Origin: Stigonema ocellatum SAG 48.90 = DSM 106950
GTDB taxonomy: Bacteria; Cyanobacteriota; Cyanobacteriia; Cyanobacteriales; Nostocaceae
Assembly (NCBI GenBank): GCA_016903675.1
Contig: JADQBA010000016.1
Span: forward strand, 60,238-100,237
Reading direction: 5' to 3'
DNA length: 40,000 bases
Shown here: one piece after another, positions 1-40,000 of the stretch
How positions within the stretch are numbered: position 1 is the stretch's first letter
Layout: the number at the start of each line of letters is the position of its first letter
The notes under the pieces: model-generated
Database searches by the model: none
What the model was told of the DNA's origin: nothing
What the model saw: the letters and a program-made list of their open reading frames with translations, nothing else
Translations under genes and position numbers: made by a program

Positions 1-598
1 GAGTTAAGTTAAAGTAGACTCGTCCCACACCCAAATCAGCATCTGGGGAACCTGGCTGTTCCTGACCGACATTGCTAACCGCAACGTAAAAGCTGTTTTG
101 CAGTCGATTTTTGGGCATCCAAATAGCAACAAACTCACCAGCCTTGACGGATTTTATCGTCGGTTCTAGATGGCACTCACGCTCAACATATAATGTCAAA
201 CCACCTTTGGTCACTGCCATACTACCATCAGGTTCCTGCTGCAACACCTGCCAACCAGGGTCAAAGTAACCTGTACCGTGGTTGCTAGCATGGAGGCGAT
301 CGTAAAATTGCCAATCAATCGCTAAAAGGGAATTGTTTTCTAAATTGTGGTAAGGCAAGCAATTAGCAGCATCACCATTCACTGCCAAGGTTGTTTGCAA
401 AGACCCATTGTAATAGATACCGTGGAGGAAATTTCGCAGTAACAGGGTGAGATACTTATGCTGCAAAGCTGCCGAATTTTGCTGAAATCGCTCTGCTACT
501 TTAGTTGGCAATGCAAAGGGTTGATAATGAGGATGGCGAATACAAAAGTTCGATTCAATTTGTATATTGCTGGCAATGTCGAAGAGAGAATTGAGCAT
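1..598 (-). CDS. Partial CDS running off the window start; hypothetical protein, possibly a HopA1-family (LanY-like lyase) partner of the upstream kinase
   Basis: My own minus-strand translation from the ATG at 598-596 reads MLNSLFDIASNIQIESNFCIRHPHYQPFALPTKVAERFQQ...DADLGVGRVYFNLT. It stays open to position 1. It is absent from the ORF track because it has no stop in the window. The ATG lies 3 nt after the kinase TGA (602-604), which suggests coupling. The family call comes from memory of the kinase+HopA1 pairing, not from a search. Confidence 0.5.
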   Translation of the reverse strand, partial: MLNSLFDIASNIQIESNFCIRHPHYQPFALPTKVAERFQQNSAALQHKYLTLLLRNFLHGIYYNGSLQTTLAVNGDAANCLPYHNLENNSLLAIDWQFYDRLHASNHGTGYFDPGWQVLQQEPDGSMAVTKGGLTLYVERECHLEPTIKSVKAGEFVAIWMPKNRLQNSFYVAVSNVGQEQPGSPDADLGVGRVYFNLT

Positions 599-601
599 AA
601 T

Positions 602-1834
602 TCATAGGAGGCGATTTTTGTGGTGATAGAGGCGAAGCAAATTCTGCTTTTTTTCTGTCTGAGGTAGGTTGGCAACTTTTGCAAAGGGTTTGATGATTTC
701 GGATTCGGCAATTCCAAAAATCGTCAGCATAGATTCCTGGGGTCGTGTCAGCAAACTTTTAGCAACTTGGAGTTGACAAATACCAGTATTATCAAAGTAT
801 TTGCGGTATTGAATTGTTTCGTGAATTTGATGAATTAGGACTAGACCCGCAAACTGGATAACTCTCATTAGGAAGTCCCGTCGGTACTCCAAAATCATTG
901 GGCAAGCACTAAGATATGCCCGAATTAATGCCAGCATTGAAGGTTGGATAGTTTCTAACGGTGTCACCGCTAGATGCAAAGATTCTTCTAACTCAATGGT
1001 TGGGTCTACAATTAGGCTATGTAGCCAAATTTCTAAATAGCTTGCTACCAGAGTTCCCAAATCAAATGCTGGATCTCCCCAAGCACAAGCTTCCCAATCA
1101 ATGAATCGCACAAGACAATTGTCTAGTTGATCCCACCTTGAATGCATCAAAATGTTGTCAAATTTCAGGTCGTTATGAGTCAAGCAGCAAGGTTGCCATT
1201 CATGTGCCAATTCGGCAATTGCTGCTGACAAACTTTCGTAACACTGATAGAGAACATAGAATTTCAGCGCGTCAGTGGGGATCATACCAAAAATCTCAGG
1301 TCCAATTGACCCTATCCCTTGCGCCGGATTGTAAAAATTATAGCGAAACTGTCCTTCGGGAGCAGTTGCCATAAAATTACGATACTCTCGGTGATTGAAG
1401 GTAGCACGATGCAGCACTCCTATGGTAGTGCCCAGAGCGATCGCGATCGCTTGTGGGAAGTACAAGTTGTTTTGATAAAAACTTGCCAGATCAATATATT
1501 CCGTCAGGTAGTTGCGGATAATAATGGAATTTTCTTCATCAAAATACGCCACTAATGGTGCGATCGCAGAATTATTTCCCAGAACTGGAAAACGCTCAAG
1601 CAATTGGTGAAACAGCCACTCATTGAAAAACTCTTGCGGAGTTCCATGATTTTCAACCCAACGTTCCTGTTTAACAAGCAGCTTGCGATTTCCTGACAGA
1701 GTAACTAGTAAGTTTAAATTCTTCTTGCTACTTTGAGACAATTCTGACTCTGCATATGCACCATCTTCTGAGCTACTCAGTCCTACATCTTGCAGATACT
1801 GGATAACATTATAAGAAGACAGTGAAAGTACCAT
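602..1834 (-). CDS. Aminoglycoside/choline-kinase-fold phosphotransferase (protein-kinase-like superfamily)
   Basis: 410-aa ORF. Catalytic-loop motif HNDLKFDNILM (HxDxxxxN) and metal-binding segment FIDWEACAWGDPAFDLG are typical of the APH/ChoK fold. Confidence 0.8.
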   Translation of the reverse strand: MVLSLSSYNVIQYLQDVGLSSSEDGAYAESELSQSSKKNLNLLVTLSGNRKLLVKQERWVENHGTPQEFFNEWLFHQLLERFPVLGNNSAIAPLVAYFDEENSIIIRNYLTEYIDLASFYQNNLYFPQAIAIALGTTIGVLHRATFNHREYRNFMATAPEGQFRYNFYNPAQGIGSIGPEIFGMIPTDALKFYVLYQCYESLSAAIAELAHEWQPCCLTHNDLKFDNILMHSRWDQLDNCLVRFIDWEACAWGDPAFDLGTLVASYLEIWLHSLIVDPTIELEESLHLAVTPLETIQPSMLALIRAYLSACPMILEYRRDFLMRVIQFAGLVLIHQIHETIQYRKYFDNTGICQLQVAKSLLTRPQESMLTIFGIAESEIIKPFAKVANLPQTEKKQNLLRLYHHKNRLL

Positions 1835-2045
1835 GTATTAGTTCCTAAAGACCTGAGAATAACGATTAGTACAATCCATTAATAGACTGTTTTTTCTAGT
1901 TAAACATGCCAAAATGGCAATATTACCTTTATTATTCCTTTAAATTTTCCTGCTATTTATTATTAAATCTTTAACCATTTCATCCTGCTTACTTTTAGGT
2001 TACCAGTAAACATTTATATAGAAATCCTAAATAATTAGTGAACGT

Positions 2046-2078
2046 AGAAACCTGGTTTCTTCAAGAAACCGGGTTTCT
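2046..2078. promoter_or_regulatory. Two tandem 15-bp near-palindromes AGAAACCNGGTTTCT separated by TCA; candidate operator or hairpin
   Basis: agaaacctggtttct (2046-2060) tca agaaaccgggtttct (2064-2078). The site is about 210 nt upstream of the kinase start on the minus strand. Confidence 0.25.
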
Positions 2079-2210
2079 GATGACTGGCAAATTTACAACT
2101 CAAATATGAGTGCTATAGCATTCTTCTTTAGTTAATCTAGTAACATTATATTACAAGGTTTATTAGTTAGTTTCCGGACAATTATAATCATTTTTGCGGA
2201 TAAAAACACT

Positions 2211-2316
2211 ATATATAGCAATCCTAAATGATTTATAAACACCTCTGGCAAGTCCTCCTTGTCCCCCAAGTCCTCCTTGTCCCCTCTGTTCAGATCTCAA
2301 ATAGGATTGCTATATA
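2211..2316. mobile_element. Small MITE-like element with terminal inverted repeats TATAGCAATCCTAWAT and an internal perfect 18-bp tandem duplication
   Basis: The left end tatatagcaatcctaaatg (2211-) matches the reverse complement of aaataggattgctatata (2299-2316). Internally, caagtcctccttgtcccc occurs at 2249-2266 and again at 2267-2284. Confidence 0.45.
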
Positions 2317-2439
2317 GGAATTCTAAATCATTCATGAAAAATTTTAAGTAGTGTAGGGTGGGCACTGCCCACCACAACCCGGATATGTAGGGCATAGCCC
2401 CACCTACGTATATTTCAAAAATCAAATATGATCCCTATA
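2312..2439 (+). mobile_element. 128-bp MITE, copy A (TIR TATAGGAAT; core palindrome GGTGGGCACTGCCCACC)
   Basis: Roughly 90 percent identical, by hand alignment, to the reverse complement of 10870-10997. Terminal inverted repeats are atataggaat / atccctata. There is no coding capacity. Confidence 0.7.
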
Positions 2440-2480
2440 GCAATCTTATTTCAGTTCTTTTCGCGCTTGGGCAATAGTTT

Positions 2481-2553
2481 ACTCCCCACTCCCTACTCCC
2501 TACTCCCCACTCCCCACTCCCCACTCCCCACTCCCTACTCCCCACTCCCCACT
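2481..2553. repeat. STRR-like heptamer tandem array (ACTCCCC/ACTCCCT, about 10.4 copies)
   Basis: Direct reading: actcccc actccct actccct actcccc x4 actccct actcccc actcccc act. The complement GGGGAGT is close to the Nostocales STRR1-type CCCCAGT arrays. Confidence 0.9.
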
Positions 2554-2577
2554 ATCTTTTGCGGTAATATAAATGTA

Positions 2578-2967
2578 CTAATACCGTGACCCAAGTAGGG
2601 AGAGTGGAGCAATGTCAGAAAATGATCGCAATGCCCTTGGCAAGCTTGTGCACTTTCCTATGAGTTGATTCACCATCATCGCCAGTGCCACGGTACCCAA
2701 AATAGTCATTAATCCTGCGGGCATAAACTTGCGTGTTTTAGCAAGTCTAAATGCGAAGAAAATGACTAAAATAGCGGTGACGATAGATGCTACAATCAAA
2801 CCCCAGGTTTGTCCTTGGAGTTGGACAAAAGCAGCAAACACAAGTAGTAACCCGCTGATACCACCACTGATGAGCGAAACTTTGCTACTGGCATTACGGT
2901 AACCAATAATGCCACCAATAATTGCCAAGATGCCGTAGGCAAAGGCGGCAACAACACCTAAAGTCAT
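2578..2967 (-). CDS. Small integral membrane protein, TMEM14/UPF0136-like (four predicted TM helices)
   Basis: 129-aa ORF with Gly-rich hydrophobic helices: AFAYGILAIIGGIIGY, LISGGISGLLLVFAAF, GLIVASIVTAILVIFFAF and GLMTILGTVALAMMV. Confidence 0.65.
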   Translation of the reverse strand: MTLGVVAAFAYGILAIIGGIIGYRNASSKVSLISGGISGLLLVFAAFVQLQGQTWGLIVASIVTAILVIFFAFRLAKTRKFMPAGLMTILGTVALAMMVNQLIGKCTSLPRALRSFSDIAPLSLLGSRY

Positions 2968-3054
2968 TGTTAAAACCTATGTAGATTTTTATTTTGCTGC
3001 AAACGTCCGCAGACAATTTACCATAGCTATTTAGCTAGATAACCGAGTTGATTA

Positions 3055-4380
3055 ATGGATAATCAAGCGATCGCAAAGATCCAATTCCTCCAACACCAAG
3101 CAGCCTCCCTTTTACTCTACCAATCTGTCAAAGAAGGTAAAGTGGGGATCGCATTTCTTGACCTGTTGCAAGCTTTACGTTACACTGATGCCGATGCGCG
3201 GGATTGCCTCCAAGCCTACGGTAGCTACTTTCAGTCCTTGGCTGCAAGAAATCAAAACTGGGAGGAATATCTCATTACTCAAATTCTCAGATCGGATAAT
3301 CCCTTTACCCGCCTAGCTCAACAGCTAGAATTTGAGAATTTGCCAGCCTCTTTAGTCGCAGCAGCTCAGCATGATTTACAAGCATTGCAGAGCCTGTATA
3401 AATGTAGCAGTGTATCTTTGAGTGAGTGGGTGCAAGCCGTGGCTAATTTGTCCGTTTCACCAGTAGTGTGGCATGAACAGCAGGATAGGGTAGGAGTAGA
3501 GGCGCAATTCATCGCGTCTTTACAAAAGTTAGAGAATTGGGCTGATGTCGTCAAAGATTTGGCAGCTTATTATCGGCAATTTGGCATGGGTTTATTTGCA
3601 GAGTATAAAGCTTTGCGCTGGCAAGGTGGAGAGTTTATTGGCATCCCATATGCCGATCCAGTTAAATTGAACCAACTGGTGGGTTACGAGTCTCAGAGAG
3701 AGACTTTGCAGAAAAATACAGAATTTTTATTATCAGGACGGGAGGCACTTCATGTATTACTTTATGGTAGTCGTGGTTCGGGAAAATCCTCTCTAGTGAA
3801 AGGTTTATTGAATGAGTATGGCGATCGCAACTTACGCTTACTGGAAGTGGCAAAATCCGGATTGAAAGACTTACCAGAAATTGTGGAACAGTTGCGGGGA
3901 ACACCACAGAAATTTATCATCTTTGTTGATGACCTTTCCTTTGAAGAAGATGACGACGCCTTTAAAGCCCTGAAAGTGGTTTTAGAAGGCAATTTAACCG
4001 CACGACCGCAAAATGTTGTAGTGTATGCTACTTCTAATCGTCGCCACTTAATTCGAGAGTTTTTTGCCGATAGACCAGCTGCTAGGGATAACGAGGAAAT
4101 CCATGCATGGGATACTATGCAGGAGAAGCTTTCGTTTAGCGATCGCTTTGGTCTGACCTTAACTTTTGAACCCGCCGATCAAAAAACTTATTTACAAATT
4201 GTCCGGCATTTAGCAGCACAAGCTGAAATTAATATAAAGCAGGAAGACTTGGAATATCAAGCTTTGCAATGGGCAACTCGTCACAATGGTCGTTCTGGAC
4301 GAACTGCACGGCAATTTGTTGATTTCTTAAAAGCTGACTTGGCGGTTTTTGGGTTGCAAAACTATGCAGCTAACACGTAG
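3055..4380 (+). CDS. P-loop ATPase of the DUF815 type (AAA-like)
   Basis: 441-aa ORF. Walker A is LLYGSRGSGKSSLVKGLL and Walker B is FIIFVDDLSFEEDD, followed by VYATSNRRHL. The layout is typical of DUF815 ATP-binding proteins. Confidence 0.75.
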   Translation: MDNQAIAKIQFLQHQAASLLLYQSVKEGKVGIAFLDLLQALRYTDADARDCLQAYGSYFQSLAARNQNWEEYLITQILRSDNPFTRLAQQLEFENLPASLVAAAQHDLQALQSLYKCSSVSLSEWVQAVANLSVSPVVWHEQQDRVGVEAQFIASLQKLENWADVVKDLAAYYRQFGMGLFAEYKALRWQGGEFIGIPYADPVKLNQLVGYESQRETLQKNTEFLLSGREALHVLLYGSRGSGKSSLVKGLLNEYGDRNLRLLEVAKSGLKDLPEIVEQLRGTPQKFIIFVDDLSFEEDDDAFKALKVVLEGNLTARPQNVVVYATSNRRHLIREFFADRPAARDNEEIHAWDTMQEKLSFSDRFGLTLTFEPADQKTYLQIVRHLAAQAEINIKQEDLEYQALQWATRHNGRSGRTARQFVDFLKADLAVFGLQNYAANT

Positions 4381-4489
4381 TCATCATGTTCCTTGATTTA
4401 TTTATGGGGTTCCCCACCTACTCCCCTATGGGCGTATTGCAAGTAGCCCCTACTTTATTTCAAAAAATCCTTATTCTGACAACTTTGCT

Positions 4490-5776
4490 ATGCTAAAAAC
4501 AAGCAATATACAATCAGCAATGATCAGCAATCGATTGATTATAGGTACAGTTGCCTTTGGTGTGAGTTTTGGTCTTAGTCTCGTCCTTAGCTGGGATTTT
4601 AATAAAGCCTTTCTCACAGGTGTCATTACAGTACCAGCCACTTACTTAGCAGCATTATTTGTAGATAAACGGCGAAGATATCATGAAATGCTCGTTTTAG
4701 ATTCTCTCCAGAGGAGAATTAAAGAGCTTGAGGCAATGAAGTTCCGTATGGTCTCAGAAATTGATCAATTTGAGGCTCATAGCGCTTTATTATATGCAGA
4801 GTCAAGCAAACTACAAAATCAAATAGCAGAACGCCGTAGCCAAAGGGATAGCCTGAATCGAGAGTTAAGTACTTTTGTTAAAGAAAAAAATCAGTTAGAA
4901 GCAGAAATTAACCATCGGCAAACTGAAATTAAAAACCTGGACAAAAATAAAATAGAACTAAATAATTCCTGTTCGGTTCTAACAGCAGAAAAACGTCGTC
5001 TAGAGATGAATTGCAATATATCGCGTTCTGAAATAACTCAGTTGCAAACTCGCATTACGGAACTCCTACAGGAAAACCAAGAACTGGAAAGTAATTTAAT
5101 CTTACTGAATAGACTCAAACCCCAACTAGAAGAAAAATTGTACGAGCTACGAGTTAAAATTCAAGACCTAGAAGTTCAGGAAACCGAGCAAAATAAATTA
5201 CTTTTAGAGAAAAACTCACAAAGCAAAAACATAGAAGCCAACCTCAACTCCTTACAAACTAAACTAACTGAACAAGAAACACAACTAAAACAGTTACAAC
5301 AACAAATTATATTATTACAAAATGAACGCGACCAGTTGCAAAGCCAAGTTTGGGAATTACTCGAACAAATGGAAACCCTAAATTTGGAACTCATACCTCA
5401 TAATCCACAGGAAGATGATGTTGATTTATTCCCTTTTTCTGATTTACTTGACTCTCTAACCGAAAAACCAGAAAATCTACCTGAAGAATGGACTAAACTT
5501 TTAGATCTGCTACCAGGATACGAAATTCAGGTATTAAAAGCCATAATTGAGCAAGAAAATCCTAATTCTGCTTTAAAAAAAATTGCCGAACAAAACATTA
5601 CAATGCCACATTTATTAATTGATTCCATAAATGAACGTGCTAATGATACTATTGGCGAATTGATAATTGACCCCTATTCTGACCCTCAAAAAATTTATCA
5701 AGAACATATGATAAACGCAAAAAAAATGATTTCAGCATATGAAGCTACAATAGCTAAACAAACCACAGCAAAATAA
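4490..5776 (+). CDS. Membrane-anchored coiled-coil protein with a TerB-C-like C-terminal module (SngA-like candidate)
   Basis: 428-aa ORF. It has two N-terminal hydrophobic helices (LIIGTVAFGVSFGLSLVLSW and FLTGVITVPATYLAALFV). About 230 aa of Q/E/L/N-rich heptad sequence follows. The C-terminus LPEEWTKLLDLLPGYEIQVLKAII...LLIDSINERANDTIGELIIDP resembles the TerB-C pattern (INExAxDxxGDxLIE) as I remember it. Confidence 0.5.
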   Translation: MLKTSNIQSAMISNRLIIGTVAFGVSFGLSLVLSWDFNKAFLTGVITVPATYLAALFVDKRRRYHEMLVLDSLQRRIKELEAMKFRMVSEIDQFEAHSALLYAESSKLQNQIAERRSQRDSLNRELSTFVKEKNQLEAEINHRQTEIKNLDKNKIELNNSCSVLTAEKRRLEMNCNISRSEITQLQTRITELLQENQELESNLILLNRLKPQLEEKLYELRVKIQDLEVQETEQNKLLLEKNSQSKNIEANLNSLQTKLTEQETQLKQLQQQIILLQNERDQLQSQVWELLEQMETLNLELIPHNPQEDDVDLFPFSDLLDSLTEKPENLPEEWTKLLDLLPGYEIQVLKAIIEQENPNSALKKIAEQNITMPHLLIDSINERANDTIGELIIDPYSDPQKIYQEHMINAKKMISAYEATIAKQTTAK

Positions 5777-5817
5777 TTCGTACTTAAGAATCCCTAATTC
5801 GTAATAATTAACACAAC

Positions 5818-5852
5818 TACGAATTACGAATTACGAATTACGCATTACGAAT
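5818..5852. repeat. Heptamer tandem array TACGAAT x5 (one variant TACGCAT)
   Basis: tacgaat tacgaat tacgaat tacgcat tacgaat lies directly upstream of the ATPase start at 5857. The same heptamer array recurs at 26542-26576. Confidence 0.9.
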
Positions 5853-5856
5853 CAAG

Positions 5857-7182
5857 GTGACTTCCATGGCAAAGCTCAAAATCTCGAAAAAAATATCCAC
5901 TGCTTTGATAAACTCTCTGAGTGCAGGGGTAGTTCCAAGAGTCGGACTAGAACACATAGCAGTAGGTCGGGAACAAGAACTGAAAAGCCTATTACAAAAC
6001 CTTGACGATATAGCTGAAGGAGTAGCGGCGTTTCGCTTCATAATAGGTAACTATGGTTCAGGCAAAAGCTTCATTCTACAACTGATTCGCAATCATGCCA
6101 TAGAGCAAGGTTTTGTTGTAGCGGACGCTGATTTATCACCTGAACGCCGACTAGCAGGAACAAACAACGAAGGTCTAGGAACCTATCGAGAATTAATGAG
6201 CCGACTTGCCACAAAAACTCGTCCTGATGGTGGTGCTTTAGTTTCCATTCTAGAAGGATGGATTAACAAAATTCAACAAGAAGTCGCCAAAGAAACCGGA
6301 ATGCGTCCTAATGACGAGGGTTTTGATGACCAAGTTGAAGCGAAAATTAGGGAAGTCGTTCAGTATATTGAAGACTTAGTTCACGGATTTGATTTTGGTA
6401 GCGTTGTTATTGCTTATTGGCGTGGCTATCGATTAGATGATGATGCATTGAAGGCTGCTGCTTTACGGTGGCTGCGAGGAGAATTTAGCACGAAAATTGA
6501 GGCAAAAGCAGCCTTGGGAGTACGTGTTATCATTGATGACGATAGTTGGTATGACTACATCAAGCTATTAGCTAAGTTTGTGGCTGAGATTGGCTATAAA
6601 GGACTTGTGGTCTTGCTTGATGAAGCTGTGCATTTATACCAAATATCCACTACAGTGACTCGTGAAAAAAATTACAACAGACTGCTGGGAATCTTCAATG
6701 ATATCATGCAGTGCAAAGCAGAGCATCTAGGCATTGTTATAGGTGGAACAACAAAATTTTTGGAAGACCCAAATCGGGGACTTTTTACAGATGCAGCTTG
6801 GCGAAGGCGTACAAAAGAAAGCCGTTTTGTCACCCAATCTGGTGTTCAGGAATTTTTGGGACCCGTCCTCCGGCTTAACCCCCTCACTCAAGAAGAAATC
6901 CTCACGCTTTTGCAAAGATTAGCTGAGATACATGCTTTAAATTTTGCTTATAACCAAGCTTTGACAGTTAGTGAGTTGAAAGAGTTTGTGCAAGAAATTG
7001 TCAATCGCTTAGGTGCAGAAGCATTGCTCACTCCCGGCCAAATTGTGCGAGATTTTATTAGTGTGCTAAATCTTTTGTACCAAAACCCGAAAATTTCTTT
7101 TGGTGAACTCATTCATGGTACTGACTTTAAACCCACGATTGTAGGTAAAGATGGGGATGATATAGCAGAATTTAGTTTATGA
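5857..7182 (+). CDS. DUF2791 / BrxC-BrxD-type P-loop ATPase (SngB-like candidate)
   Basis: 441-aa ORF. Walker A is FIIGNYGSGKSFILQLI and Walker B is GLVVLLDEAVHL. Size and layout match the roughly 440-aa BREX-ATP-binding-domain proteins that sit between TerB-type proteins and DEAD/DEAH helicases. Confidence 0.7.
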   Translation: MTSMAKLKISKKISTALINSLSAGVVPRVGLEHIAVGREQELKSLLQNLDDIAEGVAAFRFIIGNYGSGKSFILQLIRNHAIEQGFVVADADLSPERRLAGTNNEGLGTYRELMSRLATKTRPDGGALVSILEGWINKIQQEVAKETGMRPNDEGFDDQVEAKIREVVQYIEDLVHGFDFGSVVIAYWRGYRLDDDALKAAALRWLRGEFSTKIEAKAALGVRVIIDDDSWYDYIKLLAKFVAEIGYKGLVVLLDEAVHLYQISTTVTREKNYNRLLGIFNDIMQCKAEHLGIVIGGTTKFLEDPNRGLFTDAAWRRRTKESRFVTQSGVQEFLGPVLRLNPLTQEEILTLLQRLAEIHALNFAYNQALTVSELKEFVQEIVNRLGAEALLTPGQIVRDFISVLNLLYQNPKISFGELIHGTDFKPTIVGKDGDDIAEFSL

Positions 7183-7274
7183 TTAACGAACTGAAGAAGC
7201 AAGGTGATAATTTTGGTAGATACAGCAGCAGTATAGAACCAGCCCTTTCAAGGTGAAACGTAAAAGTGAAGTTT

Positions 7275-7346
7275 TTCTTCGTGTTCTTCGCGTCTTCGTG
7301 GTTCAAAAATATTTTTAAACCGCGAAGGCACGAAGAACACGAAGAA
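7275..7346. repeat. Imperfect inverted repeat (29-nt arms) of the CTTCGTG/CACGAAG dispersed-repeat type
   Basis: ttcttcgtgttcttcgcgtcttcgtggtt (7275-7303) pairs with aaccgcgaaggcacgaagaacacgaagaa (7318-7346). The outer 16 nt are perfectly complementary. Confidence 0.8.
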
Positions 7347-7374
7347 GAAATGCCGAAAAGGGAATCTTCAGCTT

Positions 7375-7955
7375 TTGCATCAATCCCTGACCGATGCCAG
7401 TGGTACTCCTGCGGGTTCTATTCACTTCCAGGGTCGAAATATTAGCTTGAATGATGCTTCTGCTGCCCTCTTAATTAATCAAGGAAGCGGCAATTCAGGC
7501 GATATCAGCGTTAATGCTAGCGAGTCGTTAAAACTGCGGGGAGTTGGCACCGATGGATTTCCGCAAAGTCTATTGCGTGCTGATAACTTCGGTGATATTT
7601 TGGAGTTGACCCTAATTCTGGCTTAATAGAACTGCCGACAAATGTGACCGATCCATCGCAGCAGATAGCTACAGGTTGTTCTACCACTGGTAGTAGTTTT
7701 GTGGCAACGAGACGGGGTGGAGTGCCACAAAATCCAAATCAACAGGTGATTCAAGATCGCACTTGGTCTGATGTGCGCGATATCTCCCCATACCGCAAAA
7801 CACACAAAGTACAAGCACAAATACCCCAATCCCCTGAGGTTCTTGTCCAAGCCACTTCTTGGCATCGCAATGCTGACGGTAAAATTGAATTAATTGCGAC
7901 AAAATCTTCTACTCAGGTCCAACCATCGTTAACCTGTGCAGCAGTTCCCAACTAA
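7375..7955 (+). pseudogene. C-terminal remnant of a filamentous-haemagglutinin/TpsA-like beta-helix secreted protein; frameshifted and 5'-truncated
   Basis: Two ORFs lie in different frames. The first reads ...GSIHFQGRNISLNDASAALLINQGSGNSGDISVNASESLKLRG (beta-helix repeats). The second reads NSGLIELPTNVTDPSQQIATGCSTTGSSFVATRRGGVPQNP..., the conserved C-terminal box of cyanobacterial haemagglutinin-like proteins. Only about 190 aa remain of a family that is normally over 800 aa. Confidence 0.6.
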
Positions 7956-8002
7956 AGCCTAATCGCCTCAACAACAACTACCAATCCACAATATATAATC
8001 AT

Positions 8003-8075
8003 AACCGCAGATGAACACAGATAAACGCAGATAAAACAGACAATTATCTGCGTTTATCTGTGTTCATCTGCGGTT
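8003..8075. repeat. Perfect 31-bp inverted repeat with an 11-nt loop, 17 nt upstream of the helicase ATG
   Basis: aaccgcagatgaacacagataaacgcagata (8003-8033) is the exact reverse complement of tatctgcgtttatctgtgttcatctgcggtt (8045-8075). Confidence 0.9.
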
Positions 8076-8091
8076 AAAAATCCAAAATCCT

Positions 8092-10326
8092 ATGAACAAA
8101 GCCCTACACACCTTTTCTCGACTCGCCCCCTTTATCCAAGAATACATATATAATCACAACTGGACTGAATTACGACCAGTCCAAATAGAAGCTTGTCAAG
8201 CTATATTTAACACCGATGCGCACTTGCTTGTCACTGCTGGAACTGCTTCGGGGAAAACAGAAGCTGCGTTTCTGCCAATTTTGACTTTATTACACGAAAA
8301 CCCCACTTCTACCATAGGAGCATTATACATTGGTCCTATTAAAGCTTTAATTAATGACCAATTTGAACGTCTTAATGATTTACTAAAGGAAGCGGATATT
8401 CCGGTTTGTCACTGGCACGGTGATGTTTATCAAAGTCATAAAAATAAGCTTCTCAAAAACCCTAAAGGTATTCTGCAAATTACGCCGGAATCTCTAGAAA
8501 GTTTGTTGATTAACAAAAATCAAGATTTATTGCGTTTATTTGGTGATTTACGGTTTGTGGTTATTGATGAGATTCATGCGTTCATGGGTTCGGAACGGGG
8601 TTGTCAAATTCTTTGCCAATTAACACGGTTGGAGAAGGTGACGCGAATACAGCCTCGGAGGATTGGGTTGTCGGCTACTCTCGGTGATTATTCCATGGCT
8701 GAGGAGTGGTTGCGTTCTGGAAGTGATAAGTCGGTGATTATATCGAAGGTTGAGGGAGGGAAACGGCAAGTTAAACTTGCTGTGGAACATTTTTATGTTT
8801 GTCGTGATGATGGGGTTGTAAGAGAAATAAACCGCCAAGACGCAGAGGGCGCAGAGAGAAATTATGAGGATGATTTGGGTGTGAGTTTATATGATGAATA
8901 TATTTTTAATTTGAGTAAGTCTCGTAAGTGTCTTATTTTTGCTAATAATAAATCTCAAACTGAGTCTGTGATTGCGTCTTTACGTCAGATTGCTGTGGAT
9001 GAGGGATACCCGGATATTTATCATGTGCATCACGGTAGTATATCCGCACTTTTGCGACAAGCTGCTGAAGCTGCTATGCGCGAACCTAATGAGCCGGCTG
9101 TGACTGCTGCTACACTTACTTTGGAGTTAGGGGTAGATATTGGTCATTTGGAGAGGGTGATTCAGTTAGAGTCACCTATGTCTGTAGCTAGCTTTTTACA
9201 GCGCTTGGGACGTACTGGGAGGCGAGGGGAGGCTGCTGATATGCGGTTTGTTTGTGCTGAAGATGAGTTGTCAGAAGAAGCAACGCTTCCGGAGCAAATT
9301 CCTTGGCAACTTTTGCAGTGTATTGCCATTATCCAACTTTATTTAGAGGAGCGTTGGATTGAGCCGATTAAGCCTCTTAAATATCCTTTGAGTTTGCTGT
9401 ATCAGCAAACTATGAGTATTTTAGCAGCAAGTAGGGAAATTTCACCTGCTGCTCTTGCTCAGGAGGTTTTAAGTTTACCAAGTTTTGCTGCTATTACCAA
9501 GGAGGATTTGAAGATATTACTGCGTTATTTAATTGATTTAGACCATATTCAAAAAACTGAGAAGGGTACTTTGATTCTTGGTTTGGCGGGGGAAAGGGTG
9601 GTTGGAAAATTTCAGTTTTATGCTGTGTTTCCTGATAATCAGGAGTATGTGGTAAAGCAAGGGACGATGGAAATTGGCAGTATTGTTAAGTTATTGCGTG
9701 TGGGATATCAATTTGCCTTGGCTGGCAAATCTTGGGAGGTAATGGATGTCGATTTGAAAAGAAAGATTATTTTTGTTAAGCAAGTCGAGGGTAAAGCTAG
9801 TATTTATTGGCGTGGTGGTAGTGGTGCTATTCATACAAAAGTTTTGCAACGGATGCGGCGGGTGCTGTTTGAGGATACGGAGTATAGTTACTTGCAAAAG
9901 AATGCTCTGGAACGTTTGCAGGCTGTTCGTGACCTGACGCGAAGGGCTGGATTAGATCAACAAAATATTTTGCTAATAGAAAAAGATAAGTGCTGTATTT
10001 TTCCTTGGATGGGTACTGTGGGATACCGTACTTTGGAAAGATTGCTCAATTGCTTTTGTCGAGAGTCTTTGGAAATTAAAAGTATTAGTGGAATCAATCC
10101 CTATTTTTTGACAATTAAGTTACCGAAGAAGAAGTTTAAGTTTCTTTATTCGGAAATTGTTTCCTTGTGTGAGCAAAGAATTACTTCTGAGAGTTTATTA
10201 AGTAGTTCGGAACCGTTGGAAAGACAAAAATATGATGAGTTTATCCCTGATAACCTTTTACAGAAAGCATTTGCGAGCGATTATTTAGATATGTTGGAAG
10301 TGAGGCAACAGGTGGCGATATGGTAG
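8092..10326 (+). CDS. DEAD/DEAH-box (Lhr-like, SF2) helicase (SngC-like candidate)
   Basis: 744-aa ORF. Motif I is TAGTASGKTEAAFLPIL, motif II VVIDEIHAF, motif III SATLG and motif VI LQRLGRTGRRG. A long C-terminal extension is present, as in Lhr-type helicases. Confidence 0.85.
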   Translation: MNKALHTFSRLAPFIQEYIYNHNWTELRPVQIEACQAIFNTDAHLLVTAGTASGKTEAAFLPILTLLHENPTSTIGALYIGPIKALINDQFERLNDLLKEADIPVCHWHGDVYQSHKNKLLKNPKGILQITPESLESLLINKNQDLLRLFGDLRFVVIDEIHAFMGSERGCQILCQLTRLEKVTRIQPRRIGLSATLGDYSMAEEWLRSGSDKSVIISKVEGGKRQVKLAVEHFYVCRDDGVVREINRQDAEGAERNYEDDLGVSLYDEYIFNLSKSRKCLIFANNKSQTESVIASLRQIAVDEGYPDIYHVHHGSISALLRQAAEAAMREPNEPAVTAATLTLELGVDIGHLERVIQLESPMSVASFLQRLGRTGRRGEAADMRFVCAEDELSEEATLPEQIPWQLLQCIAIIQLYLEERWIEPIKPLKYPLSLLYQQTMSILAASREISPAALAQEVLSLPSFAAITKEDLKILLRYLIDLDHIQKTEKGTLILGLAGERVVGKFQFYAVFPDNQEYVVKQGTMEIGSIVKLLRVGYQFALAGKSWEVMDVDLKRKIIFVKQVEGKASIYWRGGSGAIHTKVLQRMRRVLFEDTEYSYLQKNALERLQAVRDLTRRAGLDQQNILLIEKDKCCIFPWMGTVGYRTLERLLNCFCRESLEIKSISGINPYFLTIKLPKKKFKFLYSEIVSLCEQRITSESLLSSSEPLERQKYDEFIPDNLLQKAFASDYLDMLEVRQQVAIW

Positions 10327-10334
10327 GATTTTTT

Positions 10335-10446
10335 GGCATTGCTGAATCAAGGTATGAATTTACCTCACGCAAAGGCGCAAAGGCGCAAAGAGAAAAAGTT
10401 TTTAAATACCCCATTTTTTCATTTCATACTTCAATTCAGCAACGCC
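10335..10446. repeat. Hairpin-type small dispersed repeat: 24-nt imperfect inverted arms flanking a GCGCAAAG octamer x3
   Basis: ggcattgctgaatcaaggtatgaa (10335-10358) pairs with ttcatacttcaattcagcaacgcc (10423-10446). The internal sequence is cgcaaaggcgcaaaggcgcaaag. The architecture matches 34640-34719. Confidence 0.7.
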
Positions 10447-10511
10447 GATTTTTTTACATCCTCACGACAGGCGATCGCCTAAAAAGCAACAATCATTAAG
10501 GAGCAAAAAGG

Positions 10512-10754
10512 ATGAGCAGTTTTGCAAGCTATGCTGGCTTTTCAGTAGGCGAAAAAGTAAAGTATTTGGTTGGAACTCGGACGAATCTAGTGGCAACCAT
10601 AGGCAATATCGAGTCTCATGCACTGAGCAATAAATCCTTCGTTTTTAAGCTGGTTTTTGATGACGAATCACTCCCGCTGCACTTGAAGGAACAACCCGTT
10701 ACCCTTCCCCAAAATCTTGATTGGTTTGAGAAAGTTTGTGAAGTTGAATTTTAA
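10512..10754 (+). CDS. Hypothetical protein (80 aa)
   Basis: The ORF is preceded by aaggag 8 nt upstream (10498-10503). I recognise no motif. Confidence 0.4.
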   Translation: MSSFASYAGFSVGEKVKYLVGTRTNLVATIGNIESHALSNKSFVFKLVFDDESLPLHLKEQPVTLPQNLDWFEKVCEVEF

Positions 10755-10869
10755 TTAGGACAATATCAGGAGAACTTGGTTCTTGTGCTGATGACAAAGA
10801 TGCAAACTGTCAACGGTTTAATGAAAGTTGGAATAAAAGATAAGCAATTGCTTTGGCTTTCCAAGCAGG

Positions 10870-10997
10870 TATAGGAATCATATTTGATTTTTGAAATATA
10901 CGTAGGGTGGGCACTGCCCACCATAACCCGGATGTGGTGGGCAGTGCCAACCCTACACTACTTAAAATTTGTCATGAATGATTTAGGATTCCTATAT
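10870..10997 (-). mobile_element. 128-bp MITE, copy B (inverted relative to copy A at 2312-2439)
   Basis: The reverse complement aligns end to end with 2312-2439. It has perfect TIRs tataggaat/attcctata and contains gggtgggcactgcccacc and ggtgggcagtgcc. Confidence 0.7.
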
Positions 10998-11029
10998 TAG
11001 CCCAGCAGGATTAGTCAGGGACTGTCTTA

Positions 11030-11332
11030 TTATTCCTTAGACTCAGCTTGAGTATCTGATGTCACAGCTTCAGCAGCATCATCTTTGCTGGAAAATTCAC
11101 CTAAACCTCTATCTTCCACCGTAGGAGAACGGGAATCACCAGGGTCATCCTGTACAGTTGGCTTTTTCTGGACCTCAGAGTCTCCAGCAGTCGTGCTTGC
11201 TTTTTCAGGCTGGATAGACTTTTGGGATTCTTGATTTTCTGTATTCATAGATGATAAACCAATGTAAGATTCTCCGCTTTCTCTTCCTCTGTGGTTCATT
11301 TTCTCACAAATCAAACAAAATGGCGATCGCAT
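11030..11332 (-). CDS. Hypothetical acidic, low-complexity protein (alternative start at 11248, MNTENQ...)
   Basis: The ORF is rich in S/E/D/T/Q with no recognisable domain. It could be spurious. Confidence 0.25.
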   Translation of the reverse strand: MRSPFCLICEKMNHRGRESGESYIGLSSMNTENQESQKSIQPEKASTTAGDSEVQKKPTVQDDPGDSRSPTVEDRGLGEFSSKDDAAEAVTSDTQAESKE

Positions 11333-11349
11333 TCCTAAATAATTCTTAA

Positions 11350-11480
11350 CAAAAGTTAAGATATAGCACTCCTATTGGAGTCAAGGATGCGGCACTTATT
11401 GCTGTTTTAAGTGGTTCTGGGTTACGTCGTTCCAAAGCAGTGGGTTTAGATAAAGCACATTACAACCCAGAAGATGGTTC
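11350..11480 (+). pseudogene. Fragment of a tyrosine recombinase (phage-type integrase), truncated at both ends
   Basis: My translation reads QKLRYSTPIGVKDAALIAVLSGSGLRRSKAVGLDKAHYNPEDGSMLL. This matches the box around the first catalytic Arg in XerC/D-type integrases (RDxALlxxLyxxGLRRSExxxLxxxDy...dg.l). An in-frame stop lies at 11347, and the 3' side runs into the vapC gene on the opposite strand. Confidence 0.55.
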
Positions 11481-11891
11481 AATGCTATTATCTATCTCCC
11501 AATCTTCAATCATCAAGTTATGAACGCGCTTAAATTCTCTGGTGTTATGGGTAATGAGGGTTAAGTTATTTGTCAGTGCGATGGCGGCAATTTGTAAATC
11601 ATAAGCTCCGATTGGAGTACCTAATGCTTCTAGCCCAGAGCGAATCATTCCAAATGTCATTGCTGCTATATCGTCAAAGGGTAGTGATATAAATTGAGCT
11701 AAAAATTCTTGCTGTAAGGTAAGATTACGTTCAGGGTTTGCACTTTTTATTGCGCCATAAAATAGTTCAGCTTTGACGATTGAGCAAACAGCAATATCTC
11801 TAGTTGCAGTGGATTCTAGTTTCTGCTTTAAGGTGGAATTTTTACCACGCATATAGATAATACAAGTGTTAGTATCTAGCAGGAAGTTCAT
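11460..11891 (-). CDS. vapC: PIN-domain toxin VapC
   Basis: 143-aa ORF. The N-terminus is MNFLLDTNTCI (first acidic residue) and ITHNTREFKRV lies near the C-terminus. There is a 4-nt overlap with the upstream small ORF. Confidence 0.8.
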   Translation of the reverse strand: MNFLLDTNTCIIYMRGKNSTLKQKLESTATRDIAVCSIVKAELFYGAIKSANPERNLTLQQEFLAQFISLPFDDIAAMTFGMIRSGLEALGTPIGAYDLQIAAIALTNNLTLITHNTREFKRVHNLMIEDWEIDNSIEPSSGL

Positions 11892-12238
11892 AGAACCGCT
11901 TCGCGTTCAAGTTGTTGTCCTTGGGGATGGCGAAAGAATGTTTCATCTTGGATACATCCATAAAATTGAGTCAGGGGATATTCTGGGGTTTCGGTTGGGG
12001 TTTCTGGTTTTAGGGACTCGATGAGGGTTTTTAGCAATGCCCAGCCGAGGTTAATGTCTAATTCTTCGATAAGTTCAGCATAGAGGGATTGACGGAAGAA
12101 TTCTGAGAGTTTAGTGCTTTGAATAGGGTGGGTGTCGTTATTGTGTGTAGTCAGGCTTTGGGCAAGGAGTTGGATGATATACAGTTTATCGTTGGGGGAA
12201 AGCTGAAGGAGTTGTTGTTCGAGTTCTGGGATAGCCAT
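11888..12238 (-). CDS. Putative VapB-type antitoxin partner of VapC
   Basis: 116-aa ORF whose stop overlaps the vapC start by 4 nt (11888-11891). The call rests on position and size only. Confidence 0.55.
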   Translation of the reverse strand: MAIPELEQQLLQLSPNDKLYIIQLLAQSLTTHNNDTHPIQSTKLSEFFRQSLYAELIEELDINLGWALLKTLIESLKPETPTETPEYPLTQFYGCIQDETFFRHPQGQQLEREAVL

Positions 12239-12397
12239 GATGGGGTTTAAGTAGAGGATAAATTTATTCTACTTTCAGCGTCGCGCTTTAGATGCTTCCG
12301 CACGAGTATTCAGATGGTTCGCTGCGATCGCTATGAGAACAAATGACTTATTAACTCCGACAAAGCTGACATGAATAGAGAATAACGTACCAAAATA

Positions 12398-12841
12398 CTA
12401 CTTTGTCATCCTATCTAACGCAGATGGAGATGGAAATCTGCTAACTGCCATCAATGCTTGCCGCTCTATAATCCGCTCATTGTTGTTAAAATCAAAAATG
12501 CGTACTGTGACTTCTCCGATTTCTGTCTGTGGTTGAATCACTACCTCATCTAATCGAAAATGCTCTCCCCAAAAATCTCTACGTGGGTTAAAAAACCTAA
12601 CAAGTTCTCCAGTGCGCCAATTAATAGATCCCAGGTCGGTTCCTTTTTGGAGATTACAGAAAATACAAGAATAGGCAAGGTTATCTGCTGTTGTTGCTCC
12701 ACCGTGTTTAACGCTAATGATATGGTCAATTTGATAAGCTGAAGACCTGTCTGCTTCTAGAACATAGCAGTATTCGCACAAAAAATCAGCACGGTTGGCA
12801 ACATTGCGTCGCAGTTCTAAATTAATGTAAGGACGAGGCAC
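12398..12841 (-). CDS. HNH endonuclease
   Basis: 147-aa ORF with CEYC...QIDHIISVKHGGATTADNLAYSCIFCNLQKG (CxxC...H-N-H...CxxC). Confidence 0.8.
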   Translation of the reverse strand: MPRPYINLELRRNVANRADFLCEYCYVLEADRSSAYQIDHIISVKHGGATTADNLAYSCIFCNLQKGTDLGSINWRTGELVRFFNPRRDFWGEHFRLDEVVIQPQTEIGEVTVRIFDFNNNERIIERQALMAVSRFPSPSALDRMTK

Positions 12842-12850
12842 AGTGAACAG

Positions 12851-13105
12851 TTACTCAACTTTAATGTACATATAAGCACGGGCTTTTGCTAAAGTCATTA
12901 TATGCTCTAATGTGAGAAAAGTATCTAATTCCTTTTTTTCCTCTGGTGTCAAATCCCCCATTGTATGTTGGTAAACTAAGTCATCTAAACGTTCTTGTGC
13001 TATATCCGATAGTTTAAAATCGATGACATTTTCAGGTGTCGTTCCAGAAGCAATAAAATCAACAATTTCGTCGTAAACTTTAGTTGTCTTTACAGATGTA
13101 GTCAT
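12851..13105 (-). CDS. Small hypothetical protein immediately upstream of the HNH gene (possible partner or antitoxin)
   Basis: 84-aa ORF on the same strand, 9 nt from the HNH start. Confidence 0.45.
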   Translation of the reverse strand: MTTSVKTTKVYDEIVDFIASGTTPENVIDFKLSDIAQERLDDLVYQHTMGDLTPEEKKELDTFLTLEHIMTLAKARAYMYIKVE

Positions 13106-13209
13106 ATATTTATTCTCTACCTATTAGTGTCACTTCATCTATGGTACTCGTTTATAAAAGAGACACGGGGCTACGAGACAAAATTTTCTAATTAGTGCGA
13201 TAAGATAAA

Positions 13210-13719
13210 ATGAAAGAACAAACGTACTATTTCAAGGAAGCAGGTGGCGATATGCGAAGCGCTCTTGATGTTGCCAGATACTTCCTGTGTCGCATTGATA
13301 GGGATGCAGGTGATACAATATCCCCTTTGAAGCTTCAAAAGCTTGTGTATTATGCTCAAGCTTGGAGTCTAGTACTTAGAGATAAACCATTATTTTTTGA
13401 AAAAATTGAAGCATGGTCCCATGGTCCTGTGGTATATGAAGTCTGGAATGCTTATAAAGAGCATAGACATACTGCTATTCCTGTGCCAGATTCCTACGAT
13501 TTATGCGATCCCGATTTTCCTGATGATGAGCTTGAAGTACTTGAAGAGGTCTGGAATGTTTACGGGGAGTTAAGTGCAAGACAACTTGAACACTTGACCC
13601 ACACTGAAGCACCATGGTTGGATGCTCGAAAAGGTATAGATCCAGGCGAAAAGTCTCAAGAGGTTATTTCTCACCAGAAAATGAAATCTTACTATGAAAA
13701 ATACGTAGTTGAAGATTAG
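13210..13719 (+). CDS. Panacea (DUF4065, SocA-like) domain antitoxin candidate; more likely start at 13252 (MRSALDVARYF)
   Basis: The motifs ALDVARYFL, PLKLQKLVYYAQAWSLVL and EAWSHGPVVYEVW are characteristic of DUF4065/Panacea. Confidence 0.7.
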   Translation: MKEQTYYFKEAGGDMRSALDVARYFLCRIDRDAGDTISPLKLQKLVYYAQAWSLVLRDKPLFFEKIEAWSHGPVVYEVWNAYKEHRHTAIPVPDSYDLCDPDFPDDELEVLEEVWNVYGELSARQLEHLTHTEAPWLDARKGIDPGEKSQEVISHQKMKSYYEKYVVED

Positions 13720-14159
13720 TGGGCAAAAAACATTTACCAAAGCAAAAAAAAGATACGAAGGGGAGCAAAATTCCTGAAAATGCTACTGCTAATGCGTTTC
13801 AGGCAGGTACGACTGATCATCTAAGACCAAGTTTCAGATTTACGTATGCTGATGAAAACCGTTGGCATTTATCTGAATGGAATGCAGACGAAATAAAGGA
13901 TCTTATCCGTGACCTTAAGAAGATTGAAAAGTATACTTGGCTTCAAATAAAGGAGCAGGGGTCGAAACAAAGGGGAAGCTCTGTAGGGTGTGGTTTCAAA
14001 ATCATCCAAAATCATCCAAATTTGCCAAATAATGTAAGTGAAGATGTCACTATCTCAGAAATGCGTATCGGTCAAAAAAAACGTATCTTTGGCTTTCGGC
14101 TAGAATCACACTACTATATTGTCTGGTTTGACCGTGACCACAGCGTTTGCCCAGAATAA
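13719..14159 (+). CDS. Putative toxin partner of the Panacea protein; family unrecognised
   Basis: 146-aa ORF with a GTG start that overlaps the TAG of the upstream gene by 1 nt. The N-terminus is basic. The C-terminal segment ISEMRIGQKKRIFGFRLESHYYIVWFDRDHS is reminiscent of the RelE/ParE-type strand pattern. Confidence 0.45.
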   Translation: MGKKHLPKQKKDTKGSKIPENATANAFQAGTTDHLRPSFRFTYADENRWHLSEWNADEIKDLIRDLKKIEKYTWLQIKEQGSKQRGSSVGCGFKIIQNHPNLPNNVSEDVTISEMRIGQKKRIFGFRLESHYYIVWFDRDHSVCPE

Positions 14160-14229
14160 TAGCCCAAGTTGCGGGTTATCAAAATCCGGGTGTTTTTCAT
14201 CCAGAAATTAGTGTGATCGCACTTTGACA

Positions 14230-14262
14230 AATTCGCGGTGGCGCTACGCGCCACCGCGAATT
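14230..14262. terminator. Perfect GC-rich hairpin (15-bp stem, 3-nt loop) downstream of the Panacea pair
   Basis: aattcgcggtggcgc tac gcgccaccgcgaatt. No clear U-tract follows on the plus strand. Confidence 0.4.
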
Positions 14263-14781
14263 CGACCCAATCATCACGAGCAGTGTACTAGATCGGGTTA
14301 AGGTATTAATAATTTCTTGTTAGAGAAATGCTTGTTTCAGAGTAAATGCAAAAATAAATGCTTCTAGCTTCAGTAGAAACCCCTCATACGTGACTGCATG
14401 AATCGATTTCGGGAATAGACTTGTAATTCCGCTAAACACAGTCTCAACTCTCGCTCAGACATTTTTTTCGACCTGCATAAATTCAGGGGCTTGTACTCCG
14501 TCAGTTCCTGTGGTTGTTTTTTTGACCCTACACCCAAAACCCTATACCCCACACCCCCTTCTTGGTCATAGTCAAGGGCAAATTCACATTCGTAATTATC
14601 CTTAAAATTGAATCAAATCTGAGGTATTCAATTAACATTTGTACTTATTTTTCAGATCCTGAATGAATGATCGGTTAAAGTATTAAGCGATCACCTGGCA
14701 AAAACTGTATTTTCAAGCCGTATTTTTGGCGAAACTTTAAGCACTATTACTTATTGACAAATTGTTCATGACCTTAACCTA

Positions 14782-14976
14782 TTACTGATGCTCTTGAGCG
14801 AGTTCGCTATCTTTTTTCTTTTTGGGACCGTACAGATGGTTAATTAGCCGAGCTGTCTCGCCCACCTCCTCGACCAATCGTGCCAACATTTCGTGGGGAC
14901 TCCAATACCCTTTGCCCACTTCTGATACCCAAGCATCAAGCTGTTGCTGGATTTCTCTGAGGGTGTAATCAGCCAT
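14782..14976 (-). pseudogene. MazG-like nucleotide pyrophosphohydrolase, N-terminal fragment only
   Basis: The 64-aa ORF LARLVEEVGETARLINHLYGPKKKK matches the first EExGE helix of small MazG-family proteins. The second helix pair (normally about 45 more aa) is missing, and no continuation appears in other frames. Confidence 0.5.
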
Positions 14977-15114
14977 TTTTCAGCATAGGAGTTGATTGTC
15001 CTACTGATTTTCTAGACTACAAACTTAAGTTATTTTAGAATTTAACCTTAGAGGTAGTACGGGGATAAAAATACGTCTAAACTTTCCAACATTTTTAAAG
15101 GGTTTGAATCTAGC

Positions 15115-16641
15115 TTGCGCTTCGGGCAGGAACGAAACGAGGAGCTTTACCGTCAGCACCTCGAAGTCGTTGAAGAACTTTATAAATGCAAGCTCAGGGA
15201 TTTGGTCAAACCCTGGAATTCCGAATTTTCCTCGCAGATGAAGCTAATTCGCCTGCGCGACCAAATCCGAGATTTTTTCGGACGCGATGAAGTTAACTTT
15301 GTAGCGATTGACGGCACCTGCAAGGCAGAGGAGACTACCCAATTTTTGTTGTTTTACGCGGGAGCCTATGGAGCCAGGGGGTCTCTCGACCTCAAGGGCA
15401 TACCCCCAGCGTTACGATATCATAAGTGGTCGCTGGAACAAGATGTGTCAGTTGTGGCGCAGGTGCCAATCCCCTATGCGGAATTAGAGGATGTGCTGGA
15501 AGAAGAACGCGACCCTTTTGCTGTTAGCGATCTAGAAAAGACGAACCTTGCAGGGTTGCATACTCTATTGATGCAATTATCGGAAGTATATTTGGCTTAC
15601 GATACCGTAACCAGTAGTCGCACAGACGCGCCAGACTTCGTACTGTTGGACCAGTCAATCTCCTCTGCTATGGCATCGAACATGGTGCAGCCTTCTGCTG
15701 TGCGGATGATTGGTAGTCCTTGGAGAGAGCGCCAGCTGACAGAGGCTGATGCCACAATTGCCTTAGCTCATCCCTTTAATTCAGATTTAGGTATTCCCAC
15801 CGTTAAGCGGTTTCGTCAGTATACAGGACTTTTAGCTCGAATGCAGCAAGGTGGAGGCACTGTAGACCTGGAACAGGTTGCTGGCGAGGAAGGTTTGGAA
15901 TTGGACGACCTGAACTCCGGTGTTGCCTATTTAACTAAGCGAAATTTAGCGCAATTATCATCAGATGGTAAGCGTCTGACTTGGATGGGACCGCACGATA
16001 TCGAAGCTTCTTGGGCATATACCAAGGCTGTTTTTCGACAAATTTGCGAAAAACTGTTCGTGGAGAAAGACCCCACAGCTTTGATGTATACCGTAGAAAC
16101 AGATGAAATGCGGCGACGCCACTGGATGAGTCCCCCCGATATTAAGTTTTTAATTGGGGTGGGTTTGCGATCGCTCATTGAGGAGTGCTGGAAACGCAAT
16201 GTATTGCTGGTAGGGTTGGTTAAAGATTCGTCTTCGGCGTATTTCACCCGCAACTATTTGGGGGTAATGCGATTCCTTGACGTGCTTCCGGAGTTGAAAA
16301 GCTTTTCTCGCCCCTTACCATCAACTGACCGCATTGCTTTAGAAATTTTACCGCTAATTAACGATGAACTAGAATCTCCTTGGTCAACGGTTGAGTTTGA
16401 CGGCGTATTTATGACGATGTTTGTCCGCCAAGAACCCGACGGTACTTGTGACCTCAGTGGAGTTAGGGGAGATATCCTCGCGCCCGAATGCCTGACGGCA
16501 CGTTCCTTGGCACAGTTTTACTTAAATCGAAAGCCATCGGGACCGTTGATGGGTCATGTGATTTTCGTCGAGCGCTTGCTGCCGTTTATAAGCAAATCTT
16601 GGCTGCTGGGAAGGTGCGTGTCTATCAGCGTGTTGATGTAA
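15115..16641 (+). CDS. NurA-like nuclease (TTG start inferred; the C-terminal 30-50 aa are doubtful)
   Basis: 508-aa ORF with NurA-type motifs FVAIDGTC, FVLLDQSISS, LVGLVKDSSSAYF and PSTDRIALEIL. The frame opens at 15100 and the first possible start is the TTG at 15115. Confidence 0.6.
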   Translation: MRFGQERNEELYRQHLEVVEELYKCKLRDLVKPWNSEFSSQMKLIRLRDQIRDFFGRDEVNFVAIDGTCKAEETTQFLLFYAGAYGARGSLDLKGIPPALRYHKWSLEQDVSVVAQVPIPYAELEDVLEEERDPFAVSDLEKTNLAGLHTLLMQLSEVYLAYDTVTSSRTDAPDFVLLDQSISSAMASNMVQPSAVRMIGSPWRERQLTEADATIALAHPFNSDLGIPTVKRFRQYTGLLARMQQGGGTVDLEQVAGEEGLELDDLNSGVAYLTKRNLAQLSSDGKRLTWMGPHDIEASWAYTKAVFRQICEKLFVEKDPTALMYTVETDEMRRRHWMSPPDIKFLIGVGLRSLIEECWKRNVLLVGLVKDSSSAYFTRNYLGVMRFLDVLPELKSFSRPLPSTDRIALEILPLINDELESPWSTVEFDGVFMTMFVRQEPDGTCDLSGVRGDILAPECLTARSLAQFYLNRKPSGPLMGHVIFVERLLPFISKSWLLGRCVSISVLM

Positions 16642-17483
16642 GAAGTAGTTTAGGAAGCTTTATCAGGAATTTTTGGAGTGAAGTCAATACTTCTAACTTT
16701 GCAGCAAAGGATTTGCAGTCAGTTAATAATTTAATCAATGAGTTAAGTGGAATTGAACAAACATTATTAGAGGCTGATGTTGAAAGTATTTTGACCCAAA
16801 TTAGAGATACTGCTCAAAATTTAGGTGCTAGAGCAAAGAAGGCTCTAAACGATTTACATGATACTCTAAGTAGTGCATGGGAAAATTCCCGTCGTAATCC
16901 TCCTCTTCCAGAAGAAAGTCGAGTCACAGTTCCTGAGTTAGTGTCTCAGATAAACGACTCTAGAAAAGATAACCTTTTTGTGATTCAGTCCCATGACCCT
17001 AATGAACTACGCTCTTTTAGCCGCTGGCTTGGTAACGAAGCTTATGAACAGCGTAGGCGAACAGGGCAAATTAGTCCTTTAGTCAGTTTTATATTTGATG
17101 AAGCTGATGAATTTATTCCTCAAGACGCTTCAGGAACTTATAGAGATTCAACCGAAATTGCAATGACTTTAGCCCGTCGGGGACGAAAATTTGGTTTGGG
17201 AATTGGTATTGCAACACAAAGAATTACCTACCTTGATACCAGCATCATAGCTCAACCCCATACATATTTTGTTTCTAAACTACCACGCAAATCTGACCAA
17301 GACCGAATTCGTGACGCTTTTGGTTTGAGTGATGAAATGTTTCGTCAGACAGTAAAGTTTAAAAAAGGTGATTGGCTCTTGGTCAGTTATGATGCGACAG
17401 GTTTAGAAGCAGTGCCGTTGCCAATTCATACTCCAAACGCGAATGAGAGGCTGGCGAATTTTCTACAAACTTATTCCGATTAA
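16488..17483 (+). pseudogene. HerA/FtsK-type ATPase, C-terminal half only (no Walker A found)
   Basis: Walker B is FIFDEADEFIPQD, followed by ARRGRKFGLGIGIATQRITYLD and FVSKLPRKSDQDRI, typical of the HerA C-terminal half. The frame is closed by a TAG at 16464-16466. Neither other frame encodes a GxxGxGKS motif upstream. The ORF overlaps the NurA ORF by 154 nt. Confidence 0.55.
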
Positions 17484-17521
17484 TTTTGAATTCCAAGATG
17501 GAATATTTTTTGAAAAATCGA

Positions 17522-18541
17522 TTATGGATATCTAAGTTTAACACCACTACCACCATTGGGAGTTGGACAATCCCAGCGAAGGTCGCAAATAGCACAATCT
17601 TGTTCGCTAATAGCTCCGGGAACTGCTGGATACCATTGGTCATTGCAACGAGCTTGTTCAATCTGTACTACAGTCTGTGCAAACTCATTTACTGCATCAT
17701 CAATCTCATTGGGCGTGATGCTAACCTCCAGTAAAGCATTAACTGGGCGCTTAGAGGGACAAGTTGGACCATCAAGCTCATTAAGGAAATACAAAATAGC
17801 TTTTTGAGGTAAAACCCCATGTTTTAGCTCATAAAGTTTGGCATAAACCCGCATCTGGAATTCATAGTTTTCTAGGTCTTTTGGATTGACATTCAACAAA
17901 CTACTGCCTTTGTAATCCCACATTTCACAGTCGGCTGGGTTTCCTGCTGCGTCAGGTGCATCTACCAAAAGGTCAACAACACCATGAAGAATGTGAGTAT
18001 TGCGATCCGCTTGCAATCTATGTTCCGTATCTTTAACTCTTTTGTAAAGTGTTGGTCCTTCAAGGGCATTAAAATATTGAAGCAAACGTACAGCTTTGAG
18101 TCGAATATCTTGGGTTATTGCTCGAATTCCTTGGCTTTTTAAGCCATTTTCAACTTCAACAAAATACTTGACAATATCACTAGGAGGTATTGGCTTTGTT
18201 GATTTTGCTTTTTCTGCGTGTCTAAGCTCATCAAAGTAGTCAAGAATTTCTTCATCTTCTAAGATGTTGCAATTATCTGGCAGAGTACCCTTTGTTGAAG
18301 GGTCAATTTTTCCATGGAAATGGGTATGACAGCGATCTAAAACTTGGTGAAGAATAGTGCCAAAGTAAGCCTGGGTTTGATAAGCAGGTGCATATTTATG
18401 GACATTAAAAGCCCCATACTGACGAGCGCATCGTCTAAATGCGACTATATCTTGAGTAACGCTATAACGACGTTTTATATTTGGTGTTTTGGGTAAAGAG
18501 ATTGAAAAACCTTGAAAAGGTTTTCTTCTATTTGTGGTCAT
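17522..18541 (-). CDS. PD-(D/E)XK nuclease of the Cas4/AddB (RecB-like, Fe-S cluster) type
   Basis: 339-aa ORF. Motifs are GVVDLLVD...CEMWDYKGSS (D...ExK-type DYK motif) and QMRVYAKLY (QxxxY). One N-terminal Cys (FRRCARQYG) plus the C-terminal CAICDLRWDC (Cx2Cx5C) form the four-Cys signature. Confidence 0.75.
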   Translation of the reverse strand: MTTNRRKPFQGFSISLPKTPNIKRRYSVTQDIVAFRRCARQYGAFNVHKYAPAYQTQAYFGTILHQVLDRCHTHFHGKIDPSTKGTLPDNCNILEDEEILDYFDELRHAEKAKSTKPIPPSDIVKYFVEVENGLKSQGIRAITQDIRLKAVRLLQYFNALEGPTLYKRVKDTEHRLQADRNTHILHGVVDLLVDAPDAAGNPADCEMWDYKGSSLLNVNPKDLENYEFQMRVYAKLYELKHGVLPQKAILYFLNELDGPTCPSKRPVNALLEVSITPNEIDDAVNEFAQTVVQIEQARCNDQWYPAVPGAISEQDCAICDLRWDCPTPNGGSGVKLRYP

Positions 18542-18552
18542 AAATTTTTCCT

Positions 18553-20778
18553 TTATATCGTAATAGCGAACATATTCCGCTTAAATTCCACATGATTACG
18601 GTTGGGTACAGCAATATGATTTTTAATCTGGTCTTGCGTACCAATTAGAATCAAACCGTATTGTGCGCGTGAATAAGCTACATAAAGCAAACGAATGTCA
18701 TCTTCTATCGCTAAATCTTCTGGTTGTCTAGTATCTCTTTGATAAAGAGCTTGTCGAAATGGAGCTAAGGTTTGCTCAAGCATTTGTGCGGCTCCAACTT
18801 TCCCTTCTTGACCTTACTTTGTAACAACAAATACAAAAGGAAACTCTAAACCCTTTGATTGATGAATTGTCATAATGGGTAAATAGCCTTGAGGAACAAT
18901 GATTTCCTCATCTTCATCATCATCAATACCCGTCTCAATTAAGTAGCTGATAAACATGTTATAAAATTGATTGATAAAACTCTCATCAATGTCATTTCCA
19001 GCAGTATTAGCTCGTAAAACATCTAGGTTAAAACTGTTATAACCTTCAAAAAGACGAGTGACTTTAGAAAGACGTGAGTTTCTTACAGTATCTTGTTTCC
19101 ATGTCCGAAATGGTTCCCGCGAAAGAATACGATAGATGATTTCTAATAAGTTCAGATTCAGAAATCGACCTGGGTTATTTGGGCTTAGACTATTGGCACA
19201 TATTTGTGATAAAGCTGCATTACTATTGTTTAGGTAATCATCTAGTAAATTTGTAGGGACGTTAGGGTCATTTCTCACGCTATCGAGAGTATTGAACCAT
19301 TCCTGAACAGTGTCAATCCACTCCAGAGGTCTTCCCTGTGGGTCTATTTTCGATTGAAAAGTGTGATTTGGGTCAATCACTTGAACCAGTGCTGCTAGTA
19401 AACACTGAACTTCGTCACTCTCCATGAAAGATTTAGACCGAGGATTATAGATAGGAATCTCACGTTGCTGGAATGCTGTAATAAAGGGACCAGCATTTCG
19501 AGCCGAGTCTTTGGCACTTCGTAGCAGTAAAACGCACTGACTTAGATCGGAGATAATTTTATCACCTATCAAATGATTAATCGTAAATTCAGCAACTGCA
19601 TTAGCCAAGTCTCCTACTTTCTTTGTTTGAATCCAAGAAACAGCAGGATATGCTCCAGTAATAGATGAGGCAGCATTGACTGGTTTTTTACCTGGAGCAC
19701 GTACTCCTCGTGCTGTCATTTCTGGAAATGAAGTGATGTATTGGTTGAAAAATTTAACAATATCAGGATGAGAACGGTAGTTGTTATCAAGCTGAATTTG
19801 ATGAGGATATTTACTATACTTAGCCAGACAAGCTTCATCAAAATTCACCATACAGGTTACATTTCCTCCTCGGAAACGATATAAAGCTTGATCGTCATCG
19901 CCGACTACTGTGATATTGTGCGGTGGTTGATGGGCTAAAGCTAAGTAGATTTGCTCTTGAATTGGGTTAGTGTCTTGATATTCATCTACTAATACGTATA
20001 ACAAAGGAGGATTTTGGTCACTTCCCTGTAAAAACTGTTGACCTATAAGAGAGGTGATAAATTCAAGAAAACTAGCTTGGAGATGAGCGAAGTCGCAACG
20101 ATAGTTTTCCTTTAGAGCTTGAGCATACTGCTGATAAAACTTTGCTAAAGTTGCCCAGTGTCCACCAGCACTGAGCATTGCTTGTAAATTAACGTAGTCT
20201 TCTACAATGTGATTAAAAAGTGTGACTGCTGACTTGGCTCGCTTCCATTTATTAGGAGGATAGTTGGTGTTACGCCAATCGCGCACAGCATAATTAAAAT
20301 GTTGCCAGAAAGCTAAATCTTGAAATTTTGAAATATCAGCATAGCGGTAGGTAAATAAATCCTGTTCTACCTGATCCAGAAGGCGAACATTTTGATAGCT
20401 TGGATAGCGGTATTCTTGGAGAATATCATTACATAAACTATGTAGTGTTCCTATTCTGATATCAGCCAGATCAACATTTTTCAGGTTATGATCTGTATTT
20501 TGTAGTGCTACTAGGTAAGTCGCCAAGCGGTCTTCAAGGTTACGTGCTGCTTTAGCAGTAAAAGTAGTTAAGAGAATAGAGCGAGGTTGGACACCATTTA
20601 CACAAAGCAATTTCAAAGTTCGTGTTACTAGTACTTCGCTTTTGCCCGATCCTGGTCCCGCTAGAAGCCACAAGGGACCATTGCCATACTCCACAGCTTC
20701 TTTTTGCTTCTGATCAAGGTCGTAGCCACGTGCTGAAGGTTGAGCAAGACATATGTGGAAAGTGTTCAAATCAATCAT
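18553..20778 (-). pseudogene. UvrD/Rep-family SF1 helicase interrupted by a single in-frame TAA (18814-18816)
   Basis: The 654-aa ORF carries LAGPGSGKSEVLV (motif I), LVDEYQDTNPIQ (II), VGDDDQALYRFRGG (III), NYRSHPDIV (IV) and MTIHQSKGLEFPFVFV (V). It ends at the TAA. The 76-aa ORF 30 nt downstream is in the same frame and carries motif VI, RLLYVAYSRAQ. Confidence 0.75.
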
Positions 20779-20790
20779 TTCGTACCCTTA

Positions 20791-21045
20791 TTAGCTCTCC
20801 TCATTTTTTCTCCGACCCATATTTGAACGGGCTACCCTGCGTTGCTCAAGAAGTTCATCACGCAGTAAATTTTGCTGCTCAGGGTCTTGCCAATCCCTAA
20901 TCAATCGTTTTAGTGCCACGTTCACCATGTCTTGTAGGCTTGGGGCATCGCTAATTTGATGAGGAGCAAGTGATTGCTCGAACGAGTGTTTAATCCTGTG
21001 CAAGTCCGCATAAATTTCATTTGGAATCCGTGCTTGATAGGGCAA
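20791..21045 (-). CDS. Small hypothetical protein leading the UvrD-nuclease operon (possible DNA-binding regulator)
   Basis: 84-aa ORF, 12 nt upstream of the helicase start and divergent from the DGQHR gene. I recognise no firm motif. Confidence 0.45.
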   Translation of the reverse strand: MPYQARIPNEIYADLHRIKHSFEQSLAPHQISDAPSLQDMVNVALKRLIRDWQDPEQQNLLRDELLEQRRVARSNMGRRKNEES

Positions 21046-21162
21046 TTGTATTACCGCAGCTATATATCTGACCCCAGCATAAATACATACAACTAATTTC
21101 TGCTACCATGTATGCTTGTATGCAAGCTTATGCAAAAATGAAATTAACTTATAGGAGAAGTA

Positions 21163-22260
21163 ATGTTTGAACTTGTCATAAAAGGTGTTCCCGTACACCG
21201 TGGTCCTAAGCGCGAACATATTACTTATGTTGCAAGTACTACTTTTGGTGACATTGCTCGACTATTAAACGATGGTCACCTCTATATCCCCAACATCCCA
21301 GACTTGCCGGACTTTGCCCAACGTAAACTTAACCAGACACGAGTCAAGGCGATCGCCCGGTACATTCTGGAGACTTATCAGGATGGGACTACATTTTTCC
21401 CGCCAATTTGTGTTAATGCTCAACCATCACCAACTTACAAAGATGGTAGCCTCCATCTTCCTTACCAGTCACTTGGATTGCGCTTAACTGATGGTCAACA
21501 TAGATGTTTTGGGATTCGTCAAGCACTCCAAGATATCCAGACGCAACCGTCAGAGTATACCATCATCCTTTCACAATTAGAAATTGGCGTGTTAATATAT
21601 GCTGGACTGTCTTTAGAGGAGGAGCGTCAAGCTTTCCGCGACCAAAACCTGTTAGTCCAACGACCAAGCGTGTCGCTATCCCATGCTTTTGACAGGCGAT
21701 CGCCCACAGTTTTGATTGCCAAAAATTTACTAGAGCGAGTTCCTCATTTTCGCGATAATGTAGAAATGTTTGAAAGCGGATTGGGTCAACACAATCCCAA
21801 GTTGCTAACGCTTGCCACTTTGGTGACTGCAACCCAACATATGTTTTCACATTTGCAGTCAAAAGAGAATTTAGAGCCATTAGTTGATTGGGCAACGGCA
21901 TTTTGGACTGCAACAGCGAGTGTGTTACTCGATGAGCCTTGGACGATAAAAAGTAAAGAGGAACGTGCAGCTCAAAGACAGGATTCATTAGTAGTGAGCG
22001 CTCCTATATTTCAGGCATTGGGGATGTTGGCTCACGACTTATATCAAGAGGGTGTTCCAGCAGAAAATTTTGTCCAGTGGTTAAGCAGACTGCAAGAAAT
22101 AGACTGGCGGCGCTCTAATCAACTATGGCAAGAGCGAGGTATCACACAAGTTAGAAGTCAGGGAGAAGCAATTATTCCAAATACTAAGACAACTATTAGG
22201 GCTTGTCATAAGGTACTAAGAGAGTTGATTGGTGTTGCACCCGTTGGTGGTGTGATTTGA
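21163..22260 (+). CDS. DGQHR-domain protein (DndB/DpdB-like, ParB-fold)
   Basis: 365-aa ORF with the literal motif LRLTDGQHRCFGI. It is preceded by ataggagaag (SD-like) 4 nt upstream. Confidence 0.8.
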   Translation: MFELVIKGVPVHRGPKREHITYVASTTFGDIARLLNDGHLYIPNIPDLPDFAQRKLNQTRVKAIARYILETYQDGTTFFPPICVNAQPSPTYKDGSLHLPYQSLGLRLTDGQHRCFGIRQALQDIQTQPSEYTIILSQLEIGVLIYAGLSLEEERQAFRDQNLLVQRPSVSLSHAFDRRSPTVLIAKNLLERVPHFRDNVEMFESGLGQHNPKLLTLATLVTATQHMFSHLQSKENLEPLVDWATAFWTATASVLLDEPWTIKSKEERAAQRQDSLVVSAPIFQALGMLAHDLYQEGVPAENFVQWLSRLQEIDWRRSNQLWQERGITQVRSQGEAIIPNTKTTIRACHKVLRELIGVAPVGGVI

Positions 22261-23096
22261 GCAAATTCCAATCCTAAAACTTCTTGAAAGACATTGCGGT
22301 TACTAAACTTGCTGTCATAGCGCTCGTTCCACCACAACCAACCAGTAGAATCTGCCCAAACATTGTGCTTTTTGAGTACTTCTATACGGGTTAATGCCAG
22401 TCCTCCTAAGACAAACTCCGGTCGGCTCCAAGCCAATAGTTCATCCAACTCTTCTATAGACAAGCCAAATTTAAAGCCCGTGGTTCTAGTTTTATCAACT
22501 TTCAATAGCCCTCCCAGTGCAATGTACTCATAGCCAATGTCCCGATAAACACTAATCAAGGGAGCCAGGAAGCTTTTAGGTAATTCGTAATGTGGAGGAA
22601 AACAATCTAACTGGGGAACTACCTTTTGATGCCAATTGTAGATTGCATACCCAACTTGAACTACGCCAATCAAAGCATAGGTTCTTTGTTTATGCCAATA
22701 TTCTTCCCAAGTTAATCTGGCTAAATATAAAGACAGTAATGGCTCACCAAAAATGTCTTGCGTGAAAACAAAATCAGGACAAAATTGGTCACAACGTTCG
22801 AGATATTCTTTAACCTTCTGTCGTAAATGCTGTTCAGATGCCAAACGTAACTCACGCATCCACCGATGATTACGGTATTCACAATACTGTTGGTAGTACC
22901 AAGGGAAATCTTGATTTGTAAAAACACCACTGTCTATAAAAAAGGGCTTTTCCAAATCACGAATACTCTGAAGGAGCTTATTGTAACATGAAACAGGTGC
23001 AAGAACACCATAATTTCCTTCTATTTTTTTTAATCTTTTTAATAAACCTAACCAGTCCATAGAAAAAACTGGTAAAAATTTATTATTTAAATTCAT
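22206..23096 (-). CDS. Divergent TGT-fold (DpdA-like) protein lacking the Zn-binding motif
   Basis: 296-aa ORF. FFIDSGVF, YEYIALGGLL, FVLGGLALTRIE and WADSTGW parallel GDCGAFGY, YDYIAIGGLA, LFGVGRIE and SFDSAGP in the neighbouring 711-aa protein. No CxCxxC...H motif is present. Confidence 0.45.
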   Translation of the reverse strand: MNLNNKFLPVFSMDWLGLLKRLKKIEGNYGVLAPVSCYNKLLQSIRDLEKPFFIDSGVFTNQDFPWYYQQYCEYRNHRWMRELRLASEQHLRQKVKEYLERCDQFCPDFVFTQDIFGEPLLSLYLARLTWEEYWHKQRTYALIGVVQVGYAIYNWHQKVVPQLDCFPPHYELPKSFLAPLISVYRDIGYEYIALGGLLKVDKTRTTGFKFGLSIEELDELLAWSRPEFVLGGLALTRIEVLKKHNVWADSTGWLWWNERYDSKFSNRNVFQEVLGLEFAQITPPTGATPINSLSTL

Positions 23097-23165
23097 ATTT
23101 TTAATATTTAATTTCTTATTATAAGATTAACATTATTCTGGATGATAATCCTCTAAGTTTTCTGT

Positions 23166-25301
23166 TTAATTTTCACTATTTAGAAATTCTTGTAAACGAT
23201 TATAAAATATATAAGTATTGTGAAAACCACGTCTACGATTGCGGTCATTTCCTCTAAAAATAACTGCTTCTACCCCAATTTGTTCACAGATTTTACACTT
23301 ACATTCCTGCCAAGGTCTTGCTTCTAAAAGCTCTCTGTACATCTGAGTGTGTTGTCTTAAACGTCTGGCTTTAGCTGCTGGGTTGACCTTACCGTTGCGA
23401 GGTAATTCTAACAACTCGTCGAAAGCAAGCAGTTTATTGAGCGCATCATCTATCGATATTTTATCTTTATCATATTCTCGGATTGCGAAGAGTGCGTCTT
23501 GCTCAAGCAGCTTGAGAGTTTCACGCTCATAACCATTTTCCAATAAATGCTTAATTCGTTGTGAGTGCTTATCTACAAAAGGAATACGGACAGCAGCGTA
23601 ATTTTTCCCGCTCATAGTATGGTAGTTGTTTACTGCATCAAACCAAGCTTTACGCAACGGACCTGCAGAGTCAAAGCTAGTAACTCCCAAATGGCGGAAA
23701 TAAGGAATAGCTTCAATACGCCCCACCCCAAATAAATGTAGTCTTGTTGTGGGAGTCAAATGTGGATAAACCTCCTGTAGAACTTCTAAAATTTCTTTAG
23801 TTGGTGTTCTTGCTAGTCCACCTATAGCAATATAGTCGTACCCCATTTCAACCAGTGCTTTCACTGCATCAGCATATTTTTCTGGATTCCACCCTTGTGC
23901 AACACCTATAGGAGTAAATGTATACCCTCTGCTGTCATGTTTTCTGATAAATTCCTCTGCATTTCGCAAAGTAAGGTCATAGCGTTTCTCTCTTACTCCA
24001 GGTTGTGCAAAAGGTCCCACAATTAAGTGGTCAATACTGACTCCGTAATTGAAGCCCAGTTGCTCATAATAATCCAAAATTTCTACAGTATTATATGGAG
24101 GTTCTTCCTGTTTTATATATCCAAACGCTCCACAATCTCCCATGATTTTTCCTGGGAACCTAACAAAGTTGCGGATACCTCCTACTGCTTCTATGTCATT
24201 CTTTTTTGATTTTCTTTTATCAACAACTACTTTAGACACTAAAATTCCATGATAGTTCCGTTCTCCATATATTTCATGGGCATAGATATCGTCTGTATAT
24301 GCATTACGATTGGGACTAAATTTATCTTGTTCAAAGACATAGCCAGCATCTACTTTATCATCCCATTCTGGAATAAAGTATTGCATTTGTAAATGCTTAT
24401 TAACTGCTGGACGTAATTCCAGAAAGCGATGTAAATCTTCTTCTGTAGATTTTGGCTTACTTTTTGTTTGATTTTTAACTCTTGACTTTTTTTCTTTTGA
24501 AAATGAGATTCCTAAAGGTAAATATAATTGATTTGGTTGCTTATCTAAAACATCTTTTAGTATTTCTGGCTCTCTGTATAAATTTTGCAATAAATCAGAG
24601 TTCTCTCTCACTTCATTGGCAATCAGCTTGAGCAGATGTCCTTTTAATCCCACTAATGCACAGCTAAAACGTGATGCATCGGCATTGGAAAGAGTAAACA
24701 CTTCAGACTTAGCTTTGTCTGAATCTATATAATTTATGCTTTTATTTGAGGCGAAAAATATGAAAGTTTGGTTAGTATGAGTCTCAACAGGTAAGTTTAA
24801 AGCACGCAGGTATTTATCTCCAAGCAAGACAAACACCAAATCGTATCCAACAACTGCTTGTTTAAATGCCTCATGTATTCCGAGAAAATCTGCCCAAGAA
24901 CAAACCTCATTACTCTTCATCGAGTTGAATGTGACGGAGTAGGGAACGATAACTCTGTCTTCAGGGATTAACCCATACCCTGCTGAGATGATTTTCACAT
25001 CTACCACATATGATCCAAAGCGCTTACCGTCAGGTTGCCTCAGGCTGCGCAGGATATTTACACCCTCCATTGCCCGCATATGCTGTAAACCCGTGTACAT
25101 CTGAGCTGCTGGACAAGAAAACTCAGATAGTAATTGAGAGCGTTCGCTTAACTTCTTTGCGTCTTTAAAATCTTCGATTGTGAGCTGGTTTGTTGGCTTA
25201 AAGCGTTTTTCCCCTGTACAAGAGGTAATTACTAAAACGCGAGGCTGTTGCTTGATATGATTTAACGCAACAGCAGTTGTTGTTTCAAATAATTTAGTCA
25301 T
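23166..25301 (-). CDS. dpdA: Fusion protein: N-terminal domain of unknown function (about 330 aa) joined to a C-terminal DpdA-type guanine transglycosylase (TGT fold)
   Basis: 711-aa ORF. The C-terminal half has GDCGAFGY, DYIAIGGLA, HLFGVGR and SFDSAGP, plus the zinc motif CKCKICEQIG-(x)-FH (CxCx2Cx21H). The N-terminal half has VLVITSCTGEKRF, AAQMYTGLQHMRA, IISAGYGLIPEDRVIVPYSVTF and VFVLLGDKYLRAL. The ATG overlaps the queD stop by 8 nt. Confidence 0.65.
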   Translation of the reverse strand: MTKLFETTTAVALNHIKQQPRVLVITSCTGEKRFKPTNQLTIEDFKDAKKLSERSQLLSEFSCPAAQMYTGLQHMRAMEGVNILRSLRQPDGKRFGSYVVDVKIISAGYGLIPEDRVIVPYSVTFNSMKSNEVCSWADFLGIHEAFKQAVVGYDLVFVLLGDKYLRALNLPVETHTNQTFIFFASNKSINYIDSDKAKSEVFTLSNADASRFSCALVGLKGHLLKLIANEVRENSDLLQNLYREPEILKDVLDKQPNQLYLPLGISFSKEKKSRVKNQTKSKPKSTEEDLHRFLELRPAVNKHLQMQYFIPEWDDKVDAGYVFEQDKFSPNRNAYTDDIYAHEIYGERNYHGILVSKVVVDKRKSKKNDIEAVGGIRNFVRFPGKIMGDCGAFGYIKQEEPPYNTVEILDYYEQLGFNYGVSIDHLIVGPFAQPGVREKRYDLTLRNAEEFIRKHDSRGYTFTPIGVAQGWNPEKYADAVKALVEMGYDYIAIGGLARTPTKEILEVLQEVYPHLTPTTRLHLFGVGRIEAIPYFRHLGVTSFDSAGPLRKAWFDAVNNYHTMSGKNYAAVRIPFVDKHSQRIKHLLENGYERETLKLLEQDALFAIREYDKDKISIDDALNKLLAFDELLELPRNGKVNPAAKARRLRQHTQMYRELLEARPWQECKCKICEQIGVEAVIFRGNDRNRRRGFHNTYIFYNRLQEFLNSEN

Positions 25302-25683
25302 CTTCGTACTCTACCCAAGAATTAGGAGTTTCTGAAACCGCAACCTTCAGTTGTACATCAAGCGGCACCCGCTTCTTGGTTTCGTCATAAATATATTTAG
25401 CAATCATCTCAGATGTTGTTTCATATTCGGGAGGCATGACTTCGTTTAGGATGCAGTGGTCAAGTCCTCCCTTACTTACATCTTTCTTTGCCCAACGTAG
25501 AGTTCTGAAATCCGAGACCATCGCTGGATGCGGACAATACTCGGACAAATGCAGCGAATATGACGATGCCTCGATTCGCACTTTATAAGTGTGCCCGTGC
25601 ATTCTACCACAGGGTCCGTCGTAATCCTTAATATAATGAGCGCTATCAAACGTAAATTCTGTAACGAGTTTCCATTTGGGCAT
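25294..25683 (-). CDS. queD: 6-carboxy-5,6,7,8-tetrahydropterin synthase QueD (PTPS fold); start at 25683 preferred over the track start at 25743
   Basis: MPKWKLVTEFTFDSAHYIKDYDGPCGRMHGHTYKVRIEA carries the Cys and His-x-His catalytic and zinc signature of QueD/PTPS. Starting at 25683 gives 129 aa, a typical QueD size. Confidence 0.85.
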   Translation of the reverse strand: MPKWKLVTEFTFDSAHYIKDYDGPCGRMHGHTYKVRIEASSYSLHLSEYCPHPAMVSDFRTLRWAKKDVSKGGLDHCILNEVMPPEYETTSEMIAKYIYDETKKRVPLDVQLKVAVSETPNSWVEYEDD

Positions 25684-25820
25684 TTTATGTATCCCTATTA
25701 AACATAAATTGCTTTTTAGCAAAATAAGTTCATCTTTATACAATAAAAGTATTCGATTATACTTTTCTTAAAAAAGAATATTCGATATTACCGTGAATGT
25801 AAATACTTTGGCACAAACTG

Positions 25821-26183
25821 TTACTGTGTAGCGGCTTCGGATAGTAAACCTGACATGGACAGGACGTGTTCTGACGCCTGTTTGGCGACAAGAGTAACCT
25901 GAGTTCTCGCCTCCGTATCAGTACAGATTTGACTCCAGTGCCGTTGCCAACGGGAAAGTAGACGCTGTAAATCCACCAATTCTGCTGCTTGGTCTATATC
26001 CATGGACTGCGCAGTCCACTCAATAAAAAACTTGCTTTCTTCTACGAGACTAACAACTAAATCACCATGTGCTGGGTCATCTAAAAAAGATTTAATCCGT
26101 GCCAAGTTTGCAGCTAGGTTCCCCAAACGGGTGGGAATATTATCTCTTTGAAGCCTTTGTTGTTTTTGAGTCCAGTCTTTCAT
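25821..26183 (-). CDS. Hypothetical protein (120 aa), all-helical appearance
   Basis: An ORF with no recognised motif. A 23-aa mini-ORF (26251-26180, MEIQDATIRERVAEVIQQLLGDV) overlaps its start via ATGA. Confidence 0.45.
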   Translation of the reverse strand: MKDWTQKQQRLQRDNIPTRLGNLAANLARIKSFLDDPAHGDLVVSLVEESKFFIEWTAQSMDIDQAAELVDLQRLLSRWQRHWSQICTDTEARTQVTLVAKQASEHVLSMSGLLSEAATQ

Positions 26184-26305
26184 ACGTCTCCTAGCAACTG
26201 TTGAATAACTTCGGCAACTCGTTCTCTAATCGTAGCGTCCTGAATTTCCATTGAACTTAATCAGCAACGCCAAAAACTTTAATAATAATGATCATCAAAT
26301 AGAGA

Positions 26306-26338
26306 GGGGATGAGGCTAGCGTCGCTAGCCTCATCCCC
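26306..26338 (-). terminator. Perfect hairpin (15-bp stem, 3-nt loop) downstream of the large WD40 gene
   Basis: ggggatgaggctagc gtc gctagcctcatcccc. On the minus strand it is followed by tctctatttgatg, which is only moderately U-rich. Confidence 0.45.
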
Positions 26339-26541
26339 TATAACCCGCGCACGATTATCATTTTCATTTAGATAATTTTAAGTATTTTAACTGATTGACA
26401 AAAGTCACTTTACCTTAACCTCTCACGAATGGCTGGTGGGCACTGCCCACCCTACGAAATCATCAGCTTTTTGTTGCTCTGATTTTCGCAACAAGGCGGT
26501 GGTGCAAGATATGAGCCTACCCACTTAACTAATAAGTTCTT

Positions 26542-26576
26542 AATTACGAATTACGAATTACGAATTACGAATTATT
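26542..26576. repeat. Heptamer tandem array AATTACG x4 plus AATTATT, the same family as 5818-5852
   Basis: aattacg aattacg aattacg aattacg aattatt. The array overlaps the stop codon of the WD40 gene. Confidence 0.9.
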
Positions 26577-29500
26577 CACTCACTGCTCCCAAAGCTTTCA
26601 AAGTTACCTTTTCAGCTACCGTTAAACCAATTATACCTGTAATATTCATACCCTCATAAGGTCTATGTGCCCTAAAAGTTTTTAAACACTCACCTGTAGC
26701 CACACTCCAAAGCTTAATAGTCTCGTCTTTGCTACCACTGGCTAACATTTGACCATCTGGACTAAAAGCAACACACCAGATCACTTTCTCATGTCCCCGC
26801 AACGTTTTCAAAGTTACACCTGTATTCACATCCCAAAGCTTTACTGTTTGGTCATCGCTGCTACTTGCTAACATTTGACCATCTGGGCTAAATGTAATTG
26901 ACCTAACTCCGTGGGTATGTCCTTGAAAAGTACGTAGGCATTGCCCTGTACCCATATGCCATAGTTTAATGGTTTGGTCAGCGCTACCACTGGCAACAAG
27001 GCTACCACAGGGACTAAAAGCAACTGATAAAACCCAATCCTCATGTCCTACCAAGGTTGTTAAACAAATACCAGTACTAGCATCCCAGAGTTTAATGGTT
27101 TGGTCATCACTACCGCTGGCTAAGGTCGTTCCTTCTGGGCTGAAAGCTACTAACTTGACCCGATGAGTGTGTTCTTGCAGCGTATGTAAACACTCACCCG
27201 TGCGCCAATCCCAAAGCTTAACAGTGTAATCGTTACCACCACTTGCCAGAATTTGTCCATCTGGACTGAAACAAACTGATTGAACCCAACCACTATGTCC
27301 CCACAAAGTTCTCAAACATTCACTTGTCTTGGCATCCCACACCTTGATAGTTTGGTCATCACTGCTGGAAGCTAGGATTTGAGTACTGAGGTCACTGAGT
27401 GTGGCAAATGTGACTGCTGTGACTATATTAGTATGACCAAGCAATGTTCTTTTACATTGTGCCGTCGAAATATCCCACAGTCTGACTCTATGGTCTGCAT
27501 GACTACTTGCCAAGGTTTGACCATCCACACTGAAGGCAACAGATGACACCCAATTGCTGTAAGTTGAGAGCGATCGCAAGCATTGTCCAGAAGAAAAATC
27601 CCAAAATTTTACAGTTTGGTCATCACTCACACTCACCAACGTTTGCCCATCAGGACTAAAACCAACTAACCAAACCCTCTCGGTATGTTCCTGCAAAGTT
27701 TGCAAACAATCAACCGTTGAAACATCCCATATCTTAACAGTTTTATCTTCACTTGCTGTCGCCAGTAACCGACCATTTGCACTGAAGTTAACTGACCAGA
27801 CATAGCTGCTGTAACCTGGTATAACTTTAACACATTCTAGCGTCTGGATATCCCATAATTTCACAGTGTTACCATCGCTTCCCGTTGCTAGTATATGCCC
27901 ATCAGGACTCAAAGCAACAGAACGTTTCCAGTTGATGTTGGTTTCCAAACTCCGCAAGCACTGACCGTTATTAATATCCCAAACCCTTACAGTTTGGTCT
28001 TCACTGCTACTCACTAATATTTGTCCATTTCCACTGAACGCAACAGACCATATCCGACCTGTATGTCCAAGCAAAGCTTTAATGTACTGCCCAGTGTGTA
28101 TATTCCATAATCGCACAGTTTGGTCATTACTACCACTTGCCAAAATTTGACCATCTGGACTAAAAGCAACAGATTTCACCCAACCGGTATGACCTCGTAG
28201 GGTTTTGAGACATTGCCCAGTTTGAACATTCCACAATCGTACTGTTTGGTCATGACTAGCGCTTGCCAAAATTTGACCATCTGGGCTAAAAGCAAGACAT
28301 ACTACCCAACTAGTATGCCCGTTATAGCAGCGCAACTTTCGACCATCTGCAACTTGCCACAAACAAATCTCTTCATCAATCCCTATTGCTATCAACTTTC
28401 CGTCTGGACTAAAGGTTGCTGAGAAAATAACGCCTAAAGTTTGAGTCAATACAGATTTAGTCAAATCTGAGTTAGAGAAATTGACGAAGTGCAAATTCAT
28501 CCCCTGTAGGTACGCCTGCCAAACAGTTAAGTTAGAAAAATTATAGCCACTGAGGTCTACCTGCAATTGCCAGAGGAGATTGAGAAGATTACCCCCAGCA
28601 TATCCCGGTTTTCGGGGTGCATGGGAACGTAGTGTTGACAGCAACTGATTCAAGTGGTCTTGGACAATTTCCTGATTTCCCAAAAAAGTCAGAAGTCTAT
28701 CGGCAATAGGCTTCAGTATCAGCCTTGTTTGAGTATTTCTTAAATAATCTTTTGCCTGAGATTTGATGAGCGCATAGCTATTAAATTTTGTTATTTCTCC
28801 AGCTAAAATCTCTTGGCAAATCTCTTCGATAAATCGGTCAGTGATATATTCCATAACTACGGGTTGTTGAGAGAATTTTGCCAATTTTTTCTCAACTAAA
28901 GAGCGCGATATTAGAGAATCTAATGTTTCTAACAAATCCCGTGGTGCCACAGCAGGGATAATATCTCCTTGCAATTCTGCTAGTGATAACCATTCGCGAT
29001 TAATTGCCAGCCAGTACATGACCTGCTGTTCTAACACAGACAGGCGATTAAACTGTTGGTCAAGTAAATCTGAAATGTCTCCAAATACAATTGTGCCTTG
29101 CTGCAAAAACTCAGCAGTACTACCGTCAAATAACTCCTGAATGGTTGTCGCCACAATCTTGAGTGCCAGTGGATTGCCTGCATAGTAACTCACTAGCGTG
29201 CGACCTTCATCTTCAGATACAGAAAAGCCTTTTTCTAATAGAATAGAGTGACATTGTTCTTGAGGTAAACCAGATAATCTTAACGAATGAATACGTGAAT
29301 TTTTACCTTCTTTAACGCTAATTCCTCGAAGTTTTTCCCGACTGGTTAATACCAGGCAACTCTGATGGTTAGTTTCTCCCACACATCTAAAAAGTTGCCC
29401 ATATCCTTCATATCCTTGTCGATATGCTCCTGCACGTTTGTCACTGGATAAAATTGATTCTACATTGTCAAGTACTAACAAACAGCGTGCAGAACGGAGA

Positions 29501-31071
29501 TACTCAATTAATCGAGCAATTTTAGCATCCACTGTCTCGGGAAAAACCCTCTCCTGTTGATGAGAAAAAAAGTTAATGAGGTCAGTAAGAAGTTCTGGGA
29601 GAGTAGGAGCATTACGAAGGCTTCGCCAAATGAGATACTCAAATTCATCTTCAAGAAGCTGTGCTAACTTCACAGATAAAGCAGTTTTCCCAATTCCACC
29701 CATCCCAAACAAAGTAATCAGTCGGCTTTGGTCGTGAACAACCCATTGTTCTAGTTGTGCGAGTTCTTCTGTGCGTCCGTAAAACGCTGAAACATCGATC
29801 GCGTCTCCCCAGTCCTGTCGTTTACGAGTAGTTTTTGCCGCACTATATCTAGTTTGGGCGCGAACCTCACAATCAAAATTTAAAGCAGTCCCATTACCCC
29901 AGTCCATTTTTTCTTCCTGCGGTAAGGCAAATAAACTGCGGCGACGAAAATTTTTCCCACTTAACTGTAGCCAAGTCGGCGGTGTAGCGGCGGGATTTTG
30001 GCAAATGACAGGTAACCAAGAAGCACAGGGAAAGTCATCTTCTAAGCCCTGTAGCTTTCTGCGTGCTTGCTGTACCGCCAAGAATAAAGATAGTTGCTCA
30101 ATGGCGAAACCTTGTAAAAAATTATTAAAAAATTCCTGTGCCACCAGATTGGGCACAGACTCCCGCATCACAATTATTGTGGGAATATTCAGTTTCTCAA
30201 GAGATAAAGCCAATCCCAACCCATCACAGGAGTTGAAGATTGCCAGCTTTAAACCTTTATCAATGGCGACTTTGAGCGCTTCTTCTAATTGTTCAATCCC
30301 CAGGCTATTGTTGGTGGGATTTTCATTGATATAAATCTTGCCTGTTTCACCCTCAGTTTGGCTGTGACCTGCGAAAAAAAGGATATCCCAGCCATTGGAG
30401 TCCCAAAGCTGCGTGTTGAATTCCTGACGTTTTGGCTTGACAAGAAAGACAATTTCTGAATCAGGCAAGCTGTTAAGCCACTTGCGCTCTGCTTCCAAAT
30501 CAATACCAGCGCTGTTGCCCAGAATTGCCAAAATTCGCACTTTATGATGTTTGATTTGTAGCGGTGATATTTCGCGGCGTTTATACTCGGGTCGGGAAAG
30601 CGCCATTTCAGCCAGTGGATAATCCTCAAAAAAGTCACAACGATGCCACGGTAATCGCCGTAGCATCAGATCATTGGTTTCAAGAATTACCCGTATTTCT
30701 TCCTTTGGGTTGAGTCGAGATCGCACTTGGCGGCTAATGTTAACAATCCCCTCGGATCTCAACCAAGCATTCATGGATTCTGCTAATTTTTGACACAAAT
30801 CATGAAAATCAGTGATTGAGATGTTGGTGATCCCGCTAAAATCAATTTCCAGATCATCATCTTCAAGGGAACGGAGATACATGCGATCGCACAAGCTATC
30901 ATAATTTGACCGCCATTTTTTATACAATTCAATTAAATTAGGAGCAGGAGGCAACCAACCGATGAATTGCTCTGGTAGTGGATGACCTAATACCCACAGT
31001 TGGACAGTAATTCTTGGAAATCCCAGATACAACTCGCCATGTCCCAGATTAATGACAACTGACTTGCTCAT
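26572..31071 (-). CDS. STAND NTPase with CHAT/caspase-like domain, NB-ARC P-loop, pentapeptide-like linker and 14 WD40 repeats; start at 31071 preferred
   Basis: The His/Cys dyad context is ILFFAGHS...LAIFNSCDGLGLA. The P-loop is LFGMGGIGKTAL and Walker B is CLLVLDNVE. The linker NFSNLTVWQAYLQGMNLHFVNFSNSDLTKS follows. I counted fourteen xW(D/N) blade ends (VRLWNV, VKLWDI, IKLWDA and so on). The track's first 25 aa translate the octamer repeat. Confidence 0.8.
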   Translation of the reverse strand: MSKSVVINLGHGELYLGFPRITVQLWVLGHPLPEQFIGWLPPAPNLIELYKKWRSNYDSLCDRMYLRSLEDDDLEIDFSGITNISITDFHDLCQKLAESMNAWLRSEGIVNISRQVRSRLNPKEEIRVILETNDLMLRRLPWHRCDFFEDYPLAEMALSRPEYKRREISPLQIKHHKVRILAILGNSAGIDLEAERKWLNSLPDSEIVFLVKPKRQEFNTQLWDSNGWDILFFAGHSQTEGETGKIYINENPTNNSLGIEQLEEALKVAIDKGLKLAIFNSCDGLGLALSLEKLNIPTIIVMRESVPNLVAQEFFNNFLQGFAIEQLSLFLAVQQARRKLQGLEDDFPCASWLPVICQNPAATPPTWLQLSGKNFRRRSLFALPQEEKMDWGNGTALNFDCEVRAQTRYSAAKTTRKRQDWGDAIDVSAFYGRTEELAQLEQWVVHDQSRLITLFGMGGIGKTALSVKLAQLLEDEFEYLIWRSLRNAPTLPELLTDLINFFSHQQERVFPETVDAKIARLIEYLRSARCLLVLDNVESILSSDKRAGAYRQGYEGYGQLFRCVGETNHQSCLVLTSREKLRGISVKEGKNSRIHSLRLSGLPQEQCHSILLEKGFSVSEDEGRTLVSYYAGNPLALKIVATTIQELFDGSTAEFLQQGTIVFGDISDLLDQQFNRLSVLEQQVMYWLAINREWLSLAELQGDIIPAVAPRDLLETLDSLISRSLVEKKLAKFSQQPVVMEYITDRFIEEICQEILAGEITKFNSYALIKSQAKDYLRNTQTRLILKPIADRLLTFLGNQEIVQDHLNQLLSTLRSHAPRKPGYAGGNLLNLLWQLQVDLSGYNFSNLTVWQAYLQGMNLHFVNFSNSDLTKSVLTQTLGVIFSATFSPDGKLIAIGIDEEICLWQVADGRKLRCYNGHTSWVVCLAFSPDGQILASASHDQTVRLWNVQTGQCLKTLRGHTGWVKSVAFSPDGQILASGSNDQTVRLWNIHTGQYIKALLGHTGRIWSVAFSGNGQILVSSSEDQTVRVWDINNGQCLRSLETNINWKRSVALSPDGHILATGSDGNTVKLWDIQTLECVKVIPGYSSYVWSVNFSANGRLLATASEDKTVKIWDVSTVDCLQTLQEHTERVWLVGFSPDGQTLVSVSDDQTVKFWDFSSGQCLRSLSTYSNWVSSVAFSVDGQTLASSHADHRVRLWDISTAQCKRTLLGHTNIVTAVTFATLSDLSTQILASSSDDQTIKVWDAKTSECLRTLWGHSGWVQSVCFSPDGQILASGGNDYTVKLWDWRTGECLHTLQEHTHRVKLVAFSPEGTTLASGSDDQTIKLWDASTGICLTTLVGHEDWVLSVAFSPCGSLVASGSADQTIKLWHMGTGQCLRTFQGHTHGVRSITFSPDGQMLASSSDDQTVKLWDVNTGVTLKTLRGHEKVIWCVAFSPDGQMLASGSKDETIKLWSVATGECLKTFRAHRPYEGMNITGIIGLTVAEKVTLKALGAVSE

Positions 31072-31080
31072 GTTCTTGGT

Positions 31081-31120
31081 AGGGGTGTAGGGGTGTGGGG
31101 GTGTGGGGGTGTAGGGGCAT
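31081..31120. repeat. Octamer tandem array RGGGGTGT x5
   Basis: aggggtgt aggggtgt gggggtgt gggggtgt aggggcat, located 10 nt upstream (in minus-strand terms) of the preferred start codon of the STAND gene. Confidence 0.9.
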
Positions 31121-31363
31121 AATTTCAAATAAAATTTTCCGGACACCCTTAGTCTCCTACACCCTTACACCCTTTCTTTTCTTGACAAGCTACAGCCAAC
31201 AACTATAATACAATATGTAATCTATTTGATATAAGGATTGCCTTTGTTGTCTGTCTTTGAGTGAAAACGTAATTCCAGCCTAACGCACCTCTCTCACGCT
31301 TCTGGTGCGAAACTATTCATTTGCATTTACGACCTCAAAGAAATACCAACAAAGGAATATTCA

Positions 31364-31645
31364 ATGGAATTCAAACCACTTTTCACAGGCAAATTGGTTC
31401 GCCTTGCTGCACCTAAACCAGAGGACAACGAATATTTTGCCAGATGGTCCCAAAACGATGAGTACCTCAGGATTGCAGACAACGACCCAGCGCGACCTAT
31501 AACTCCTGAAGATTGGGCAAAGTTTGAAGCGAGTGTTTTAGATTCACCCAATAGCTACCACTTCCGTCTGCGAACTTTGGCAGAGGATACCAAGATTGAT
31601 GAAGTTCCTTCTGAGTTTGATCAAAAATCTCATGTATGGCAGTAA
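31364..31645 (+). pseudogene. GNAT-family N-acetyltransferase, N-terminal remnant
   Basis: MEFKPLFTGKLVRLAAPKPEDNEYFARWSQNDEYLR...YHFRLRTLAED is typical of the first 75 aa or so of RimJ/RimL-like GNATs. The acetyl-CoA-binding half is absent and the tail is unrelated sequence. Confidence 0.5.
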
Positions 31646-31689
31646 ATGGTATAATATTTGTACCATTAACATCCATTGGAGTGAAAACC

Positions 31690-31947
31690 ATGCCACGCCT
31701 AGATTTGGGTAATCCCTATGATTACTATGTGCAGGTATTAATTGATACTGGACTTTACAGCACATACACGGAAGTTGTGAAGGATGCGTTGCGCCAGCAC
31801 ATGGATTCCCACACCGAAAGCAAACGTATAGCGTTATTCCATGCTGCCATTGCTGAAGGAGAAGCCGACATACAGGCAGGACGCGTTGCGCCTTACAGCC
31901 CAGCATTGATTGACCGTTTGACCGCAGAAGTTCTTGAAGGTGAATAA
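31690..31947 (+). CDS. parD: ParD-family (RHH) antitoxin; start at 31690 (MPRLDLG) preferred
   Basis: LIDTGLYSTYTEVVKDALRQH matches the ParD/COG3609 signature (sGrYxsxSEVvRxaLR). The 3' end overlaps the parE start by 14 nt. Confidence 0.75.
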   Translation: MPRLDLGNPYDYYVQVLIDTGLYSTYTEVVKDALRQHMDSHTESKRIALFHAAIAEGEADIQAGRVAPYSPALIDRLTAEVLEGE

Positions 31948-32251
31948 AGAAAATTGCTACACTCTCCATATATCCGCGCGCGCGCAGCGCGATTACAAGA
32001 AAATTCAGCGTTATACGCGGGATTCATATGGCAAAGAGCAAGTGTTGAAATACGCTGCCCTGCTCAAGGGATGTTTTGAGAAAATAACGGACAATCCCAT
32101 GCTGGGACATTGGCGACCCGATATTCCACAAACGCATAAGGCATATAACGCAGGTGAACATATTATTGTCTATCGCGTGGAAGATCAGACGGTCTATGTG
32201 GTGGCCATTCTACACAGCAGAATGGATTTCTCACGCCATCTGGAAGAATAG
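31934..32251 (+). CDS. parE: ParE/RelE-family toxin
   Basis: 105-aa ORF. The C-terminal HIIVYRVEDQTVYVVAILHSRMD is the ParE hallmark. Confidence 0.8.
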   Translation: MKVNKENCYTLHISARAQRDYKKIQRYTRDSYGKEQVLKYAALLKGCFEKITDNPMLGHWRPDIPQTHKAYNAGEHIIVYRVEDQTVYVVAILHSRMDFSRHLEE

Positions 32252-32320
32252 CTTGATAGAAAATGCTTCCTTGCTTCTATTCCTCCGTAGAAAGCAACAT
32301 AAGTGAAAGTAAGGAAATAA

Positions 32321-33422
32321 TTTCAACTTTACTGGTGCCGAGGAAAGGTCCTAGGTGGAAGTAGCTCCATTAATGCCATGATCTATATTCGGGGTTCCTG
32401 GAGTGACTATGACCGTTGGCATGATTTAGGGAACACCGGGTGGAGTGCTAAAGAGGTACTACCCTACTTCAAAAAAGCTGAGCACCAAGAACGGGGTGCT
32501 GATGAATATCACGGTAGAGGAGGACCTCTTAACGTTGCCGATTTGCGCTACATTAACCCACTTTCCCAAGCCTTTGTAAAAGCAGGCTTAGAAGCTGGTT
32601 TACCGTTAAACCGCGACTTCAACGCAGCCAATCAGGAAGGAGTGGGATTTTATCAATTGACACTCCCCATGCCTAAAGGCAAGGGGATTCTGTAAGAGTT
32701 TCAGCCGTATCTCTTACATATCCGACTGTCGGAGTTTCCCACGCATTGGCGGTGATTCCCGTAGGCATGGTTCCTGGACTCAACCCACTTGGGATTGATA
32801 ACTTCCGAGGCGTAACTTTCCCCCAGTCTGGGGGTAGGGTGCAAAATAATTCACCAGTTTCACTCTATGTGTAGCACGAAGCTCCCACTCCTGTCAACTA
32901 CAATTCCATTTTGCTCCCGTGTACTACTTAGATCACGGCTTCACGCGACCTCAAGGACATGGATTTACATTAGGACCAATCCTGTTATGTCCCCAAAGCA
33001 AAGGTAGCATTACTTTACGCTCAAGCAATCCATTAGAACCACCAGTTATTGACCCAAATTACCTGTCTAATGAAGCCGATTTACCAGTTTTAGTATCAGG
33101 CGTAAAACTAGCTCGCAAACTAGTACAGATGATCGCGTTTGACCCATTTCGGGGCGCGGAAGTAGTCCCTGGTTTTGAAGTACAAGTAGAAGAGGAAATC
33201 TCCAACTTCATTCGCAACACTGCGGAAACCTTATATCACCCTGTTGGTACTTGCAAAATGGGTAACGATCGCATGTCAGTGGTCAACTCCCAACTCCAAG
33301 TTCACGGAATACAAGGGCTGCGAGTAGTCGATGCATCAATTATGCCGAATATCGTTGGTGGAAATACTAACGCCCCCACAATGATGATTGCTGAAAAAGC
33401 TGCCGATATTATTTTAGCCTGA
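32321..33422 (+). pseudogene. GMC-family (choline-dehydrogenase-like) oxidoreductase remnant: N-terminus missing, internal deletion, frame change
   Basis: Fragment 1 (frame open from 32321) reads RGKVLGGSSSINAMIYIRGSWSDYDRW...NQEGVGFYQLT. Fragment 2 (from about 32876, in another frame) reads LQFHFAPVYYLDHGF...HPVGTCKMGND...VVDASIMPNIVGGNTNAPTMMIAEKAADIIL. The FAD-binding GxGxxG N-terminus and about 200 central residues are absent. Confidence 0.7.
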
Positions 33423-33751
33423 TTACTATAATGTGGGTAGAATCTAGTGACGGTAGTTGAAGTAGCTGCTATAATGGAACCAAGAGTCGCTAACTTGGAA
33501 AAGCATCACCTTAGCTGTGATTCTTTTTCCCTTCTGTATGCCATGCAAAGCGATTAGTCACGTTTGAAATTGTCATTTCAGGCATTCAAAGCTGTTGGTC
33601 AAAAGTCAAACATCAAGTAGGTTTTTAAGTAAAAATACCACAAAAAACACAGCTTTTATAAATTTATCAAGAAGTTATTTTGGTTATTACAGATAAAATG
33701 TTGATTTTTAGGTAACCTGGAAGCGCAGATCTTAGGAGTAAAGTCAGCGTT

Positions 33752-34636
33752 ATGCACGTGTTGTTATCTGGATCGCTGAAAGTAGAGAAATTGACTGTTA
33801 AGATTGCAGATTTACCAGCTTCGTTACATGGGACGAAGCTGGTGCAATTGTCGGATTTGCATTACGATGGTTTGCGGCTGTCGTCCGAAATGTTAGAACA
33901 GGCGATCGCGGCCAGCAATGAAGCTGAACCCGATCTCGTTGTCTTAACCGGCGACTACGTTACTGACGATCCATCACCAATTCATCAACTGGTGTTACGA
34001 CTCAAACATCTACAAAGTCGTGCAGGCACCTATGCTGTACTCGGCAACCACGATATATATTACAATTCCTCAAAAGTAAAAGTTACAGCCGCCCTCAATA
34101 GCATCGGCATTAACGTTCTCTGGAATGAAATCGCCTATCCGCTAGGAAAAGAATTGCCAGTAGTTGGGCTAGCTGATTATTGGTCACGGGAATTCAACCC
34201 CAAAGTTGCCATGAACCAGTTAGACCCTACAACACCCCGCATCGTATTATCGCACAACCCAGATTCTGCTGAGATATTGCAACAATGGCGGGTGGATTTG
34301 CAACTATCTGGTCATACCCACGGCGGTCAAATTGTCATACCAGGACTTGGTCCTCTAGTAGTCTATTATAAAAAGCTCCTTTGCAAATATCAAAAGTTCC
34401 TTTACAAACTTCCCAAAAAAGTGCGGCGATGCTTACCATTATTGCGAGTAGACTGGACTAAAGTTGTGCGACATTGGGAATGGTCCCAAGGGTTTCACAA
34501 AGTGGCCAAAAATCAACTATACATTAATCGCGGCTTAGGAACTTATCTACCCGGACGTCTGTTTTGCCCACCAGAAGTTACTGTAATTACTTTACAAAGA
34601 GAATTGGGAGTGGGGAGTGGGGAAAGAGGGTGTTGA
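33752..34636 (+). CDS. Calcineurin-like metallophosphoesterase
   Basis: 294-aa ORF with SDLHYD, LTGDYV, LGNHD, SHNPD and SGHTHGGQI. Confidence 0.85.
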   Translation: MHVLLSGSLKVEKLTVKIADLPASLHGTKLVQLSDLHYDGLRLSSEMLEQAIAASNEAEPDLVVLTGDYVTDDPSPIHQLVLRLKHLQSRAGTYAVLGNHDIYYNSSKVKVTAALNSIGINVLWNEIAYPLGKELPVVGLADYWSREFNPKVAMNQLDPTTPRIVLSHNPDSAEILQQWRVDLQLSGHTHGGQIVIPGLGPLVVYYKKLLCKYQKFLYKLPKKVRRCLPLLRVDWTKVVRHWEWSQGFHKVAKNQLYINRGLGTYLPGRLFCPPEVTVITLQRELGVGSGERGC

Positions 34637-34639
34637 TGG

Positions 34640-34719
34640 AATCTCTTGCAAAAGTCATGAGTCTTGGTTTGCGTCTTTGCGTCTTTGCGTGAGGCAAAAA
34701 AAGATTTCTGCAAGAGATT
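34640..34719. repeat. Hairpin-type dispersed repeat (arms AATCTCTTGCARAARTC) flanking a TTTGCGTC octamer x3; fills the convergent intergenic gap
   Basis: aatctcttgca (34640-34650) is the exact reverse complement of tgcaagagatt (34709-34719). The internal sequence is tttgcgtctttgcgtctttgcgtg. Confidence 0.75.
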
Positions 34720-37025
34720 TAATCAACAGGTAATAGCGTAATAGTCTTGTCTCCATTACCACTAGCGACGGTCTTACCATCTGGGCTAAAGGCAACGCAA
34801 TAAATCGGTTCTTCATTTCCTGTAAAAGTACGGAGTTCCTTACCCGTATCCACCTGCCAAAACTTGATCGTCTTGTCTTTACTACCACTGGCTAGAGTCT
34901 TGCCATCTGGGCTGAATGCAACAGAATAGATTTCGTCAGAATGCCCCGTGAGAGTACGGATTTCTTTACCACTTGACAGTTGCCAAATCTTGATTGTCTT
35001 GTCTGTACTACCACTGGCTAGAGTCTTGCCGTCAGGACTGAATGCAATAGAATTAATTCCGCCAAATAAGTTAGAATGTCCACTGAGGGTAAGGAATTTA
35101 TTTTCATCCAGATACCAAATTTTGATAGTTTTATCATCCATAGCACCGCTACTAGCTAAAATCTTGCCATCCGGGCTAAAAGCAACGCACAAAACCTCGT
35201 CCGCATGTCCTGGAATAGTATATATTCCTTTATACTTTTCAATCGACCAAAGCTTGATGGTCTTATCTTTACTGCCACTGGCTAAAGTCTTTCCATCCGG
35301 ACTAAACGCTATAGAGTAAACCTTGTTTTCATGCCCTGTAAAAGTGCAGATTTCCTTTCCTGTCACCACATCCCACAACTTTATGATTTTGTCATCATAA
35401 CCACTAGCGATCTGCTTGCCATTAGGACTGAATGCAACTGAATTAACCCCTCCAAAATAGGAAGATTCTTCGTATCCCTTGAGAGTGCGGGGTTCATTGC
35501 TAGCCAAATTCCAAATTTTTATGGTTTTGTCATTACTACCACTGGCTAAAGTCTGACCATCAGGACTAAAAGCGACAGACATAACCTTATCTGAATGTCC
35601 TTTAAGAGTTCGTATTAATATTAAGTTCTGCTTTATTGGCTGTGATGTAAGTGTAGTGACATCTGGTGTAACCGCCTTAGTTATTTTGTCATCTAACAGA
35701 GGATTAGAGCCTTCCTCTAGCGCAACAGGTGAGGGATTTTGAGAAGAACTTGTTGGCGATGCCTGAGGTGGTACTGGTATTGGTGATTTGGAGACGGCGC
35801 TTTCTGGGGGTTCCTCGACTTGAGGCACCAGGGGAGGGGTTTCCTTGATAGAATTAAGTGGCGTGCGAGTACTGTCGGACTGCCATTCGGTTGCTGATGG
35901 CTGTTGAGGACTGGAGTCTTTTTTTACCACAATTGGTGATGTATTTTGAGAAGCACTTGTTTGCGGCGTCTGTGGTGGTACTAGTGCTAGAGATTGGGTG
36001 GTTGCTTGAGGTTTTTGAAGCTTGAAACCTTCTAGTTTTCTAATTTTCTCTGACGTACCCTGTGAGTCCTGCTCAGCCAACGTCAGCGACAGGGTTAATA
36101 CTTGCACTTCAGTCTGGATCTGAGCGATCGCGTACTTTAATTCCTCTATATGTTTTTGAGTATTTATACTTATTTCTCCCATAAGGGCATCAAGTTGAGT
36201 TAAACGCTGTCTGAGTTCATCGATATTATGCTCCTGCTGATTGCGCTGCATTTCCTGGATCTGTTGTTGAGTTGTTTTACTTAACTGTTGTGTTAAGGCA
36301 TCAAGTTGAGTCAGACGCTGGCTGAGCGGCTCAATCTGCTTCTGAGTACTTGTACTCAATTGTTTCATGAGGGCATCAAGTTGAGTCAAACGCTGCCTGA
36401 AATCGTCAATCTTATAGTCCTGCTGGTTGCGCTGTAATTCCTGGATCTGTTGAGTAGTAGTTCTACTTAAGTGTTGTGTTAAGGCATCAAGTTGAGTCAG
36501 ACGCTGGCTGAGCGGCTCAATGTGATTCTCAGTATTTATACTTAGTTGTTCCGTGAGAGCATCAAGTTGATTCAGGTGCTGGCTAAAAGCGTCAACATTC
36601 TGCTCCTGTTGGTTGCGCTTTAATTCCTGGATCTGTTGAGTAGTGGTTATACTCAACTGTTGTGTCAAGGAGTCAAGTTTAGTGAGACGCTGCGAAAAAA
36701 CATCGACGCTCAGTTGCTGGTTATTCCGTAATTGTTCAAGCTGCTGGCTAGTTGTTGTACTCAGTTTTTGCGTAAAGTTATCGAAGTTTTCGAGGCGCTG
36801 TCTGAGTGGGTCGATCAGTAAGTCTAGTCTGGTGAGGGCTGCTTGGTGATCCTGCTGGTTCAAATACTTTAACCTTTCCCGATTAGCTACGTTCAAGCCG
36901 ATAGTTAAAGTCAAAGGCGCTACGGCGTAGACAATTTGTTGAGTGACTGCTGCTGTGACGATGCCAATTGTAGACAGAGAAAGGGAGACATATTCGCTAA
37001 CTTCGAGCCAGTGGAGTTGTGTCAT
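34719..37025 (-). CDS. Membrane-anchored coiled-coil / Pro-rich linker / 7xWD40 repeat protein
   Basis: 768-aa ORF. It has an N-terminal hydrophobic segment, then repeated QRLTQLDALTQQLS units. Two P/S/Q-rich stretches follow. Seven WD blades (IKIWNL, IKLWDV, IKLWSI, IKIWYL, IKIWQL, IKFWQV, ITLLPV) complete the protein. Confidence 0.8.
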   Translation of the reverse strand: MTQLHWLEVSEYVSLSLSTIGIVTAAVTQQIVYAVAPLTLTIGLNVANRERLKYLNQQDHQAALTRLDLLIDPLRQRLENFDNFTQKLSTTTSQQLEQLRNNQQLSVDVFSQRLTKLDSLTQQLSITTTQQIQELKRNQQEQNVDAFSQHLNQLDALTEQLSINTENHIEPLSQRLTQLDALTQHLSRTTTQQIQELQRNQQDYKIDDFRQRLTQLDALMKQLSTSTQKQIEPLSQRLTQLDALTQQLSKTTQQQIQEMQRNQQEHNIDELRQRLTQLDALMGEISINTQKHIEELKYAIAQIQTEVQVLTLSLTLAEQDSQGTSEKIRKLEGFKLQKPQATTQSLALVPPQTPQTSASQNTSPIVVKKDSSPQQPSATEWQSDSTRTPLNSIKETPPLVPQVEEPPESAVSKSPIPVPPQASPTSSSQNPSPVALEEGSNPLLDDKITKAVTPDVTTLTSQPIKQNLILIRTLKGHSDKVMSVAFSPDGQTLASGSNDKTIKIWNLASNEPRTLKGYEESSYFGGVNSVAFSPNGKQIASGYDDKIIKLWDVVTGKEICTFTGHENKVYSIAFSPDGKTLASGSKDKTIKLWSIEKYKGIYTIPGHADEVLCVAFSPDGKILASSGAMDDKTIKIWYLDENKFLTLSGHSNLFGGINSIAFSPDGKTLASGSTDKTIKIWQLSSGKEIRTLTGHSDEIYSVAFSPDGKTLASGSKDKTIKFWQVDTGKELRTFTGNEEPIYCVAFSPDGKTVASGNGDKTITLLPVD

Positions 37026-37055
37026 AGGTAGACTGCTGTACTTGGTGGTTGAAGA

Positions 37056-37122
37056 GGGGATTGGGGACTGGCGACTGGGGACTGGTGAATGGGGACTGGG
37101 TAATGGGGACTGGTGACTGGGA
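37056..37122. repeat. STRR1-like heptamer array (GGGGACT and variants, about 9.5 copies) followed by an inverted partial copy
   Basis: ggggatt ggggact ggcgact ggggact ggtgaat ggggact gggtaat ggggact ggtgact. In addition, gggtaatggggact (37098-37111) is the exact reverse complement of agtccccattaccc (37144-37157). Confidence 0.9.
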
Positions 37123-37208
37123 ATATGCTATTCCCCAATAAAGAGTCCCCATTACCCACAGTTGGCTAAAAGCAAATGCGTCGGTTGGCGAAAACTTCAT
37201 TTGAATTG

Positions 37209-38921
<1,713 letters not shown>

Positions 38922-38951
38922 AAATGGTATCATTATATGTGTTATCCATTT

Positions 38952-39316
38952 GGGGCTGTAGCTCAGCTGGATAGAGCGAGCGCCTCCTGAACTATCGGGC
39001 ACCATAGAGGAAACTCTATGAGTGAATGTGGTTAAATTCGGTGAACCCTAAAAAGTGAGAAGTCCGTTGTCACACTCAAGTGTGATGATTAGGGCAAAAG
39101 CTACCAGATTATTGGTGCTGAGACTTTATGGGAATACCGAGCCAAGCCTGAGTTGAAACGACAGACCAATATTACAAGTTCGACTCAGGAAGGTGTAGAG
39201 ACTAGTAAGCCACCACCTAAGGGCTTTAAGTCTAGGGTGAAGGTATAGTCCAGAGAGTGGGGAAACTCACACAAATCTGAAGCGCTAGGTCGCCGGTTCG
39301 AATCTGGCCAGTCCCG
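38952..39316 (+). tRNA. trnR: tRNA-Arg(CCU) interrupted by a group I intron after anticodon position 36
   Basis: Hand fold of exon 1 (38952-38988): GGGGCTG TA GCTC AGCTGGATA GAGC G AGCGC CT CCT. Exon 2 (39280-39316): AA GCGCT AGGTC GCCGG TTCGAAT CTGGC CAGTCCC G. All four stems pair, with one G-U in each of the acceptor and T stems. A20 is present and the anticodon is CCT. Confidence 0.85.
38989..39279 (+). ncRNA. Group I intron (IC3, Azoarcus-like core), 291 nt, no ORF
   Basis: Core blocks match the Azoarcus tRNA intron as I remember it: gtggttaaattcggtgaaccctaa, ccgagccaagc and gaaggtgtagagactagtaagccaccacctaaggg. The last 5' exon base is U and the intron ends in G (39279). The intron GGG at 38997-38999 can pair with exon CCU (P1, including U-G). 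Confidence 0.8.
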
Positions 39317-39475
39317 TTATCTCAAAAAAAATTAAATAAATTTAGTCGGATAAGCTTTGTATCTGCTTGAATAGCTAATAAAATTGTTCATGGTTTGGGT
39401 AACGCCTGTTGCTTTTCAGTACAGGTGGTATTAAATATGCATAAGTAACCCCTATTTGCCTTGTTGAGTGGCAAC

Positions 39476-40000
39476 TTGAAGAAGTTACTATCTAAAAGTC
39501 TTTCTTTTCGATTTACGATCTTAGCCCTACCACTCATGCTGTTGTGGGGTTATAAGGAGATCCAAAACCAATTTCTCCAACCCCAGGCAATTTTAGTCTT
39601 GGGTGGTTCAACAACGAAATTAGAGCGAGAGAAGTTTACAGCAGATTTTGCTCGTAAACATCCCACGTTACCCATTTGGATTTCTGGAGGTAGTCCCCCA
39701 AGGGTGACTAGACAGGTGTTTGTCAAAGCCGGGATTAATACTAAGCGGTTACACTTAGACTATGAAGCAAATAATACAGTAGAGAACTTCACCACCATAG
39801 TAGAAGATTTGAAAGAACACGGGATCAAGAGTGTGTATTTGATTACTTCCGATTTCCATATGCGCCGTGCTACAGTTGTAGGCGAGATTGTTTTAGGTAG
39901 TCAGGGCATCAATTTCAAACCAGTGTCGGTTCCTTCTGAACACTCACCTGAGCCAATTGCAAAATCTATCCGCGATGGAGTGAGAGCTATACTTTGGGTA
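39476..40000 (+). CDS. DUF218 (YdcF/ElyC-like) protein, partial, running off the window end; start uncertain (TTG at 39461, 39464 or 39476)
   Basis: My translation reads LKKLLSKSLSFRFTILALPLMLLWGY...QAILVLGGSTTKLEREKF...LDYEANNTVENFTTIV...VYLITSDFHMRRA. The frame opens after a TAA at 39446-39448, and no stop occurs before 40000. Confidence 0.7.
   Translation, partial: MKKLLSKSLSFRFTILALPLMLLWGYKEIQNQFLQPQAILVLGGSTTKLEREKFTADFARKHPTLPIWISGGSPPRVTRQVFVKAGINTKRLHLDYEANNTVENFTTIVEDLKEHGIKSVYLITSDFHMRRATVVGEIVLGSQGINFKPVSVPSEHSPEPIAKSIRDGVRAILWV

What the first reader, a model, noticed from the sequence alone, without database searches (positions are those of the whole stretch)
4490..10326. Shango-like three-gene set with an atypical TerB component, split by a 0.9-kb insertion
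Seen in sequence:
- The order is a TM/coiled-coil protein with a TerB-C-like tail, then a DUF2791/BrxCD-type ATPase, then a DEAD/DEAH helicase.
- The first protein shows no recognisable TerB-N region. Instead it has two TM helices and about 230 aa of coiled coil.
- The helicase is separated from the ATPase by 909 bp (7183-8091) of pseudogene and hairpin repeats.

Established knowledge, as I recall it: a TerB-domain protein plus ATPase plus helicase is the composition of the Shango defence system (SngABC). Earlier comparative genomics of Ter systems predicted this association.

Inference: this is a membrane-tethered Shango variant. Whether the helicase is still co-transcribed is unclear.
Basis: partly seen in the sequence, partly recalled or inferred. 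Interest (0 to 1): 0.7.

Follow-up and report, generated by a model that had tools for sequence, protein, structure and literature searches.

The report
Shango-related SepT locus of Stigonema
This is the Stigonema copy of a gene cluster found in every heterocyst-forming cyanobacterium examined: its membrane coiled-coil protein is the known septal protein SepT, and its partner genes are close relatives of the ATPase and helicase of the Shango anti-phage system, a link I found reported nowhere.

Summary
Genes 4490-5776, 5857-7182 and 8092-10326 encode a 2-TM/coiled-coil/TerB_C protein, a SngB-type ATPase and a SngC-type DExH helicase. ATPase and helicase are 909 bp apart, and that spacer holds a haemagglutinin-gene fragment between two long palindromes.

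The "atypical SngA" is the ortholog of SepT (All2460) of Anabaena PCC 7120 (56% identity, 2e-150), a characterised septal and divisome protein. The upstream DUF815 ATPase (All2461) and the SngB-like ATPase (All2459, co-precipitated with SepT) form its published synteny block.

The cluster is inherited vertically across Nostocales. SngB is 84-92% identical in 80 loci, the flanks are conserved, and dN/dS is 0.07-0.36. This does not look like a mobile defence island.

A compact four-gene form, with sngB and sngC overlapping by 4 bp, exists in another cyanobacterial contig. In Nostocales the sngB-sngC junction has been invaded or broken repeatedly, yet the helicase stays intact.

SepT shares only a roughly 75-residue acidic winged-helix-like tail with canonical SngA. 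I infer this tail docks the ATPase. The SepT paper mentions neither Shango, phage nor a helicase. I class this as a new variant of a known kind; whether it acts in defence or in the septum is open.

The parts
3055..4380 (+). DUF815-family AAA ATPase (441 aa), ortholog of Anabaena All2461. Walker A GSRGSGKS, Walker B IIFVDD. It is the first gene of the conserved four-gene set.
   Evidence: Pfam DUF815 1e-96. Found upstream of the SepT gene on the same strand in 76 of 80 Nostocales loci, median 78% identity. Also present in the compact operon of L092, which has different flanks. The all2461-1 primer of the SepT paper encodes RFGLTL, which is present in this protein, and maps into its orthologs.
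4490..5776 (+). It is an inner-membrane-anchored coiled-coil protein with a TerB_C tail.
   Evidence: BLASTP 56% identity over 394 aa, 2e-150, to All2460 (WP_010996616.1, taken from Data Set S1 of PMC10653889). Pfam TerB_C 1.3e-15. PADLOC SngA 9e-14, covering only profile positions 230-526 of 528.
4535..4663 (+). N-terminal transmembrane hairpin (residues 16-34 and 40-58), followed by DKRRRYHE. Both termini are predicted to be cytoplasmic.
   Evidence: Hydropathy 2.1 and 1.9 over 19-residue windows. Near-invariant in 21 homologs (AFxVSFGLSL...W, Y52, F57, D59). AF2 helices 9-31 and 37 onward. The same topology was reported for All2460, where deleting the first 52 aa delocalises the protein.
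4664..5374 (+). Coiled-coil stalk of about 237 residues (59-295), with an invariant RLKPQLEE motif at residues 208-215.
   Evidence: AF2 predicts a single helix with pLDDT above 90 over most of it. Only compositional hits to SMC/Rad50/JetC coiled coils. Conservation.
5483..5773 (+). TerB_C core: an acidic winged-helix-like tail (residues 332-428) behind a roughly 35-residue disordered linker (296-331). It is the only part shared with canonical SngA.
   Evidence: 36% identity over residues 321-394 with the Paenibacillus SngA tail, 3e-12. Tail-only AF2 model pLDDT 84, pTM 0.75. The Foldseek PDB top 50 are almost all LysR-type wHTH DNA-binding domains, with a few MarR-type wHTH regulators; E about 0.02, TM 0.5-0.56. 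Net charge -7 in the winged-helix part; pI 4.9 for the whole tail.
5857..7182 (+). SngB-type (BrxC/BrxD-family) AAA ATPase, ortholog of Anabaena All2459. The true start is probably ATG 5866. Walker A GNYGSGKS, Walker B VVLLDEA.
   Evidence: PADLOC SngB 584 bits against BrxD 185 bits. Pfam PF10923 3.9e-167. NCBIfam BREX_BrxD 185 bits, below its cut-off of 350. 84-92% identical in 80 Nostocales loci. Primer all2459-1 maps 139 nt into the orthologs in 51 loci. All2459 (442 aa) co-precipitated with SepT-GFP.
7183..8091 (+). Lineage-specific 909-bp insertion in the ancestrally tight sngB-sngC junction.
   Evidence: Orthologous junctions measure a 4-bp overlap (L092), 26 bp (L031) and 66-135 bp (L017, L030, L033, L036, L064, L067). 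Apart from two short matches to the palindromes, the spacer finds nothing in the other 80 loci, including the Stigonema MAGs.
7272..7349 (.). Long palindrome 1 (39-nt arms, 87% complementary).
   Evidence: RNA fold -50 kcal/mol, z -10.4. Arms resemble a 30-nt sequence in Calothrix locus L032. No Rfam family reaches threshold.
7375..7955 (+). Remnant of a filamentous-haemagglutinin / S-layer-family gene, split over two reading frames (7375-7626 and 7644-7955).
   Evidence: Fragment 2 has 26 homologs, best 1.3e-40 at 74% identity. All are short (65-161 aa) and named S-layer family, filamentous hemagglutinin or large exoprotein. Two carry PF05860. ORFs and frames.
8002..8076 (.). Long palindrome 2 (33-nt perfect arms, 9-nt loop), ending 15 nt before the sngC start codon.
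   Evidence: -56 kcal/mol, z -15.2. Single copy in the window.
8092..10326 (+). SngC-type Lhr-like DExH helicase (744 aa), intact. Motif I GTASGKT, motif II DEIH, motif III SAT, motif VI QRLGRTGRRG.
   Evidence: PADLOC SngC 827 bits against BrxHI 450 bits. Pfam DEAD, Helicase_C and WH_Lhr. 100% identical to a Stigonema ocellatum SAG 48.90 protein and 72-85% identical to the other 119 listed relatives, all named ones from Nostocales. dN/dS 0.13-0.19 against four orthologs.

Best explanation
**What it is.** The region is the Stigonema ocellatum copy of the sepT locus of heterocyst-forming cyanobacteria. It is a vertically inherited four-gene module: DUF815 ATPase, SepT, SngB-type ATPase and SngC-type helicase. 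The module is homologous to the Shango system, but the TerB_N/TerB part of SngA is replaced by a two-helix membrane anchor and a coiled coil of about 237 residues.

**How it most likely works.** The steps are marked as shown or inferred.
1. SepT sits in the cytoplasmic membrane with both termini inside and self-associates. This is shown for Anabaena All2460 and predicted here.
2. SepT is recruited to the cell periphery, the divisome and the mature septum through contacts with MreB, RodA, FtsW, SepF, ZipN and SepJ. This is shown in Anabaena and inferred here.
3. Its stalk, about 35 nm long if fully extended, and a flexible linker present an acidic winged-helix TerB_C tail. That tail is the only element conserved between SepT and canonical SngA. 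I infer that it docks the SngB-type ATPase. The only experimental support is a weak co-precipitation of All2459.
4. The ATPase, and through it the Lhr-like helicase, would then act on nucleic acid at the membrane or septum (inferred).

**The spacer.** The 909-bp spacer is a secondary insertion of a gene fragment flanked by palindromes. It separates sngC from sngB but has not inactivated it. Because the same junction is broken in many relatives that keep the helicase, sngC most likely has its own promoter, so co-transcription with sngB is probably not required.
For: **Identity with SepT.**
- 56% identity, 2e-150, to All2460.
- The same architecture is reported for All2460: TMDs at 12-50, coiled coils, TerB-C.
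- The synteny block all2461-all2460-all2459 was published, and its primers map onto the DUF815, SepT and SngB orthologs.

**Shango homology.**
- PADLOC SngB 4.5e-176 and SngC 3.4e-249, both full length and best-scoring.
- 54% and 48% identity to the SngB and SngC of a canonical TerB_N-SngA operon.
- TerB_C tail homology at 3e-12.

**One functional unit.**
- L092 carries a compact DUF815 / SepT-like / sngB / sngC cluster with a 4-bp sngB-sngC overlap and unrelated flanks.
- All2459 co-precipitated with SepT-GFP.

**Vertical inheritance and selection.**
- 76-80 of 80 loci keep DUF815-SepT-SngB in order.
- Tmemb_14 lies upstream in 75 loci and APH in 37.
- dN/dS is 0.07-0.36 for all four genes.
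- sepT is kept in the genome-reduced symbionts Richelia and Nostoc azollae.

**Spacer as a secondary insertion.**

**Helicase retained when unlinked.** In Mojavia it lies roughly 19-21 kb from SngB on the opposite strand, and it is on a separate contig in several MAGs.
Against: - No experiment has been done on Stigonema. The function is transferred from Anabaena by orthology.
- The All2459 co-IP rests on 3 peptides at 12% coverage, in a long list of co-precipitating proteins.
- The SepT paper reports no link to any helicase.
- SepT-like proteins occur as stand-alone genes in other cyanobacteria (L086-L089, L094, L095). In Richelia the adjacent ATPase genes are gone. SepT can therefore act without neighbouring partners.
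- The role of the tail as an ATPase dock is pure inference. No complex prediction was possible with these tools.
- The mechanism of Shango itself is unknown in the literature I could search.
- The promoter and terminator scans were uninformative: counts were within shuffle expectation.
Confidence: 0.7

Rival explanations
1. It is a working anti-phage or anti-plasmid Shango variant. SepT would be the membrane-resident sensor that replaces TerB_N/TerB, and on infection it would activate the SngB ATPase and the SngC helicase. The septal and peptidoglycan phenotypes of sepT mutants would be side effects. This is partly compatible with the best explanation; the difference lies in the primary function.
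For: - SngB and SngC are best-hit members of families taken from experimentally validated Shango systems.
- Millman et al. proposed membrane surveillance for TerB-containing systems, and the TerB protein of Bunzi has TM helices.
- sngC borders a roughly 23-kb variable island with TA modules, a GajB-like helicase, DndB and DpdA-like genes.
- Relatives carry GmrSD, HEPN or Mrr genes at the same place.
- sepT mutants are viable, so the gene is not essential for growth in the laboratory.
Against: - The cluster was found, with the same flanking genes, in every Nostocales locus examined, and SngB is 84-92% identical. That is not the patchy, horizontally moving pattern of canonical Shango.
- sepT is retained in genome-reduced symbionts.
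- SepT localises to septa and the divisome and interacts with cell-wall synthesis proteins.
- No phage experiment exists for any cyanobacterial member.
Confidence: 0.25
2. The genes are neighbours by descent only. SepT is a cytoskeletal and septal protein that works without the ATPases and the helicase, and the resemblance to a Shango operon is a relic with no present functional coupling.
For: - Stand-alone SepT-like genes exist in other cyanobacteria, and Richelia has lost the adjacent ATPases.
- The helicase is not adjacent in 56 of 69 loci with enough downstream sequence.
- Insertions occur even between sepT and sngB (L093).
Against: - The same trio of TerB_C protein, SngB and SngC recurs in unrelated phyla as a tight operon.
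- The compact four-gene form in L092 has overlapping genes.
- All2459 co-precipitated with SepT, and the three Anabaena genes are co-induced about twofold after nitrogen step-down.
- All four genes are under purifying selection.
Confidence: 0.1
3. The system is decaying in this genome. The 909-bp insertion uncoupled and silenced the helicase, so the set is a remnant.
For: - The spacer contains a pseudogene fragment and two very stable hairpins, one ending 15 nt before the sngC start codon.
- Canonical operons couple sngB and sngC by a 4-bp overlap.
Against: - sngC is full length with all helicase motifs and has dN/dS 0.13-0.19.
- SngB, SepT and DUF815 are intact.
- Other lineages carry insertions of 0.6-4.7 kb at the same junction, or have the helicase moved elsewhere, and still keep it at 72-86% identity.
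Confidence: 0.04

Closest known systems
SepT (All2460) and its synteny block all2461-all2460-all2459 in Anabaena sp. PCC 7120 (Velazquez-Suarez, Springstein et al., mBio 2023, PMC10653889)
   Same: - Orthologous protein: 56% identity over the full length.
- Same two N-terminal TM helices, coiled coil and TerB-C tail.
- Same flanking P-loop NTPase genes, confirmed by primer mapping.
- Same taxonomic group, the heterocyst-forming Nostocales.
   Different: - Here, and in Stigonema, Scytonema, Tolypothrix, Fischerella and Cylindrospermum, an Lhr-like helicase follows the block. The paper describes a three-gene block and never mentions a helicase, Shango or phage.
- Nothing has been tested in Stigonema.
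- The window additionally has a 909-bp insertion before the helicase.
Shango (SngABC) anti-phage system (Millman et al. 2022; Johnson et al. 2022/2023). Canonical examples read here: Paenibacillus plasmid L084 and Klebsiella plasmid L085.
   Same: - SngB- and SngC-family proteins, full-length and best PADLOC hits.
- Gene order TerB_C protein, then ATPase, then helicase.
- A homologous TerB_C tail.
   Different: - SngA here lacks TerB_N and TerB and instead has 2 TM helices plus a coiled coil.
- There is an extra DUF815 ATPase gene.
- The locus is vertically inherited and chromosomal, rather than carried on plasmids or in hotspots.
- sngB and sngC do not overlap here (909 bp apart, against a 4-bp overlap).
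- No defence phenotype has been tested.
BREX BrxD ATPase and BrxHI helicase
   Same: Same Pfam family for the ATPase (PF10923). Second-best PADLOC hits: BrxD 185 bits and BrxHI 450 bits.
   Different: - The scores are far below those for SngB and SngC.
- The NCBIfam BREX_BrxD equivalog scores 185 bits, below its cut-off of 350.
- No BREX-named PADLOC hit turned up among the genes I scanned.
Lhr-core / ligase-associated DExH helicases
   Same: DEAD + Helicase_C + WH_Lhr domain order. JGI names the relatives 'Lhr-like helicase'.
   Different: It falls below the equivalog cut-offs (DEXH_lig_assoc 231 bits against 850). There is no ligase neighbourhood.
Other membrane-linked TerB defence proteins (Bunzi BnzA; Dionysus DinB)
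   Same: The idea of TerB-family proteins working at the membrane.
   Different: Those proteins carry the TerB domain proper. SepT has only TerB_C. Their partner genes are different.

Membership tests
Shango (SngABC) | SngB-family ATPase | tested here: met
   PADLOC SngB 4.5e-176, residues 4-439 on profile positions 1-437 of 439. The next hit, BrxD, scores 5e-55. 54% identity to the SngB of a canonical operon.
Shango (SngABC) | SngC-family DEAD/DEAH helicase | tested here: met
   PADLOC SngC 3.4e-249, residues 7-738 on profile positions 5-714 of 720. 48% identity to Paenibacillus SngC.
Shango (SngABC) | SngA with a TerB N-terminal domain (with or without TerB) | tested here: not met
   No TerB_N or TerB hit at E<0.1. 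The PADLOC SngA match covers only profile positions 230-526 of 528. Canonical SngAs hit TerB_N at 4e-38 and 2e-47.
Shango (SngABC) | SngA C-terminal TerB_C domain | tested here: met
   Pfam TerB_C 58.3 bits, above the 26.3 cut-off. 36% identity, 3e-12, to the Paenibacillus SngA tail.
Shango (SngABC) | Three adjacent, co-oriented genes forming one operon | tested here: inconclusive
   The genes are co-oriented and in the canonical order, but sngB and sngC are 909 bp apart. Canonical operons overlap by 4 bp, as does the cyanobacterial L092. The signal scans did not decide co-transcription.
Shango (SngABC) | Anti-phage activity | not testable with these tools
   Shown only for the E. coli and P. 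aeruginosa systems.
Shango (SngABC) | Patchy, mobile distribution (defence islands, plasmids). This is typical of the family, not strictly defining. | tested here: not met
   Conserved position and flanks in 75-80 of 80 Nostocales loci, with SngB 84-92% identical. Canonical Shango, by contrast, was found on 687 plasmid records.
SepT (All2460) family | Full-length sequence similarity to All2460 | tested here: met
   56% identity, 78% positives, 2e-150 over 394 aa.
SepT (All2460) family | Two N-terminal TM helices, coiled-coil body, TerB-C tail, cytoplasmic C-terminus | tested here: met
   The basic cluster DKRRRYHE follows TM2. The features defining the family are described.
SepT (All2460) family | Synteny with two P-loop NTPase genes (all2461 upstream, all2459 downstream) | tested here: met
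   DUF815 upstream and SngB-type downstream. The paper's primers map to these orthologs.
SepT (All2460) family | Host is a heterocyst-forming filamentous cyanobacterium | tested here: met
   The helicase is 100% identical to a protein of Stigonema ocellatum SAG 48.90. That species belongs to Nostocales, Stigonemataceae.
SepT (All2460) family | Septal/divisome localisation and an effect on peptidoglycan growth and nanopores | not testable with these tools
   Known only for Anabaena.
BREX (BrxD) | BrxD equivalog score | tested here: not met
   NCBIfam BREX_BrxD scores 184.8 bits, below its cut-off of 350.

The most novel reading that the evidence does not exclude
A Shango-type immune module (TerB_C adaptor, SngB ATPase, SngC helicase, plus a DUF815 ATPase) was fixed in the ancestor of heterocyst-forming cyanobacteria and rewired onto a septum- and divisome-localised membrane coiled-coil protein. 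Two readings follow.

- It is a domesticated defence system that now serves septal peptidoglycan and nanopore biogenesis, or DNA handling at the closing septum, in a multicellular bacterium.
- It is an immune system stationed at the cell-cell junctions of the filament, and SepT's 'cytoskeletal' phenotypes come from losing that complex.

In both readings the TerB_C winged-helix tail would be the general SngA-to-SngB docking module. That would give the first mechanistic handle on Shango.
Probability: 0.25. Interest if true: 0.8.

Novelty: new variant of a known kind. Interest (0 to 1): 0.55.

Why it matters
Two literatures describe the same genes without knowing of each other.

- **For cyanobacterial cell biology.** SepT's unexplained 'P-loop NTPase' neighbours turn out to be a Shango-type ATPase and a DUF815 ATPase. 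Ancestrally a helicase came with them. This predicts partners and activities that can be tested in Anabaena genetics.
- **For phage-defence research.** Shango has no known mechanism. A natural variant in which everything but the TerB_C tail of SngA has been swapped points to that tail as the conserved interface with SngB. It also points to the N-terminal part as an exchangeable sensor or localisation module.
- **For evolution.** This would be a possible case of a defence module becoming a fixed, vertically inherited part of a lineage's cell biology.

If none of this holds, the locus is simply the ordinary sepT region of one more Nostocales genome with a junk insertion in it.

Tried and rejected
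**Searches that led nowhere**
- Pfam and NCBIfam scans of the two spacer ORFs found nothing. One call failed because of stop codons. The identity came only from the large protein search.
- PDB sequence searches found no solved relative of SngB or of the tail.
- Anantharaman et al. 2012, where TerB-N and TerB-C were defined, is not held. What I say about that paper rests on citations and on my memory.
- Looking up the contig of the 100%-identical helicase failed because it is not on record.
- The promoter and terminator scan of 2900-10700 was within shuffle expectation. It gives no answer on co-transcription.
- Rfam gave only sub-threshold eukaryotic miRNA-precursor look-alikes for the two palindromes. 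They are generic long hairpins.

**Readings I considered and rejected**
- *A BREX fragment.* The BrxD equivalog is below its cut-off, and the SngB and SngC models score two to three times higher.
- *An SMC/Rad50/JetC relative.* The hits are confined to the coiled coil and there is no ATPase head.
- *A DNA-binding wHTH tail.* The fold resembles LysR-type DNA-binding domains, but the domain is acidic, with net charge -7 in the winged-helix part. Protein docking or cation binding is more plausible.
- *DUF815 as a mere synteny passenger, like APH and Tmemb_14.* It also sits in the compact L092 operon, which lacks those flanks.

Full report
**1. What is in the sequence.**
The window carries four co-oriented ORFs on the + strand: 3055-4380, 4490-5776, 5857-7182 and 8092-10326.

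- The second (428 aa) scores above the Pfam gathering threshold for TerB_C only: 58.3 bits over residues 256-407. TerB_N and TerB are absent. Its PADLOC SngA match covers only the C-terminal 56% of that profile.
- The third is a full-length PF10923/BrxC_BrxD ATPase. Its best PADLOC model is SngB (584 bits, against 185 for BrxD).
- The fourth is a DEAD/Helicase_C/WH_Lhr protein. Its best model is SngC (827 bits, against 450 for BrxHI).

Walker and helicase motifs are intact in all three NTPases (read).

**2. Shape of the 428-aa protein.**
Hydropathy finds two segments, 16-34 and 40-58, followed by DKRRRYHE. AlphaFold2 with a 21-sequence alignment gives helices 9-31 and 37-295, a disordered stretch at 296-331 and a helical tail at 332-425.

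The tail modelled alone has pLDDT 84 and pTM 0.75. It has a three-helix, beta-hairpin, long-helix layout. Its best PDB matches are almost all winged-helix DNA-binding domains of LysR-type regulators, with a few MarR-type ones. Significance is modest: E about 0.02, TM 0.5-0.56. The winged-helix part has a net charge of -7, so I read it as a protein-docking or cation-binding module, not a DNA binder.

**3. Comparison with canonical Shango.**
A tblastn search of SngB against plasmids found 687 records, mostly Klebsiella and Salmonella conjugative plasmids. Two were read in detail.

- Paenibacillus L084 and Klebsiella L085 both carry 'TerB N-terminal domain-containing protein', then ATP-binding protein, then DEAD/DEAH helicase. 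sngB and sngC overlap by 4 bp.
- Their SngAs have TerB_N (4e-38 and 2e-47) plus TerB_C, and one also has TerB.
- The window proteins are 54% (SngB) and 48% (SngC) identical to the Paenibacillus ones.
- The 428-aa protein aligns with Paenibacillus SngA only over residues 321-394 (36%, 3e-12).

So the ATPase and helicase are true members of the Shango families. The first protein shares only the tail.

**4. The first protein is SepT.**
[quoted passage not shown] That protein has:

[quoted passage not shown] - two-hybrid interactions with itself, MreB, RodA, FtsW, SepF, ZipN and SepJ;
- co-precipitation of All2459;
- a conserved synteny block all2459-all2460-all2461 in which both neighbours are 'P-loop NTPases';
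- viable mutants with altered cell size, peptidoglycan incorporation and septal nanopore arrays.

The All2460 sequence from the paper's Data Set S1 is 56% identical to the window protein over 394 residues (2e-150).

The paper's primers settle the identity of the neighbours. Primer all2459-1 encodes DDIAEG and maps 139 nt into the SngB orthologs of 51 loci. Primer all2461-1 encodes RFGLTL and maps into DUF815 orthologs. Primer all2460-2 encodes ANITMP in the tail. Hence All2461 is the DUF815 ATPase and All2459 is the SngB-type ATPase.

The paper contains no occurrence of 'Shango', 'phage' or 'helicase'. Only one other held paper mentions All2460, and it reports that SepT is retained in the eroded genome of Nostoc azollae. 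Searches for Shango together with cyanobacteria, and for SngA/SngB/SngC, found nothing connecting the two.

**5. Distribution and evolution.**
A scan of one genome per species with SngB returned 306 relatives. The best 80 are almost all named Nostocales.

| Protein | Loci with the gene | Median identity |
|---|---|---|
| SngB | 80 | 85% (range 84-92%) |
| DUF815 | 76 | 78% |
| SepT | 77 | 62% |

- The divergently transcribed Tmemb_14 gene is conserved upstream in 75 loci and the APH-kinase gene in 37. The locus is therefore inherited vertically at a fixed chromosomal site.
- dN/dS against four orthologous loci is 0.07-0.11 for SngB, 0.11-0.19 for DUF815, 0.13-0.19 for SngC and 0.22-0.36 for SepT.
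- The helicase lies within the fetched flank in only 15 of 80 loci, or 13 of the 69 that have at least 5 kb of downstream sequence.
- Helicase orthologs of 72-85% identity nevertheless exist in Nostoc, Anabaena, Nodularia and others.
- In Mojavia the helicase is roughly 19-21 kb from SngB on the opposite strand, still next to its own downstream neighbours. In Cylindrospermum PCC 7417 the full APH / Tmemb_14 / DUF815 / SepT / SngB / helicase row is intact.

A search of 1.84 billion cluster representatives with the tail alone gave only 268 clusters at E<=0.001. The nearest, 300-590 aa long, mostly have two N-terminal hydrophobic segments plus a coiled coil. Proteins of about 1,200 aa are TerB_N+TerB_C types.

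Genomic contexts of distant members fall into three kinds:

- L092 has a compact DUF815 / SepT-like / sngB / sngC row with a 4-bp sngB-sngC overlap and unrelated flanks.
- L093 has two small genes inserted between sepT and sngB.
- L086-L089, L094 and L095 have stand-alone SepT-like genes. Richelia intracellularis keeps sepT beside APH, with no trace of DUF815 or SngB in the 17-kb stretch fetched around it.

My reading, which is an inference, is that a compact four-gene operon is ancestral. It was fixed in Nostocales and has since been loosening at its 3' end.

**6. The 909-bp spacer.**
Its layout, from 5' to 3', is as follows:

| Element | Length or position |
|---|---|
| Unique sequence | 89 nt |
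| Palindrome 1 | 7272-7349 |
| Gap | 25 nt |
| Two out-of-frame ORF fragments | 7375-7955 |
| Gap | 46 nt |
| Palindrome 2 | 8002-8076 |
| Gap before the sngC ATG | 15 nt |

- The second fragment matches 26 short Nostocales ORFs named S-layer family, filamentous hemagglutinin or large exoprotein (best 1.3e-40).
- Apart from short matches to the palindromes in L032 and L033, the spacer has no counterpart in the other 80 loci, including the two closest Stigonema MAGs. Those MAGs instead carry histidine-kinase fragments in spacers of 585-697 bp.
- Other lineages have two whole genes (L010, L044) or an opposite-strand 546-aa gene (L039, L072) at the same junction.
- Scytonema, Tolypothrix and Fischerella have 26-135 bp there.

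The junction is thus a recurrent insertion and breakage point, and the helicase survives each time. This argues that it does not depend on read-through from sngB. Whether it is still co-transcribed here cannot be decided from sequence.

**7. Mechanism.**
- *Shown in Anabaena only:* membrane anchoring, self-interaction, septal and divisome localisation, contacts with cell-wall synthesis proteins, weak co-precipitation of the SngB ortholog, and the mutant phenotypes.
- *Shown here:* orthology, homology of the partners to Shango, the tail as the only shared SngA element, the compact ancestral-type operon, and purifying selection.
- *Inferred:* the tail docks SngB, SepT thereby positions an ATPase/helicase machine at the membrane or septum, and that machine acts on nucleic acid there.

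Whether the output is defence or cell biology is open. The distribution argues against a conventional mobile defence system. Homology, and the defence-rich variable island that starts right after sngC, keep the defence reading alive.

**8. Verdict.**
It misses that the protein is the known SepT, that a fourth gene belongs to the set, and that the set is a lineage-wide, vertically inherited feature.
- I class it as a new variant of a known kind.
- Interest is moderate. The window itself is an ordinary member of a conserved locus, but the SepT-Shango connection appears unreported and makes both problems more testable.

Noticed in passing
window 10327-33751: The interval between sngC and a conserved Metallophos gene (33752-34636) is about 23 kb here. 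It is only about 3.1-3.3 kb in a Stigonema MAG and in Scytonema/Tolypothrix loci. It is filled with variable, defence-like genes: a PIN toxin pair, HNH, SocA/Panacea with an NsnC-like partner, a HerA-like fragment, PD-(D/E)XK with a UvrD/GajB-like helicase, DndB, a DpdA-like protein and a 1,524-aa WD40 protein. Relatives carry GmrSD/HEPN or Mrr-ParA genes at the same spot. It looks like a chromosomal integration hotspot bordered by core genes.
   Followed up: partly
window 21163-25301: A DndB-family gene (21163-22260, +) faces a 711-aa protein (23166-25301, -). That protein combines a DpdC-like/DUF6884 N-terminus with a DpdA/TGT-like C-terminus (PADLOC DpdA 1.9e-126). It may be a fused 7-deazaguanine DNA-modification enzyme.
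   Followed up: no
window 15115-17483: Two overlapping + strand ORFs (15115-16641 and 16488-17483). The second matches only the C-terminal part of a HerA model (5e-46). This is probably a frameshifted or mis-split HerA-type ATPase gene.
   Followed up: no
L003 8326-8911, L004 5290-5987, L010 8326-12526, L044 8326-13030, L039 8323-10295, L072 8323-10432: The sngB-sngC junction has been hit independently in other Nostocales. There are histidine-kinase gene fragments in two Stigonema MAGs, a sensor-kinase plus response-regulator pair in two genomes, and an opposite-strand 546-aa gene in two Tolypothrix/Spirirestis MAGs.
   Followed up: partly
L092 1869-8198: A metagenomic cyanobacterial contig carries the tightest version of the set: DUF815, a 465-aa TM/coiled-coil/TerB_C protein, SngB and SngC. 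Gaps are 58-62 bp and sngB-sngC overlap by 4 bp. The flanks are unrelated to the Nostocales locus. It is a good candidate for heterologous testing.
   Followed up: partly
L090 5213-9485 (Richelia intracellularis HH01): This genome-reduced diatom symbiont keeps the SepT gene next to APH. tblastn at E<=1e-3 finds no trace of DUF815 or SngB in the 17-kb stretch fetched around it. About 1.5 kb with only a 60-aa ORF lies where Tmemb_14 and DUF815 should be.
   Followed up: partly
window 5111-5134 (SepT residues 208-215): An invariant RLKPQLEE motif, with a proline, sits in the middle of the predicted continuous coiled-coil helix in all 21 aligned homologs. A second invariant patch, EKRRLE, lies at residues 167-172. 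These could be a hinge or partner-binding sites.
   Followed up: no
window 4490-5776: The large protein collection holds the helicase of this genome at 100% identity. Its best match to this genome's SepT is only 79%, so the SepT gene may not have been called, or may have been called differently, in the public annotation of this assembly.
   Followed up: no
window 7272-7349 and L032 14208-14238: The arms of palindrome 1 (CTTCGTG...CGTGGTT) recur as a 30-nt match of 90-93% in a Calothrix anomala locus. This suggests a dispersed palindromic repeat family in Nostocales. Genome-wide copy number could not be checked.
   Followed up: no

What the first reader, a model, noticed from the sequence alone, without database searches (positions are those of the whole stretch)
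15115..25743. Whole-block view: a modification module flanked by two decaying nuclease-motor pairs, possibly an orphaned Dpd-type R-M island
The gene order is NurA>, HerA-fragment>, <Cas4-like nuclease, <UvrD(TAA), <84-aa protein, DGQHR>, <TGT-like, <DpdA fusion, <queD. All four modification-side ORFs are intact and tightly packed, with an 8-nt queD/dpdA overlap. Both ATP-dependent motors on the effector side carry lesions. This pattern is expected when a restriction activity becomes costly and the methylase-like half is retained, but that reading is inference. As a combination (deazaguanine module, UvrD/Cas4-like pair and NurA/HerA pair), I do not recognise it as a named system.
Basis: inference. 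Interest (0 to 1): 0.75.

Follow-up and report, generated by a model that had tools for sequence, protein, structure and literature searches.

The report
Decayed non-canonical Dpd DNA-modification defence island
This stretch of a Stigonema (cyanobacterium) genome is a 7-deazaguanine DNA-marking (Dpd-type) defence island with intact marking genes and mutated DNA-cutting motor genes, and the same unusual gene combination recurs intact as one operon in several other bacterial phyla.

Summary
All nine genes are present in the stated order. The modification genes are full length: QueD, a DpdC-DpdA fusion, a divergent TGT-like paralog and a DndB/DGQHR protein. HerA has lost about 285 N-terminal residues, including Walker A. 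UvrD has one TAA in place of a conserved Leu, upstream of helicase motif VI.

The interpretation passes its own refutation test. Around 80 DpdC-DpdA fusions from other genomes, the order fusion, TGT-like, DndB-like, 84-aa, UvrD, Cas4-like nuclease recurs intact in six cyanobacteria, one copy on a conjugative plasmid. NurA-like plus HerA takes the same slot in another. Six of the 80 fusion-anchored loci, from non-cyanobacterial genomes, carry HerA and UvrD together, in most as fusion, ~400-aa, HerA, ~610-aa, UvrD, nuclease in one string; two further loci reached from the nuclease show the same string. Searches starting from the NurA-like protein (6/6) and from the nuclease (4/4) return to TGT/DUF6884 or Dpd genes.

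This is a new variant of the known Dpd system with helicase-nuclease effector modules that PADLOC and the papers I could search do not describe. This copy is probably modification-only. Function is inferred, not tested.

The parts
15073..16584 (+). NurA-like nuclease gene, damaged. The first ~503 of ~606 codons are present. ACG sits at 15073-15075 where L028 has its GTG start, and the first usable start is TTG at 15115. The conserved C-terminal ~100 residues (consensus GYPDPLHKAD block) are deleted.
   Evidence: tblastn of the L028 606-aa protein gives 75% identity over residues 2-503. 20 of 28 members hit PF09376 NurA. UniRef names P0134 a NurA domain-containing protein.
16563..16590 (+). Junction of a ~1.2-kb deletion that fuses the NurA-like gene, out of frame, to the middle of HerA.
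   Evidence: The two tblastn alignments meet here in different frames: NurA-like up to ...GHVIFVERLL, and HerA from residue ~286. In L028 the intact genes are 606 aa and 598 aa.
16563..17483 (+). HerA remnant: the C-terminal ~305 codons. Walker B (FIFDEADEF) is present. The N-terminal ~285 residues, including the DUF87 start and the P-loop, are missing.
   Evidence: 61% identity to L028 HerA residues 286-590. In L028 HerA, PF01935 maps to residues 162-231 and the P-loop-type hits to 189-227. PADLOC HerA matches profile positions 382-527 of 532 only.
17522..18541 (-). Cas4/AddB-type PD-(D/E)XK nuclease, 339 aa, apparently intact.
   Evidence: PF12705, 1.6e-14. The catalytic residues and the four-Cys motif are conserved in the alignment. 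Identity to cyanobacterial homologs is 78-88%, and 62% to an Acidobacteriia homolog.
18553..20778 (-). UvrD/PcrA-family SF1 helicase with one in-frame TAA at 18814-18816 (codon 655). Motifs I-V lie upstream of the stop. Motif VI (LLYVAYSRA) lies downstream, so the 654-aa product lacks it.
   Evidence: PF00580, 3.4e-54. The TAA replaces a conserved Leu codon in 7 of 7 homologs, and the downstream sequence is still near-identical to L003.
20791..21045 (-). Conserved 84-aa protein that always accompanies the DndB-like gene and sits just upstream of whichever effector module is present. It may be a ribbon-helix-helix regulator, but that is weakly supported.
   Evidence: Present in 16 of 80 loci, and in 15 of them the DndB-like gene is also present. 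Alignment. Only faint RHH-type Pfam hits.
21101..21128 (.). Conserved non-coding block (GCATACAAGCATACATGGTAGCA, read on the minus strand) in the divergent promoter region between the 84-aa gene and the DndB-like gene. Candidate operator.
   Evidence: There is an invariant core in all 8 aligned sequences, although the flanks have diverged. A local inverted repeat is reported.
21163..22260 (+). DndB-family DGQHR (ParB-fold) protein, 365 aa. Probable functional analog of the DpdB ATPase.
   Evidence: PF14072, 4e-80. TIGR03187 DGQHR, 113.8 bits against a cutoff of 58.85. The DGQHR motif is at residue 110. P0071 is a 1205-aa DndB+TGT+DUF6884 fusion. No PADLOC DpdB model hit.
22206..23096 (-). Divergent TGT-fold (TIM-barrel) paralog of DpdA, 296 aa. 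It lacks the Zn subdomain. D55 (DSG motif) and D249 are conserved.
   Evidence: hhalign against the DpdC-DpdA alignment: 95% probability, E 4.6e-8. hhalign against the ~310-aa TGT paralogs: 82% probability, E 1e-5 over 194 columns. AF2 model pLDDT 76, with the top nine PDB hits being TGT. Present in 29 of 80 loci, in 27 of them immediately after the fusion.
23166..25301 (-). DpdC (DUF6884) fused to the DpdA DNA-guanine transglycosylase, 711 aa, intact.
   Evidence: NF041059 DpdA, 3e-142 (residues 306-705). PF21818, 3e-8. PADLOC DpdA 1.9e-126 and DpdC 3.4e-8. All invariant columns of a 15-sequence alignment are present, including D389, D424, D544 and C667/C669/C672/H694.
25294..25743 (-). QueD (6-carboxytetrahydropterin synthase, preQ0 pathway). 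The likely true start is the ATG at 25681-25683, giving the 129-aa form seen in homologs.
   Evidence: PF01242, 3.4e-28. TIGR03367, 8e-21. Sequence.

Best explanation
The block is a Dpd-type 7-deazaguanine restriction-modification island of a non-canonical, modular kind, in which this copy has lost its effector arm.

Modification side (by homology):
- QueD feeds the preQ0 pathway. The other steps must come from genes outside the window.
- The DpdA domain exchanges guanine in DNA for preQ0.
- The fused DpdC (DUF6884) domain converts preQ0 to the amide (dADG).
- The DndB-family DGQHR protein probably supplies the ParB-fold NTPase function that DpdB provides in Salmonella.
- The 296-aa TGT-like paralog is a tightly linked partner of unknown role. 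It could be a second, non-Zn subunit of the transglycosylase.
- The 84-aa protein, together with the conserved intergenic block, probably regulates the divergent operons.

Effector side (by synteny): in intact relatives the core is followed by interchangeable effector modules. These are DpdE-F-G, DpdJ-K, a UvrD helicase plus Cas4-like Fe-S nuclease (an AddAB/RecB-like helicase-nuclease), or a HerA translocase plus NurA-like nuclease. I infer that these ATP-driven helicase-nuclease pairs degrade DNA lacking the mark.

In this window:
- The HerA/NurA-like pair is dead, through a 1.2-kb deletion and an altered start codon.
- UvrD is cut before motif VI by one nonsense codon.
- The nuclease gene alone is intact.

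The island is therefore most likely modification-only. The damaged genes carry no further stops or frameshifts, so the lesions look recent.
For: - Family assignments.
- Lesions.
- Conserved synteny of the core plus UvrD/nuclease in six cyanobacterial loci (L042 partial at its edge), and of the core plus NurA-like/HerA in L028.
- Canonical DpdE/F/G and DpdJ/K occupy the same slot in sister loci.
- DpdC-DpdA fusion, ~400-aa protein, HerA, ~610-715-aa protein, UvrD and nuclease lie in one string in Planctomycetota, Acidobacteriia and other phyla.
- The NurA-like family is always next to HerA and in an operon with TGT and DUF6884 genes (6 of 6 sampled).
- The nuclease family is always in a Dpd-gene context (4 of 4 sampled).
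- A natural DndB+TGT+DUF6884 triple fusion exists (P0071).
- An intact UvrD-type cassette sits on a conjugative plasmid.
- Roles of DpdA, DpdB and DpdC are taken from PMC10164549 and PMC5699537.
Against: - No experiment links UvrD/Cas4-like or HerA/NurA-like proteins to restriction of unmodified DNA. That step rests on synteny and domain logic only.
- The DndB-like protein hits no PADLOC DpdB model.
- The NurA assignment rests on sub-threshold Pfam hits. The fold search for its model could not be run.
- In the window the NurA-like/HerA pair is inverted relative to its position in L028. No cyanobacterial locus in the sample carries both pairs, so it may be debris of a separate system.
- The sequence comes from a MAG, so the single TAA could be an error.
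- 33 of 80 fusion-anchored loci show no recognised effector within the DNA held. Several of these loci are short or cut at a contig end, so this is an upper bound.
Confidence: 0.72

Rival explanations
1. There are two systems, not one. The NurA-like/HerA remnant is debris of a once-independent compact Dpd-like system (DUF6884, NurA-like, HerA, TGT) that happened to lie beside the UvrD-type island. It was destroyed by deletion or rearrangement and was never a second arm of the present system.
For: - The compact four-gene form is the commonest context of this NurA-like family.
- The pair is inverted relative to L028.
- No cyanobacterial locus in the sample has both pairs.
- The closest UvrD-type relatives (L003, L004, L007) have unrelated small ORFs after the nuclease gene.
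Against: - No remnant of a second TGT or DUF6884 gene is found anywhere in the window.
- HerA, a NurA-like protein, UvrD and the nuclease do occur together with one DpdC-DpdA fusion in other phyla.
- In either case the pair still belongs to a Dpd-type system.
Confidence: 0.35
2. The motor-nuclease pairs are not restriction effectors. They would be part of the modification or repair machinery, for example ATP-driven DNA opening for the transglycosylase (replacing DpdB) and processing of abasic or nicked intermediates.
For: - DpdA needs an ATPase partner in vitro (PMC10164549).
- The four-gene DUF6884, NurA-like, HerA, TGT operons contain no DndB/DpdB-like gene, so HerA could be the required ATPase.
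Against: - The window and its cyanobacterial relatives already have a DndB-like protein.
- The pairs occupy exactly the slot that canonical restriction genes DpdE-G or DpdJ-K fill in sister loci.
- Both pairs include nucleases with conserved catalytic residues.
- The modification genes here remain intact after loss of both motors.
Confidence: 0.15
3. The lesions are artefacts of metagenome-assembled sequence, and the island is functional in the living organism.
For: - The source record is a MAG of a non-axenic culture.
- The UvrD lesion is a single base, and the downstream codons are undecayed.
- Another locus (L089) shows many split genes that look like assembly frameshifts.
Against: - A clean 1.2-kb deletion joining two homologous genes out of frame is not a typical base-calling error.
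- Three independent lesions cluster in effector genes, while five neighbouring modification-side genes have none.
Confidence: 0.1

Closest known systems
Dpd restriction-modification system of Salmonella enterica serovar Montevideo (dpdA-K)
   Same: - DpdA-type DNA transglycosylase (NF041059 above cutoff).
- DpdC/DUF6884 domain.
- A DndB-related ParB-fold partner.
- A linked queD gene.
- A modification module followed by ATP-dependent helicase/nuclease genes.
- Sister cyanobacterial loci carry true DpdE/F/G or DpdJ/K (PMC10164549, PMC5699537).
   Different: - DpdC is fused to DpdA.
- The ParB-fold protein is DndB/DGQHR-type and hits no DpdB model.
- There is an extra TGT-like paralog and an 84-aa protein.
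- No DpdD-K genes are present in the window.
- The effector genes are UvrD plus a Cas4-like nuclease and HerA plus a NurA-like nuclease.
HerA-NurA translocase-nuclease pairs (archaeal end resection; defence-associated bacterial HerA pairs)
   Same: A ~600-aa HerA (DUF87, Walker A/B) lies immediately next to a nuclease whose family weakly matches PF09376 NurA. The model's secondary structure and conserved Asp residues are consistent with an RNase H-like core.
   Different: The partner is ~610 aa, much larger than classical NurA, and below the Pfam threshold. It is dedicated to TGT/DUF6884 operons. In the window both genes are truncated.
AddAB / RecB-type helicase-nucleases and Cas4
   Same: An SF1 UvrD-family helicase is paired with a PD-(D/E)XK nuclease that carries the C...CxxCx5C iron-sulfur Cys set and the QxxxY motif.
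   Different: Helicase and nuclease are separate small proteins (about 740 aa and 339 aa). They are embedded in a DNA-modification island rather than a repair or CRISPR locus. No second helicase-like subunit is present.
Dnd / Ssp phosphorothioate systems (DndB; DndFGH with a HerA-like domain in DndH)
   Same: A DndB-family DGQHR protein is present (PADLOC DndB, 1e-39). The overall logic is the same: a modification module plus a decoupled, exchangeable effector module that includes HerA-type motors (PMC10853773).
   Different: No DndA/C/D/E or SspA-D homologs are present. The chemistry is predicted to be base exchange, not phosphorothioation.
BREX-related capture (BRC) systems with HerA and TGT (PMC12839542)
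   Same: HerA/FtsK translocase co-occurs with a TGT-family enzyme in a predicted defence locus.
   Different: BRC has PglZ, a BrxC-like protein, a STAND NTPase, DUF4007 and GNAT, and explicitly lacks DpdB and DpdC homologs. None of those genes is present in this block.
Gabija (GajB UvrD-like helicase)
   Same: The UvrD gene hits many PADLOC GajB models.
   Different: No GajA (OLD/ATPase-Toprim nuclease) is present. The GajB hits reflect generic UvrD homology.

Membership tests
Dpd system | DpdA, a TGT-family DNA-guanine transglycosylase | tested here: met
   NF041059 DpdA equivalog: 474.2 bits against a cutoff of 200, E 3e-142, residues 306-705. PADLOC DpdA 1.9e-126. The Zn-site Cys/His and the conserved Asp residues are present.
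Dpd system | DpdC (DUF6884/DUF328-like), which converts dPreQ0 to dADG | tested here: met
   PF21818: 34.3 bits against a cutoff of 30, E 3e-8. PADLOC DpdC 3.4e-8, at residues ~20-178 of the 711-aa fusion. Enzymatic activity was not tested.
Dpd system | DpdB, a ParB-fold ATPase with a DGQQR motif | tested here: inconclusive
   A DndB-family protein with DGQHR at residue 110 is present (PF14072, 4e-80) and is fused to TGT+DUF6884 in P0071. However, no PADLOC DpdB model matches at E<=0.5.
Dpd system | Restriction genes DpdD-DpdK | tested here: not met
   None of the 10 ORFs hits a DpdD-K model. Sister loci carry DpdE/F/G or DpdJ/K in the same position. The window is therefore not a canonical Dpd system.
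Dpd system | Linked preQ0 biosynthesis gene(s) | tested here: met
   QueD: PF01242, 3.4e-28. It overlaps the fusion gene by 8 nt. No queC or queE ORF is called in the window, whereas L028 has both between queD and the fusion.
Dpd system | Genomic DNA carries dPreQ0/dADG and unmodified DNA is restricted | not testable with these tools
   This needs LC-MS/MS of the DNA and transformation or phage assays.
HerA-NurA pair | HerA ATPase with HAS-barrel, Walker A and Walker B | tested here: not met
   Only residues equivalent to 286-590 of the 598-aa L028 HerA remain. The Walker A/DUF87 start (residues 162-231 in L028) is deleted. The intact homolog hits PADLOC HerA at 1e-93.
HerA-NurA pair | NurA-domain (RNase H-like) nuclease encoded next to HerA | tested here: inconclusive
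   20 of 28 family members hit PF09376 at E<=0.1 (best 2e-5), all below the gathering score. No PDB sequence hit. The AF2 model has pLDDT 82, but its fold search failed. Adjacency to HerA held in every sampled context. The window copy lacks the C-terminal conserved block.
AddAB/RecB-like helicase-nuclease | SF1 UvrD-type helicase with motifs I-VI | tested here: not met
   Motifs I (AGPGSGKS), II (DEYQD), III (GDDDQ) and V (TIHQSKGLEF) are present. The TAA at codon 655 separates motif VI (LLYVAYSRA) from the rest. Homologs are uninterrupted at 737-759 aa.
AddAB/RecB-like helicase-nuclease | RecB/Cas4-type PD-(D/E)XK nuclease with a four-Cys Fe-S motif | tested here: met
   PF12705, 54.9 bits against a cutoff of 22. 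C38, D190, E206, D209-Y-K211, Y226/Q229/Y233 and the C-terminal CxxCx5C are present.
Dnd phosphorothioation system | DndA/C/D/E (or SspA-D) sulfur-insertion proteins | tested here: not met
   Only the DndB model is hit. No other Dnd or Ssp model matches any ORF of the block.
Gabija | GajA nuclease partner of GajB | tested here: not met
   GajB models hit the UvrD gene, but no GajA hit occurs among the block's ORFs.

The most novel reading that the evidence does not exclude
The window is a decayed member of a broad family of 7-deazaguanine R-M systems that I did not find described. In this family, the restriction arm is a helicase/translocase-nuclease pair instead of DpdD-K: HerA plus a ~610-aa NurA-like protein, and/or UvrD plus a Cas4-like Fe-S nuclease. 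The family includes a compact four-gene form (DUF6884, NurA-like, HerA, DpdA-like TGT) found in at least three phyla (Armatimonadota, Nitrospirota, Chloroflexota). It also includes a six-to-eight-gene form found in Acidobacteriota, Planctomycetota, Verrucomicrobiota, Pseudomonadota and Bacillota. In cyanobacteria the same modification core swaps freely between these modules and canonical DpdEFG or DpdJK modules.
Probability: 0.4. Interest if true: 0.78.

Novelty: new variant of a known kind. Interest (0 to 1): 0.64.

Why it matters
The reviews read here state that the enzyme that actually cuts unmodified DNA in the 11-gene Salmonella Dpd system is unidentified. If the systems found here work as inferred, they offer much simpler versions with an obvious nuclease and a single motor. 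The simplest has four genes: DUF6884, a NurA-like protein, HerA and TGT. That would make it directly testable how a 7-deazaguanine mark is read and how its absence triggers degradation.

The survey also has three other consequences:
- Cyanobacterial DpdC-DpdA fusions are common. They are not "restriction-less", as a recent mining study concluded from one genome. They carry interchangeable effector cassettes, some canonical and some not.
- The survey identifies two conserved accessory genes and a conserved operator-like DNA element: a TGT-like paralog restricted to cyanobacteria, and an 84-aa protein.
- The window itself is a natural example of effector loss with the modification genes retained. 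This is relevant to how orphan DNA-modification modules arise.

Tried and rejected
- **Fold search of the NurA-like model.** Two libraries were also unavailable. The NurA call therefore rests on sequence evidence only.
- **PDB sequence searches.** Profiles of the NurA-like family, the TGT-like family and the 84-aa family, plus P0234 and the ~400-aa protein, gave nothing usable.
- **hhalign between accessory families.** I compared the ~400-aa (F17), ~610-aa (F20) and NurA-like 606 families. I also compared the 84-aa protein with other small proteins (F23, F51, F12), and F15/F8 with the DndB-like and TGT-like families. No significant relationship emerged. I do not claim that F17, F20 and the 606-aa family are homologous.
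- **Ribbon-helix-helix assignment for the 84-aa protein.** Only faint hits appeared. I keep it as a guess.
- **Remnants of a second TGT or DUF6884 gene near the NurA-like/HerA remnant.** None were found.
- **Promoter and terminator scans.** Results were at chance level.
- **Gabija and Dnd readings.** Both rejected because the partner genes are absent.
- **DpdD identity for the 296-aa protein.** Considered because it sits where dpdD would be. Rejected because true DpdD is ~700-770 aa, and the 296-aa protein is TGT-like.
- **Literature.** Thiaville 2016 and Yuan 2018 are not in the held library, so I could not check whether their supplementary cluster tables already list these variants.

Full report
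**Source and setting**

The 711-aa fusion protein is 100% identical to a protein of a Stigonema ocellatum SAG 48.90 metagenome-assembled genome. The window has cyanobacterial hallmarks: giant WD40 proteins and a tocopherol cyclase. The block lies in a defence island. Upstream are a DUF815 ATPase, a TerB-C protein, a BrxC/D-like ATPase and an Lhr-like helicase. A PIN gene, an HNH gene and a SocA/Panacea pair follow.

**Checking the observation**

The ORF list and the Pfam, PADLOC and NCBIfam scans confirm every gene and its orientation.

- The 711-aa protein is an N-terminal DUF6884/DpdC-like domain fused to a DpdA domain. DpdA scores 474 bits against the NCBIfam cutoff of 200. The protein keeps all invariant residues of a 15-sequence alignment.
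- queD overlaps the fusion gene by 8 nt.
- The 365-aa protein is DndB family, with DGQHR at residue 110.
- The 296-aa ORF has no direct family hit, but the evidence points to a TGT-like fold:
  - Profile-profile comparison links it to the DpdA alignment (95% probability, E 4.6e-8). It also links it to a set of ~310-aa TGT paralogs that score PF01702 at 7e-15 (82% probability over 194 columns).
  - Its AlphaFold model (pLDDT 76) is a TIM barrel whose nine best PDB matches are Zymomonas TGT.
  - It keeps the DSG and D249 positions but has no zinc subdomain.
  - The family is tiny: 14 hits among 1.8 billion representatives.
- The 339-aa protein is a PD-(D/E)XK nuclease with the Cas4/AddB four-Cys pattern and intact catalytic residues.

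**The lesions**

UvrD is one 742-codon frame with a TAA at codon 655. Seven homologs have a Leu codon there. The downstream 87 codons are still almost identical to those of Scytonema NIES-4073. Motif V (TIHQSKGLEF) lies before the stop and motif VI (LLYVAYSRA) after it, so the 654-aa product should be inactive.

The intact relatives in locus L028 are a 606-aa protein followed by a 598-aa HerA. Aligned to the window, the first matches only to residue ~503 and the second only from residue ~286. The two alignments meet at 16563-16590 in different frames. This is a ~1.2-kb deletion. It removes HerA's DUF87 start and P-loop region. It also removes the C-terminal ~100 residues of the upstream protein, which carry a nearly invariant GYPDPLHKAD block. 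The codon homologous to the L028 start is ACG, and a stop lies just upstream. Neither gene remnant contains further stops, so the damage looks recent.

**Is the upstream protein a NurA?**

- Single sequences mostly fail Pfam. Across the family, 20 of 28 members hit PF09376 NurA at E<=0.1 (best 2e-5), and no other family recurs.
- UniRef names one member a NurA domain-containing protein.
- The protein is always next to HerA.
- The AlphaFold model is confident (pLDDT 82, pTM 0.85). It has a three-strand/helix/strand core around invariant D80 and D193.
- I could not run a fold search on this model because of a tool error.

I call it "NurA-like", with moderate support.

**Neighbourhood survey**

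I fetched 80 loci around DpdC-DpdA fusions from GTDB species genomes. I then mapped window proteins onto them and clustered all ORFs into families.

- The TGT-like gene is in 29 loci, in 27 of them directly after the fusion.
- The DndB-like gene (17 loci) and the 84-aa gene (16 loci) travel together.
- After them comes one of several modules:
  - DpdE-DpdF-DpdG and DpdJ-DpdK, identified by strong PADLOC hits.
  - UvrD plus nuclease, in L003, L004, L007, L019, L037 and L042 (in L042 only a partial nuclease match at the locus edge), at 68-88% identity.
  - The NurA-like protein plus HerA, in L028.
- One intact UvrD-type cassette is on a conjugative 235-kb plasmid.
- Outside cyanobacteria a longer string recurs: fusion, ~400-aa protein (faint NurA hit), HerA, ~610-715-aa protein, UvrD, nuclease.
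  - L066 (Singulisphaera), L073 and L076 show this string. L080 shows it with an extra helicase gene before UvrD and is cut before the nuclease position. L046 has the UvrD/nuclease pair upstream of the fusion instead.
  - L088 (Acidobacteriia) and L090 also show it, often with a convergent ~300-aa TGT paralog and a DEAD helicase.
  - L087 carries the 606-type NurA-like protein, two HerA genes, UvrD, the nuclease, a fusion and a short TGT in one string.

**Reverse anchoring**

All six sampled contexts of the NurA-like family have HerA next door and TGT plus DUF6884 genes in the same operon. These contexts come from Fimbriimonadales, Thermodesulfovibrio, Anaerolineae and three further metagenomic contigs. 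Four of the six are a compact four-gene unit. The Thermodesulfovibrio TGT is 40% identical to the window's DpdA domain.

All four sampled contexts of the nuclease family are Dpd contexts. Three carry a DpdC-DpdA fusion. The fourth has DpdD, a DndB-like gene and PLD genes, but no TGT within 10 kb.

A natural DndB+TGT+DUF6884 triple fusion (P0071) ties the DndB-like protein to the transglycosylase. Together these results reject the chance-neighbour hypothesis.

**Mechanism**

By homology with the reconstituted Salmonella system (PMC10164549), the following steps are expected:

1. QueD supports preQ0 supply.
2. DpdA exchanges guanine in DNA for preQ0 with the help of a ParB-fold NTPase, here the DndB-like protein.
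3. DpdC makes dADG.

By synteny, the helicase-nuclease pairs occupy the position of the restriction genes. I infer that they degrade unmarked DNA. The UvrD/Cas4-like pair would act as a split RecB/AddAB-like enzyme. The HerA/NurA-like pair would act as a translocase-nuclease.

The TGT-like paralog may be a second subunit of the transglycosylase. The 84-aa protein, together with a strikingly conserved intergenic block, may regulate the divergent operons. Both of these ideas are speculative.

In this window the effector arm is disabled, so the island is probably modification-only.

**Rivals**

- The NurA-like/HerA remnant may be debris of a separate compact system. It is inverted relative to L028, and no cyanobacterial locus has both pairs. 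Against this, no second TGT or DUF6884 remnant exists in the window.
- The motors might serve modification rather than restriction. The compact operons lack a DndB/DpdB gene.
- The TAA might be a MAG error. The deletion is unlikely to be one.

**Comparison with known systems**

The block meets the DpdA, DpdC and queD criteria of Dpd. It is inconclusive for DpdB and fails DpdD-K, so it is not a canonical Dpd system. It is not Gabija (no GajA) and not Dnd (no DndACDE).

PADLOC 2.0 has no model for the NurA-like, TGT-like, 84-aa, ~400-aa or ~610-aa proteins.

In the held literature I found no paper that combines DpdA with UvrD in this sense, or NurA, HerA and a transglycosylase in defence. The BRC system, which has HerA and TGT, has a different gene set and explicitly lacks DpdB and DpdC. 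A 2025 mining study reported that its single cyanobacterial dpd island lacked all restriction genes. The two founding Dpd papers were not available to me, so prior description in their supplements cannot be excluded.

**Verdict**

I classify the block as a new variant of a known kind. The window copy is a decayed example, but the family it reveals is of real interest.

Noticed in passing
window 21101-21128 (intergenic, between 20791-21045 minus strand and 21163-22260 plus strand): An invariant block, GCATACAAGCATACATGGTAGCA, containing tandem GCATACA half-sites. It is conserved in all 8 aligned sequences (the window and 7 loci) even where the flanking DNA has diverged and the proteins are only 45-65% identical. 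It is a candidate operator for the 84-aa protein or the DndB-like protein.
   Followed up: partly
window 3055-10326: A second, apparently separate defence cluster: DUF815 AAA ATPase, a TerB-C protein with a coiled coil, a BrxC/D-family ATPase (PF10923, 4e-167), a 103-aa ORF and an Lhr-like DEAD helicase. From memory it resembles Shango (TerB, ATPase, helicase). I did not test this against PADLOC.
   Followed up: no
window 11460-14159: A run of small toxin-antitoxin-like and nuclease genes: a PIN gene overlapping a 116-aa upstream ORF, an HNH gene (12398-12841) with an 84-aa neighbour, and a SocA/Panacea gene (13210-13719) followed by a 146-aa ORF. This is typical defence-island filler.
   Followed up: no
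L081-L086 and L092 (for example L083 3326-8572): A compact operon of small DUF6884, ~615-aa NurA-like protein, HerA and a 390-420-aa TGT recurs in Fimbriimonadales, Thermodesulfovibrio, Anaerolineae and other metagenomic contigs. In some it lies beside queD, a YhhQ/Vut_1 transporter gene, an integrase or DarTG. It looks like a minimal Dpd-like system.
   Followed up: partly
L049-L065, L071, L072, L074 (Paenibacillus, Bacillus, Chloroflexota): Another fusion-anchored architecture: a 172-aa protein, the DpdC-DpdA fusion, a 264-aa protein, a ~310-aa TGT paralog, a 258-aa protein and a ~1060-aa protein (faint DpdH hit). These are followed by queC/D/E or DpdE, and sometimes by DpdD, DpdK and a ~1550-aa protein. 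The second, short TGT paralog is a recurring theme across all these systems.
   Followed up: partly
L003, L004, L007 and L001 (about 9793-10008 in L003): In several relatives, queD upstream of the fusion is only a 71-aa C-terminal remnant, whereas the window keeps a full-length queD. Decay therefore hits different genes of the island in different genomes.
   Followed up: no
L089 (ENA contig_13631) 7800-9989 and 1339-3592: The UvrD next to the nuclease is split into 264-aa and 419-aa pieces. A second UvrD and a DpdD gene are also fragmented. This is either parallel effector decay or long-read frameshift errors.
   Followed up: no
window 22206-22260: The convergent DndB-like and TGT-like ORFs overlap by 55 nt. 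The C-terminal tail of the TGT-like protein is variable, and homologs end 17-21 residues earlier (275-279 aa). The last ~20 codons in the window may therefore be a read-on rather than functional sequence.
   Followed up: partly

Follow-up and report, generated by a model that had tools for sequence, protein, structure and literature searches.

In canonical Dpd systems, restriction is the task of eight genes (dpdD-K), a number that is part of what makes the mechanism of Dpd restriction hard to resolve. The system as described from Salmonella Montevideo (dpdA-K; PMC10164549, PMC5699537) marks its own DNA with 7-deazaguanine and restricts DNA that is unmarked, and its modification step requires the ATPase DpdB (PMC10164549). 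Some dpd islands, one of them cyanobacterial, have been described in surveys as being without a restriction operon (PMC11888242). We analysed a 40,000-nucleotide stretch of DNA (the window) from Stigonema ocellatum SAG 48.90, the source being a metagenome bin sequenced by Illumina NovaSeq at 472x bin coverage. The window holds an island that has in common with canonical Dpd a DpdA, a DpdC-like domain, a DndB/ParB-like protein and QueD, and presumably the same logic. It differs in that DpdC is fused to DpdA, in an extra Zn-less TGT-like protein and in its only candidate effector, a UvrD-like helicase with a Cas4-family nuclease. Homologues of DpdD and of the small PLD proteins were absent from the window by tblastn, and SNF2 and YprA/MZB domains were not found there either; its sole SF2 helicase (8092-10326) is Lhr-type and lies in a separate BrxC/D-type cluster. 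We think it probable that the region studied makes up one half, helicase and nuclease, of a compact Dpd-like restriction-modification island based on 7-deazaguanine, and that this arm has been disabled in Stigonema by a TTA>TAA change with the modification genes left intact.

UvrD-Cas4-like PF12705 fusions (Hudaiberdiev et al. 2017, PMC5704561) resemble the Stigonema pair in combining a UvrD SF1 helicase with a PF12705 nuclease in a defence context, beside a DNA-modification enzyme. They are described from Type III R-M and Dcm/Vsr contexts, whereas the Stigonema proteins are encoded by separate genes and have a deazaguanine transglycosylase as partner. AddAB, AdnAB and RecBCD also join an SF1A motor to a Fe-S PD-(D/E)XK nuclease, and AdnA/B, AddB and the AddA nuclease domain appear among the fold matches. 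Unlike these, the Stigonema nuclease has 339 aa, no dead-helicase domain and a context of defence, not recombination repair. Membership of AddAB/AdnAB was rejected, as there are no two large subunits and NCBIfam AddA and RecB scores fall far below cut-off. The best structural match to the nuclease model, at about 11% identity, is the pAgo-associated ACE1 (9iac, 9iab), a cyanobacterial Cas4-family accessory nuclease acting against invading DNA (PMC12094033); the partners of the two differ, and the window's annotated ORFs include no Argonaute gene. Gabija (GajA-GajB) likewise consists of a UvrD-like helicase and a nuclease, and PADLOC GajB models match our helicase at up to 1.3e-44. It too was rejected: GajA (an OLD/TOPRIM ATPase-nuclease) is missing, the GajB matches reflect motifs generic to UvrD, and the neighbour of the helicase, a PDDEXK_1 protein from a different nuclease superfamily, has no GajA match. 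The window as a whole is a defence island, in which BrxD-like, Lhr-type, PIN, HNH and HerA genes are also present.

Proposed modification genes of the island

A 711-aa protein on the minus strand (23166..25301) joins an N-terminal DpdC-like (DUF6884) domain to a DpdA DNA-guanine transglycosylase. The DpdA part reaches 474 bits against the NCBIfam equivalog NF041059 (cut-off 200), matches PADLOC DpdA at 1.9e-126 and Pfam TGT, and the fusion matches the DNA-guanine transglycosylase structure 7ui4 at 1.9e-90. Matches of the DpdC part are moderate (DUF6884, 3e-8; PADLOC DpdC, 3.4e-8), and the same fusion occurs in two other loci (L002 and L003). Next to it lies QueD (6-carboxytetrahydropterin synthase; 25294..25743, minus strand; Pfam PTPS 3.4e-28), a gene of the preQ0 pathway; relatives of QueD occur at 15 of the 90 loci studied. 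Locus counts here overstate the number of independent observations, because there are near-duplicates among the metagenome loci.

On the plus strand, in a DpdB-like position, is a DGQHR/DndB-like protein of the ParB family (21163..22260; Pfam DndB 4e-80), whose gene is syntenic in every cyanobacterial locus. Its DGQHR domain scores 113.8 bits (NCBIfam cut-off 58.85); the DndB equivalog is below cut-off, and the matches are to DndB models alone. A 296-aa protein (22206..23096, minus strand) is predicted from its fold to be a second TGT-like TIM barrel without Zn. All of the top 23 PDB folds for its AlphaFold model (pLDDT 80) are tRNA-guanine transglycosylases, with E about 1e-7 and TM about 0.45-0.49. 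D55, G195, G196 and D249 are invariant and, on our reading of the sequence, sit in motifs resembling the catalytic motifs of TGT. The protein has 144 homologues; among the 120 listed, every named one is cyanobacterial and none has a Pfam domain. We propose that the DpdC-DpdA fusion would exchange specific guanines of host DNA for preQ0, which it would then convert to the amide form, and that the DGQHR ParB-like protein, the second TGT-like protein and QueD may assist it.

The helicase-nuclease pair

The earlier note on this DNA had described a minus-strand operon of an 84-aa gene, a UvrD-family helicase with all SF1 motifs and a PD-(D/E)XK nuclease with a four-Cys cluster, and the ORFs are exactly as it gave them. 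The nuclease (17522..18541, minus strand, 339 aa) is an intact member of the Cas4 family (PF12705), matched by Pfam PDDEXK_1 at 1.6e-14 over model positions 7-247 of 247. Residues D190, E206, D209, K211, Q229 and Y233 are invariant in alignments of 10 and 33 sequences, and the D...(D/E)xK and QxxxY motifs are present. The four Cys are invariant as well: one near the N-terminus (C38) and a C-x2-C-x5-C at the C-terminus (C316, C319, C325) are the predicted Fe-S ligands. Foldseek searches of the PDB with the AlphaFold model (pLDDT 87.3) returned ACE1, AdnA/B, AddB, RecE, Dna2, Exo5 and type I-C Cas4 as top matches at moderate TM values (0.4-0.5), and the modelled fold is Cas4/AddB-like. Cas4 proper, of CRISPR adaptation, was rejected, there being no PF01930 match and no cas genes among the window's annotated ORFs. 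In some proteins of 920-1070 aa, a relative of the nuclease forms the C-terminal domain of a fusion with UvrD, which speaks for the pair being one functional unit.

The helicase falls into two parts on the minus strand. Its N-terminal 654 codons (18814..20778) end at a premature TAA (18814-18816), and the C-terminal remainder (18553..18813) comprises ten codons (GQEGKVGAAQ, 18784-18813) and a 76-aa ORF (18553-18783), both continuing the helicase frame just as the earlier note had found. Motifs I (AGPGSGKS), Ia, II (DEYQD), III, IV and V (TIHQSKGLEF) precede the stop, while motif VI (YVAYSRAQ, 18661-18684) lies downstream of it, so that only the fused reading carries the full SF1 set. That reading has 741 residues and matches Pfam UvrD-helicase (PF00580) at 4.4e-54, plus UvrD_C and UvrD_C_2 (PF13361, PF13538). 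Orthologues of about 735 aa cover 100% of it from end to end, about 100 of the 120 helicase relatives listed are full-length proteins of this size, and the motif residues are invariant in the alignment of orthologues. Structures of PcrA, UvrD, UvrD1 and AddA match the helicase profile at about 1e-33 (AddA, 1.7e-32). Judged by domains and motifs, the protein is a UvrD/PcrA/Rep-type SF1A helicase, but one without an uninterrupted frame. Orthology to the housekeeping PcrA, UvrD, Rep or AddA was rejected on the NCBIfam equivalog scores, all of them far below cut-off (the best, pcrA, 161 bits against 911; AddA, 129 against 708).

The helicase stands immediately upstream of the nuclease in all 78 loci with upstream sequence. 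A link between this pair and the adjacent deazaguanine module, suspected from the single sequence, was borne out by a search for co-occurrence, which found a DpdA-family transglycosylase in 26 of 28 loci whose sequence extends 3 kb or more on each side, and in 19 of 21 when 5 kb or more was required. The median distance from DpdA to the pair is 80 nt; often the genes are within 200 nt of each other and in one operon, in several phyla and three gene orders. In genomes of Chloroflexi and Planctomycetes the link persists even where identity is down to 40-45%. The smallest operons, from Dehalococcoidia and Urbifossiella genomes, several unclassified metagenome contigs and a single IMG/VR match, consist of DpdC, DpdA (often fused), helicase and nuclease alone. 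The neighbours of the six-gene island in Crocosphaera and Coleofasciculus are ordinary metabolic and housekeeping-type genes, which leaves no other effector at these loci. From this gene context we infer that the pair is a putative effector (restriction) arm. The further suggestion that it replaces DpdD-K holds for the window, from which DpdD-K are absent, but not throughout: three loci (Nostoc UIC 10890, Halotia and L114) have DpdD, PLD or YprA-like genes accompanying the pair and lack a DpdA within about 8-10 kb. Thus, the pair is not always the sole effector, nor always beside a transglycosylase.

Could the pair instead be an independent defence or repair module, either AddAB-type or akin to the Cas4-like/UvrD plasmid interference of Synechococcus, that sits beside dpd through the clustering of defence genes? 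The window's nature as a defence island would suit this explanation, as would one locus (L098) that has the pair with DpdA absent in 2.5 kb upstream and 10 kb downstream, and S. elongatus cas4 and uvrD knock-outs take up more plasmid (PMC10653904). Yet the frequency of DpdA beside the pair and its closeness across phyla, together with the small size of the nuclease family (265 clusters among 1.84 billion representatives), leave hardly any probability for such an association by clustering.

A different possibility is that the pair serves modification. The helicase would then provide the ATP-driven DNA opening for DpdA that is DpdB's role in Salmonella, the nuclease would make or process entry nicks, and the island would be a modification-only or anti-restriction module. 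Transglycosylation by DpdA/DpdB requires ATP hydrolysis, for which its authors proposed a helicase-like role (PMC10164549); a 2026 BREX paper argued likewise for a STAND NTPase in place of DpdB, and the minimal operons have no DpdB-like gene. Against this, phage DpdAs function without DpdB (PMC10516641), and cyanobacterial islands hold the DGQHR/DndB-like protein besides the pair, which is therefore not simply a DpdB substitute. The nuclease retains all of the invariant catalytic and Fe-S residues, as is usual for Cas4/AddB enzymes that degrade DNA, and recurrent helicase loss, with dpdA intact in the window, better fits a toxic effector. We consider a role in modification unlikely.

If the pair is a restriction arm, as we prefer, the UvrD-like helicase and the Cas4-family nuclease would together form an AddAB/AdnAB-like motor-nuclease by which DNA without the mark is unwound and degraded. 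RecBCD reads Chi; by analogy, such an enzyme could read deazaguanine marks as 'self'. We tentatively raise the possibility that the DpdC-DpdA/helicase/nuclease trio represents a class of deazaguanine R-M system that is sufficient in itself, has so far gone unrecognised and is spread across several bacterial phyla, to which the cyanobacterial version would add the second TGT-like enzyme, the ParB-like protein and a small regulator. No description of the helicase-nuclease plus DpdA architecture was found in the literature searched. If true, such a system, with three to six genes and only one possible effector, would be much easier to reconstitute than canonical Dpd, and could reveal how a nuclease senses 7-deazaguanine in DNA. 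Should the surveyed islands without a restriction operon (PMC11888242) resemble the present ones, the helicase-nuclease pair may be their overlooked missing arm.

The in-frame stop in the helicase gene

The TAA at 18814-18816 (minus strand) is the sole break in the helicase frame, as the earlier note had stated, and lies between motifs V and VI, in place of a conserved Leu codon. The comparison of this codon in orthologous loci that the note had proposed gave Leu, encoded by TTA in close relatives. The site is Leu in 15 of 16 aligned orthologues and Ile in the other; across 59 other loci it is Leu in 48, Ile in 4 and a stop in none, making the stop unique among 60 sequences. Nostoc UIC 10890, Halotia and Crocosphaera have AAG TTA GGT and Scytonema AAA CTA GGT, against AAG TAA GGT in Stigonema; one single-step TTA>TAA change therefore accounts for the difference from the close relatives. 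The three neighbouring ORFs also end in TAA as their ordinary stop.

The interruption of the frame is real. There is one public assembly alone for Stigonema ocellatum SAG 48.90, a bin assembled from the metagenome reads of a single Illumina data set, so the TAA rests on that data set; it might have arisen in assembly or consensus calling, or be a minority allele in the non-axenic culture, most of whose cells would have the gene intact. We see very little chance of this, since at 472x NovaSeq bin coverage a consensus very rarely contains substitution errors, the change is not a homopolymer indel but a clean transversion, and neighbouring genes show genuine decay by deletion. The NurA-like/HerA pair near the helicase operon has a deletion of ~1.3 kb.

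The transversion ends the Stigonema helicase after motif V. Motif VI of UvrD/PcrA is the source of the arginine finger in SF1 helicases, and from UvrD/PcrA structures we take the break to lie inside the 2A RecA-like core, parting the arginine finger from the ATP site. Lacking motif VI, the truncated helicase should therefore fail to couple ATP hydrolysis to translocation. Alternatively, translation, having stopped at the TAA, could resume from the ATG that follows ten codons on, or there could be occasional read-through, and the 654-aa and 76-aa pieces could reassemble. Arguing for two pieces, the frame is kept, the ATG at 18783 has an SD-like GGAG 8 nt ahead of it, and the public record annotates both proteins (MBR8834355.1, 654 aa; MBR8834354.1, 76 aa). 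The downstream part is also 92% identical to Scytonema over 76 aa and under purifying selection, with dN/dS of 0.09 after the stop compared with 0.11 before it and 0.11 in the nuclease. However, the low dN/dS stems mostly from divergence older than the mutation, the GGAG and ATG are ordinary Gly-Ala and Met codons in intact orthologues, and none of the 59 other loci is split at this site. As to recoding signals, the stop is conserved in no relative, the window has no tRNA genes and 17000-26500 has no Rfam matches. With the break presumably inside the 2A core, we regard a functional two-piece helicase as distinctly improbable.

Among the three explanations first offered for the nonsense codon, recent inactivation is thus the best supported, by the one-step TTA>TAA route, the unique stop, the 472x Illumina coverage and constraint that is not relaxed after the stop; sequencing error and a split or read-through arrangement have less in their favour. 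The mutation is recent, given the dN/dS of 0.09 after the stop and the intact active site of the nuclease. Most likely, the Stigonema helicase allele is an ordinary pseudogene and the restriction arm is dead in this organism. The nuclease and all modification genes are intact despite the helicase stop.

Helicase orthologues are broken elsewhere too: one by an out-of-frame deletion (P0242), two by C-terminal truncations (P0026 and P0058) and two by disruptions (L004 and L095), and the Halotia copy is truncated with a transposase gene after it. In classical R-M systems the restriction genes are lost first. These several independently broken copies and the Stigonema allele fit the idea that the helicase-nuclease arm is costly and is the first part to be lost.

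The small gene and the divergent intergenic region

At the head of the operon is an 84-aa gene with a TTG start (20791..21045, minus strand), a candidate small regulator whose product has no Pfam, NCBIfam, PHROG or PADLOC matches. In Scytonema, Nostoc UIC 10890, Coleofasciculus, Crocosphaera and Halotia, a conserved counterpart with 46-83% identity immediately precedes the helicase. The divergent intergenic region (21046..21162) contains a conserved operator-like inverted repeat at 21077-21123 (GCATAAATACA / TGTATGC-T-TGTATGC), on which the 84-aa protein probably acts to control the divergent promoter. Four genomes with coding DNA about 16-20% apart share TACCATGTATGCTTGTATGCAAG of this region without a single difference.

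A linked transglycosylase island

The minus-strand operon at window positions 17522-21045 encodes an 84-aa protein (20791-21045), a UvrD-like helicase and a Cas4-family Fe-S nuclease, the layout that the earlier note had read from the sequence alone. Divergent from it lies a gene for a DGQHR/DndB-like protein (21163-22260, plus strand), followed on the minus strand by genes for a 296-aa protein (22206-23096), a 711-aa DpdC-like/DpdA fusion (23166-25301) and QueD (25294-25743, Pfam). NCBIfam, PDB and DUF6884 matches identify the fusion: its C-terminal domain scores 474 bits against a cut-off of 200 for the NCBIfam DpdA equivalog and 1.9e-90 against the solved Salmonella DpdA, and its N-terminal domain is DUF6884/DpdC-like. 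The 296-aa protein is predicted to be TGT-like based on a fold search and motif resemblance. The top 23 PDB fold matches of its model (pLDDT 80) are tRNA-guanine transglycosylases, and the invariant residues D55, G195, G196 and D249 fall in motifs that by eye resemble the TGT catalytic motifs, including that of the catalytic Asp; an hhalign comparison of the family with small TGT proteins was not significant. From its model, this protein looks like a second, Zn-less TGT-like enzyme of the island. Its family comprises 144 unannotated proteins, and the named ones among those listed are all cyanobacterial.

Two scans placed the helicase and nuclease (hereafter the pair) in context. A scan of genome contigs with the helicase alignment keyed on generic UvrD motifs, and the useful loci among the matches listed were L002-L004. 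Scanning metagenomes with the alignment of the nuclease yielded 79 loci, and neighbourhoods were counted on an iterative profile map of these and the earlier loci. Upstream sequence is available for 78 loci, and in every one of them the gene immediately before that of the nuclease encodes the helicase. Of 28 loci that extend 3 kb or more on each side of the pair, 26 encode a DpdA-family protein; with 5 kb or more the figure is 19 of 21, and the median distance from DpdA to the pair is 80 nt. Some loci are near-duplicates, so these figures set a maximum for the number of independent observations. The co-occurrence of the pair with deazaguanine transglycosylase genes, which the earlier note had seen in one genome, extends to other genomes.

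Helicase orthologues occur in three gene arrangements. In type A, found in the window, a Scytonema NIES-4073 plasmid, Coleofasciculus and Crocosphaera, the DpdC-DpdA fusion accompanies the 296-aa protein, the DGQHR protein, the 84-aa protein, the helicase and the nuclease; the flanks in Coleofasciculus and Crocosphaera are ordinary metabolic and housekeeping-type genes. Type B, found in Thiohalocapsa and two metagenome contigs, combines the fusion with a NurA-like protein, HerA (DUF87), an unannotated protein of about 715 aa, often a small TGT of about 300 aa, and the pair. Loci with this NurA-like/HerA architecture (L085, L087, L088, L093, L120, L128 and L165) have no DndB-like gene, and at L165 the ~715-aa protein is missing or displaced. 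In type C, found in Nostoc UIC 10890 and Halotia, the DGQHR protein and the 84-aa protein accompany the pair next to DpdD and PLD genes, and no DpdA gene occurs within 10 kb. Many loci consist of nothing more than an operon for DpdC, DpdA, helicase and nuclease, which comes in three gene orders and sometimes also holds QueD; Dehalococcoidia and Urbifossiella genomes, at about 44% identity, are among them. A single IMG/VR match has the order helicase, nuclease, DpdA. Of the two well-flanked exceptions without DpdA, L082 carries DpdD and PLD genes. At the other, L114 (1483-13726), the genes on either side of the pair encode a split YprA-like helicase (pieces of 1151 aa and 628 aa, the latter carrying an MZB domain), a PLD nuclease and a GmrSD type IV restriction enzyme.

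The 117-bp divergent intergenic region (21046-21162) is conserved above the level of its flanking genes. Within it, TACCATGTATGCTTGTATGCAAG, which contains a direct TGTATGC repeat, is invariant across four genomes and has an inverted partner, GCATAAATACA, at 21077-21091. The repeat as a whole spans 21077-21123 and is probably an operator. The 84-aa protein had no match in Pfam, NCBIfam, PHROGs or PADLOC; given its conserved position and the conserved repeat, we would guess that it is a putative regulator acting there. Promoter and terminator scans found sites no more numerous than in shuffled sequence.

The interrupted helicase and its nuclease partner

The helicase ORF (18814-20778, minus strand, 654 codons) ends in a TAA at 18814-18816. 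The ORF map agrees with the earlier reading that the next ten codons (GQEGKVGAAQ), and the 76-aa ORF directly after them (18553-18783, minus strand), continue in the same frame. Read through the stop, the helicase has 741 residues and matches Pfam UvrD-helicase at 4.4e-54, as well as UvrD_C and UvrD_C_2. The stop falls between motifs I-V and motif VI (YVAYSRAQ). Motif VI of UvrD and PcrA provides the arginine finger, so the truncated Stigonema helicase should not be a working motor. The public record lists two separate genes here, one for the 654-aa helicase (MBR8834355.1) and one for the 76-aa piece (MBR8834354.1).

Recent inactivation, sequencing error and a split or read-through arrangement had all been offered to account for the stop. 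Orthologous loci favour the first. Of 120 helicase relatives listed, about 100 are single proteins of about 735 aa aligning over 100% of the fused reading. Where the window has the stop, 15 of 16 aligned orthologues have Leu and one has Ile, and 59 further loci show Leu 48 times, Ile 4 times and a stop in none. The window's AAG TAA GGT corresponds to AAG TTA GGT in Nostoc UIC 10890, Halotia and Crocosphaera, and to AAA CTA GGT in Scytonema; a single T>A transversion in a TTA codon is the simplest history. The genome of Stigonema ocellatum SAG 48.90 (= DSM 106950), a metagenome bin from a non-axenic culture, is represented by a single Illumina NovaSeq assembly with 472x bin coverage (PMC8001431), and a substitution error in such a consensus is unlikely. 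Readthrough or recoding was rejected, as the stop is kept in no relative, TAA is also the stop codon of three neighbouring ORFs, and there is no tRNA gene within the window and no Rfam match within 17000-26500. Re-initiation at the 76-aa ORF is conceivable because a GGAG sits 8 nt ahead of its ATG; both elements are ordinary coding sequence in intact orthologues, and no relative shows a helicase split at this site. The stop is recent relative to the Scytonema divergence, since dN/dS against Scytonema is 0.09 after it versus 0.11 before it (nuclease, 0.11). On sequence grounds, the Stigonema allele is an ordinary, recent pseudogene.

The 339-aa nuclease (17522-18541, minus strand) begins 11 nt beyond the 76-aa ORF, with an AGGA inside the gap. 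It matches PDDEXK_1 at 1.6e-14 across the full Pfam model, and alignments of 10 and 33 sequences show no variation at C38, C316, C319, C325, D190, E206, D209, K211, Q229 and Y233. PDB sequence searches gave no match; the AlphaFold model (pLDDT 87.3) has as its best fold match the Argonaute-associated Cas4-family enzyme ACE1, followed by AdnA/B, AddB, RecE, Dna2, Exo5 and type I-C Cas4. Given these residues and folds, "Cas4-type Fe-S nuclease" is a fair label. The protein belongs to the PF12705 branch and is not CRISPR Cas4 proper: it has no PF01930 match, and there are no cas genes among the annotated window ORFs. AddAB was likewise set aside, the nuclease subunit being only 339 aa with no helicase-like domain and the AddA score falling below cut-off, as was Gabija, for which GajB matches were generic only and no GajA adjoins the helicase. 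This is a small family, with 265 clusters found at E<=0.001 in 1.84 billion representatives. In four relatives (P0265, P0275, P0314 and P0334) the nuclease forms the C-terminal domain of a 920-1070-aa protein whose N-terminal part is a UvrD helicase, which speaks for the two enzymes working as a single unit.

A possible restriction role

Dpd systems have been defined as DpdA/B/C with DpdD-K (PMC10164549, PMC5699537). A genome-mining study described dpd islands without the restriction operon, one of them in the cyanobacterium Hydrococcus, and made no mention of a UvrD gene (PMC11888242). UvrD-Cas4-like fusions are known beside Type III R-M and Dcm genes as defence-system accessories (PMC5704561). 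In the searchable literature, where Dpd coverage is incomplete, including that of supplementary figures, we found no paper linking DpdA with a UvrD/Cas4-like pair.

The pair is linked to DpdA genes, and we infer a functional tie between it and the deazaguanine modification of DNA. As the most economical model we propose a compact restriction-modification system, in which the transglycosylase side would mark host DNA and the AddAB-like helicase-nuclease would degrade DNA without the mark. The minimal operons encode no effector other than the pair. The earlier suggestion that the pair replaces the DpdD-K machinery fits the window, where no DpdD-K homologues were found, and does not extend to type C, where the pair adjoins DpdD and PLD genes.

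The main rival is that the helicase provides an ATP-dependent step, the role of DpdB in Salmonella (PMC10164549). We rate it lower than restriction-modification because the cyanobacterial islands retain a DndB-like protein besides the helicase, the nuclease is catalytically complete as judged by its residue set, and the helicase has been lost repeatedly. Beyond the window's TAA, P0242, a relative at least 90% identical, has an out-of-frame internal deletion. The Halotia helicase (L086) stops short of motif VI, a DDE transposase gene comes next, and no nuclease was detected at that locus. P0026 and P0058 are C-terminally truncated helicases, and the helicase frames at L004 and L095 are split or partly deleted. 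Such independent disruptions suggest that the gene is often lost. The modification genes of the window are all full length.

Other features of the window

Positions 15076-17483 (plus strand) hold an ORF for a NurA-like protein of 508 aa and what is left of a HerA ATPase, its C-terminal third. Their homologues are a pair of 615 aa and 606 aa (DUF87) downstream of the same nuclease at L087. Compared with that pair, the window lacks about 1.3 kb, which in L087 holds the end of the first gene together with HerA residues 1-418, so that a deletion remnant converges here on the nuclease. Between 11460 and 14159 lie small genes of toxin-antitoxin-like and nuclease types: a PIN-domain protein with a 116-aa partner upstream, an HNH endonuclease, and a SocA/Panacea antitoxin-domain protein with a 146-aa partner. 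A defence-type cluster at 3055-10326 (plus strand) encodes a DUF815 AAA ATPase, a TerB_C protein, a BrxC/D-type ATPase and an Lhr-type DEAD helicase with a winged-helix domain.

Within 31934-33422 (plus strand), a GMC oxidoreductase persists only as fragments (N-domain 32378-32695, C-domain 32919-33422) and is likely another pseudogene of the window. Just upstream of them, a 105-aa ORF (31934-32251) is a candidate ParE/RelE-type toxin by its likeness to the eye. On the island's high-coordinate side, two very large WD40-repeat proteins of 1524 and 768 aa are encoded on the minus strand at 26572-31146 and 34719-37025.

Follow-up and report, generated by a model that had tools for sequence, protein, structure and literature searches.

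We consider it probable, from sequence comparisons, that a four-gene block of Stigonema ocellatum SAG 48.90 encodes the modification core of a Dpd-type restriction-modification system based on 7-deazaguanine, in a cyanobacterial version. The block lies in a window of 40,000 nucleotides, the whole stretch of DNA that was analysed, and had been interpreted in an earlier note as a module acting on DNA rather than tRNA. All four ORFs were recovered where that note had placed them, including its minus-strand operon facing a DGQHR gene. The genes for QueD, a 711-aa fusion protein and a 296-aa TGT-like protein (mini-TGT) follow one another on the minus strand and converge on the plus-strand gene of a 365-aa DndB-like protein, the last two genes overlapping at their 3′ ends by 55 bp. 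This arrangement is not due to chance, since the same gene order is seen in dozens of cyanobacterial genomes.

The 711-aa protein (23166–25301, minus strand) is a DpdC::DpdA fusion. Its C-terminal ~411 residues (23166–24401) contain a DpdA domain of the bacterial DNA-guanine transglycosylase kind, zinc site included. Residues ~306–705 match the NCBIfam DpdA equivalog NF041059 with 474 bits (cutoff 200) and PADLOC DpdA with E = 1.9e-126, whereas tRNA TGT models reach 42–49 bits, all far under their cutoffs. The PDB entry 7ui4, the DNA-guanine transglycosylase of S. Montevideo, is matched with E = 1.9e-90, while no tRNA TGT does better than E = 4.5e-8. In the zinc motif, ECKCKIC...GFHN is aligned to CECNIC...GFHN of 7ui4; in the pairwise alignment MGDCGAF, SIDH, GVAQGW, AIGGL, SFDSAGPL, CKCKIC and GFHN stand at corresponding positions, and the domain keeps counterparts of the S. 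Montevideo residues D95, D130 and D256, of the GG loop and of the CxCxxC...H zinc site. It is 39% identical to Enterobacter DpdA (tblastn), and NCBI's PGAP already calls the fusion protein DpdA. The domain thus qualifies as an equivalog-level bDpdA, predicted to insert preQ0 into DNA, and the assignment to DNA rather than tRNA modification made in the earlier note stands on the equivalog match and the 7ui4 comparison.

The N-terminal ~300 residues (24402–25301, minus strand) had been regarded as an extra domain fused to DpdA in a cluster with no dpdC. The fusion is real, but several lines of comparison assign the extra domain as a DpdC-type DUF6884/YaaA-fold domain followed by a linker, so that a dpdC-type component is present after all. 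The segment barely exceeds the cutoff of Pfam DUF6884 (PF21818; 34.3 bits, cutoff 30) and matches PADLOC DpdC models over the first ~110 positions only (E = 3.4e-8 to 9e-3); DpdC itself has been assigned to DUF6884/DUF328. The CxxxK motif is present as SCTGEK and the SAxxG (LSAxxG) motif as ISAGYG, with S27, C28, K32, S106, A107 and G110 invariant across 39 fusions. The AF2 model (pLDDT 86) has an ordered core at ~residues 20–255 and then a low-confidence linker; its sole PDB match under E = 1e-3 is the YaaA (DUF328) structure 5caj (E = 5.2e-5, with a low TM-score of ~0.3). BLASTP against the DpdC-position protein of an Enterobacter island gave a weak hit (E = 1e-5, 28 residues, one motif), and no NCBIfam DpdC model matched the window protein or that Enterobacter protein.

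Upstream of the fusion, the operon encodes QueD (6-carboxytetrahydropterin synthase; 25294–25683, minus strand). Translation probably begins with the ATG at 25683, as previously proposed, while the mechanical ORF extends to a TTG at 25743 (25294–25743). The protein matches Pfam PTPS (PF01242) with 98.5 bits and TIGR03367 QueD with 74 bits, under the cutoff of 89, and carries the QueD signature CxxxHGH (defined in PMC10516641) as CGRMHGHTY. An 8 bp overlap of the queD stop with the fusion-gene start suggests translational coupling. Many related loci likewise have QueD ahead of the fusion, and 78% of dpd islands have been reported to include it. It is the sole preQ0-pathway gene within the window, as the earlier note had it; the remainder of the pathway is absent there.

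The convergent gene (21163–22260, plus strand) encodes a DGQHR/DndB-family ParB-like protein of 365 aa, and profile searches agree with the DGQHR assignment made earlier: Pfam DndB is matched over the full length with 270 bits and TIGR03187 DGQHR with 113.8 bits (cutoff 58.85; motif LTDGQHR). The implied identity with DpdB fails. Neither the DpdB equivalog NF041060 (no match at E <= 0.01; the model gives 477 bits on canonical DpdB) nor PADLOC DpdB (no match at E <= 10) recognizes the protein, BLASTP against canonical DpdB returns E = 3.4, and we reject orthology to DpdB. PGAP names its Allocoleopsis orthologue DndB, and its full-length Pfam match is shared with DndB of Dnd phosphorothioation systems. 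Unlike that DndB, however, it scores 126 bits (E = 1e-36) against TIGR03233 DndB, under the equivalog cutoff of 328, and stands in a context of deazaguanine rather than sulfur modification, with no dndA, C, D or E nearby and no dnd genes in the window or related loci; a Dnd-system DndB was rejected as well. We presume that the protein is the ATPase partner in place of DpdB, DpdA being described as dependent in vitro on a partner with ATPase activity. About a quarter of mini-TGT loci lack the DndB-like protein, however, and it could instead be part of the helicase module next door.

The gene downstream of the fusion (22206–23096, minus strand) encodes mini-TGT, a member of a cyanobacterial family without annotation. 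Judging by its AF2 model (pLDDT 81, pTM 0.80), mini-TGT is a very divergent TIM barrel of the TGT superfamily which appears to possess the whole catalytic set of DpdA. No model of Pfam, NCBIfam, PADLOC or PHROG matched it (including PF01702, TIGR00449 and the DpdA models), and a profile search of PDB gave nothing at E <= 10. Its homologues fall into at least 144 clusters, in which every named member is cyanobacterial; no viral relatives were found. In a Foldseek search against PDB, the top 15 matches of the model are TGT/QTRT1 structures (E = 1.7e-7 to 5.5e-5) that rank above other barrels, with bacterial TGTs the best among them, and QTRT2 is also among the matches; TM-scores are modest (~0.47), and 7ui4 is not among the 50 matches listed. 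Comparison with the DpdA-domain profile by hhalign gave 92.9% probability (E = 3.8e-7; control 0.1%), confident over 49 core columns only. Together the Foldseek and hhalign results support the earlier count of two TGT-fold proteins.

The putative catalytic set of mini-TGT comprises D55, F59, D114, Q147, G195-G196 and D249. Across 38 close and 11 distant relatives, D55, D114, Q147, G195/G196 and D249 show no or almost no variation, and in the model they are located at the ends of barrel strands 3 (D55), 4 (D114), 5 (Q147), 6 (GG195-196) and 8 (D249). The same strands carry D95, D130, H181, G206/207 and D256 in DpdA, although residue pairing outside the core is of low confidence and that of D55 and D249 rests on a low-posterior alignment and strand order. 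The distant relatives, at 21–26% identity, keep the same invariant residues, and two of them are fused to DUF6884. The protein has no conserved Cys/His cluster and neither a zinc subdomain nor Ins8, its chain ending ~25 residues past D249, and no DNA-binding or nuclease-coupling domain is visible in it.

Bacterial Tgt (PF01702; e.g. the Z. mobilis structures) is the best structural match of mini-TGT and shares with it the (beta/alpha)8 barrel with DSG-F, VQ-G, GGL and D-S motifs on equivalent strands. Unlike Tgt, mini-TGT lacks the zinc subdomain and a PF01702 match, shows ~14% identity and occurs in a context of DNA defence rather than tRNA modification. Viral DpdA2, DpdA3 and DpdA4 (PMC6884629, PMC10516641) offer another parallel: like mini-TGT, these members of the TGT superfamily have diverged beyond the reach of ordinary sequence searches and were recognised by HHpred-level methods only, and mini-TGT shows a weak structural match (E = 0.013) to a protein of Cellulophaga phage phiST. 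In contrast to these viral proteins, mini-TGT has no PHROG or Pfam DUF6610 match, is chromosomal or plasmid-borne in cyanobacteria and co-occurs with bDpdA instead of being the sole transglycosylase.

On the other side of the DndB-like gene lies orf84 (20791–21045, minus strand), a small conserved protein with no family or PDB match, whose sequence pattern suggests a ribbon-helix-helix protein. It is divergent from the DndB-like gene wherever detected beside it, heads a variable helicase/nuclease operon, and adjoins the DndB-like gene in nearly all loci with that gene and flanking sequence (exception L056). The intergenic region between the two (21046–21162), in which TATGC repeats occur along with an inverted repeat that is imperfect, is a possible operator. 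Behind orf84 follow a UvrD-family helicase (18553–20778, minus strand; Pfam UvrD-helicase 185 bits) and a PD-(D/E)XK nuclease that carries a cluster of Cys residues in its C-terminal part (17522–18541, minus strand; Cas4/AddB-like; Pfam PDDEXK_1 54.9 bits), the putative restriction nuclease paired with this helicase; the nuclease likewise comes after UvrD behind orf84 in L002, L003, L005, L019, L027 and L033. An in-frame TAA at 18816-18814 splits the UvrD gene into 654 aa and a 76-aa tail, whereas orthologues in L002, L005, L019, L027 and L033 are uninterrupted (736–746 aa), so the window copy is probably a pseudogene or an assembly error. Farther on, orf508 is paired with a C-terminal HerA remnant (15115–17483, plus strand; PADLOC HerA E = 5e-46, C-terminal part only) missing ~1.1 kb of N-terminal coding sequence; the orf508/HerA pair recurs beside deazaguanine modules elsewhere and is undamaged in two loci, behind orf84 in L035 and ahead of a mini-TGT-like::DUF6884 fusion in L049. 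The premature stop in UvrD and the truncation of HerA make the restriction arm of the window look decayed. As noted earlier, DpdD–K are absent: searches of the window, PADLOC models among them, revealed no counterpart to any of DpdD, E, F, G, H, I, J and K, and the lone DpdJ-like signal comes from SngC, the helicase of Shango. Shango, PIN, HNH, Panacea and HerA genes make the window a defence island.

The order QueD–fusion–mini-TGT, with a convergent DndB-like gene and a divergent orf84 plus helicase module, recurs across cyanobacteria. Fusion and mini-TGT are adjacent in ~34 of 40 informative loci, with mini-TGT 50–130 bp downstream on the same strand, and the DndB-like gene lies within 6 kb in ~27 of 36. 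Where loci were chosen via the DndB-like protein, mini-TGT and the fusion stand alongside it in five of seven informative cases, mini-TGT being missing in the other two. Homologues of DpdJ (35–37% identity), DpdK and DpdD occur in L030, L032, L037 and L038, with DpdK and DpdD located together with DpdJ just upstream of mini-TGT (immediately upstream in L037 and L038); L051 and L052 contain a Pfam match to DpdG and DpdH-like proteins. Since relatives carry such Dpd effector homologues and the helicase-nuclease arm of the window is damaged, the compactness that had been taken as a design feature is partly a result of loss.

The closest known system is Dpd of Salmonella enterica serovar Montevideo (dpdA-K; Thiaville 2016; Yuan 2018; Gedara 2023, PMC10164549). 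Both encode a bDpdA-type transglycosylase, a DpdC-type DUF6884 domain, an accompanying QueD and a DGQHR ParB-like partner whose gene converges on those for modification, and related cyanobacterial loci carry DpdJ, DpdK, DpdD, DpdG and DpdH homologues as well. The module differs in having DpdC fused to the DpdA N-terminus, a DndB-like DGQHR protein that fails the DpdB model, an added mini-TGT gene and a small orf84 heading the effector operon; in place of DpdD–K, the window has the interrupted UvrD and the PD-(D/E)XK nuclease. A second cyanobacterial Dpd architecture (Nostoc NIES-3756 and Picosynechococcus PCC 73109 plasmids, Oscillatoria CS-180) shares with the module the DpdC::DpdA fusion, often QueD/E/C, and a second small TGT-like protein. 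Unlike mini-TGT, the latter (~312 aa) has PF01702 and tgt_general matches and is flanked by two DEAD helicases; its relation to the mini-TGT family is marginal (hhalign 14% probability), and that architecture has no DndB-like or orf84 gene.

From domain identities, catalytic-residue conservation and synteny we infer the enzymatic activities, the partnership of the DndB-like protein with DpdA and the role of mini-TGT as follows. QueD would boost the supply of CPH4, which host QueE and QueC, encoded in the same operon in other cyanobacteria, would convert to preQ0. The DpdA domain may then swap guanine for preQ0 in double-stranded DNA via TGT double displacement, and the fused DpdC-type domain may hydrate the nitrile in DNA to give dADG. 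The DGQHR/DndB-like protein would provide ParB-type NTPase help, as DpdB does to DpdA in Salmonella, as a non-orthologous replacement. We suggest that mini-TGT is a second base-exchanging or base-excising enzyme of the superfamily, probably catalytically competent; because its active site is present without the zinc/DNA-binding insertion, it is most likely active in complex with a partner. We favour a role in the modification step, as a second DNA transglycosylase. Finally, orf84 and the helicase-nuclease genes behind it would form the restriction arm, apparently inactivated in this window.

Some weight, if clearly less, should be given to the possibility that mini-TGT is a modification reader or base-excising effector of the restriction arm rather than a modification enzyme. 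Guanine or 7-deazaguanine flipped into a TGT-type pocket could distinguish self from foreign DNA, or mini-TGT could excise bases from unmodified DNA and pass the result to the adjacent helicase-nuclease module. How Dpd restriction senses modification is described in the literature as an open question, which leaves room for such a function, and several loci are consistent with it: mini-TGT ends a DpdJ-DpdK-DpdD operon in L037 and L038; L032 has the DpdJ/K/D set, then a reversed UvrD-like gene, then mini-TGT; in L037 and L032 the fusion is on a separate contig with QueD/E/C; a mini-TGT-like::DUF6884 fusion stands behind a HerA pair; and the small TGT of the second architecture sits between its helicases. 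However, the usual place of mini-TGT is in the QueD–fusion operon directly after the fusion, the nucleophile and acid/base Asp residues are both invariant, which would be superfluous for a pure reader, and the lack of a visible DNA-binding or nuclease-coupling domain argues against either function.

It is rather unlikely that mini-TGT serves the DpdA domain as an accessory subunit, as QTRT2 does QTRT1 in eukaryotic TGT, with little or no turnover of its own and helping or replacing a DpdB-type partner. TGT enzymes function as dimers (PMC6884629), and QTRT2 is among the structural matches. The tight adjacency to the fusion would fit co-translation, and loci with the fusion, mini-TGT and DpdG/DpdH-like proteins have no DGQHR protein within 10 kb. 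Against this, the full catalytic set is kept even in the distant relatives, the zinc subdomain of TGT and DpdA, which contributes to the TGT dimer interface, is missing from mini-TGT, and mini-TGT and the fusion are on different contigs in L032 and L037.

Equally improbable, in our estimate, is that the window juxtaposes two unrelated neighbours, QueD–fusion–mini-TGT and an independent DndB-associated helicase-nuclease system (DndB-like–orf84–UvrD–PD-(D/E)XK). A defence island could bring such systems together, the DndB-like protein is not a DpdB orthologue, and DndB-like/orf84 occur without a nearby fusion (L030, L032, L034, L037) or without mini-TGT (L056, L057). Nevertheless, DndB-like/orf84 adjoin mini-TGT in all mini-TGT-selected loci having them and in five of the seven DndB-like-selected ones, the modules behind orf84 are often DpdJ/DpdK homologues, dnd sulfur-modification genes are absent, and no other candidate is encoded for the ATPase partner that DpdA needs in vitro. 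A role in tRNA queuosine/archaeosine-type modification or a 7-deazapurine small-molecule pathway is scarcely credible: PGAP and older annotations also label the fusion 'queuine tRNA-ribosyltransferase' and QueD is common to the queuosine pathway, but the equivalog and 7ui4 scores of the DpdA domain, its fusion to a DpdC-type domain and the neighbouring DndB-like, helicase, nuclease and DpdJ/K/D/G/H-homologous genes all speak against it.

The reading that we prefer remains a modification core with mini-TGT as a putative second transglycosylase. The DpdC::DpdA fusion is the standard form in cyanobacteria, and mini-TGT is the truly new part of the module. In ~50 related loci, the core stands beside interchangeable helicase-nuclease modules (DpdJ/K/D homologues, DpdG with DpdH-like proteins, UvrD with PD-(D/E)XK, or HerA pairs), which points to the core and modules together being a Dpd-type restriction-modification system.

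The modification block consists of four open reading frames, all of them found where an earlier note on this DNA had placed them. QueD (25294-25743, minus strand; probable ATG at 25683) heads an operon in which the end of its gene and the start of a 711-aa ORF (23166-25301, minus strand) share 8 bp. A 296-aa ORF (22206-23096, minus strand) follows 69 bp 3′ of it and is convergent with a 365-aa ORF (21163-22260, plus strand), the two overlapping by 55 bp. Entries DSM106950_10065 and DSM106950_10070 of Stigonema ocellatum SAG 48.90, the source of the window, show 100% identity with the 296-aa and the 711-aa protein, respectively. The four genes are intact in the window, with their catalytic residues kept.

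Residues ~306-705 of the 711-aa protein score 474 bits against the NCBIfam DpdA equivalog (cutoff 200) and match the PADLOC DpdA model with E = 1.9e-126. The same region aligns to the DNA-guanine transglycosylase of Salmonella Montevideo (7ui4) with E = 1.9e-90, whereas tRNA TGTs reach E = 4.5e-8 or worse. In a pairwise alignment with 7ui4, all residues with a proven or proposed catalytic role in DpdA, as given in the DpdA paper (D95, F99, D130, H181/G182, G206/G207, D256 and the zinc ligands), have counterparts. The earlier note had described this protein as a DpdA carrying an extra domain, in a cluster without dpdC; the first half of this description holds, and the second does not, since the extra domain is itself of the DpdC type. 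Residues ~20-255 match Pfam DUF6884 above its cutoff, as well as several PADLOC DpdC models, DpdC being the DUF6884/DUF328-like member of Dpd systems. The DUF6884 motifs listed by Pfam, CxxxK and LSAxxG, appear as SCTGEK and ISAGYG, and their positions are invariant across 39 cyanobacterial fusions. Modelled by AF2 (pLDDT 86), residues 1-300 have a single significant PDB match, YaaA (5caj), the DUF328 prototype. Together, the matches, the invariant motifs and the YaaA-like model argue that dpdC is fused rather than absent.

The DpdC::DpdA fusion is the normal form in cyanobacteria: proteins of ~700 aa that share both of its Pfam domains fall into at least 120 clusters, and many of them already bear the PGAP name "tRNA-guanine transglycosylase DpdA". 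One retrieved fusion, P0159, is placed on no contig. There is only moderate support for the N-terminal domain being an orthologue of Salmonella-type DpdC; its family and the very fact of the fusion suggest a nitrile-hydratase activity for it.

Along its whole length, the 365-aa protein matches Pfam DndB (270 bits); on the model of the DGQHR domain it scores 114 bits. The earlier note had implied that it is DpdB, a view contradicted by profile searches: it falls below NF041060 and every PADLOC DpdB model, while a canonical DpdB encoded in a dpd island of Enterobacter cloacae reaches 477 bits on NF041060, and BLASTP finds no significant similarity between the two proteins (E = 3.4). By these matches it is a DndB-like protein, not DpdB. 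Neither canonical DpdB nor canonical DpdC was found in any of about 60 related loci. DpdA is known to require an ATPase function in vitro. If the DndB-like protein supplies it, a partnership suggested by gene position only, it would be a non-orthologous replacement. A published reappraisal of Dnd systems was searched for links between DndB and TGTs, and none was found in it.

The most likely course of modification, with each activity a prediction, would begin with preQ0 supplied by QueD together with host QueE and QueC. The DpdA domain would then exchange guanine for preQ0 in DNA, with NTPase assistance from the DndB-like protein, and the fused DpdC-type domain would convert the inserted base into dADG.

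The 296-aa protein, hereafter mini-TGT, has no match in Pfam, NCBIfam, PADLOC (even at E ≤ 10) or PHROGs, and both phmmer and profile hmmsearch against PDB return nothing. BLASTP against the DpdA half of the 711-aa protein recovers the GYxYIAxGGL motif alone. Its family comprises at least 144 clusters at 90% identity with a typical length of ~274 aa; all named members are cyanobacterial, and all are annotated as hypothetical. The AF2 model is a (beta/alpha)8 barrel (pLDDT 81, pTM 0.80), for which the best 15 PDB matches are TGT or QTRT1 (E = 1.7e-7 to 5.5e-5), with unrelated barrels behind them. Profile-profile comparison by hhalign, informative in local mode and meaningless in global mode, relates mini-TGT to the DpdA domains of the fusions over a GVVQ...ALGGL core (92.9% probability, E = 3.8e-7), against 0.1% for the control comparison with DUF6884 domains. 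The model and the profile comparison thus bear out the earlier reading of a second TGT-fold protein, and we regard mini-TGT as a predicted minimal, unannotated enzyme of the TGT superfamily.

In a relaxed alignment, the invariant mini-TGT residues D55, F59, D114, Q147, G195-G196 and D249 pair with DpdA D95, F99, D130, H181, G206-G207 and D256. The model puts them where barrel strands 3, 4, 5, 6 and 8 end C-terminally, and the DpdA paper assigns their counterparts to the same strands. That the nucleophile and the acid/base aspartate are both conserved argues for catalysis. The protein lacks Ins8, the zinc-binding, DNA-contacting insertion that makes up 30% of DpdA. Of the family proper, an exhaustive profile search of 1.8 billion representatives yielded only about four at full length, together with distant relatives (21-26% identity) that keep D55/S56, D114, Q147, G195/G196, R237, D249 and W253; two of these relatives possess a C-terminal DUF6884 domain. 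Metagenomic P0253 (480 aa) and P0254/P0285 (376 aa), as well as an ORF of locus L049 (6257-7387), combine an N-terminal mini-TGT-like barrel with C-terminal DUF6884. Their domain order is the reverse of that in the DpdC::DpdA fusion and links the barrel family independently to DpdC-type chemistry. A scan of viral contigs revealed no relatives of mini-TGT; matches in BFVD are weak (best E = 2e-4), and the likeness to phage DpdA-like proteins is marginal.

Through mini-TGT, 42 genome loci were retrieved, and the counts that follow are selected for this gene. The fusion lies immediately 5′ of mini-TGT in about 34 of 40 informative loci, and a DndB-like gene is found within 6 kb, nearly always convergent, in about 27 of 36. 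When the DndB-like gene served for selection instead, mini-TGT and the fusion were both present in five of seven informative loci. The small gene orf84 (20791-21045 in the window, minus strand) is divergent from the DndB-like gene in every locus where both were detected. It matches no family and no PDB entry; to see a ribbon-helix-helix protein in it is only a reading of its sequence pattern. The intergenic region 21046-21162, between orf84 and the DndB-like gene, has TATGC three times as well as an imperfect inverted repeat of 15 nt (21077-21091 / 21109-21123), and is a possible operator. Promoter and terminator scans stayed at background level save for one strong hairpin. A GC-rich hairpin with a perfect 16-bp stem (26305-26339, minus strand), between a NACHT/WD40 gene and orf120, is likely a terminator marking the upstream boundary of the QueD operon. 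The gene orf120 (25821-26183, minus strand), 5′ of QueD, has no family match and a counterpart in one related locus only (L001, 48% identity); it is probably outside the system.

Comparison of the loci shows a Dpd-type system with exchangeable effector modules. After orf84, the window and loci L002, L003, L005, L019, L027 and L033 carry UvrD with a PD-(D/E)XK nuclease. The Allocoleopsis PCC 7113 plasmid, L017 and L031 (whose contig stops inside the helicase) carry a DpdJ-like helicase (347 bits, NF041067) with a DpdK-like PLD protein, further loci carry other DpdJ-like helicases, and L035 has orf508 and HerA. In loci without the DndB-like gene, the genes that come directly after mini-TGT are those for an SNF2-like and a DEAD helicase, DpdG (Pfam PF28110) and a DpdH-like ATPase. 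In L037 and L038 mini-TGT closes a DpdJ-DpdK-DpdD operon (DpdJ 37% identity in L037), and in L032 a reversed UvrD-like gene separates such a set (DpdJ 35%) from mini-TGT. In the genomes of L037 and L032 the fusion resides elsewhere, within a QueD-x-QueE-QueC-fusion operon.

Several other genes recur around these modules. Between QueD and QueE of such operons, L043 (2139-2546) and L044 (2012-2422) encode a conserved ~135-aa protein with no Pfam match. In Myxacorys californica (L033 7932-8723, minus strand), a third TGT-like ORF, 31% identical to the DpdA domain over ~270 aa, lies between the fusion and mini-TGT. A ~396-aa hypothetical protein with no family match, absent from the window, is located between mini-TGT and the DndB-like gene in L047 (3831-5021, minus strand), L019, L033 and L035. 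An uncharacterised protein of ~500-620 aa paired with a HerA/DUF87 ATPase is recurrent near deazaguanine modules: in the window (15115-17483, HerA N-terminally truncated), after orf84 in L035 (11201-14758), before the mini-TGT-like::DUF6884 fusion in L049 (2509-6206) and adjoining the QueD/E/C-fusion genes in L063 (338-4129).

In the window itself, the effector side seems to have decayed. An in-frame TAA (18816-18814) interrupts the UvrD-like helicase, giving 654 aa and a 76-aa tail with the C-terminal helicase motif. A conserved split gene is ruled out, as five orthologues of 736-746 aa are uninterrupted; the TAA is thus a nonsense codon specific to this assembly. Since the record carries a MAG label, faulty assembly might explain the stop, which marks either a pseudogene or an error of this kind. 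The HerA gene beside orf508 is missing ~1.1 kb of N-terminal coding sequence relative to L035. No homologue of the restriction proteins DpdD-K was found in the window, as the earlier note had it.

The 40 kb around the block form a defence island, with Shango, PIN, HNH, a Panacea-type pair, the HerA remnant, the UvrD-like helicase and the PD-(D/E)XK nuclease. PADLOC identifies a complete Shango SngABC (4490-10326; SngA (TerB_C) 50 bits, SngB 584 bits, SngC 827 bits), upstream of which lies a DUF815 AAA ATPase gene (3055-4380). Small toxin-antitoxin-like genes at 11460-14159 specify a PIN protein and its partner of 116 aa, an HNH endonuclease, and a SocA/Panacea antitoxin whose gene precedes that of an NsnC-like protein. 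Large WD40-repeat proteins are typical of filamentous cyanobacteria; two are present (26572-31146, 1524 aa; 34719-37025, minus strand, 768 aa), the former of which, judged by its sequence, looks like a CHAT/NTPase-WD40 type. A 167-aa ORF (32919-33422) with only a C-terminal GMC-oxidoreductase domain looks like a gene fragment.

Loci selected by the fusion revealed a second architecture, in which the DpdC::DpdA fusion is accompanied by a ~312-aa PF01702-positive TGT between two DEAD helicases of ~780 aa each (TGT at L045 6159-7082, L048 14326-15273 and L063 17938-18876), and the DndB-like gene is absent. It is carried on plasmids of Nostoc NIES-3756 and Picosynechococcus PCC 73109. This TGT is only marginally related to mini-TGT; across both sets of loci, a second small TGT-like protein is recurrent in cyanobacterial Dpd systems.

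As to the role of mini-TGT, we favour a second DNA transglycosylase, a reading that draws on where the gene usually stands, in the QueD-fusion operon, and on the mini-TGT-like::DUF6884 fusions. A role in restriction, as a reader or exciser of bases, stays in play because mini-TGT can close a DpdJ/K/D operon and because helicases flank the TGT of the sister architecture. We tentatively propose, as less likely than not, that mini-TGT is a sixth, bacterial, new branch of DNA-acting TGT-like enzymes partnering bDpdA. It would then be either a second writer whose mark differs, for instance in the 7-deazaguanine used or in its sequence context, or the long-sought component that senses or excises the modified or unmodified base and couples Dpd status to the interchangeable helicase-nuclease effectors. 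A relation of the whole to the BREX-related "BRC" HerA+GNAT+TGT system is excluded, its PglZ, DUF6079, STAND and DUF4007 components (PMC12839542) all being absent here.

Dpd systems, the structure and mechanism of DpdA and the chemistry of DpdC are already known, cyanobacterial dpdA genes have been annotated, and one survey reported a cyanobacterial island without dpdC and without a restriction operon. In the literature searched we found no description of a DndB-type protein in place of DpdB, of orf84-headed interchangeable effector modules or of the mini-TGT family, and no report of 7-deazaguanines in cyanobacterial DNA. The same search yielded no description of the DpdC::DpdA fusion as such, although the first Dpd papers (PNAS 2016, Mol Microbiol 2018), which lay outside the search, may mention it. 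Mini-TGT is the one truly unannotated protein family within the cyanobacterial Dpd variant; because Pfam, NCBIfam, PADLOC and PHROGs do not see it, these islands are miscounted in current surveys.

If the proposal for mini-TGT is true, a second small TGT in both cyanobacterial architectures and the mini-TGT-like::DUF6884 protein beside HerA would point to a general two-TGT logic. To our knowledge, no restriction-modification system is more complex than Dpd. The cyanobacterial variant offers natural experiments on how Dpd recognizes its own mark and on the need of DpdA for DpdB: DpdC is covalently joined to DpdA, DpdB is exchanged for a DndB-type protein or missing, restriction modules are freely swapped, and an extra minimal TGT-fold enzyme is present that keeps the catalytic residues without the DNA-binding insertion.

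Follow-up and report, generated by a model that had tools for sequence, protein, structure and literature searches.

A DpdC-like DUF6884 domain fused to the DNA transglycosylase DpdA in the cyanobacterium Stigonema ocellatum

Canonical Dpd enzymes and the architecture of the fused gene

In Salmonella, DpdC, whose family is DUF6884 (PMC12235509), converts preQ0-modified DNA into DNA carrying 7-amido-7-deazaguanine (ADG), and in vitro it acts on preQ0-DNA without DpdA and DpdB (PMC10164549). Insertion by canonical DpdA requires DpdB and not DpdC; in the S. Montevideo enzyme the catalytic residues are Asp95, Asp130 and Asp256, and His181 contacts the base (PMC10164549). Pfam curators recorded the motifs CxxxK and LSAxxG as conserved in DUF6884, and proposed that the two form an active site for a flipped base (PMC11701544). 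Also described are the stand-alone DUF6884 protein YfjM of Bacillus subtilis, tied to DNA-lesion recognition, and the YaaA fold family, which binds DNA (PMC11701544).

Within the window analysed here, a 40,000-nucleotide stretch of the S. ocellatum SAG 48.90 genome (contig JADQBA010000016.1), the minus strand carries a gene comprising a DpdC-like domain, a linker and DpdA (23166..25301). In the list of open reading frames it appears as a single uninterrupted frame of 711 codons with an ATG start and no internal stop. Pfam scanning of the product found both DUF6884 and TGT, DpdA models scored 474 bits (NCBIfam) and 420 bits (PADLOC), and the best relatives were found in Scytonema, Nostoc and Calothrix. 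A preliminary description of this DNA had reported the reading frame and quoted five sequence blocks from its product, all of which we located in the translation: VLVITSCTGEKRF at residues 22-34, AAQMYTGLQHMRA at 65-77, IISAGYGLIPEDRVIVPYSVTF at 104-125, VFVLLGDKYLRAL at 156-168 and KEKKSRVKNQTKSKPKS at 269-285.

The C-terminal part, likewise called DpdA in that description, is a bona fide member of the family. Residues 306-711 together with the stop codon (23166..24386, minus strand) correspond to the NCBIfam DpdA equivalog NF041059, which scored 474.2 bits against a cut-off of 200 with model positions 1-405 covering residues 306-705. Three aspartates of this domain, D84, D119 and D239, the last corresponding to D544 of the whole protein and to the proposed DpdA nucleophile, are invariant in an alignment that includes a canonical DpdA, and were matched to Asp95, Asp130 and Asp256 by sequence context rather than by residue-numbered alignment; judged from these residues, the catalytic Asp triad is intact. 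As the NF041059 match begins at residue 306, the extension ahead of it comprises 305 residues rather than the approximately 330 first reported, and the interval originally assigned to it (24311..25301) takes in the first 25 residues of DpdA. The extension itself stands, and resolves into two parts: an AlphaFold2 (AF2) model of the N-terminal region (pLDDT 86 overall) exceeds 90 for approximately residues 20-255 and falls below 50 for most of 260-300, defining a folded domain of ~235 aa (24537..25244, minus strand) followed by a disordered linker of ~50 aa (residues 256-305; 24387..24536, minus strand). The Lys/Ser-rich stretch noted earlier lies within this linker at residues 269-285 (24447..24497).

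Family membership of the N-terminal domain and its relation to DpdC

The resemblance to DUF6884 that the preliminary description had tentatively suggested proved correct. When the N-terminal 330 residues were scanned alone, PF21818 (DUF6884; gathering score 30 bits) matched residues 101-178 with 36.2 bits, and with 34.3 bits in the context of the full protein. Both motifs highlighted by the Pfam curators are present, namely CxxxK as C28-TGE-K32 within S27-C28-T-G-E-K32 (25206..25223, minus strand) and SAxxG as I-S106-A-G-Y-G110, in a block extending through P120-Y121 to T124-F125 (24927..24989, minus strand). Across a family alignment of 25 sequences with a mean column identity of 42%, the invariant positions include S27, C28, T29, K32, G71, Q73, S106, A107, Y109 and G110, as well as P120, Y121, F125, L159, L160, G161, Y164 and L165, and conservation of the quoted blocks in these sequences is beyond chance. 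The [ST]C[ST]..K motif was also found in 126 of the 150 best cluster representatives. The domain had initially been called unknown, a label that no longer fits, as the DUF6884 member DpdC has a demonstrated activity; nor does the domain fall into a well-characterised family unrelated to nucleic-acid chemistry, since the DUF6884 family acts on nucleic acid.

Comparison with canonical DpdC was carried out using a 318-aa reference from Enterobacter cloacae pPOL9A, recognised from its score of 470 bits with a PADLOC DpdC model and from its site upstream of dpdA-dpdB. Profile-profile alignment (hhalign) of the domain family with canonical enterobacterial DpdC gave a probability of 98.4% (E 8.7e-15, 196 columns), extending over residues 3-233 of the domain and 1-236 of DpdC at ~19% identity. 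Aligned pairs comprise C28/C10, K32/K14, Y69/Y61, G71/G63, S106-A-G-x-G110/S84-A-G-x-G88, Y121/Y99, T124/T102 and F125/F103; C10 and K14 are invariant in canonical DpdC, and every residue invariant in its N-terminal core is kept in the fusion domain. PADLOC DpdC models also matched residues 23-134, the best with 33.2 bits (E 7.8e-9) over profile positions 5-112 of 319. Furthermore, the gene order dpdC-dpdA-dpdB of the canonical Enterobacter pPOL9A cluster is the order of the two fusion domains.

Several observations count against equating the domain with DpdC. The similarity is remote (~19% identity), the PADLOC DpdC models reach only ~33 bits and cover the first third of the domain, no full-length match to DpdC profile HMMs was obtained, and the canonical C-terminal region (237-318, ~80 residues) has no counterpart in the fusion. 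Weighing both sides, we assign a probability of roughly 0.6 to the reading that the N-terminal domain is an enzyme of DpdC type (DUF6884) joined in cis to DpdA. Of the roles suggested earlier for the domain, namely supplying, processing or targeting the inserted base, processing is the best supported, through homology to DpdC over the whole core.

Structural comparisons returned a more distant relative. YaaA (5caj) was the sole PDB match to the AF2 model with E <= 1e-3 (E 1.9e-4, probability 1.0), at a low TM-score of 0.35-0.39, in agreement with the YaaA-like alpha/beta fold of DUF6884. Phage DUF6884 proteins in BFVD matched with E values of 4e-7 to 2e-4. Sequence searches of the PDB with the domain alone and with the family profile gave chance-level matches only, the PDB contains no deposited DpdC or DUF6884 structure, and tblastn found no match to the domain among 50,697 phage records. 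The hhalign comparison with Escherichia coli YaaA (62% probability, 90 columns) was much weaker than that with DpdC, no PF03883 match was obtained at E <= 0.1, and the score with the NCBIfam YaaA model was 19.8 bits, where the cut-off is 204.

Recurrence of the fusion and its gene neighbourhood

The fusion recurs, as a survey of related genomes suggested in the preliminary description confirmed: both domains occupy one open reading frame in 63 of 80 related species-level genome loci, and the fused loci span four phyla (cyanobacteria, Bacillota, Calidithermus and a planctomycete). The fusion is also present in annotated plasmids of Scytonema NIES-4073 and Allocoleopsis PCC 7113. The architecture is common in cyanobacteria. 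Among homologues the linker retains its basic composition and not its sequence, apart from LELRPAVNKHL just before the DpdA methionine, which is conserved in frame; the linker DNA is A-rich and includes one A7 run. In Tolypothrix and Nodularia the gene is split by frameshifts inside this A-rich linker, for which reason we rejected the separate dpdC-like and dpdA genes of these two organisms as an ancestral state. As LELRPAVNKHL is still encoded upstream of the split Tolypothrix DpdA, the split forms there are derived.

Immediately upstream of the fusion lies queD (6-carboxytetrahydropterin synthase, a preQ0 precursor step; 25294..25743, minus strand; Pfam PTPS 98.5 bits), the true start of which is likely M21 at 25683. 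Its stop codon and the fusion ATG overlap by 8 nt (ATGACTAA), and the two genes are translationally coupled. Of the 63 fused loci, 25 likewise have QueD encoded in their flank.

Seventy nucleotides downstream of the fusion we identified an unannotated gene (22206..23096, minus strand) encoding a 296-aa predicted TGT-fold paralogue, which also follows the fusion at a short distance in 22 of the 63 fused loci. The protein has no Pfam, NCBIfam or PADLOC match, and no tblastn match in the 50,697 phage records, but the top 50 Foldseek PDB matches to its AF2 model (pLDDT 81) are all tRNA-guanine transglycosylases (best E 4e-8). This gene is more novel than the fusion itself, and its product is predicted to fold like a second transglycosylase. 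An equivalence with the short TGT of Tolypothrix was considered and rejected, the latter being a truncated DpdA copy (79% identity) to which the 296-aa protein shows a weak local match only.

Two genes from the fusion, and convergent with it, lies a plus-strand gene for a DndB/DGQHR-family protein (21163..22260; Pfam DndB 269.8 bits, TIGR03187 DGQHR 113.8 bits), a candidate counterpart of DpdB. It was found in 15 of the 63 fused loci, and the neighbourhood of fusion and DndB/DGQHR gene recurs in other genomes. BLASTP detected no similarity between this protein and a canonical DpdB, which counts against a DpdC-type reading of the fusion domain. Farther along, the minus strand (17522..20778) encodes a UvrD-like helicase (18814..20778) and a PD-(D/E)XK nuclease (17522..18541), both assigned by Pfam matches; the pair is likewise found after the DndB gene on plasmid1 of Scytonema NIES-4073 and in several other loci, and represents candidate restriction partners. 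No specific PADLOC match to dpdD-dpdK was found in the neighbouring large open reading frames, where partial DpdJ and DpdF matches lie beneath a far stronger SngC match.

Relatives of the domain were also identified outside the fusion. A DpdA domain is present in only 31 of the best 150 cluster representatives, and close stand-alone relatives (~45% identity) occur with no DpdA nearby, some of them adjoining McrB-/McrC-like genes (directly upstream of them in two contigs) and one on a phage-like contig. The subfamily is therefore not exclusively bound to preQ0 chemistry. A 382-aa gene beside one stand-alone relative was examined as a hidden DpdA and rejected (hhalign probability 0.1%, no Pfam match).

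Proposed chemistry, alternatives and comparison with known systems

Most likely, the fusion is a bifunctional enzyme that would insert preQ0 into DNA and then hydrate it. We infer substrate, product and residue roles as follows. The DpdA domain would exchange DNA guanine for preQ0, which the upstream QueD would help to make, and for this exchange the nearby DndB-family protein would probably have to serve as its DpdB. The N-terminal domain, being tethered, would then flip out the 7-cyano-7-deazaguanine and hydrate its nitrile to the amide, yielding dADG, with the invariant Cys28 as the proposed nucleophile acting via a thioimidate intermediate and Lys32 assisting. As no published catalytic mechanism for DpdC was found in the literature searched, the role of the cysteine is a conjecture. 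The basic disordered linker could hold both active sites to one stretch of DNA, and it may also stand in for the ~80-residue C-terminal extension of free-standing DpdC that the fusion lacks. The literature searched contained no measured DNA modification in fusion-carrying organisms.

A domain of the same fold and related mechanism might instead catalyse another reaction, turning dPreQ0 into CDG or an amidine, or acting on another flipped base. The remote similarity to canonical DpdC, the DpdA-free members of the subfamily in other defence or phage settings, the glutamine seen by eye at the His181 equivalent in the fused DpdA clade, and the second TGT-fold gene of the operon, which hints at extra chemistry, would all be consistent with such a change. 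We nevertheless regard it as unlikely, given that the residues invariant in the N-terminal core of canonical DpdC are all present, that nitrile hydration on DNA is the sole demonstrated activity of the family, and that the fusion has no added amidotransferase or ATP-dependent domain.

It is also doubtful that the domain is a non-catalytic reader which, like its distant relative YaaA, binds DNA or flips bases, and so recruits or positions DpdA or senses modified sites. DNA-binding YaaA, the only solved structural relative (PMC11701544), shares the K, Y-G, SG-YG and PY motifs; the basic linker is suitable for DNA tethering, and a reader of modified bases would fit the stand-alone relatives upstream of McrB-/McrC-like modification-dependent restriction genes. 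Against this, the CxxxK cysteine is invariant both in the family and in the enzyme DpdC, whereas YaaA has proline; the ~27 strictly invariant residues at 42% mean identity suggest an active site and not merely a binding surface; and insertion by canonical DpdA needs DpdB, not DpdC (PMC10164549).

Conversion of the free base preQ0 to ADG before insertion, with DpdA inserting ADG directly, appears very improbable: a fused domain might pass a small-molecule product straight on to the transglycosylase, and queD lies in the same operon, yet Salmonella DpdC works on preQ0-modified DNA without DpdA or DpdB (PMC10164549) and the fold family is DNA-binding (PMC11701544). Finally, the idea that two genes were joined by faulty assembly or sequencing, or recently by accident, is in effect refuted, and with it the sequencing error that the preliminary description had considered, since despite the indel-prone A7 run in the A-rich linker DNA and the relatives carrying the halves in different frames, the same single frame occurs in 63 independent species-level loci, the peptide preceding DpdA is conserved in frame, and the Tolypothrix split is derived.

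If the proposed insertion and hydration hold, the fusion amounts to a compact system that writes dADG into DNA with a single polypeptide. It would also be a handy construct for studying the catalytic mechanism of DpdC, in which Cys28 and Lys32 would be the residues to target first. The architecture further serves as a natural "Rosetta stone", providing an independent tie between DUF6884/DpdC chemistry and DpdA base exchange. The fusion also shows that genome surveys looking for dpdC as a gene of its own will find too few copies in cyanobacteria and Bacillota; RefSeq names the fusion proteins simply "DpdA". One survey reported a cyanobacterial island without dpdC (PMC12235509), which may or may not be such a case. 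Judging from the conserved second TGT-fold gene and from restriction partners that are not of the Dpd type, deazaguanine-based defence seems to be more diverse than the dpdA-K model. A bolder and rather improbable possibility is that the cyanobacterial module, comprising queD, the fusion, the second TGT-fold protein, the DndB-family protein and UvrD/PD-(D/E)XK in place of DpdD-K, is a distinct 7-deazaguanine DNA-modification system with a product or logic unlike Salmonella Dpd. Such a system might deposit a non-dADG mark, or carry out two different base exchanges through two transglycosylase-fold proteins, the DUF6884 domain serving as a general flipped-base enzyme, a role that could also explain the relatives beside McrBC-like genes.

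Among known systems, YaaA (DUF328/PF03883; PDB 5CAJ), a DNA-binding peroxide-stress protein, shares the Y-x-G, SG-YG, PY and [DE]-x-Y-[LF] motifs, with LSGLYG...PY as the counterpart of the SAxxG/PY block, but carries proline (ISPAK) at the site of the invariant cysteine and has no linkage to 7-deazaguanine genes. Unlike DUF6884 as defined by Pfam, with a core of 135 positions, the fusion domain is ~100 residues longer and joined to a base-exchange enzyme. With DpdC it has in common the T-[ST]-C-T-x-x-K, Y-x-G, SAGxGL and PY..TF residues and membership of the DUF6884/YaaA-like superfamily, and canonical dpdC directly precedes dpdA on the same strand; however, canonical DpdC is free and works independently, whereas the fusion domain is covalently joined to DpdA by the basic disordered linker, and the system around it is without DpdD-K. 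Stand-alone bDpdA (NF041059; ~400 aa) is matched at equivalog level by the C-terminal 406 residues; the fusion differs in its 305-residue N-terminal extension, in the glutamine at the His181 equivalent and in the accompanying, very divergent second TGT-fold gene. The fusion has apparently gone undescribed so far, no account of it having been found in the literature searched, although an earlier mention may exist. As a variation on a known system, it probably unites in one protein two steps already known from a single DNA-modification pathway.

A DUF6884-DpdA gene and its domain organization

A single minus-strand ORF (window 23166..25301, -; 711 codons, starting at ATG) was found to encode a DUF6884-type domain together with a DpdA transglycosylase, and its translation contains all of the sequence blocks quoted in the preliminary description. 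The NCBIfam DpdA equivalog model NF041059 matched residues 306-705 of the protein from model end to end with 474 bits (cut-off 200), in agreement with the PADLOC DpdA model. The N-terminal extension noted previously is thus present, but comprises 305 residues rather than 330, the earlier interval having taken in the first 25 residues of DpdA.

In a Pfam scan, the extension scored 36.2 bits for DUF6884 (PF21818; gathering score 30), placing it in the family whose resemblance had been suggested in the preliminary description. According to its Pfam curators, DUF6884 carries CxxxK and LSAxxG motifs and has YaaA, a DNA-binding protein, as a distant relative, and a conserved pocket in it probably receives a flipped nucleotide (PMC11701544). 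The fusion protein features both motifs (S27-C28-T-G-E-K32, and I-S106-A-G-Y-G110 as the LSAxxG counterpart), which are invariant in a 25-sequence alignment of the domain family with a mean column identity of 42%. An AlphaFold2 model of the extension, generated from this alignment, displayed a mean pLDDT of 86, with values >90 at approximately residues 20-255 and <50 across most of 260-300, a profile indicative of a predicted folded domain (~235 residues) and, after it, a disordered linker rich in Lys and Ser. The domain sequence returned no match when searched against the PDB; Foldseek searches with its model identified YaaA (5CAJ) as the sole PDB match at E <=1e-3, with a low TM-score of 0.35-0.39, and also matched phage DUF6884 proteins among predicted viral structures.

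Within the DpdA domain, D84, D119 and D239 (domain numbering) are invariant in an alignment that includes a canonical DpdA, and were equated through sequence context with Asp95, Asp130 and Asp256 of Salmonella DpdA. Separately, Q164 of this domain (23166..24386, -) lies in GVAQGW, compared with GVAHGW in S. Montevideo DpdA, where His181, equated here by eye, contacts the base (PMC10164549). Across the clade of DpdAs that carry the DUF6884 fusion, Gln is nearly invariant at this position.

Operon and defence-island context

Directly upstream of the fusion gene is queD, the stop of which overlaps the fusion ATG by 8 nt (ATGACTAA), suggesting that the two genes are translationally coupled. Downstream lie an unannotated gene encoding 296 aa (window 22206..23096, -) and a convergent DndB/DGQHR-family gene (Pfam DndB, 270 bits), the 3' ends of which overlap by 55 nt (window 22206..22260). 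We consider the 296-aa gene a more unexpected item at this locus than the fusion itself. Its product matched no family in Pfam, NCBIfam or PADLOC, its 144 homologues, apparently all cyanobacterial, are labelled 'hypothetical' where named, and hhalign aligned it with DpdA over 57 columns only, around GY.YIALGGL. With an AlphaFold2 model (pLDDT 81), the top 50 PDB matches were all bacterial tRNA-guanine transglycosylases (best E 4e-8), and the invariant residues D55 (FIDSG) and D249 (WADS) by eye resemble both catalytic TGT Asp positions. Of 63 fused loci, 22 have this gene a short distance downstream of the fusion, and the modelled fold of its product suggests that it likely encodes a second, very divergent transglycosylase-fold partner.

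Insertion of preQ0 depends on DpdB, a DndB-like ATPase of the ParB family (PMC10164549, PMC5699537). BLAST of the window's DndB-family protein against a canonical DpdB revealed no direct similarity, and any equivalence of the two is therefore at the family level only. Beyond the DndB-like gene are a UvrD/PcrA-like helicase and a PD-(D/E)XK nuclease (window 17522..20778, -), a pair which is syntenic on plasmid1 of Scytonema sp. NIES-4073 (locus L001, 11635..14879) and in several other fused loci. PADLOC scans of the large neighbouring ORFs identified no DpdD-K homologues, and the pair represents candidate restriction partners in their place. Beside it, two plus-strand ORFs overlapping in different frames (15115..16641 and 16488..17483; together window 15115..17483) may correspond to a frameshifted HerA-type ATPase, the second matching a HerA model of PADLOC in its C-terminal part only (positions 382-527 of the 532-position profile).

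The window further encodes a complete Shango system (4490..10326, +), comprising SngA with a TerB-C domain (4490..5776, +), the BrxD-like ATPase SngB (5857..7182, +; 584 bits) and the helicase SngC (8092..10326, +; 827 bits), preceded by a DUF815 AAA ATPase (3055..4380). Together with toxin-antitoxin genes also present in the window, this identifies the region as a defence island. Two very large WD40-repeat proteins, typical of filamentous cyanobacteria, are encoded at 26572..31146 (-) and 34719..37025 (-); the central region of the former (1524 aa) by eye resembles a STAND/NACHT-type NTPase.

Recurrence and origin of the fusion

Scanning a single genome for each GTDB species identified 138 relatives, the best 80 loci of which were classified. 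The DUF6884-like domain and DpdA share one stop-to-stop ORF in 63 of these 80, a genuine and recurrent fusion; the remainder comprise neighbouring ORFs (6), domains whose flank lacks DpdA (9), and loci cut by contig ends (2). Fused loci span many cyanobacterial orders and Bacillota (Bacillus, Paenibacillus, Desulfosporosinus and Dethiobacter), as well as Calidithermus and 'Candidatus Uabimicrobium'. Plasmids of Scytonema sp. NIES-4073 and Allocoleopsis franciscana PCC 7113 carry annotated fusions of 714 aa (labelled tgt) and 698 aa (labelled DpdA), respectively. G+C content is 0.36 across the fusion gene (window 23001..25000) versus 0.41-0.44 in neighbouring kilobases, which, with relatives of the operon being plasmid-borne, is consistent with horizontal acquisition. 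Given that canonical proteobacterial clusters are ordered dpdC-dpdA-dpdB, read-through of adjacent genes would offer a simple origin for the fusion.

Tolypothrix PCC 7601 and Nodularia have split dpdC-like/dpdA pairs, which were considered as the original state and rejected as such, being secondary. Tolypothrix DpdA, which shares 79% identity with the DpdA domain of the window, starts at the residue equivalent to M306; its frame 5' of this Met still codes LDEFLKLPRAINTHL, the counterpart of the window's EDLHRFLELRPAVNKHL, and the DUF6884 frame stops within a Lys-rich stretch. The splits thus reflect frameshifts in an A-rich linker (Tolypothrix, L004 8740..8930; Nodularia, L005 8720..8930; window counterpart 24447..24497), the linker DNA of the window's gene containing an A7 run. 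Sequencing errors, decay or slippage-prone switches could each account for these frameshifts. Tolypothrix DpdA also appears truncated at its C-terminus. Islands in Tumidithrix (L037 3368..6779) and Phormidium tenue (L041 6291..11062) look decayed, featuring a stand-alone domain that has queD or queC and a truncated DndB-like gene on its flanks; between these flanking genes are unrelated genes and no DpdA.

Relationship to DpdC and predicted activity

DUF6884 has been named as the domain of DpdC in a genome-mining study of dpd islands (PMC12235509), and DpdC turns DNA carrying preQ0 into DNA carrying ADG in vitro without the need of DpdA or DpdB (PMC10164549). As a reference canonical DpdC we used an Enterobacter cloacae pPOL9A ORF (L002:6962-7918, 318 aa), which contains an annotated CDS (L002:7067-7918, 283 aa; PADLOC DpdC score 470 bits) and lies directly upstream of annotated dpdA and dpdB. 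Pairwise similarity to the window's domain is weak (BLAST E 3e-6, 25% identity over ~100 residues), and PADLOC DpdC HMMs matched only residues 23-134 of the fusion protein (33 bits). Profile-profile comparison of the 25-sequence alignment with 18 canonical DpdCs yielded a probability of 98.4% (E 8.7e-15, 196 aligned columns), spanning domain residues 3-233 and DpdC 1-236. Invariant residues were paired (domain/DpdC: C28/C10, K32/K14, Y69/Y61, G71/G63, Y121/Y99, T124/T102 and F125/F103), as were S106-A-G-x-G110 and S84-A-G-x-G88. E. coli YaaA was matched by the same profile with 62% probability at best over 90 columns, and has Pro (ISPAK) at the position of the domain's invariant Cys. Taken together, these alignments argue that the N-terminal domain is a distant yet genuine homologue of the DpdC catalytic core.

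Building on the observed homology to DpdC, the conserved motifs, the fusion itself and the setting of the operon, we propose, with a probability of roughly 0.6, that the fusion is a bifunctional enzyme performing preQ0 insertion and then nitrile hydration to dADG, with substrate, product and residue roles inferred. The DpdA domain would put preQ0 into DNA, the nitrile of which the tethered DpdC-like domain would hydrate to dADG at the same site, with Cys28 the likely nucleophile. The fusion's domain lacks the ~80-residue C-terminal region of DpdC, and the basic linker may make up for this absence as a DNA tether.

The subfamily is not restricted to Dpd, which weakens the bifunctional reading. 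Profile searching, exhaustive across 1.84 billion cluster representatives, recovered 1707 subfamily members at E <=1e-3; among the best 150, 109 are no longer than 300 aa, fragments included, and only 31 possess DpdA. On two different Syntrophomonadaceae-type contigs (L006 871..6273; L091 5688..11004), stand-alone relatives (236 aa, ~45% identity) lie directly upstream of McrB-like (MrcB_N + AAA_5) and McrC-like (DUF2357 + PDDEXK_7) genes, with no DpdA within the DNA in view; the three genes may constitute a conserved modification-dependent restriction module. Another stand-alone relative (L089 6001..6711) resides on a phage-like contig encoding NrdD, RNA ligase and a LysM protein along with numerous small ORFs, and further relatives form fusions with DUF7662 or lie within larger proteins. 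Owing to this distribution outside Dpd, we retain the unlikely alternative that the domain uses the same fold for another reaction. About as unlikely is that the domain catalyses nothing and serves as a base-flipping reader or a targeting module, retained on the same grounds; a purely non-catalytic role is disfavoured by the invariant Cys, which the enzyme DpdC shares and YaaA lacks.

A DpdC-DpdA fusion was not described in the literature searched, and older papers may mention one. Both domains and the pathway invoked for the bifunctional enzyme are already known, and the fused architecture can already be seen in public annotation, with Pfam's wording 'in combination with other domains' hinting at it. 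At such loci dpdC is easily scored absent, making the fusion useful for annotation as well as for mechanistic work on DpdC.

Follow-up and report, generated by a model that had tools for sequence, protein, structure and literature searches.

In the window, i.e. the whole 40-kb stretch of DNA analysed here, the segment 38952-39316 (plus strand) is a tRNA-Arg(CCU) gene that is split by a group I intron of IC3 type. Based on an intron-aware tRNA search, a covariance-model match, covariation among homologues and comparisons of the flanking locus in other genomes, we propose an explanation that we regard as very probable in its entirety: an IC3-type ribozyme occupies a conserved tRNA-Arg(CCU) locus, is spliced by the mechanism outlined below, descends from an ancestor that carried an HNH endonuclease gene and has been inherited vertically. 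A preceding sequence-only reading had also described a tRNA-Arg(CCU) gene interrupted by an Azoarcus-like group I intron, and covariance model, cloverleaf and covariation concur on this description. The coordinates of the individual features are collected in Table 1.

Table 1 Features of the interrupted tRNA-Arg(CCU) locus, in window coordinates (A1, structure-blind alignment of 34 cyanobacterial homologues; intron numbered from 38989 as 1)
Feature	Position	Strand	Evidence and remarks
Tocopherol cyclase gene, synteny anchor	37824..38921	+	Pfam PF14249, E 3.6e-165
Promoter-like site TTGGCA-16 nt-TATCAT, TG before second hexamer	38906..38933	+	Consensus scan, 10/12 matches
5' exon	38952..38988	+	Acceptor and D arms, 5' strand of anticodon stem; ends C32 U33 C34 C35 U36 (ARAGORN)
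Group I intron, 291 nt, IC3/Azoarcus-like	38989..39279	+	RF00028, ARAGORN, homology to at least 78 other tRNA-Arg(CCU) introns
Internal guide sequence GGG, intron 9-11	38997..38999	+	Read from sequence; G9-G11 invariant in 34 homologues
P2 hairpin, intron 12-21 with 26-36	39000..39024	+	94.4% of cells paired over ten pairs; changes on both sides in six
L2 GAAA tetraloop, intron 22-25	39010-39013	+	Invariant in A1
P3 5' strand, intron 40-45	39028..39033	+	Partner 39208-39213; 100% of cells paired
P4 5' strand, intron 49-54 with 148-153	39037..39042	+	Partner 39136-39141; 99% paired, nearly invariant
P5/P5a 5' strand with receptor-like CCUAAA	39047..39056	+	Partner 39123-39131 (UAUGG); intron 59-60 with 142-143, 64-68 with 135-139
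HNH gene stump, frameshifted, 3'-terminal, fills L5	39048..39116	-	Stop TAG = complement of 39048-39050
P6/P6a hairpin, intron 154-155 with 204-205, 159-171 with 190-201	39142..39193	+	A1 pairing test
P7 5' strand: G210, bulged A211, G212-A216	39198..39204	+	Partner 39246-39251; six pairs invariant, 100% paired in 34
P3 3' strand, intron 220-225	39208..39213	+	A1 pairing test
P8 hairpin, receptor-like CCUAAG...CUAGG	39216..39237	+	Intron 228-229 with 248-249, 233-237 with 241-245
P7 3' strand UAGUCC, intron 258-263	39246..39251	+	Conserved J8/7 GAAGGUA just before
P9 hairpin, intron 267-273 with 278-284	39255..39272	+	100% paired; one pair alternates G-U/A-U
L9 GAAA tetraloop, intron 274-277	39262-39265	+	Invariant in A1
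Terminal guanosine (omega G), 3' splice site	39279	+	G in all 78 related introns listed; invariant in A1
3' exon	39280..39316	+	A37 A38, 3' strand of anticodon stem, variable loop, T arm, 3' strand of acceptor, discriminator G

A tRNA-Arg(CCU) gene with an insert after U36

When introns are allowed, as the sequence-only reading had advised, ARAGORN calls tRNA-Arg(cct) with two 37-nt exons and an intron of 291 nt; in its default setting, in which no introns are allowed, it returns no tRNA in the 40-kb window. The insert lies between ...CTCCT and AAGCG..., i.e. after U36 and before A37, with the same length and site that had first been read from the letters, and the same agreement holds for the last base of the 5' exon, a U at 38988, and the last base of the intron, a G at 39279. 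The joined exons, submitted to ARAGORN as one sequence, fold into the expected complete cloverleaf with anticodon CCU. The 3' exon does not encode CCA. A20 and C35, identity elements for ArgRS in E. coli, are both read in the sequence of this tRNA. Moreover, the joined exons are identical to the uninterrupted tRNA-Arg(CCU) genes present at the same locus in the relatives L248 and L255, so that the splice junctions are fixed independently by these intron-less alleles.

Upstream of the gene, a promoter-like site ends 19 nt before tRNA position 1. One such site is present in the scanned stretch, against 1.4 expected by chance, so that it is only the placement that is suggestive of a promoter.

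The insert has the core of an IC3 group I intron

Rfam model RF00028 (Intron_gpI) matches 38976-39272 over its full length (model positions 1-253 of 253) with 55.1 bits and an E-value of 1.9e-11, above the gathering score of 50 bits. This match, obtained by the covariance-model search that the earlier reading had named as a check, is the sole Rfam match across the 40-kb window. A pattern for the P6-P7 core likewise has a single match in the window, and 100 shuffles yield none. The segments that had been singled out as near-verbatim IC3 core are located at 39035-39052, 39138-39148 and 39189-39205, followed by ccacctaaggg; near-identical strings, AAAUUCGGYGAAMCCUAA, CCGAGCCAAGC and GAAGGUGUAGAGACUAG, belong to the Azoarcus core. 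The architecture is compact and of IC3 type, with a P2 helix, no P5abc, a P9 that bears a tetraloop, and a location in the anticodon loop of a tRNA.

The secondary structure was derived from complementarity, and each of the 62 pairs in the model is a standard one in the window sequence. When 34 cyanobacterial homologues are aligned with MAFFT, blind to structure (A1), 91.6% of the pair cells are standard, a share that falls to 28-41% once the 3' partners are shifted by 1-3 columns; both sides change in 25 pairs, and the observed covariation score was reached by none of 500 shuffles. Changes on both sides support P3, P5, P6 and P8. In P3, the pair G42-C223 turns into A-U in eight sequences, and the pair 45-220 is U-A in ten sequences and C-G in 24. 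In P5, C59-G143 and C60-G142 are invariant, and the adjoining P5a has 84.6% of its cells paired, three of its pairs having changed on either side. P6/P6a shows such changes in 10 of its 12 distal pairs, its 73% of paired cells being the figure for a length-variable region in a structure-blind alignment. The outer two pairs of P8 are invariant and the inner five are 85.6% paired, with four changed on both sides. In A1, P1, P4 and P7 do not vary, nor does most of P9, and they are accordingly uninformative on pairing, neither for nor against.

P7 forms a pseudoknot with P3 and, by analogy to other group I introns, would represent the guanosine-binding helix. P1 would consist of exon nucleotides C34-C35-U36 paired with G11-G10-G9, with a U36-G9 wobble at the 5' splice site, as judged from the sequence; covariation is impossible for this helix, because the anticodon cannot vary. 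For P10, i.e. pairing of the 3' exon with intron positions 1-8, nothing conserved or convincing was detected in A1, where intron positions 4-5 vary among relatives.

The intron belongs to a large cyanobacterial family

A scan of 185,579 species-representative genomes for CCTCCT followed by a gap of 26-56 nt and AAATTCGGYGAAMCC returned at least 119 loci. Of the matches listed, 78 are tRNA-Arg(CCU) genes interrupted by an intron in the same place, and each of these 78 introns ends in G. The matches listed further include six cyanobacterial copies cut by the edge of the locus and five Comamonadaceae tRNAs with the same intron that are mis-typed by ARAGORN, and which we read as tRNA-Arg(CCU) from the CCUCCU of their anticodon loop. 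The latter (L192, L207, L221, L234 and L239, from Curvibacter, Limnohabitans and Burkholderiaceae) have the intron after CCUCCU and are typed as His(atg) or Arg(acg). About 25 of the 119 matches listed were discarded as chance matches in protein genes. The window's own genome is absent among the matches listed.

Cyanobacterial-type introns are found in at least 46 genomes (40 complete copies and the six at a locus edge). All named hosts of these copies are cyanobacteria, four loci being unclassified or doubtfully binned metagenome-assembled genomes (MAGs). The host genera include Fischerella, Tolypothrix, Scytonema, Brasilonema, Pelatocladus, Atlanticothrix, Moorena, Microcoleus, Kastovskya, Phormidesmis, Leptolyngbya, Stenomitos and Alkalinema, together with a member of the family Chroococcidiopsidaceae. 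The remaining matches listed are mainly from Burkholderiales, Arenicellales or sponge-associated Gammaproteobacteria. By neighbour joining on 190 well-aligned columns, the introns of cyanobacteria fall into a single clade with subclades that follow host taxonomy, and the window intron is placed among those of Scytonema, Brasilonema, Fischerella and Tolypothrix, inside the Nostocales clade. Its best matches among those listed are Nostocales copies, with 77-78% identity over the full length. The intron phylogeny proposed in the sequence-only reading was realised for the homologues, where it follows the hosts.

The window intron is a member of a large cyanobacterial family, abundant in public genomes, of which no description was found in the literature searched: the search returned no account of a cyanobacterial tRNA-Arg(CCU) group I intron, with the studies of Paquin from 1997 and 1999 outside its coverage. 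The sequence-only reading had treated an intron in tRNA-Arg(CCU) as the situation described for Agrobacterium and had implied that it is unusual for cyanobacteria. The parallel in host gene stands, but the oddity does not, as the same site and a syntenic locus are shared across cyanobacterial orders.

For three loci the host label conflicts with the content, likely through mis-binning or contamination. In L126, a Candidatus Sericytochromatia MAG on a 3.4-kb contig, the intron is of cyanobacterial type and the tocopherol cyclase shares 74% identity with that of the window; the introns of L128 (a Paceibacteria MAG) and L150 ('Sphingomonas sp.') group with those of Burkholderiales. Separately, 'group I introns' of 22-49 nt have been listed for other tRNAs, including Arg(ACG) (PMC5733544); these were set aside as too short for group I ribozymes.

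An antisense HNH gene in L5 and its stump

Nine relatives have introns of 674-832 nt. In seven of them the antisense strand of L5 contains an ORF of 125-179 aa for an HNH endonuclease (PF13391 HNH_2, E 4e-12), which is intact with 153-155 aa in L141, L209, L300 and others. In L274 and L303, metagenome loci with 832-nt introns downstream of the cyclase gene, a sense-strand LAGLIDADG_2 ORF of 206-240 aa is present instead (PF03161, E 2.5e-37); with LAGLIDADG in these two and HNH elsewhere, two unrelated endonuclease families have colonised this intron. Introns of 674-711 nt with an intact antisense HNH ORF are seen at L141:5886-6559 (Pelatocladus), L238:2385-3058 (Atlanticothrix) and L209:2649-3326 (Chroococcidiopsidaceae), and the same type of ORF occurs also in L124, L184, L232 and L300.

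The HNH ORF reaches into the receptor-like helix P5 at both ends: its start codon is complementary to a CAT within the 3' strand of this helix, and its stop codon to a CTA within the 5' strand, CCUAA. In the window, L5 is unusually long (intron ~63-126, window 39051-39114) and aligns colinearly with the first 64 nt of the insert, 450 nt in length, that L141, L238 and L209 carry, at ~80% identity and including a 26-nt block at 96%; ~385 nt of the insert are missing. No intact HNH ORF is present in the window: ~22 C-terminal codons are left, with a frameshift inside CPNHH. The antisense translation reads NNLVAF..LECDNGLLTF up to the stop codon, with SFCPNHH in the shifted frame, and the corresponding stretch of the intact protein is TDNLVALCPNHHWEFDNGLLTF, again followed by the stop. 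The former start codon is gone as well: CAT has changed to TAT, and with this change the receptor is again the canonical UAUGG. Two hairpins make up the fold of the stump (-22.8 kcal/mol, z -2.6).

Short introns of other relatives keep other parts of the gene, namely the N-terminal end (MKCxHCG...) in L135, L197, L249 and L269-L273, both ends in L313 and only the C-terminal end in L292, and these different remnants indicate that the endonuclease gene was lost several times independently. We propose that a mobile ancestor intron carried an antisense HNH homing-endonuclease gene in L5, and that, in the lineage of the window, deletion of ~385 nt of this gene would have produced the frameshifted C-terminal stump. 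The window intron is probably immobile now and vertically inherited.

State of the copy and proposed splicing mechanism

Judged against the columns that are at least 85% conserved in the 34 homologues, the window intron departs only inside L5 and at one J7/3 position, T218, which it has in common with the relatives L136 and L182; with the departures confined in this way, there is no sign of core decay. A ribozyme that splices poorly is on this sequence very unlikely; the gene would then either be dead, leaving AGG codons to tRNA-Arg(UCU) or to another tRNA-Arg(CCU) gene, or depend on a protein cofactor. Such a view could draw on the lack of a clear P10 in A1, on the 66 nt of leftover coding sequence in L5 beside the P5 receptor, on the many relatives that do without the intron, and on the scope of the analysis, which covers the gene within the 40-kb window, with the remaining genome outside it. 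However, every modelled helix pairs in the window, the conserved columns are kept as described, and the exons are identical to intron-less alleles that look functional, at a conserved locus rather than a duplicate position. The stump need not harm the ribozyme either, because relatives with the same core tolerate 450-nt inserts at the same place in L5. The intron most likely self-splices to yield a normal tRNA, as far as its sequence tells. For the tRNA-Arg(CCU) intron of Bartonella, self-splicing has been demonstrated in vitro and in vivo (PMC7717549).

Two receptor-like motifs are present in the window intron, CCUAAA/UAUGG in P5 and CCUAAG/CUAGG in P8, the latter departing from the consensus UAUGG. 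The canonical 11-nt receptor for GAAA tetraloops is CCUAAG/UAUGG. Together with the two invariant GAAA loops, these motifs suggest that L9 docks on P5 and L2 on P8, by analogy with known receptors and with the Azoarcus intron, in which the loops are arranged in this way. The anticodon stem probably aligns the exons, in agreement with what has been reported for the Anabaena tRNA-Leu intron (Zaug et al. 1993, as cited in PMC3984707).

We propose that splicing proceeds as follows, with P1, the tetraloop-receptor contacts, guanosine binding in P7 and the chemistry modelled on general knowledge of group I introns. In the folded precursor, exon C34-C35-U36 would pair with intron G11-G10-G9 to form P1, with the U-G wobble at the splice site, and the two exons would be kept together by the anticodon stem. 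The L2 GAAA loop would engage the P8 receptor, and the L9 GAAA loop the P5 receptor. A free guanosine bound in P7 would then attack after U36. Next, the terminal G291 would enter the same site in P7, and the 5' exon would attack the 3' splice site. The expected products are the free intron and a tRNA of 74 nt with the same sequence as the uninterrupted genes of relatives.

Descent of the intron at the tocopherol cyclase locus

The tRNA-Arg(CCU) gene of this heterocystous-type (Nostocales-like) cyanobacterium lies directly downstream of the tocopherol cyclase gene, where it is also located in other cyanobacteria. The same cyclase adjoins the intron-containing tRNA in at least 34 fetched genome loci, nearly all of them cyanobacterial and ranging from Nostocales to Leptolyngbya and Phormidesmis. 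With the cyclase protein as query, 80 metagenome loci were retrieved, a sample that is not selected for the intron. The intron is present in 17 of the 80; among the 71 loci with a tRNA call, 54 have an intron-less tRNA-Arg(CCU) ~35-40 nt after the cyclase stop, and in nine of the 80 no tRNA was called, mostly for too little downstream sequence.

On a cyclase tree of 96 loci, the presence and absence of the intron requires at least 15 changes, and the nearest cyclase relatives of the window, L241 and L242 (89% amino-acid identity), are without it. Patchiness of this kind, the intron-less closest relatives and the intact HNH or LAGLIDADG homing-endonuclease genes elsewhere in the family would all suit a recent lateral arrival through homing, whether the donor was a different bacterium, a phage or a separate lineage of cyanobacteria. 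A phage copy does exist: a search of GenBank phages gave one match, Microcoleus phage My-WqHQDG (OR578706.1 84823-85108; L240:1501-1786), where an annotated 'tRNA-Arg' of 286 nt is a tRNA-Arg(CCU) gene whose group I-like intron, 213 nt long, occupies the same site; a PD-(D/E)XK nuclease gene adjoins this tRNA gene. Nevertheless, this intron scores below the Rfam gathering score and its core is ~31% divergent from every cellular copy, which excludes it as a recent donor, and the Arg-specific pattern has no match in IMG/VR viral contigs. Divergence of the intron core also tracks that of the cyclase among intron-bearing loci (Mantel r 0.64 for n=34 and 0.75 for n=29, p ~5e-4), the window's intron falls within the Nostocales clade, and an endonuclease gene that is already a frameshifted stump implies residence long enough for decay. 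Precise intron loss accounts equally well for the patchiness, and we consider a recent lateral arrival improbable.

The simplest reading, from the sequences at hand, is that the intron is for the most part carried along with its locus and frequently undergoes precise loss, and the evidence favours mostly vertical descent with many losses and a past homing phase. The present copy hence bears on the question of vertical versus lateral spread for which the sequence-only reading had thought it relevant. The deep intron-positive branches of the cyclase tree stem from the intron-targeted scan and are ascertainment-biased; 'ancient and vertical' is a reading for the Nostocales-level sample and is not proven beyond that. 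As for the patchiness itself, a plausible, though still tentative, history is that an old intron co-diverged with its hosts and passed through a homing cycle driven by the antisense HNH gene, followed by independent deletions of that gene, with the window holding one decayed copy.

Other neighbours of the locus were noted in passing. At 37209-37793 (minus strand) the window encodes a DnaJ-TPR protein (Pfam), next to a 768-aa protein (34719-37025, minus strand) with Q-rich coiled-coil-like repeats and C-terminal WD40 repeats, as read from the translation. In other Nostocales, too, the DnaJ-TPR gene is found close to the tRNA locus, as is a metallophosphoesterase gene (33752-34636 in the window).

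Relation to known tRNA introns

The tRNA-Ile(CAU) intron of Azoarcus sp. BH72 is the IC3 prototype. Its guide, GUG, begins at intron position 9, its L2 and L9 are GAAA loops, receptors of the CCUAAG/UAUGG type lie in P8 and P5, and P5abc is absent. In a comparison by description, rather than by a computed alignment, the window intron shares the position of the guide, the GAAA loops, the types of receptor and the lack of P5abc, but differs in the host tRNA (Arg instead of Ile) and in the guide (GGG instead of GUG). It is also ~85 nt longer than the Azoarcus intron, a difference owed to the L5 stump and to more extended P6 and P9 regions.

In the literature covered, introns in tRNA-Arg(CCU) are described only in alphaproteobacteria (PMC7717549). 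Those of Agrobacterium tumefaciens and Bartonella bacilliformis (BbgpI) have the same host gene and the same insertion after the CCU anticodon (PMC7717549). They belong to another host phylum and are likened to the window intron by description, not by alignment; among the matches listed from our pattern scan there is no alphaproteobacterial copy. Like the window intron, the alphaproteobacterial introns are small and without ORF. A difference is that L5 contains, or once contained, endonuclease genes in the cyanobacterial lineage.

Within cyanobacteria, the introns of tRNA-fMet and tRNA-Leu(UAA) are, like that of the window, group I introns in anticodon loops, but host tRNA and insertion position differ. 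The tRNA-fMet intron is sporadic in its distribution and has a homing endonuclease, I-SspI in Synechocystis PCC 6803, that is specific for the tRNA anticodon region (PMC3073962, PMC8450103). The fMet endonuclease is of the PD-(D/E)XK type and is encoded in P1 on the sense strand, in contrast to the Arg(CCU) family with HNH on the antisense strand of L5 and, in some relatives, LAGLIDADG on the sense strand. An antisense layout is known from I-DirII of a Didymium rDNA group I intron, where the endonuclease gene runs antisense to intron and host gene (PMC3073962). The HNH gene of the Arg(CCU) introns, of which only a stump remains in the window, shares this layout; the Didymium intron, however, is located in eukaryotic nuclear rDNA and its endonuclease gene has its own Pol II promoter and a spliceosomal intron, whereas the intron described here resides in a bacterial tRNA.

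The interruption has practical consequences. Since standard tRNA finders miss the gene, genomes like that of the window appear to be without tRNA-Arg(CCU), which distorts analyses of codon usage and tRNA sets; the same distortion has been remarked for Bartonella (PMC7717549). Of wider interest is that intron-bearing and intron-less alleles exist at one syntenic site, along with an antisense HNH gene that has decayed independently in several lineages, one of these decays being preserved in the window. Intron-less alleles, endonuclease-bearing introns and several independently decayed forms at a single conserved site amount to a natural experiment in gain and loss, by which the long-standing question of vertical versus lateral spread of bacterial tRNA introns can be addressed with existing genome data.

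Related cores in mobile and viral sequences

No match was obtained when plasmids were searched with the pattern. The host-independent P6-P7 core pattern is too broad to be specific for Arg introns, as those of its listed viral-contig matches that lie in recognisable tRNA genes are in phage genes for Leu, Met, Tyr, Lys and Thr. In a review from 2014, all phage group I introns observed to date were located in protein-coding genes (PMC3984707). Among the IMG/VR matches listed, the IC3 P6-P7 core pattern is present in L012, L013, L031-L033, L039, L045, L068 and others, and within the tRNA clusters of phages ARAGORN calls genes for tRNA-Leu(UAA), Met, Tyr, Lys and Thr that contain introns.
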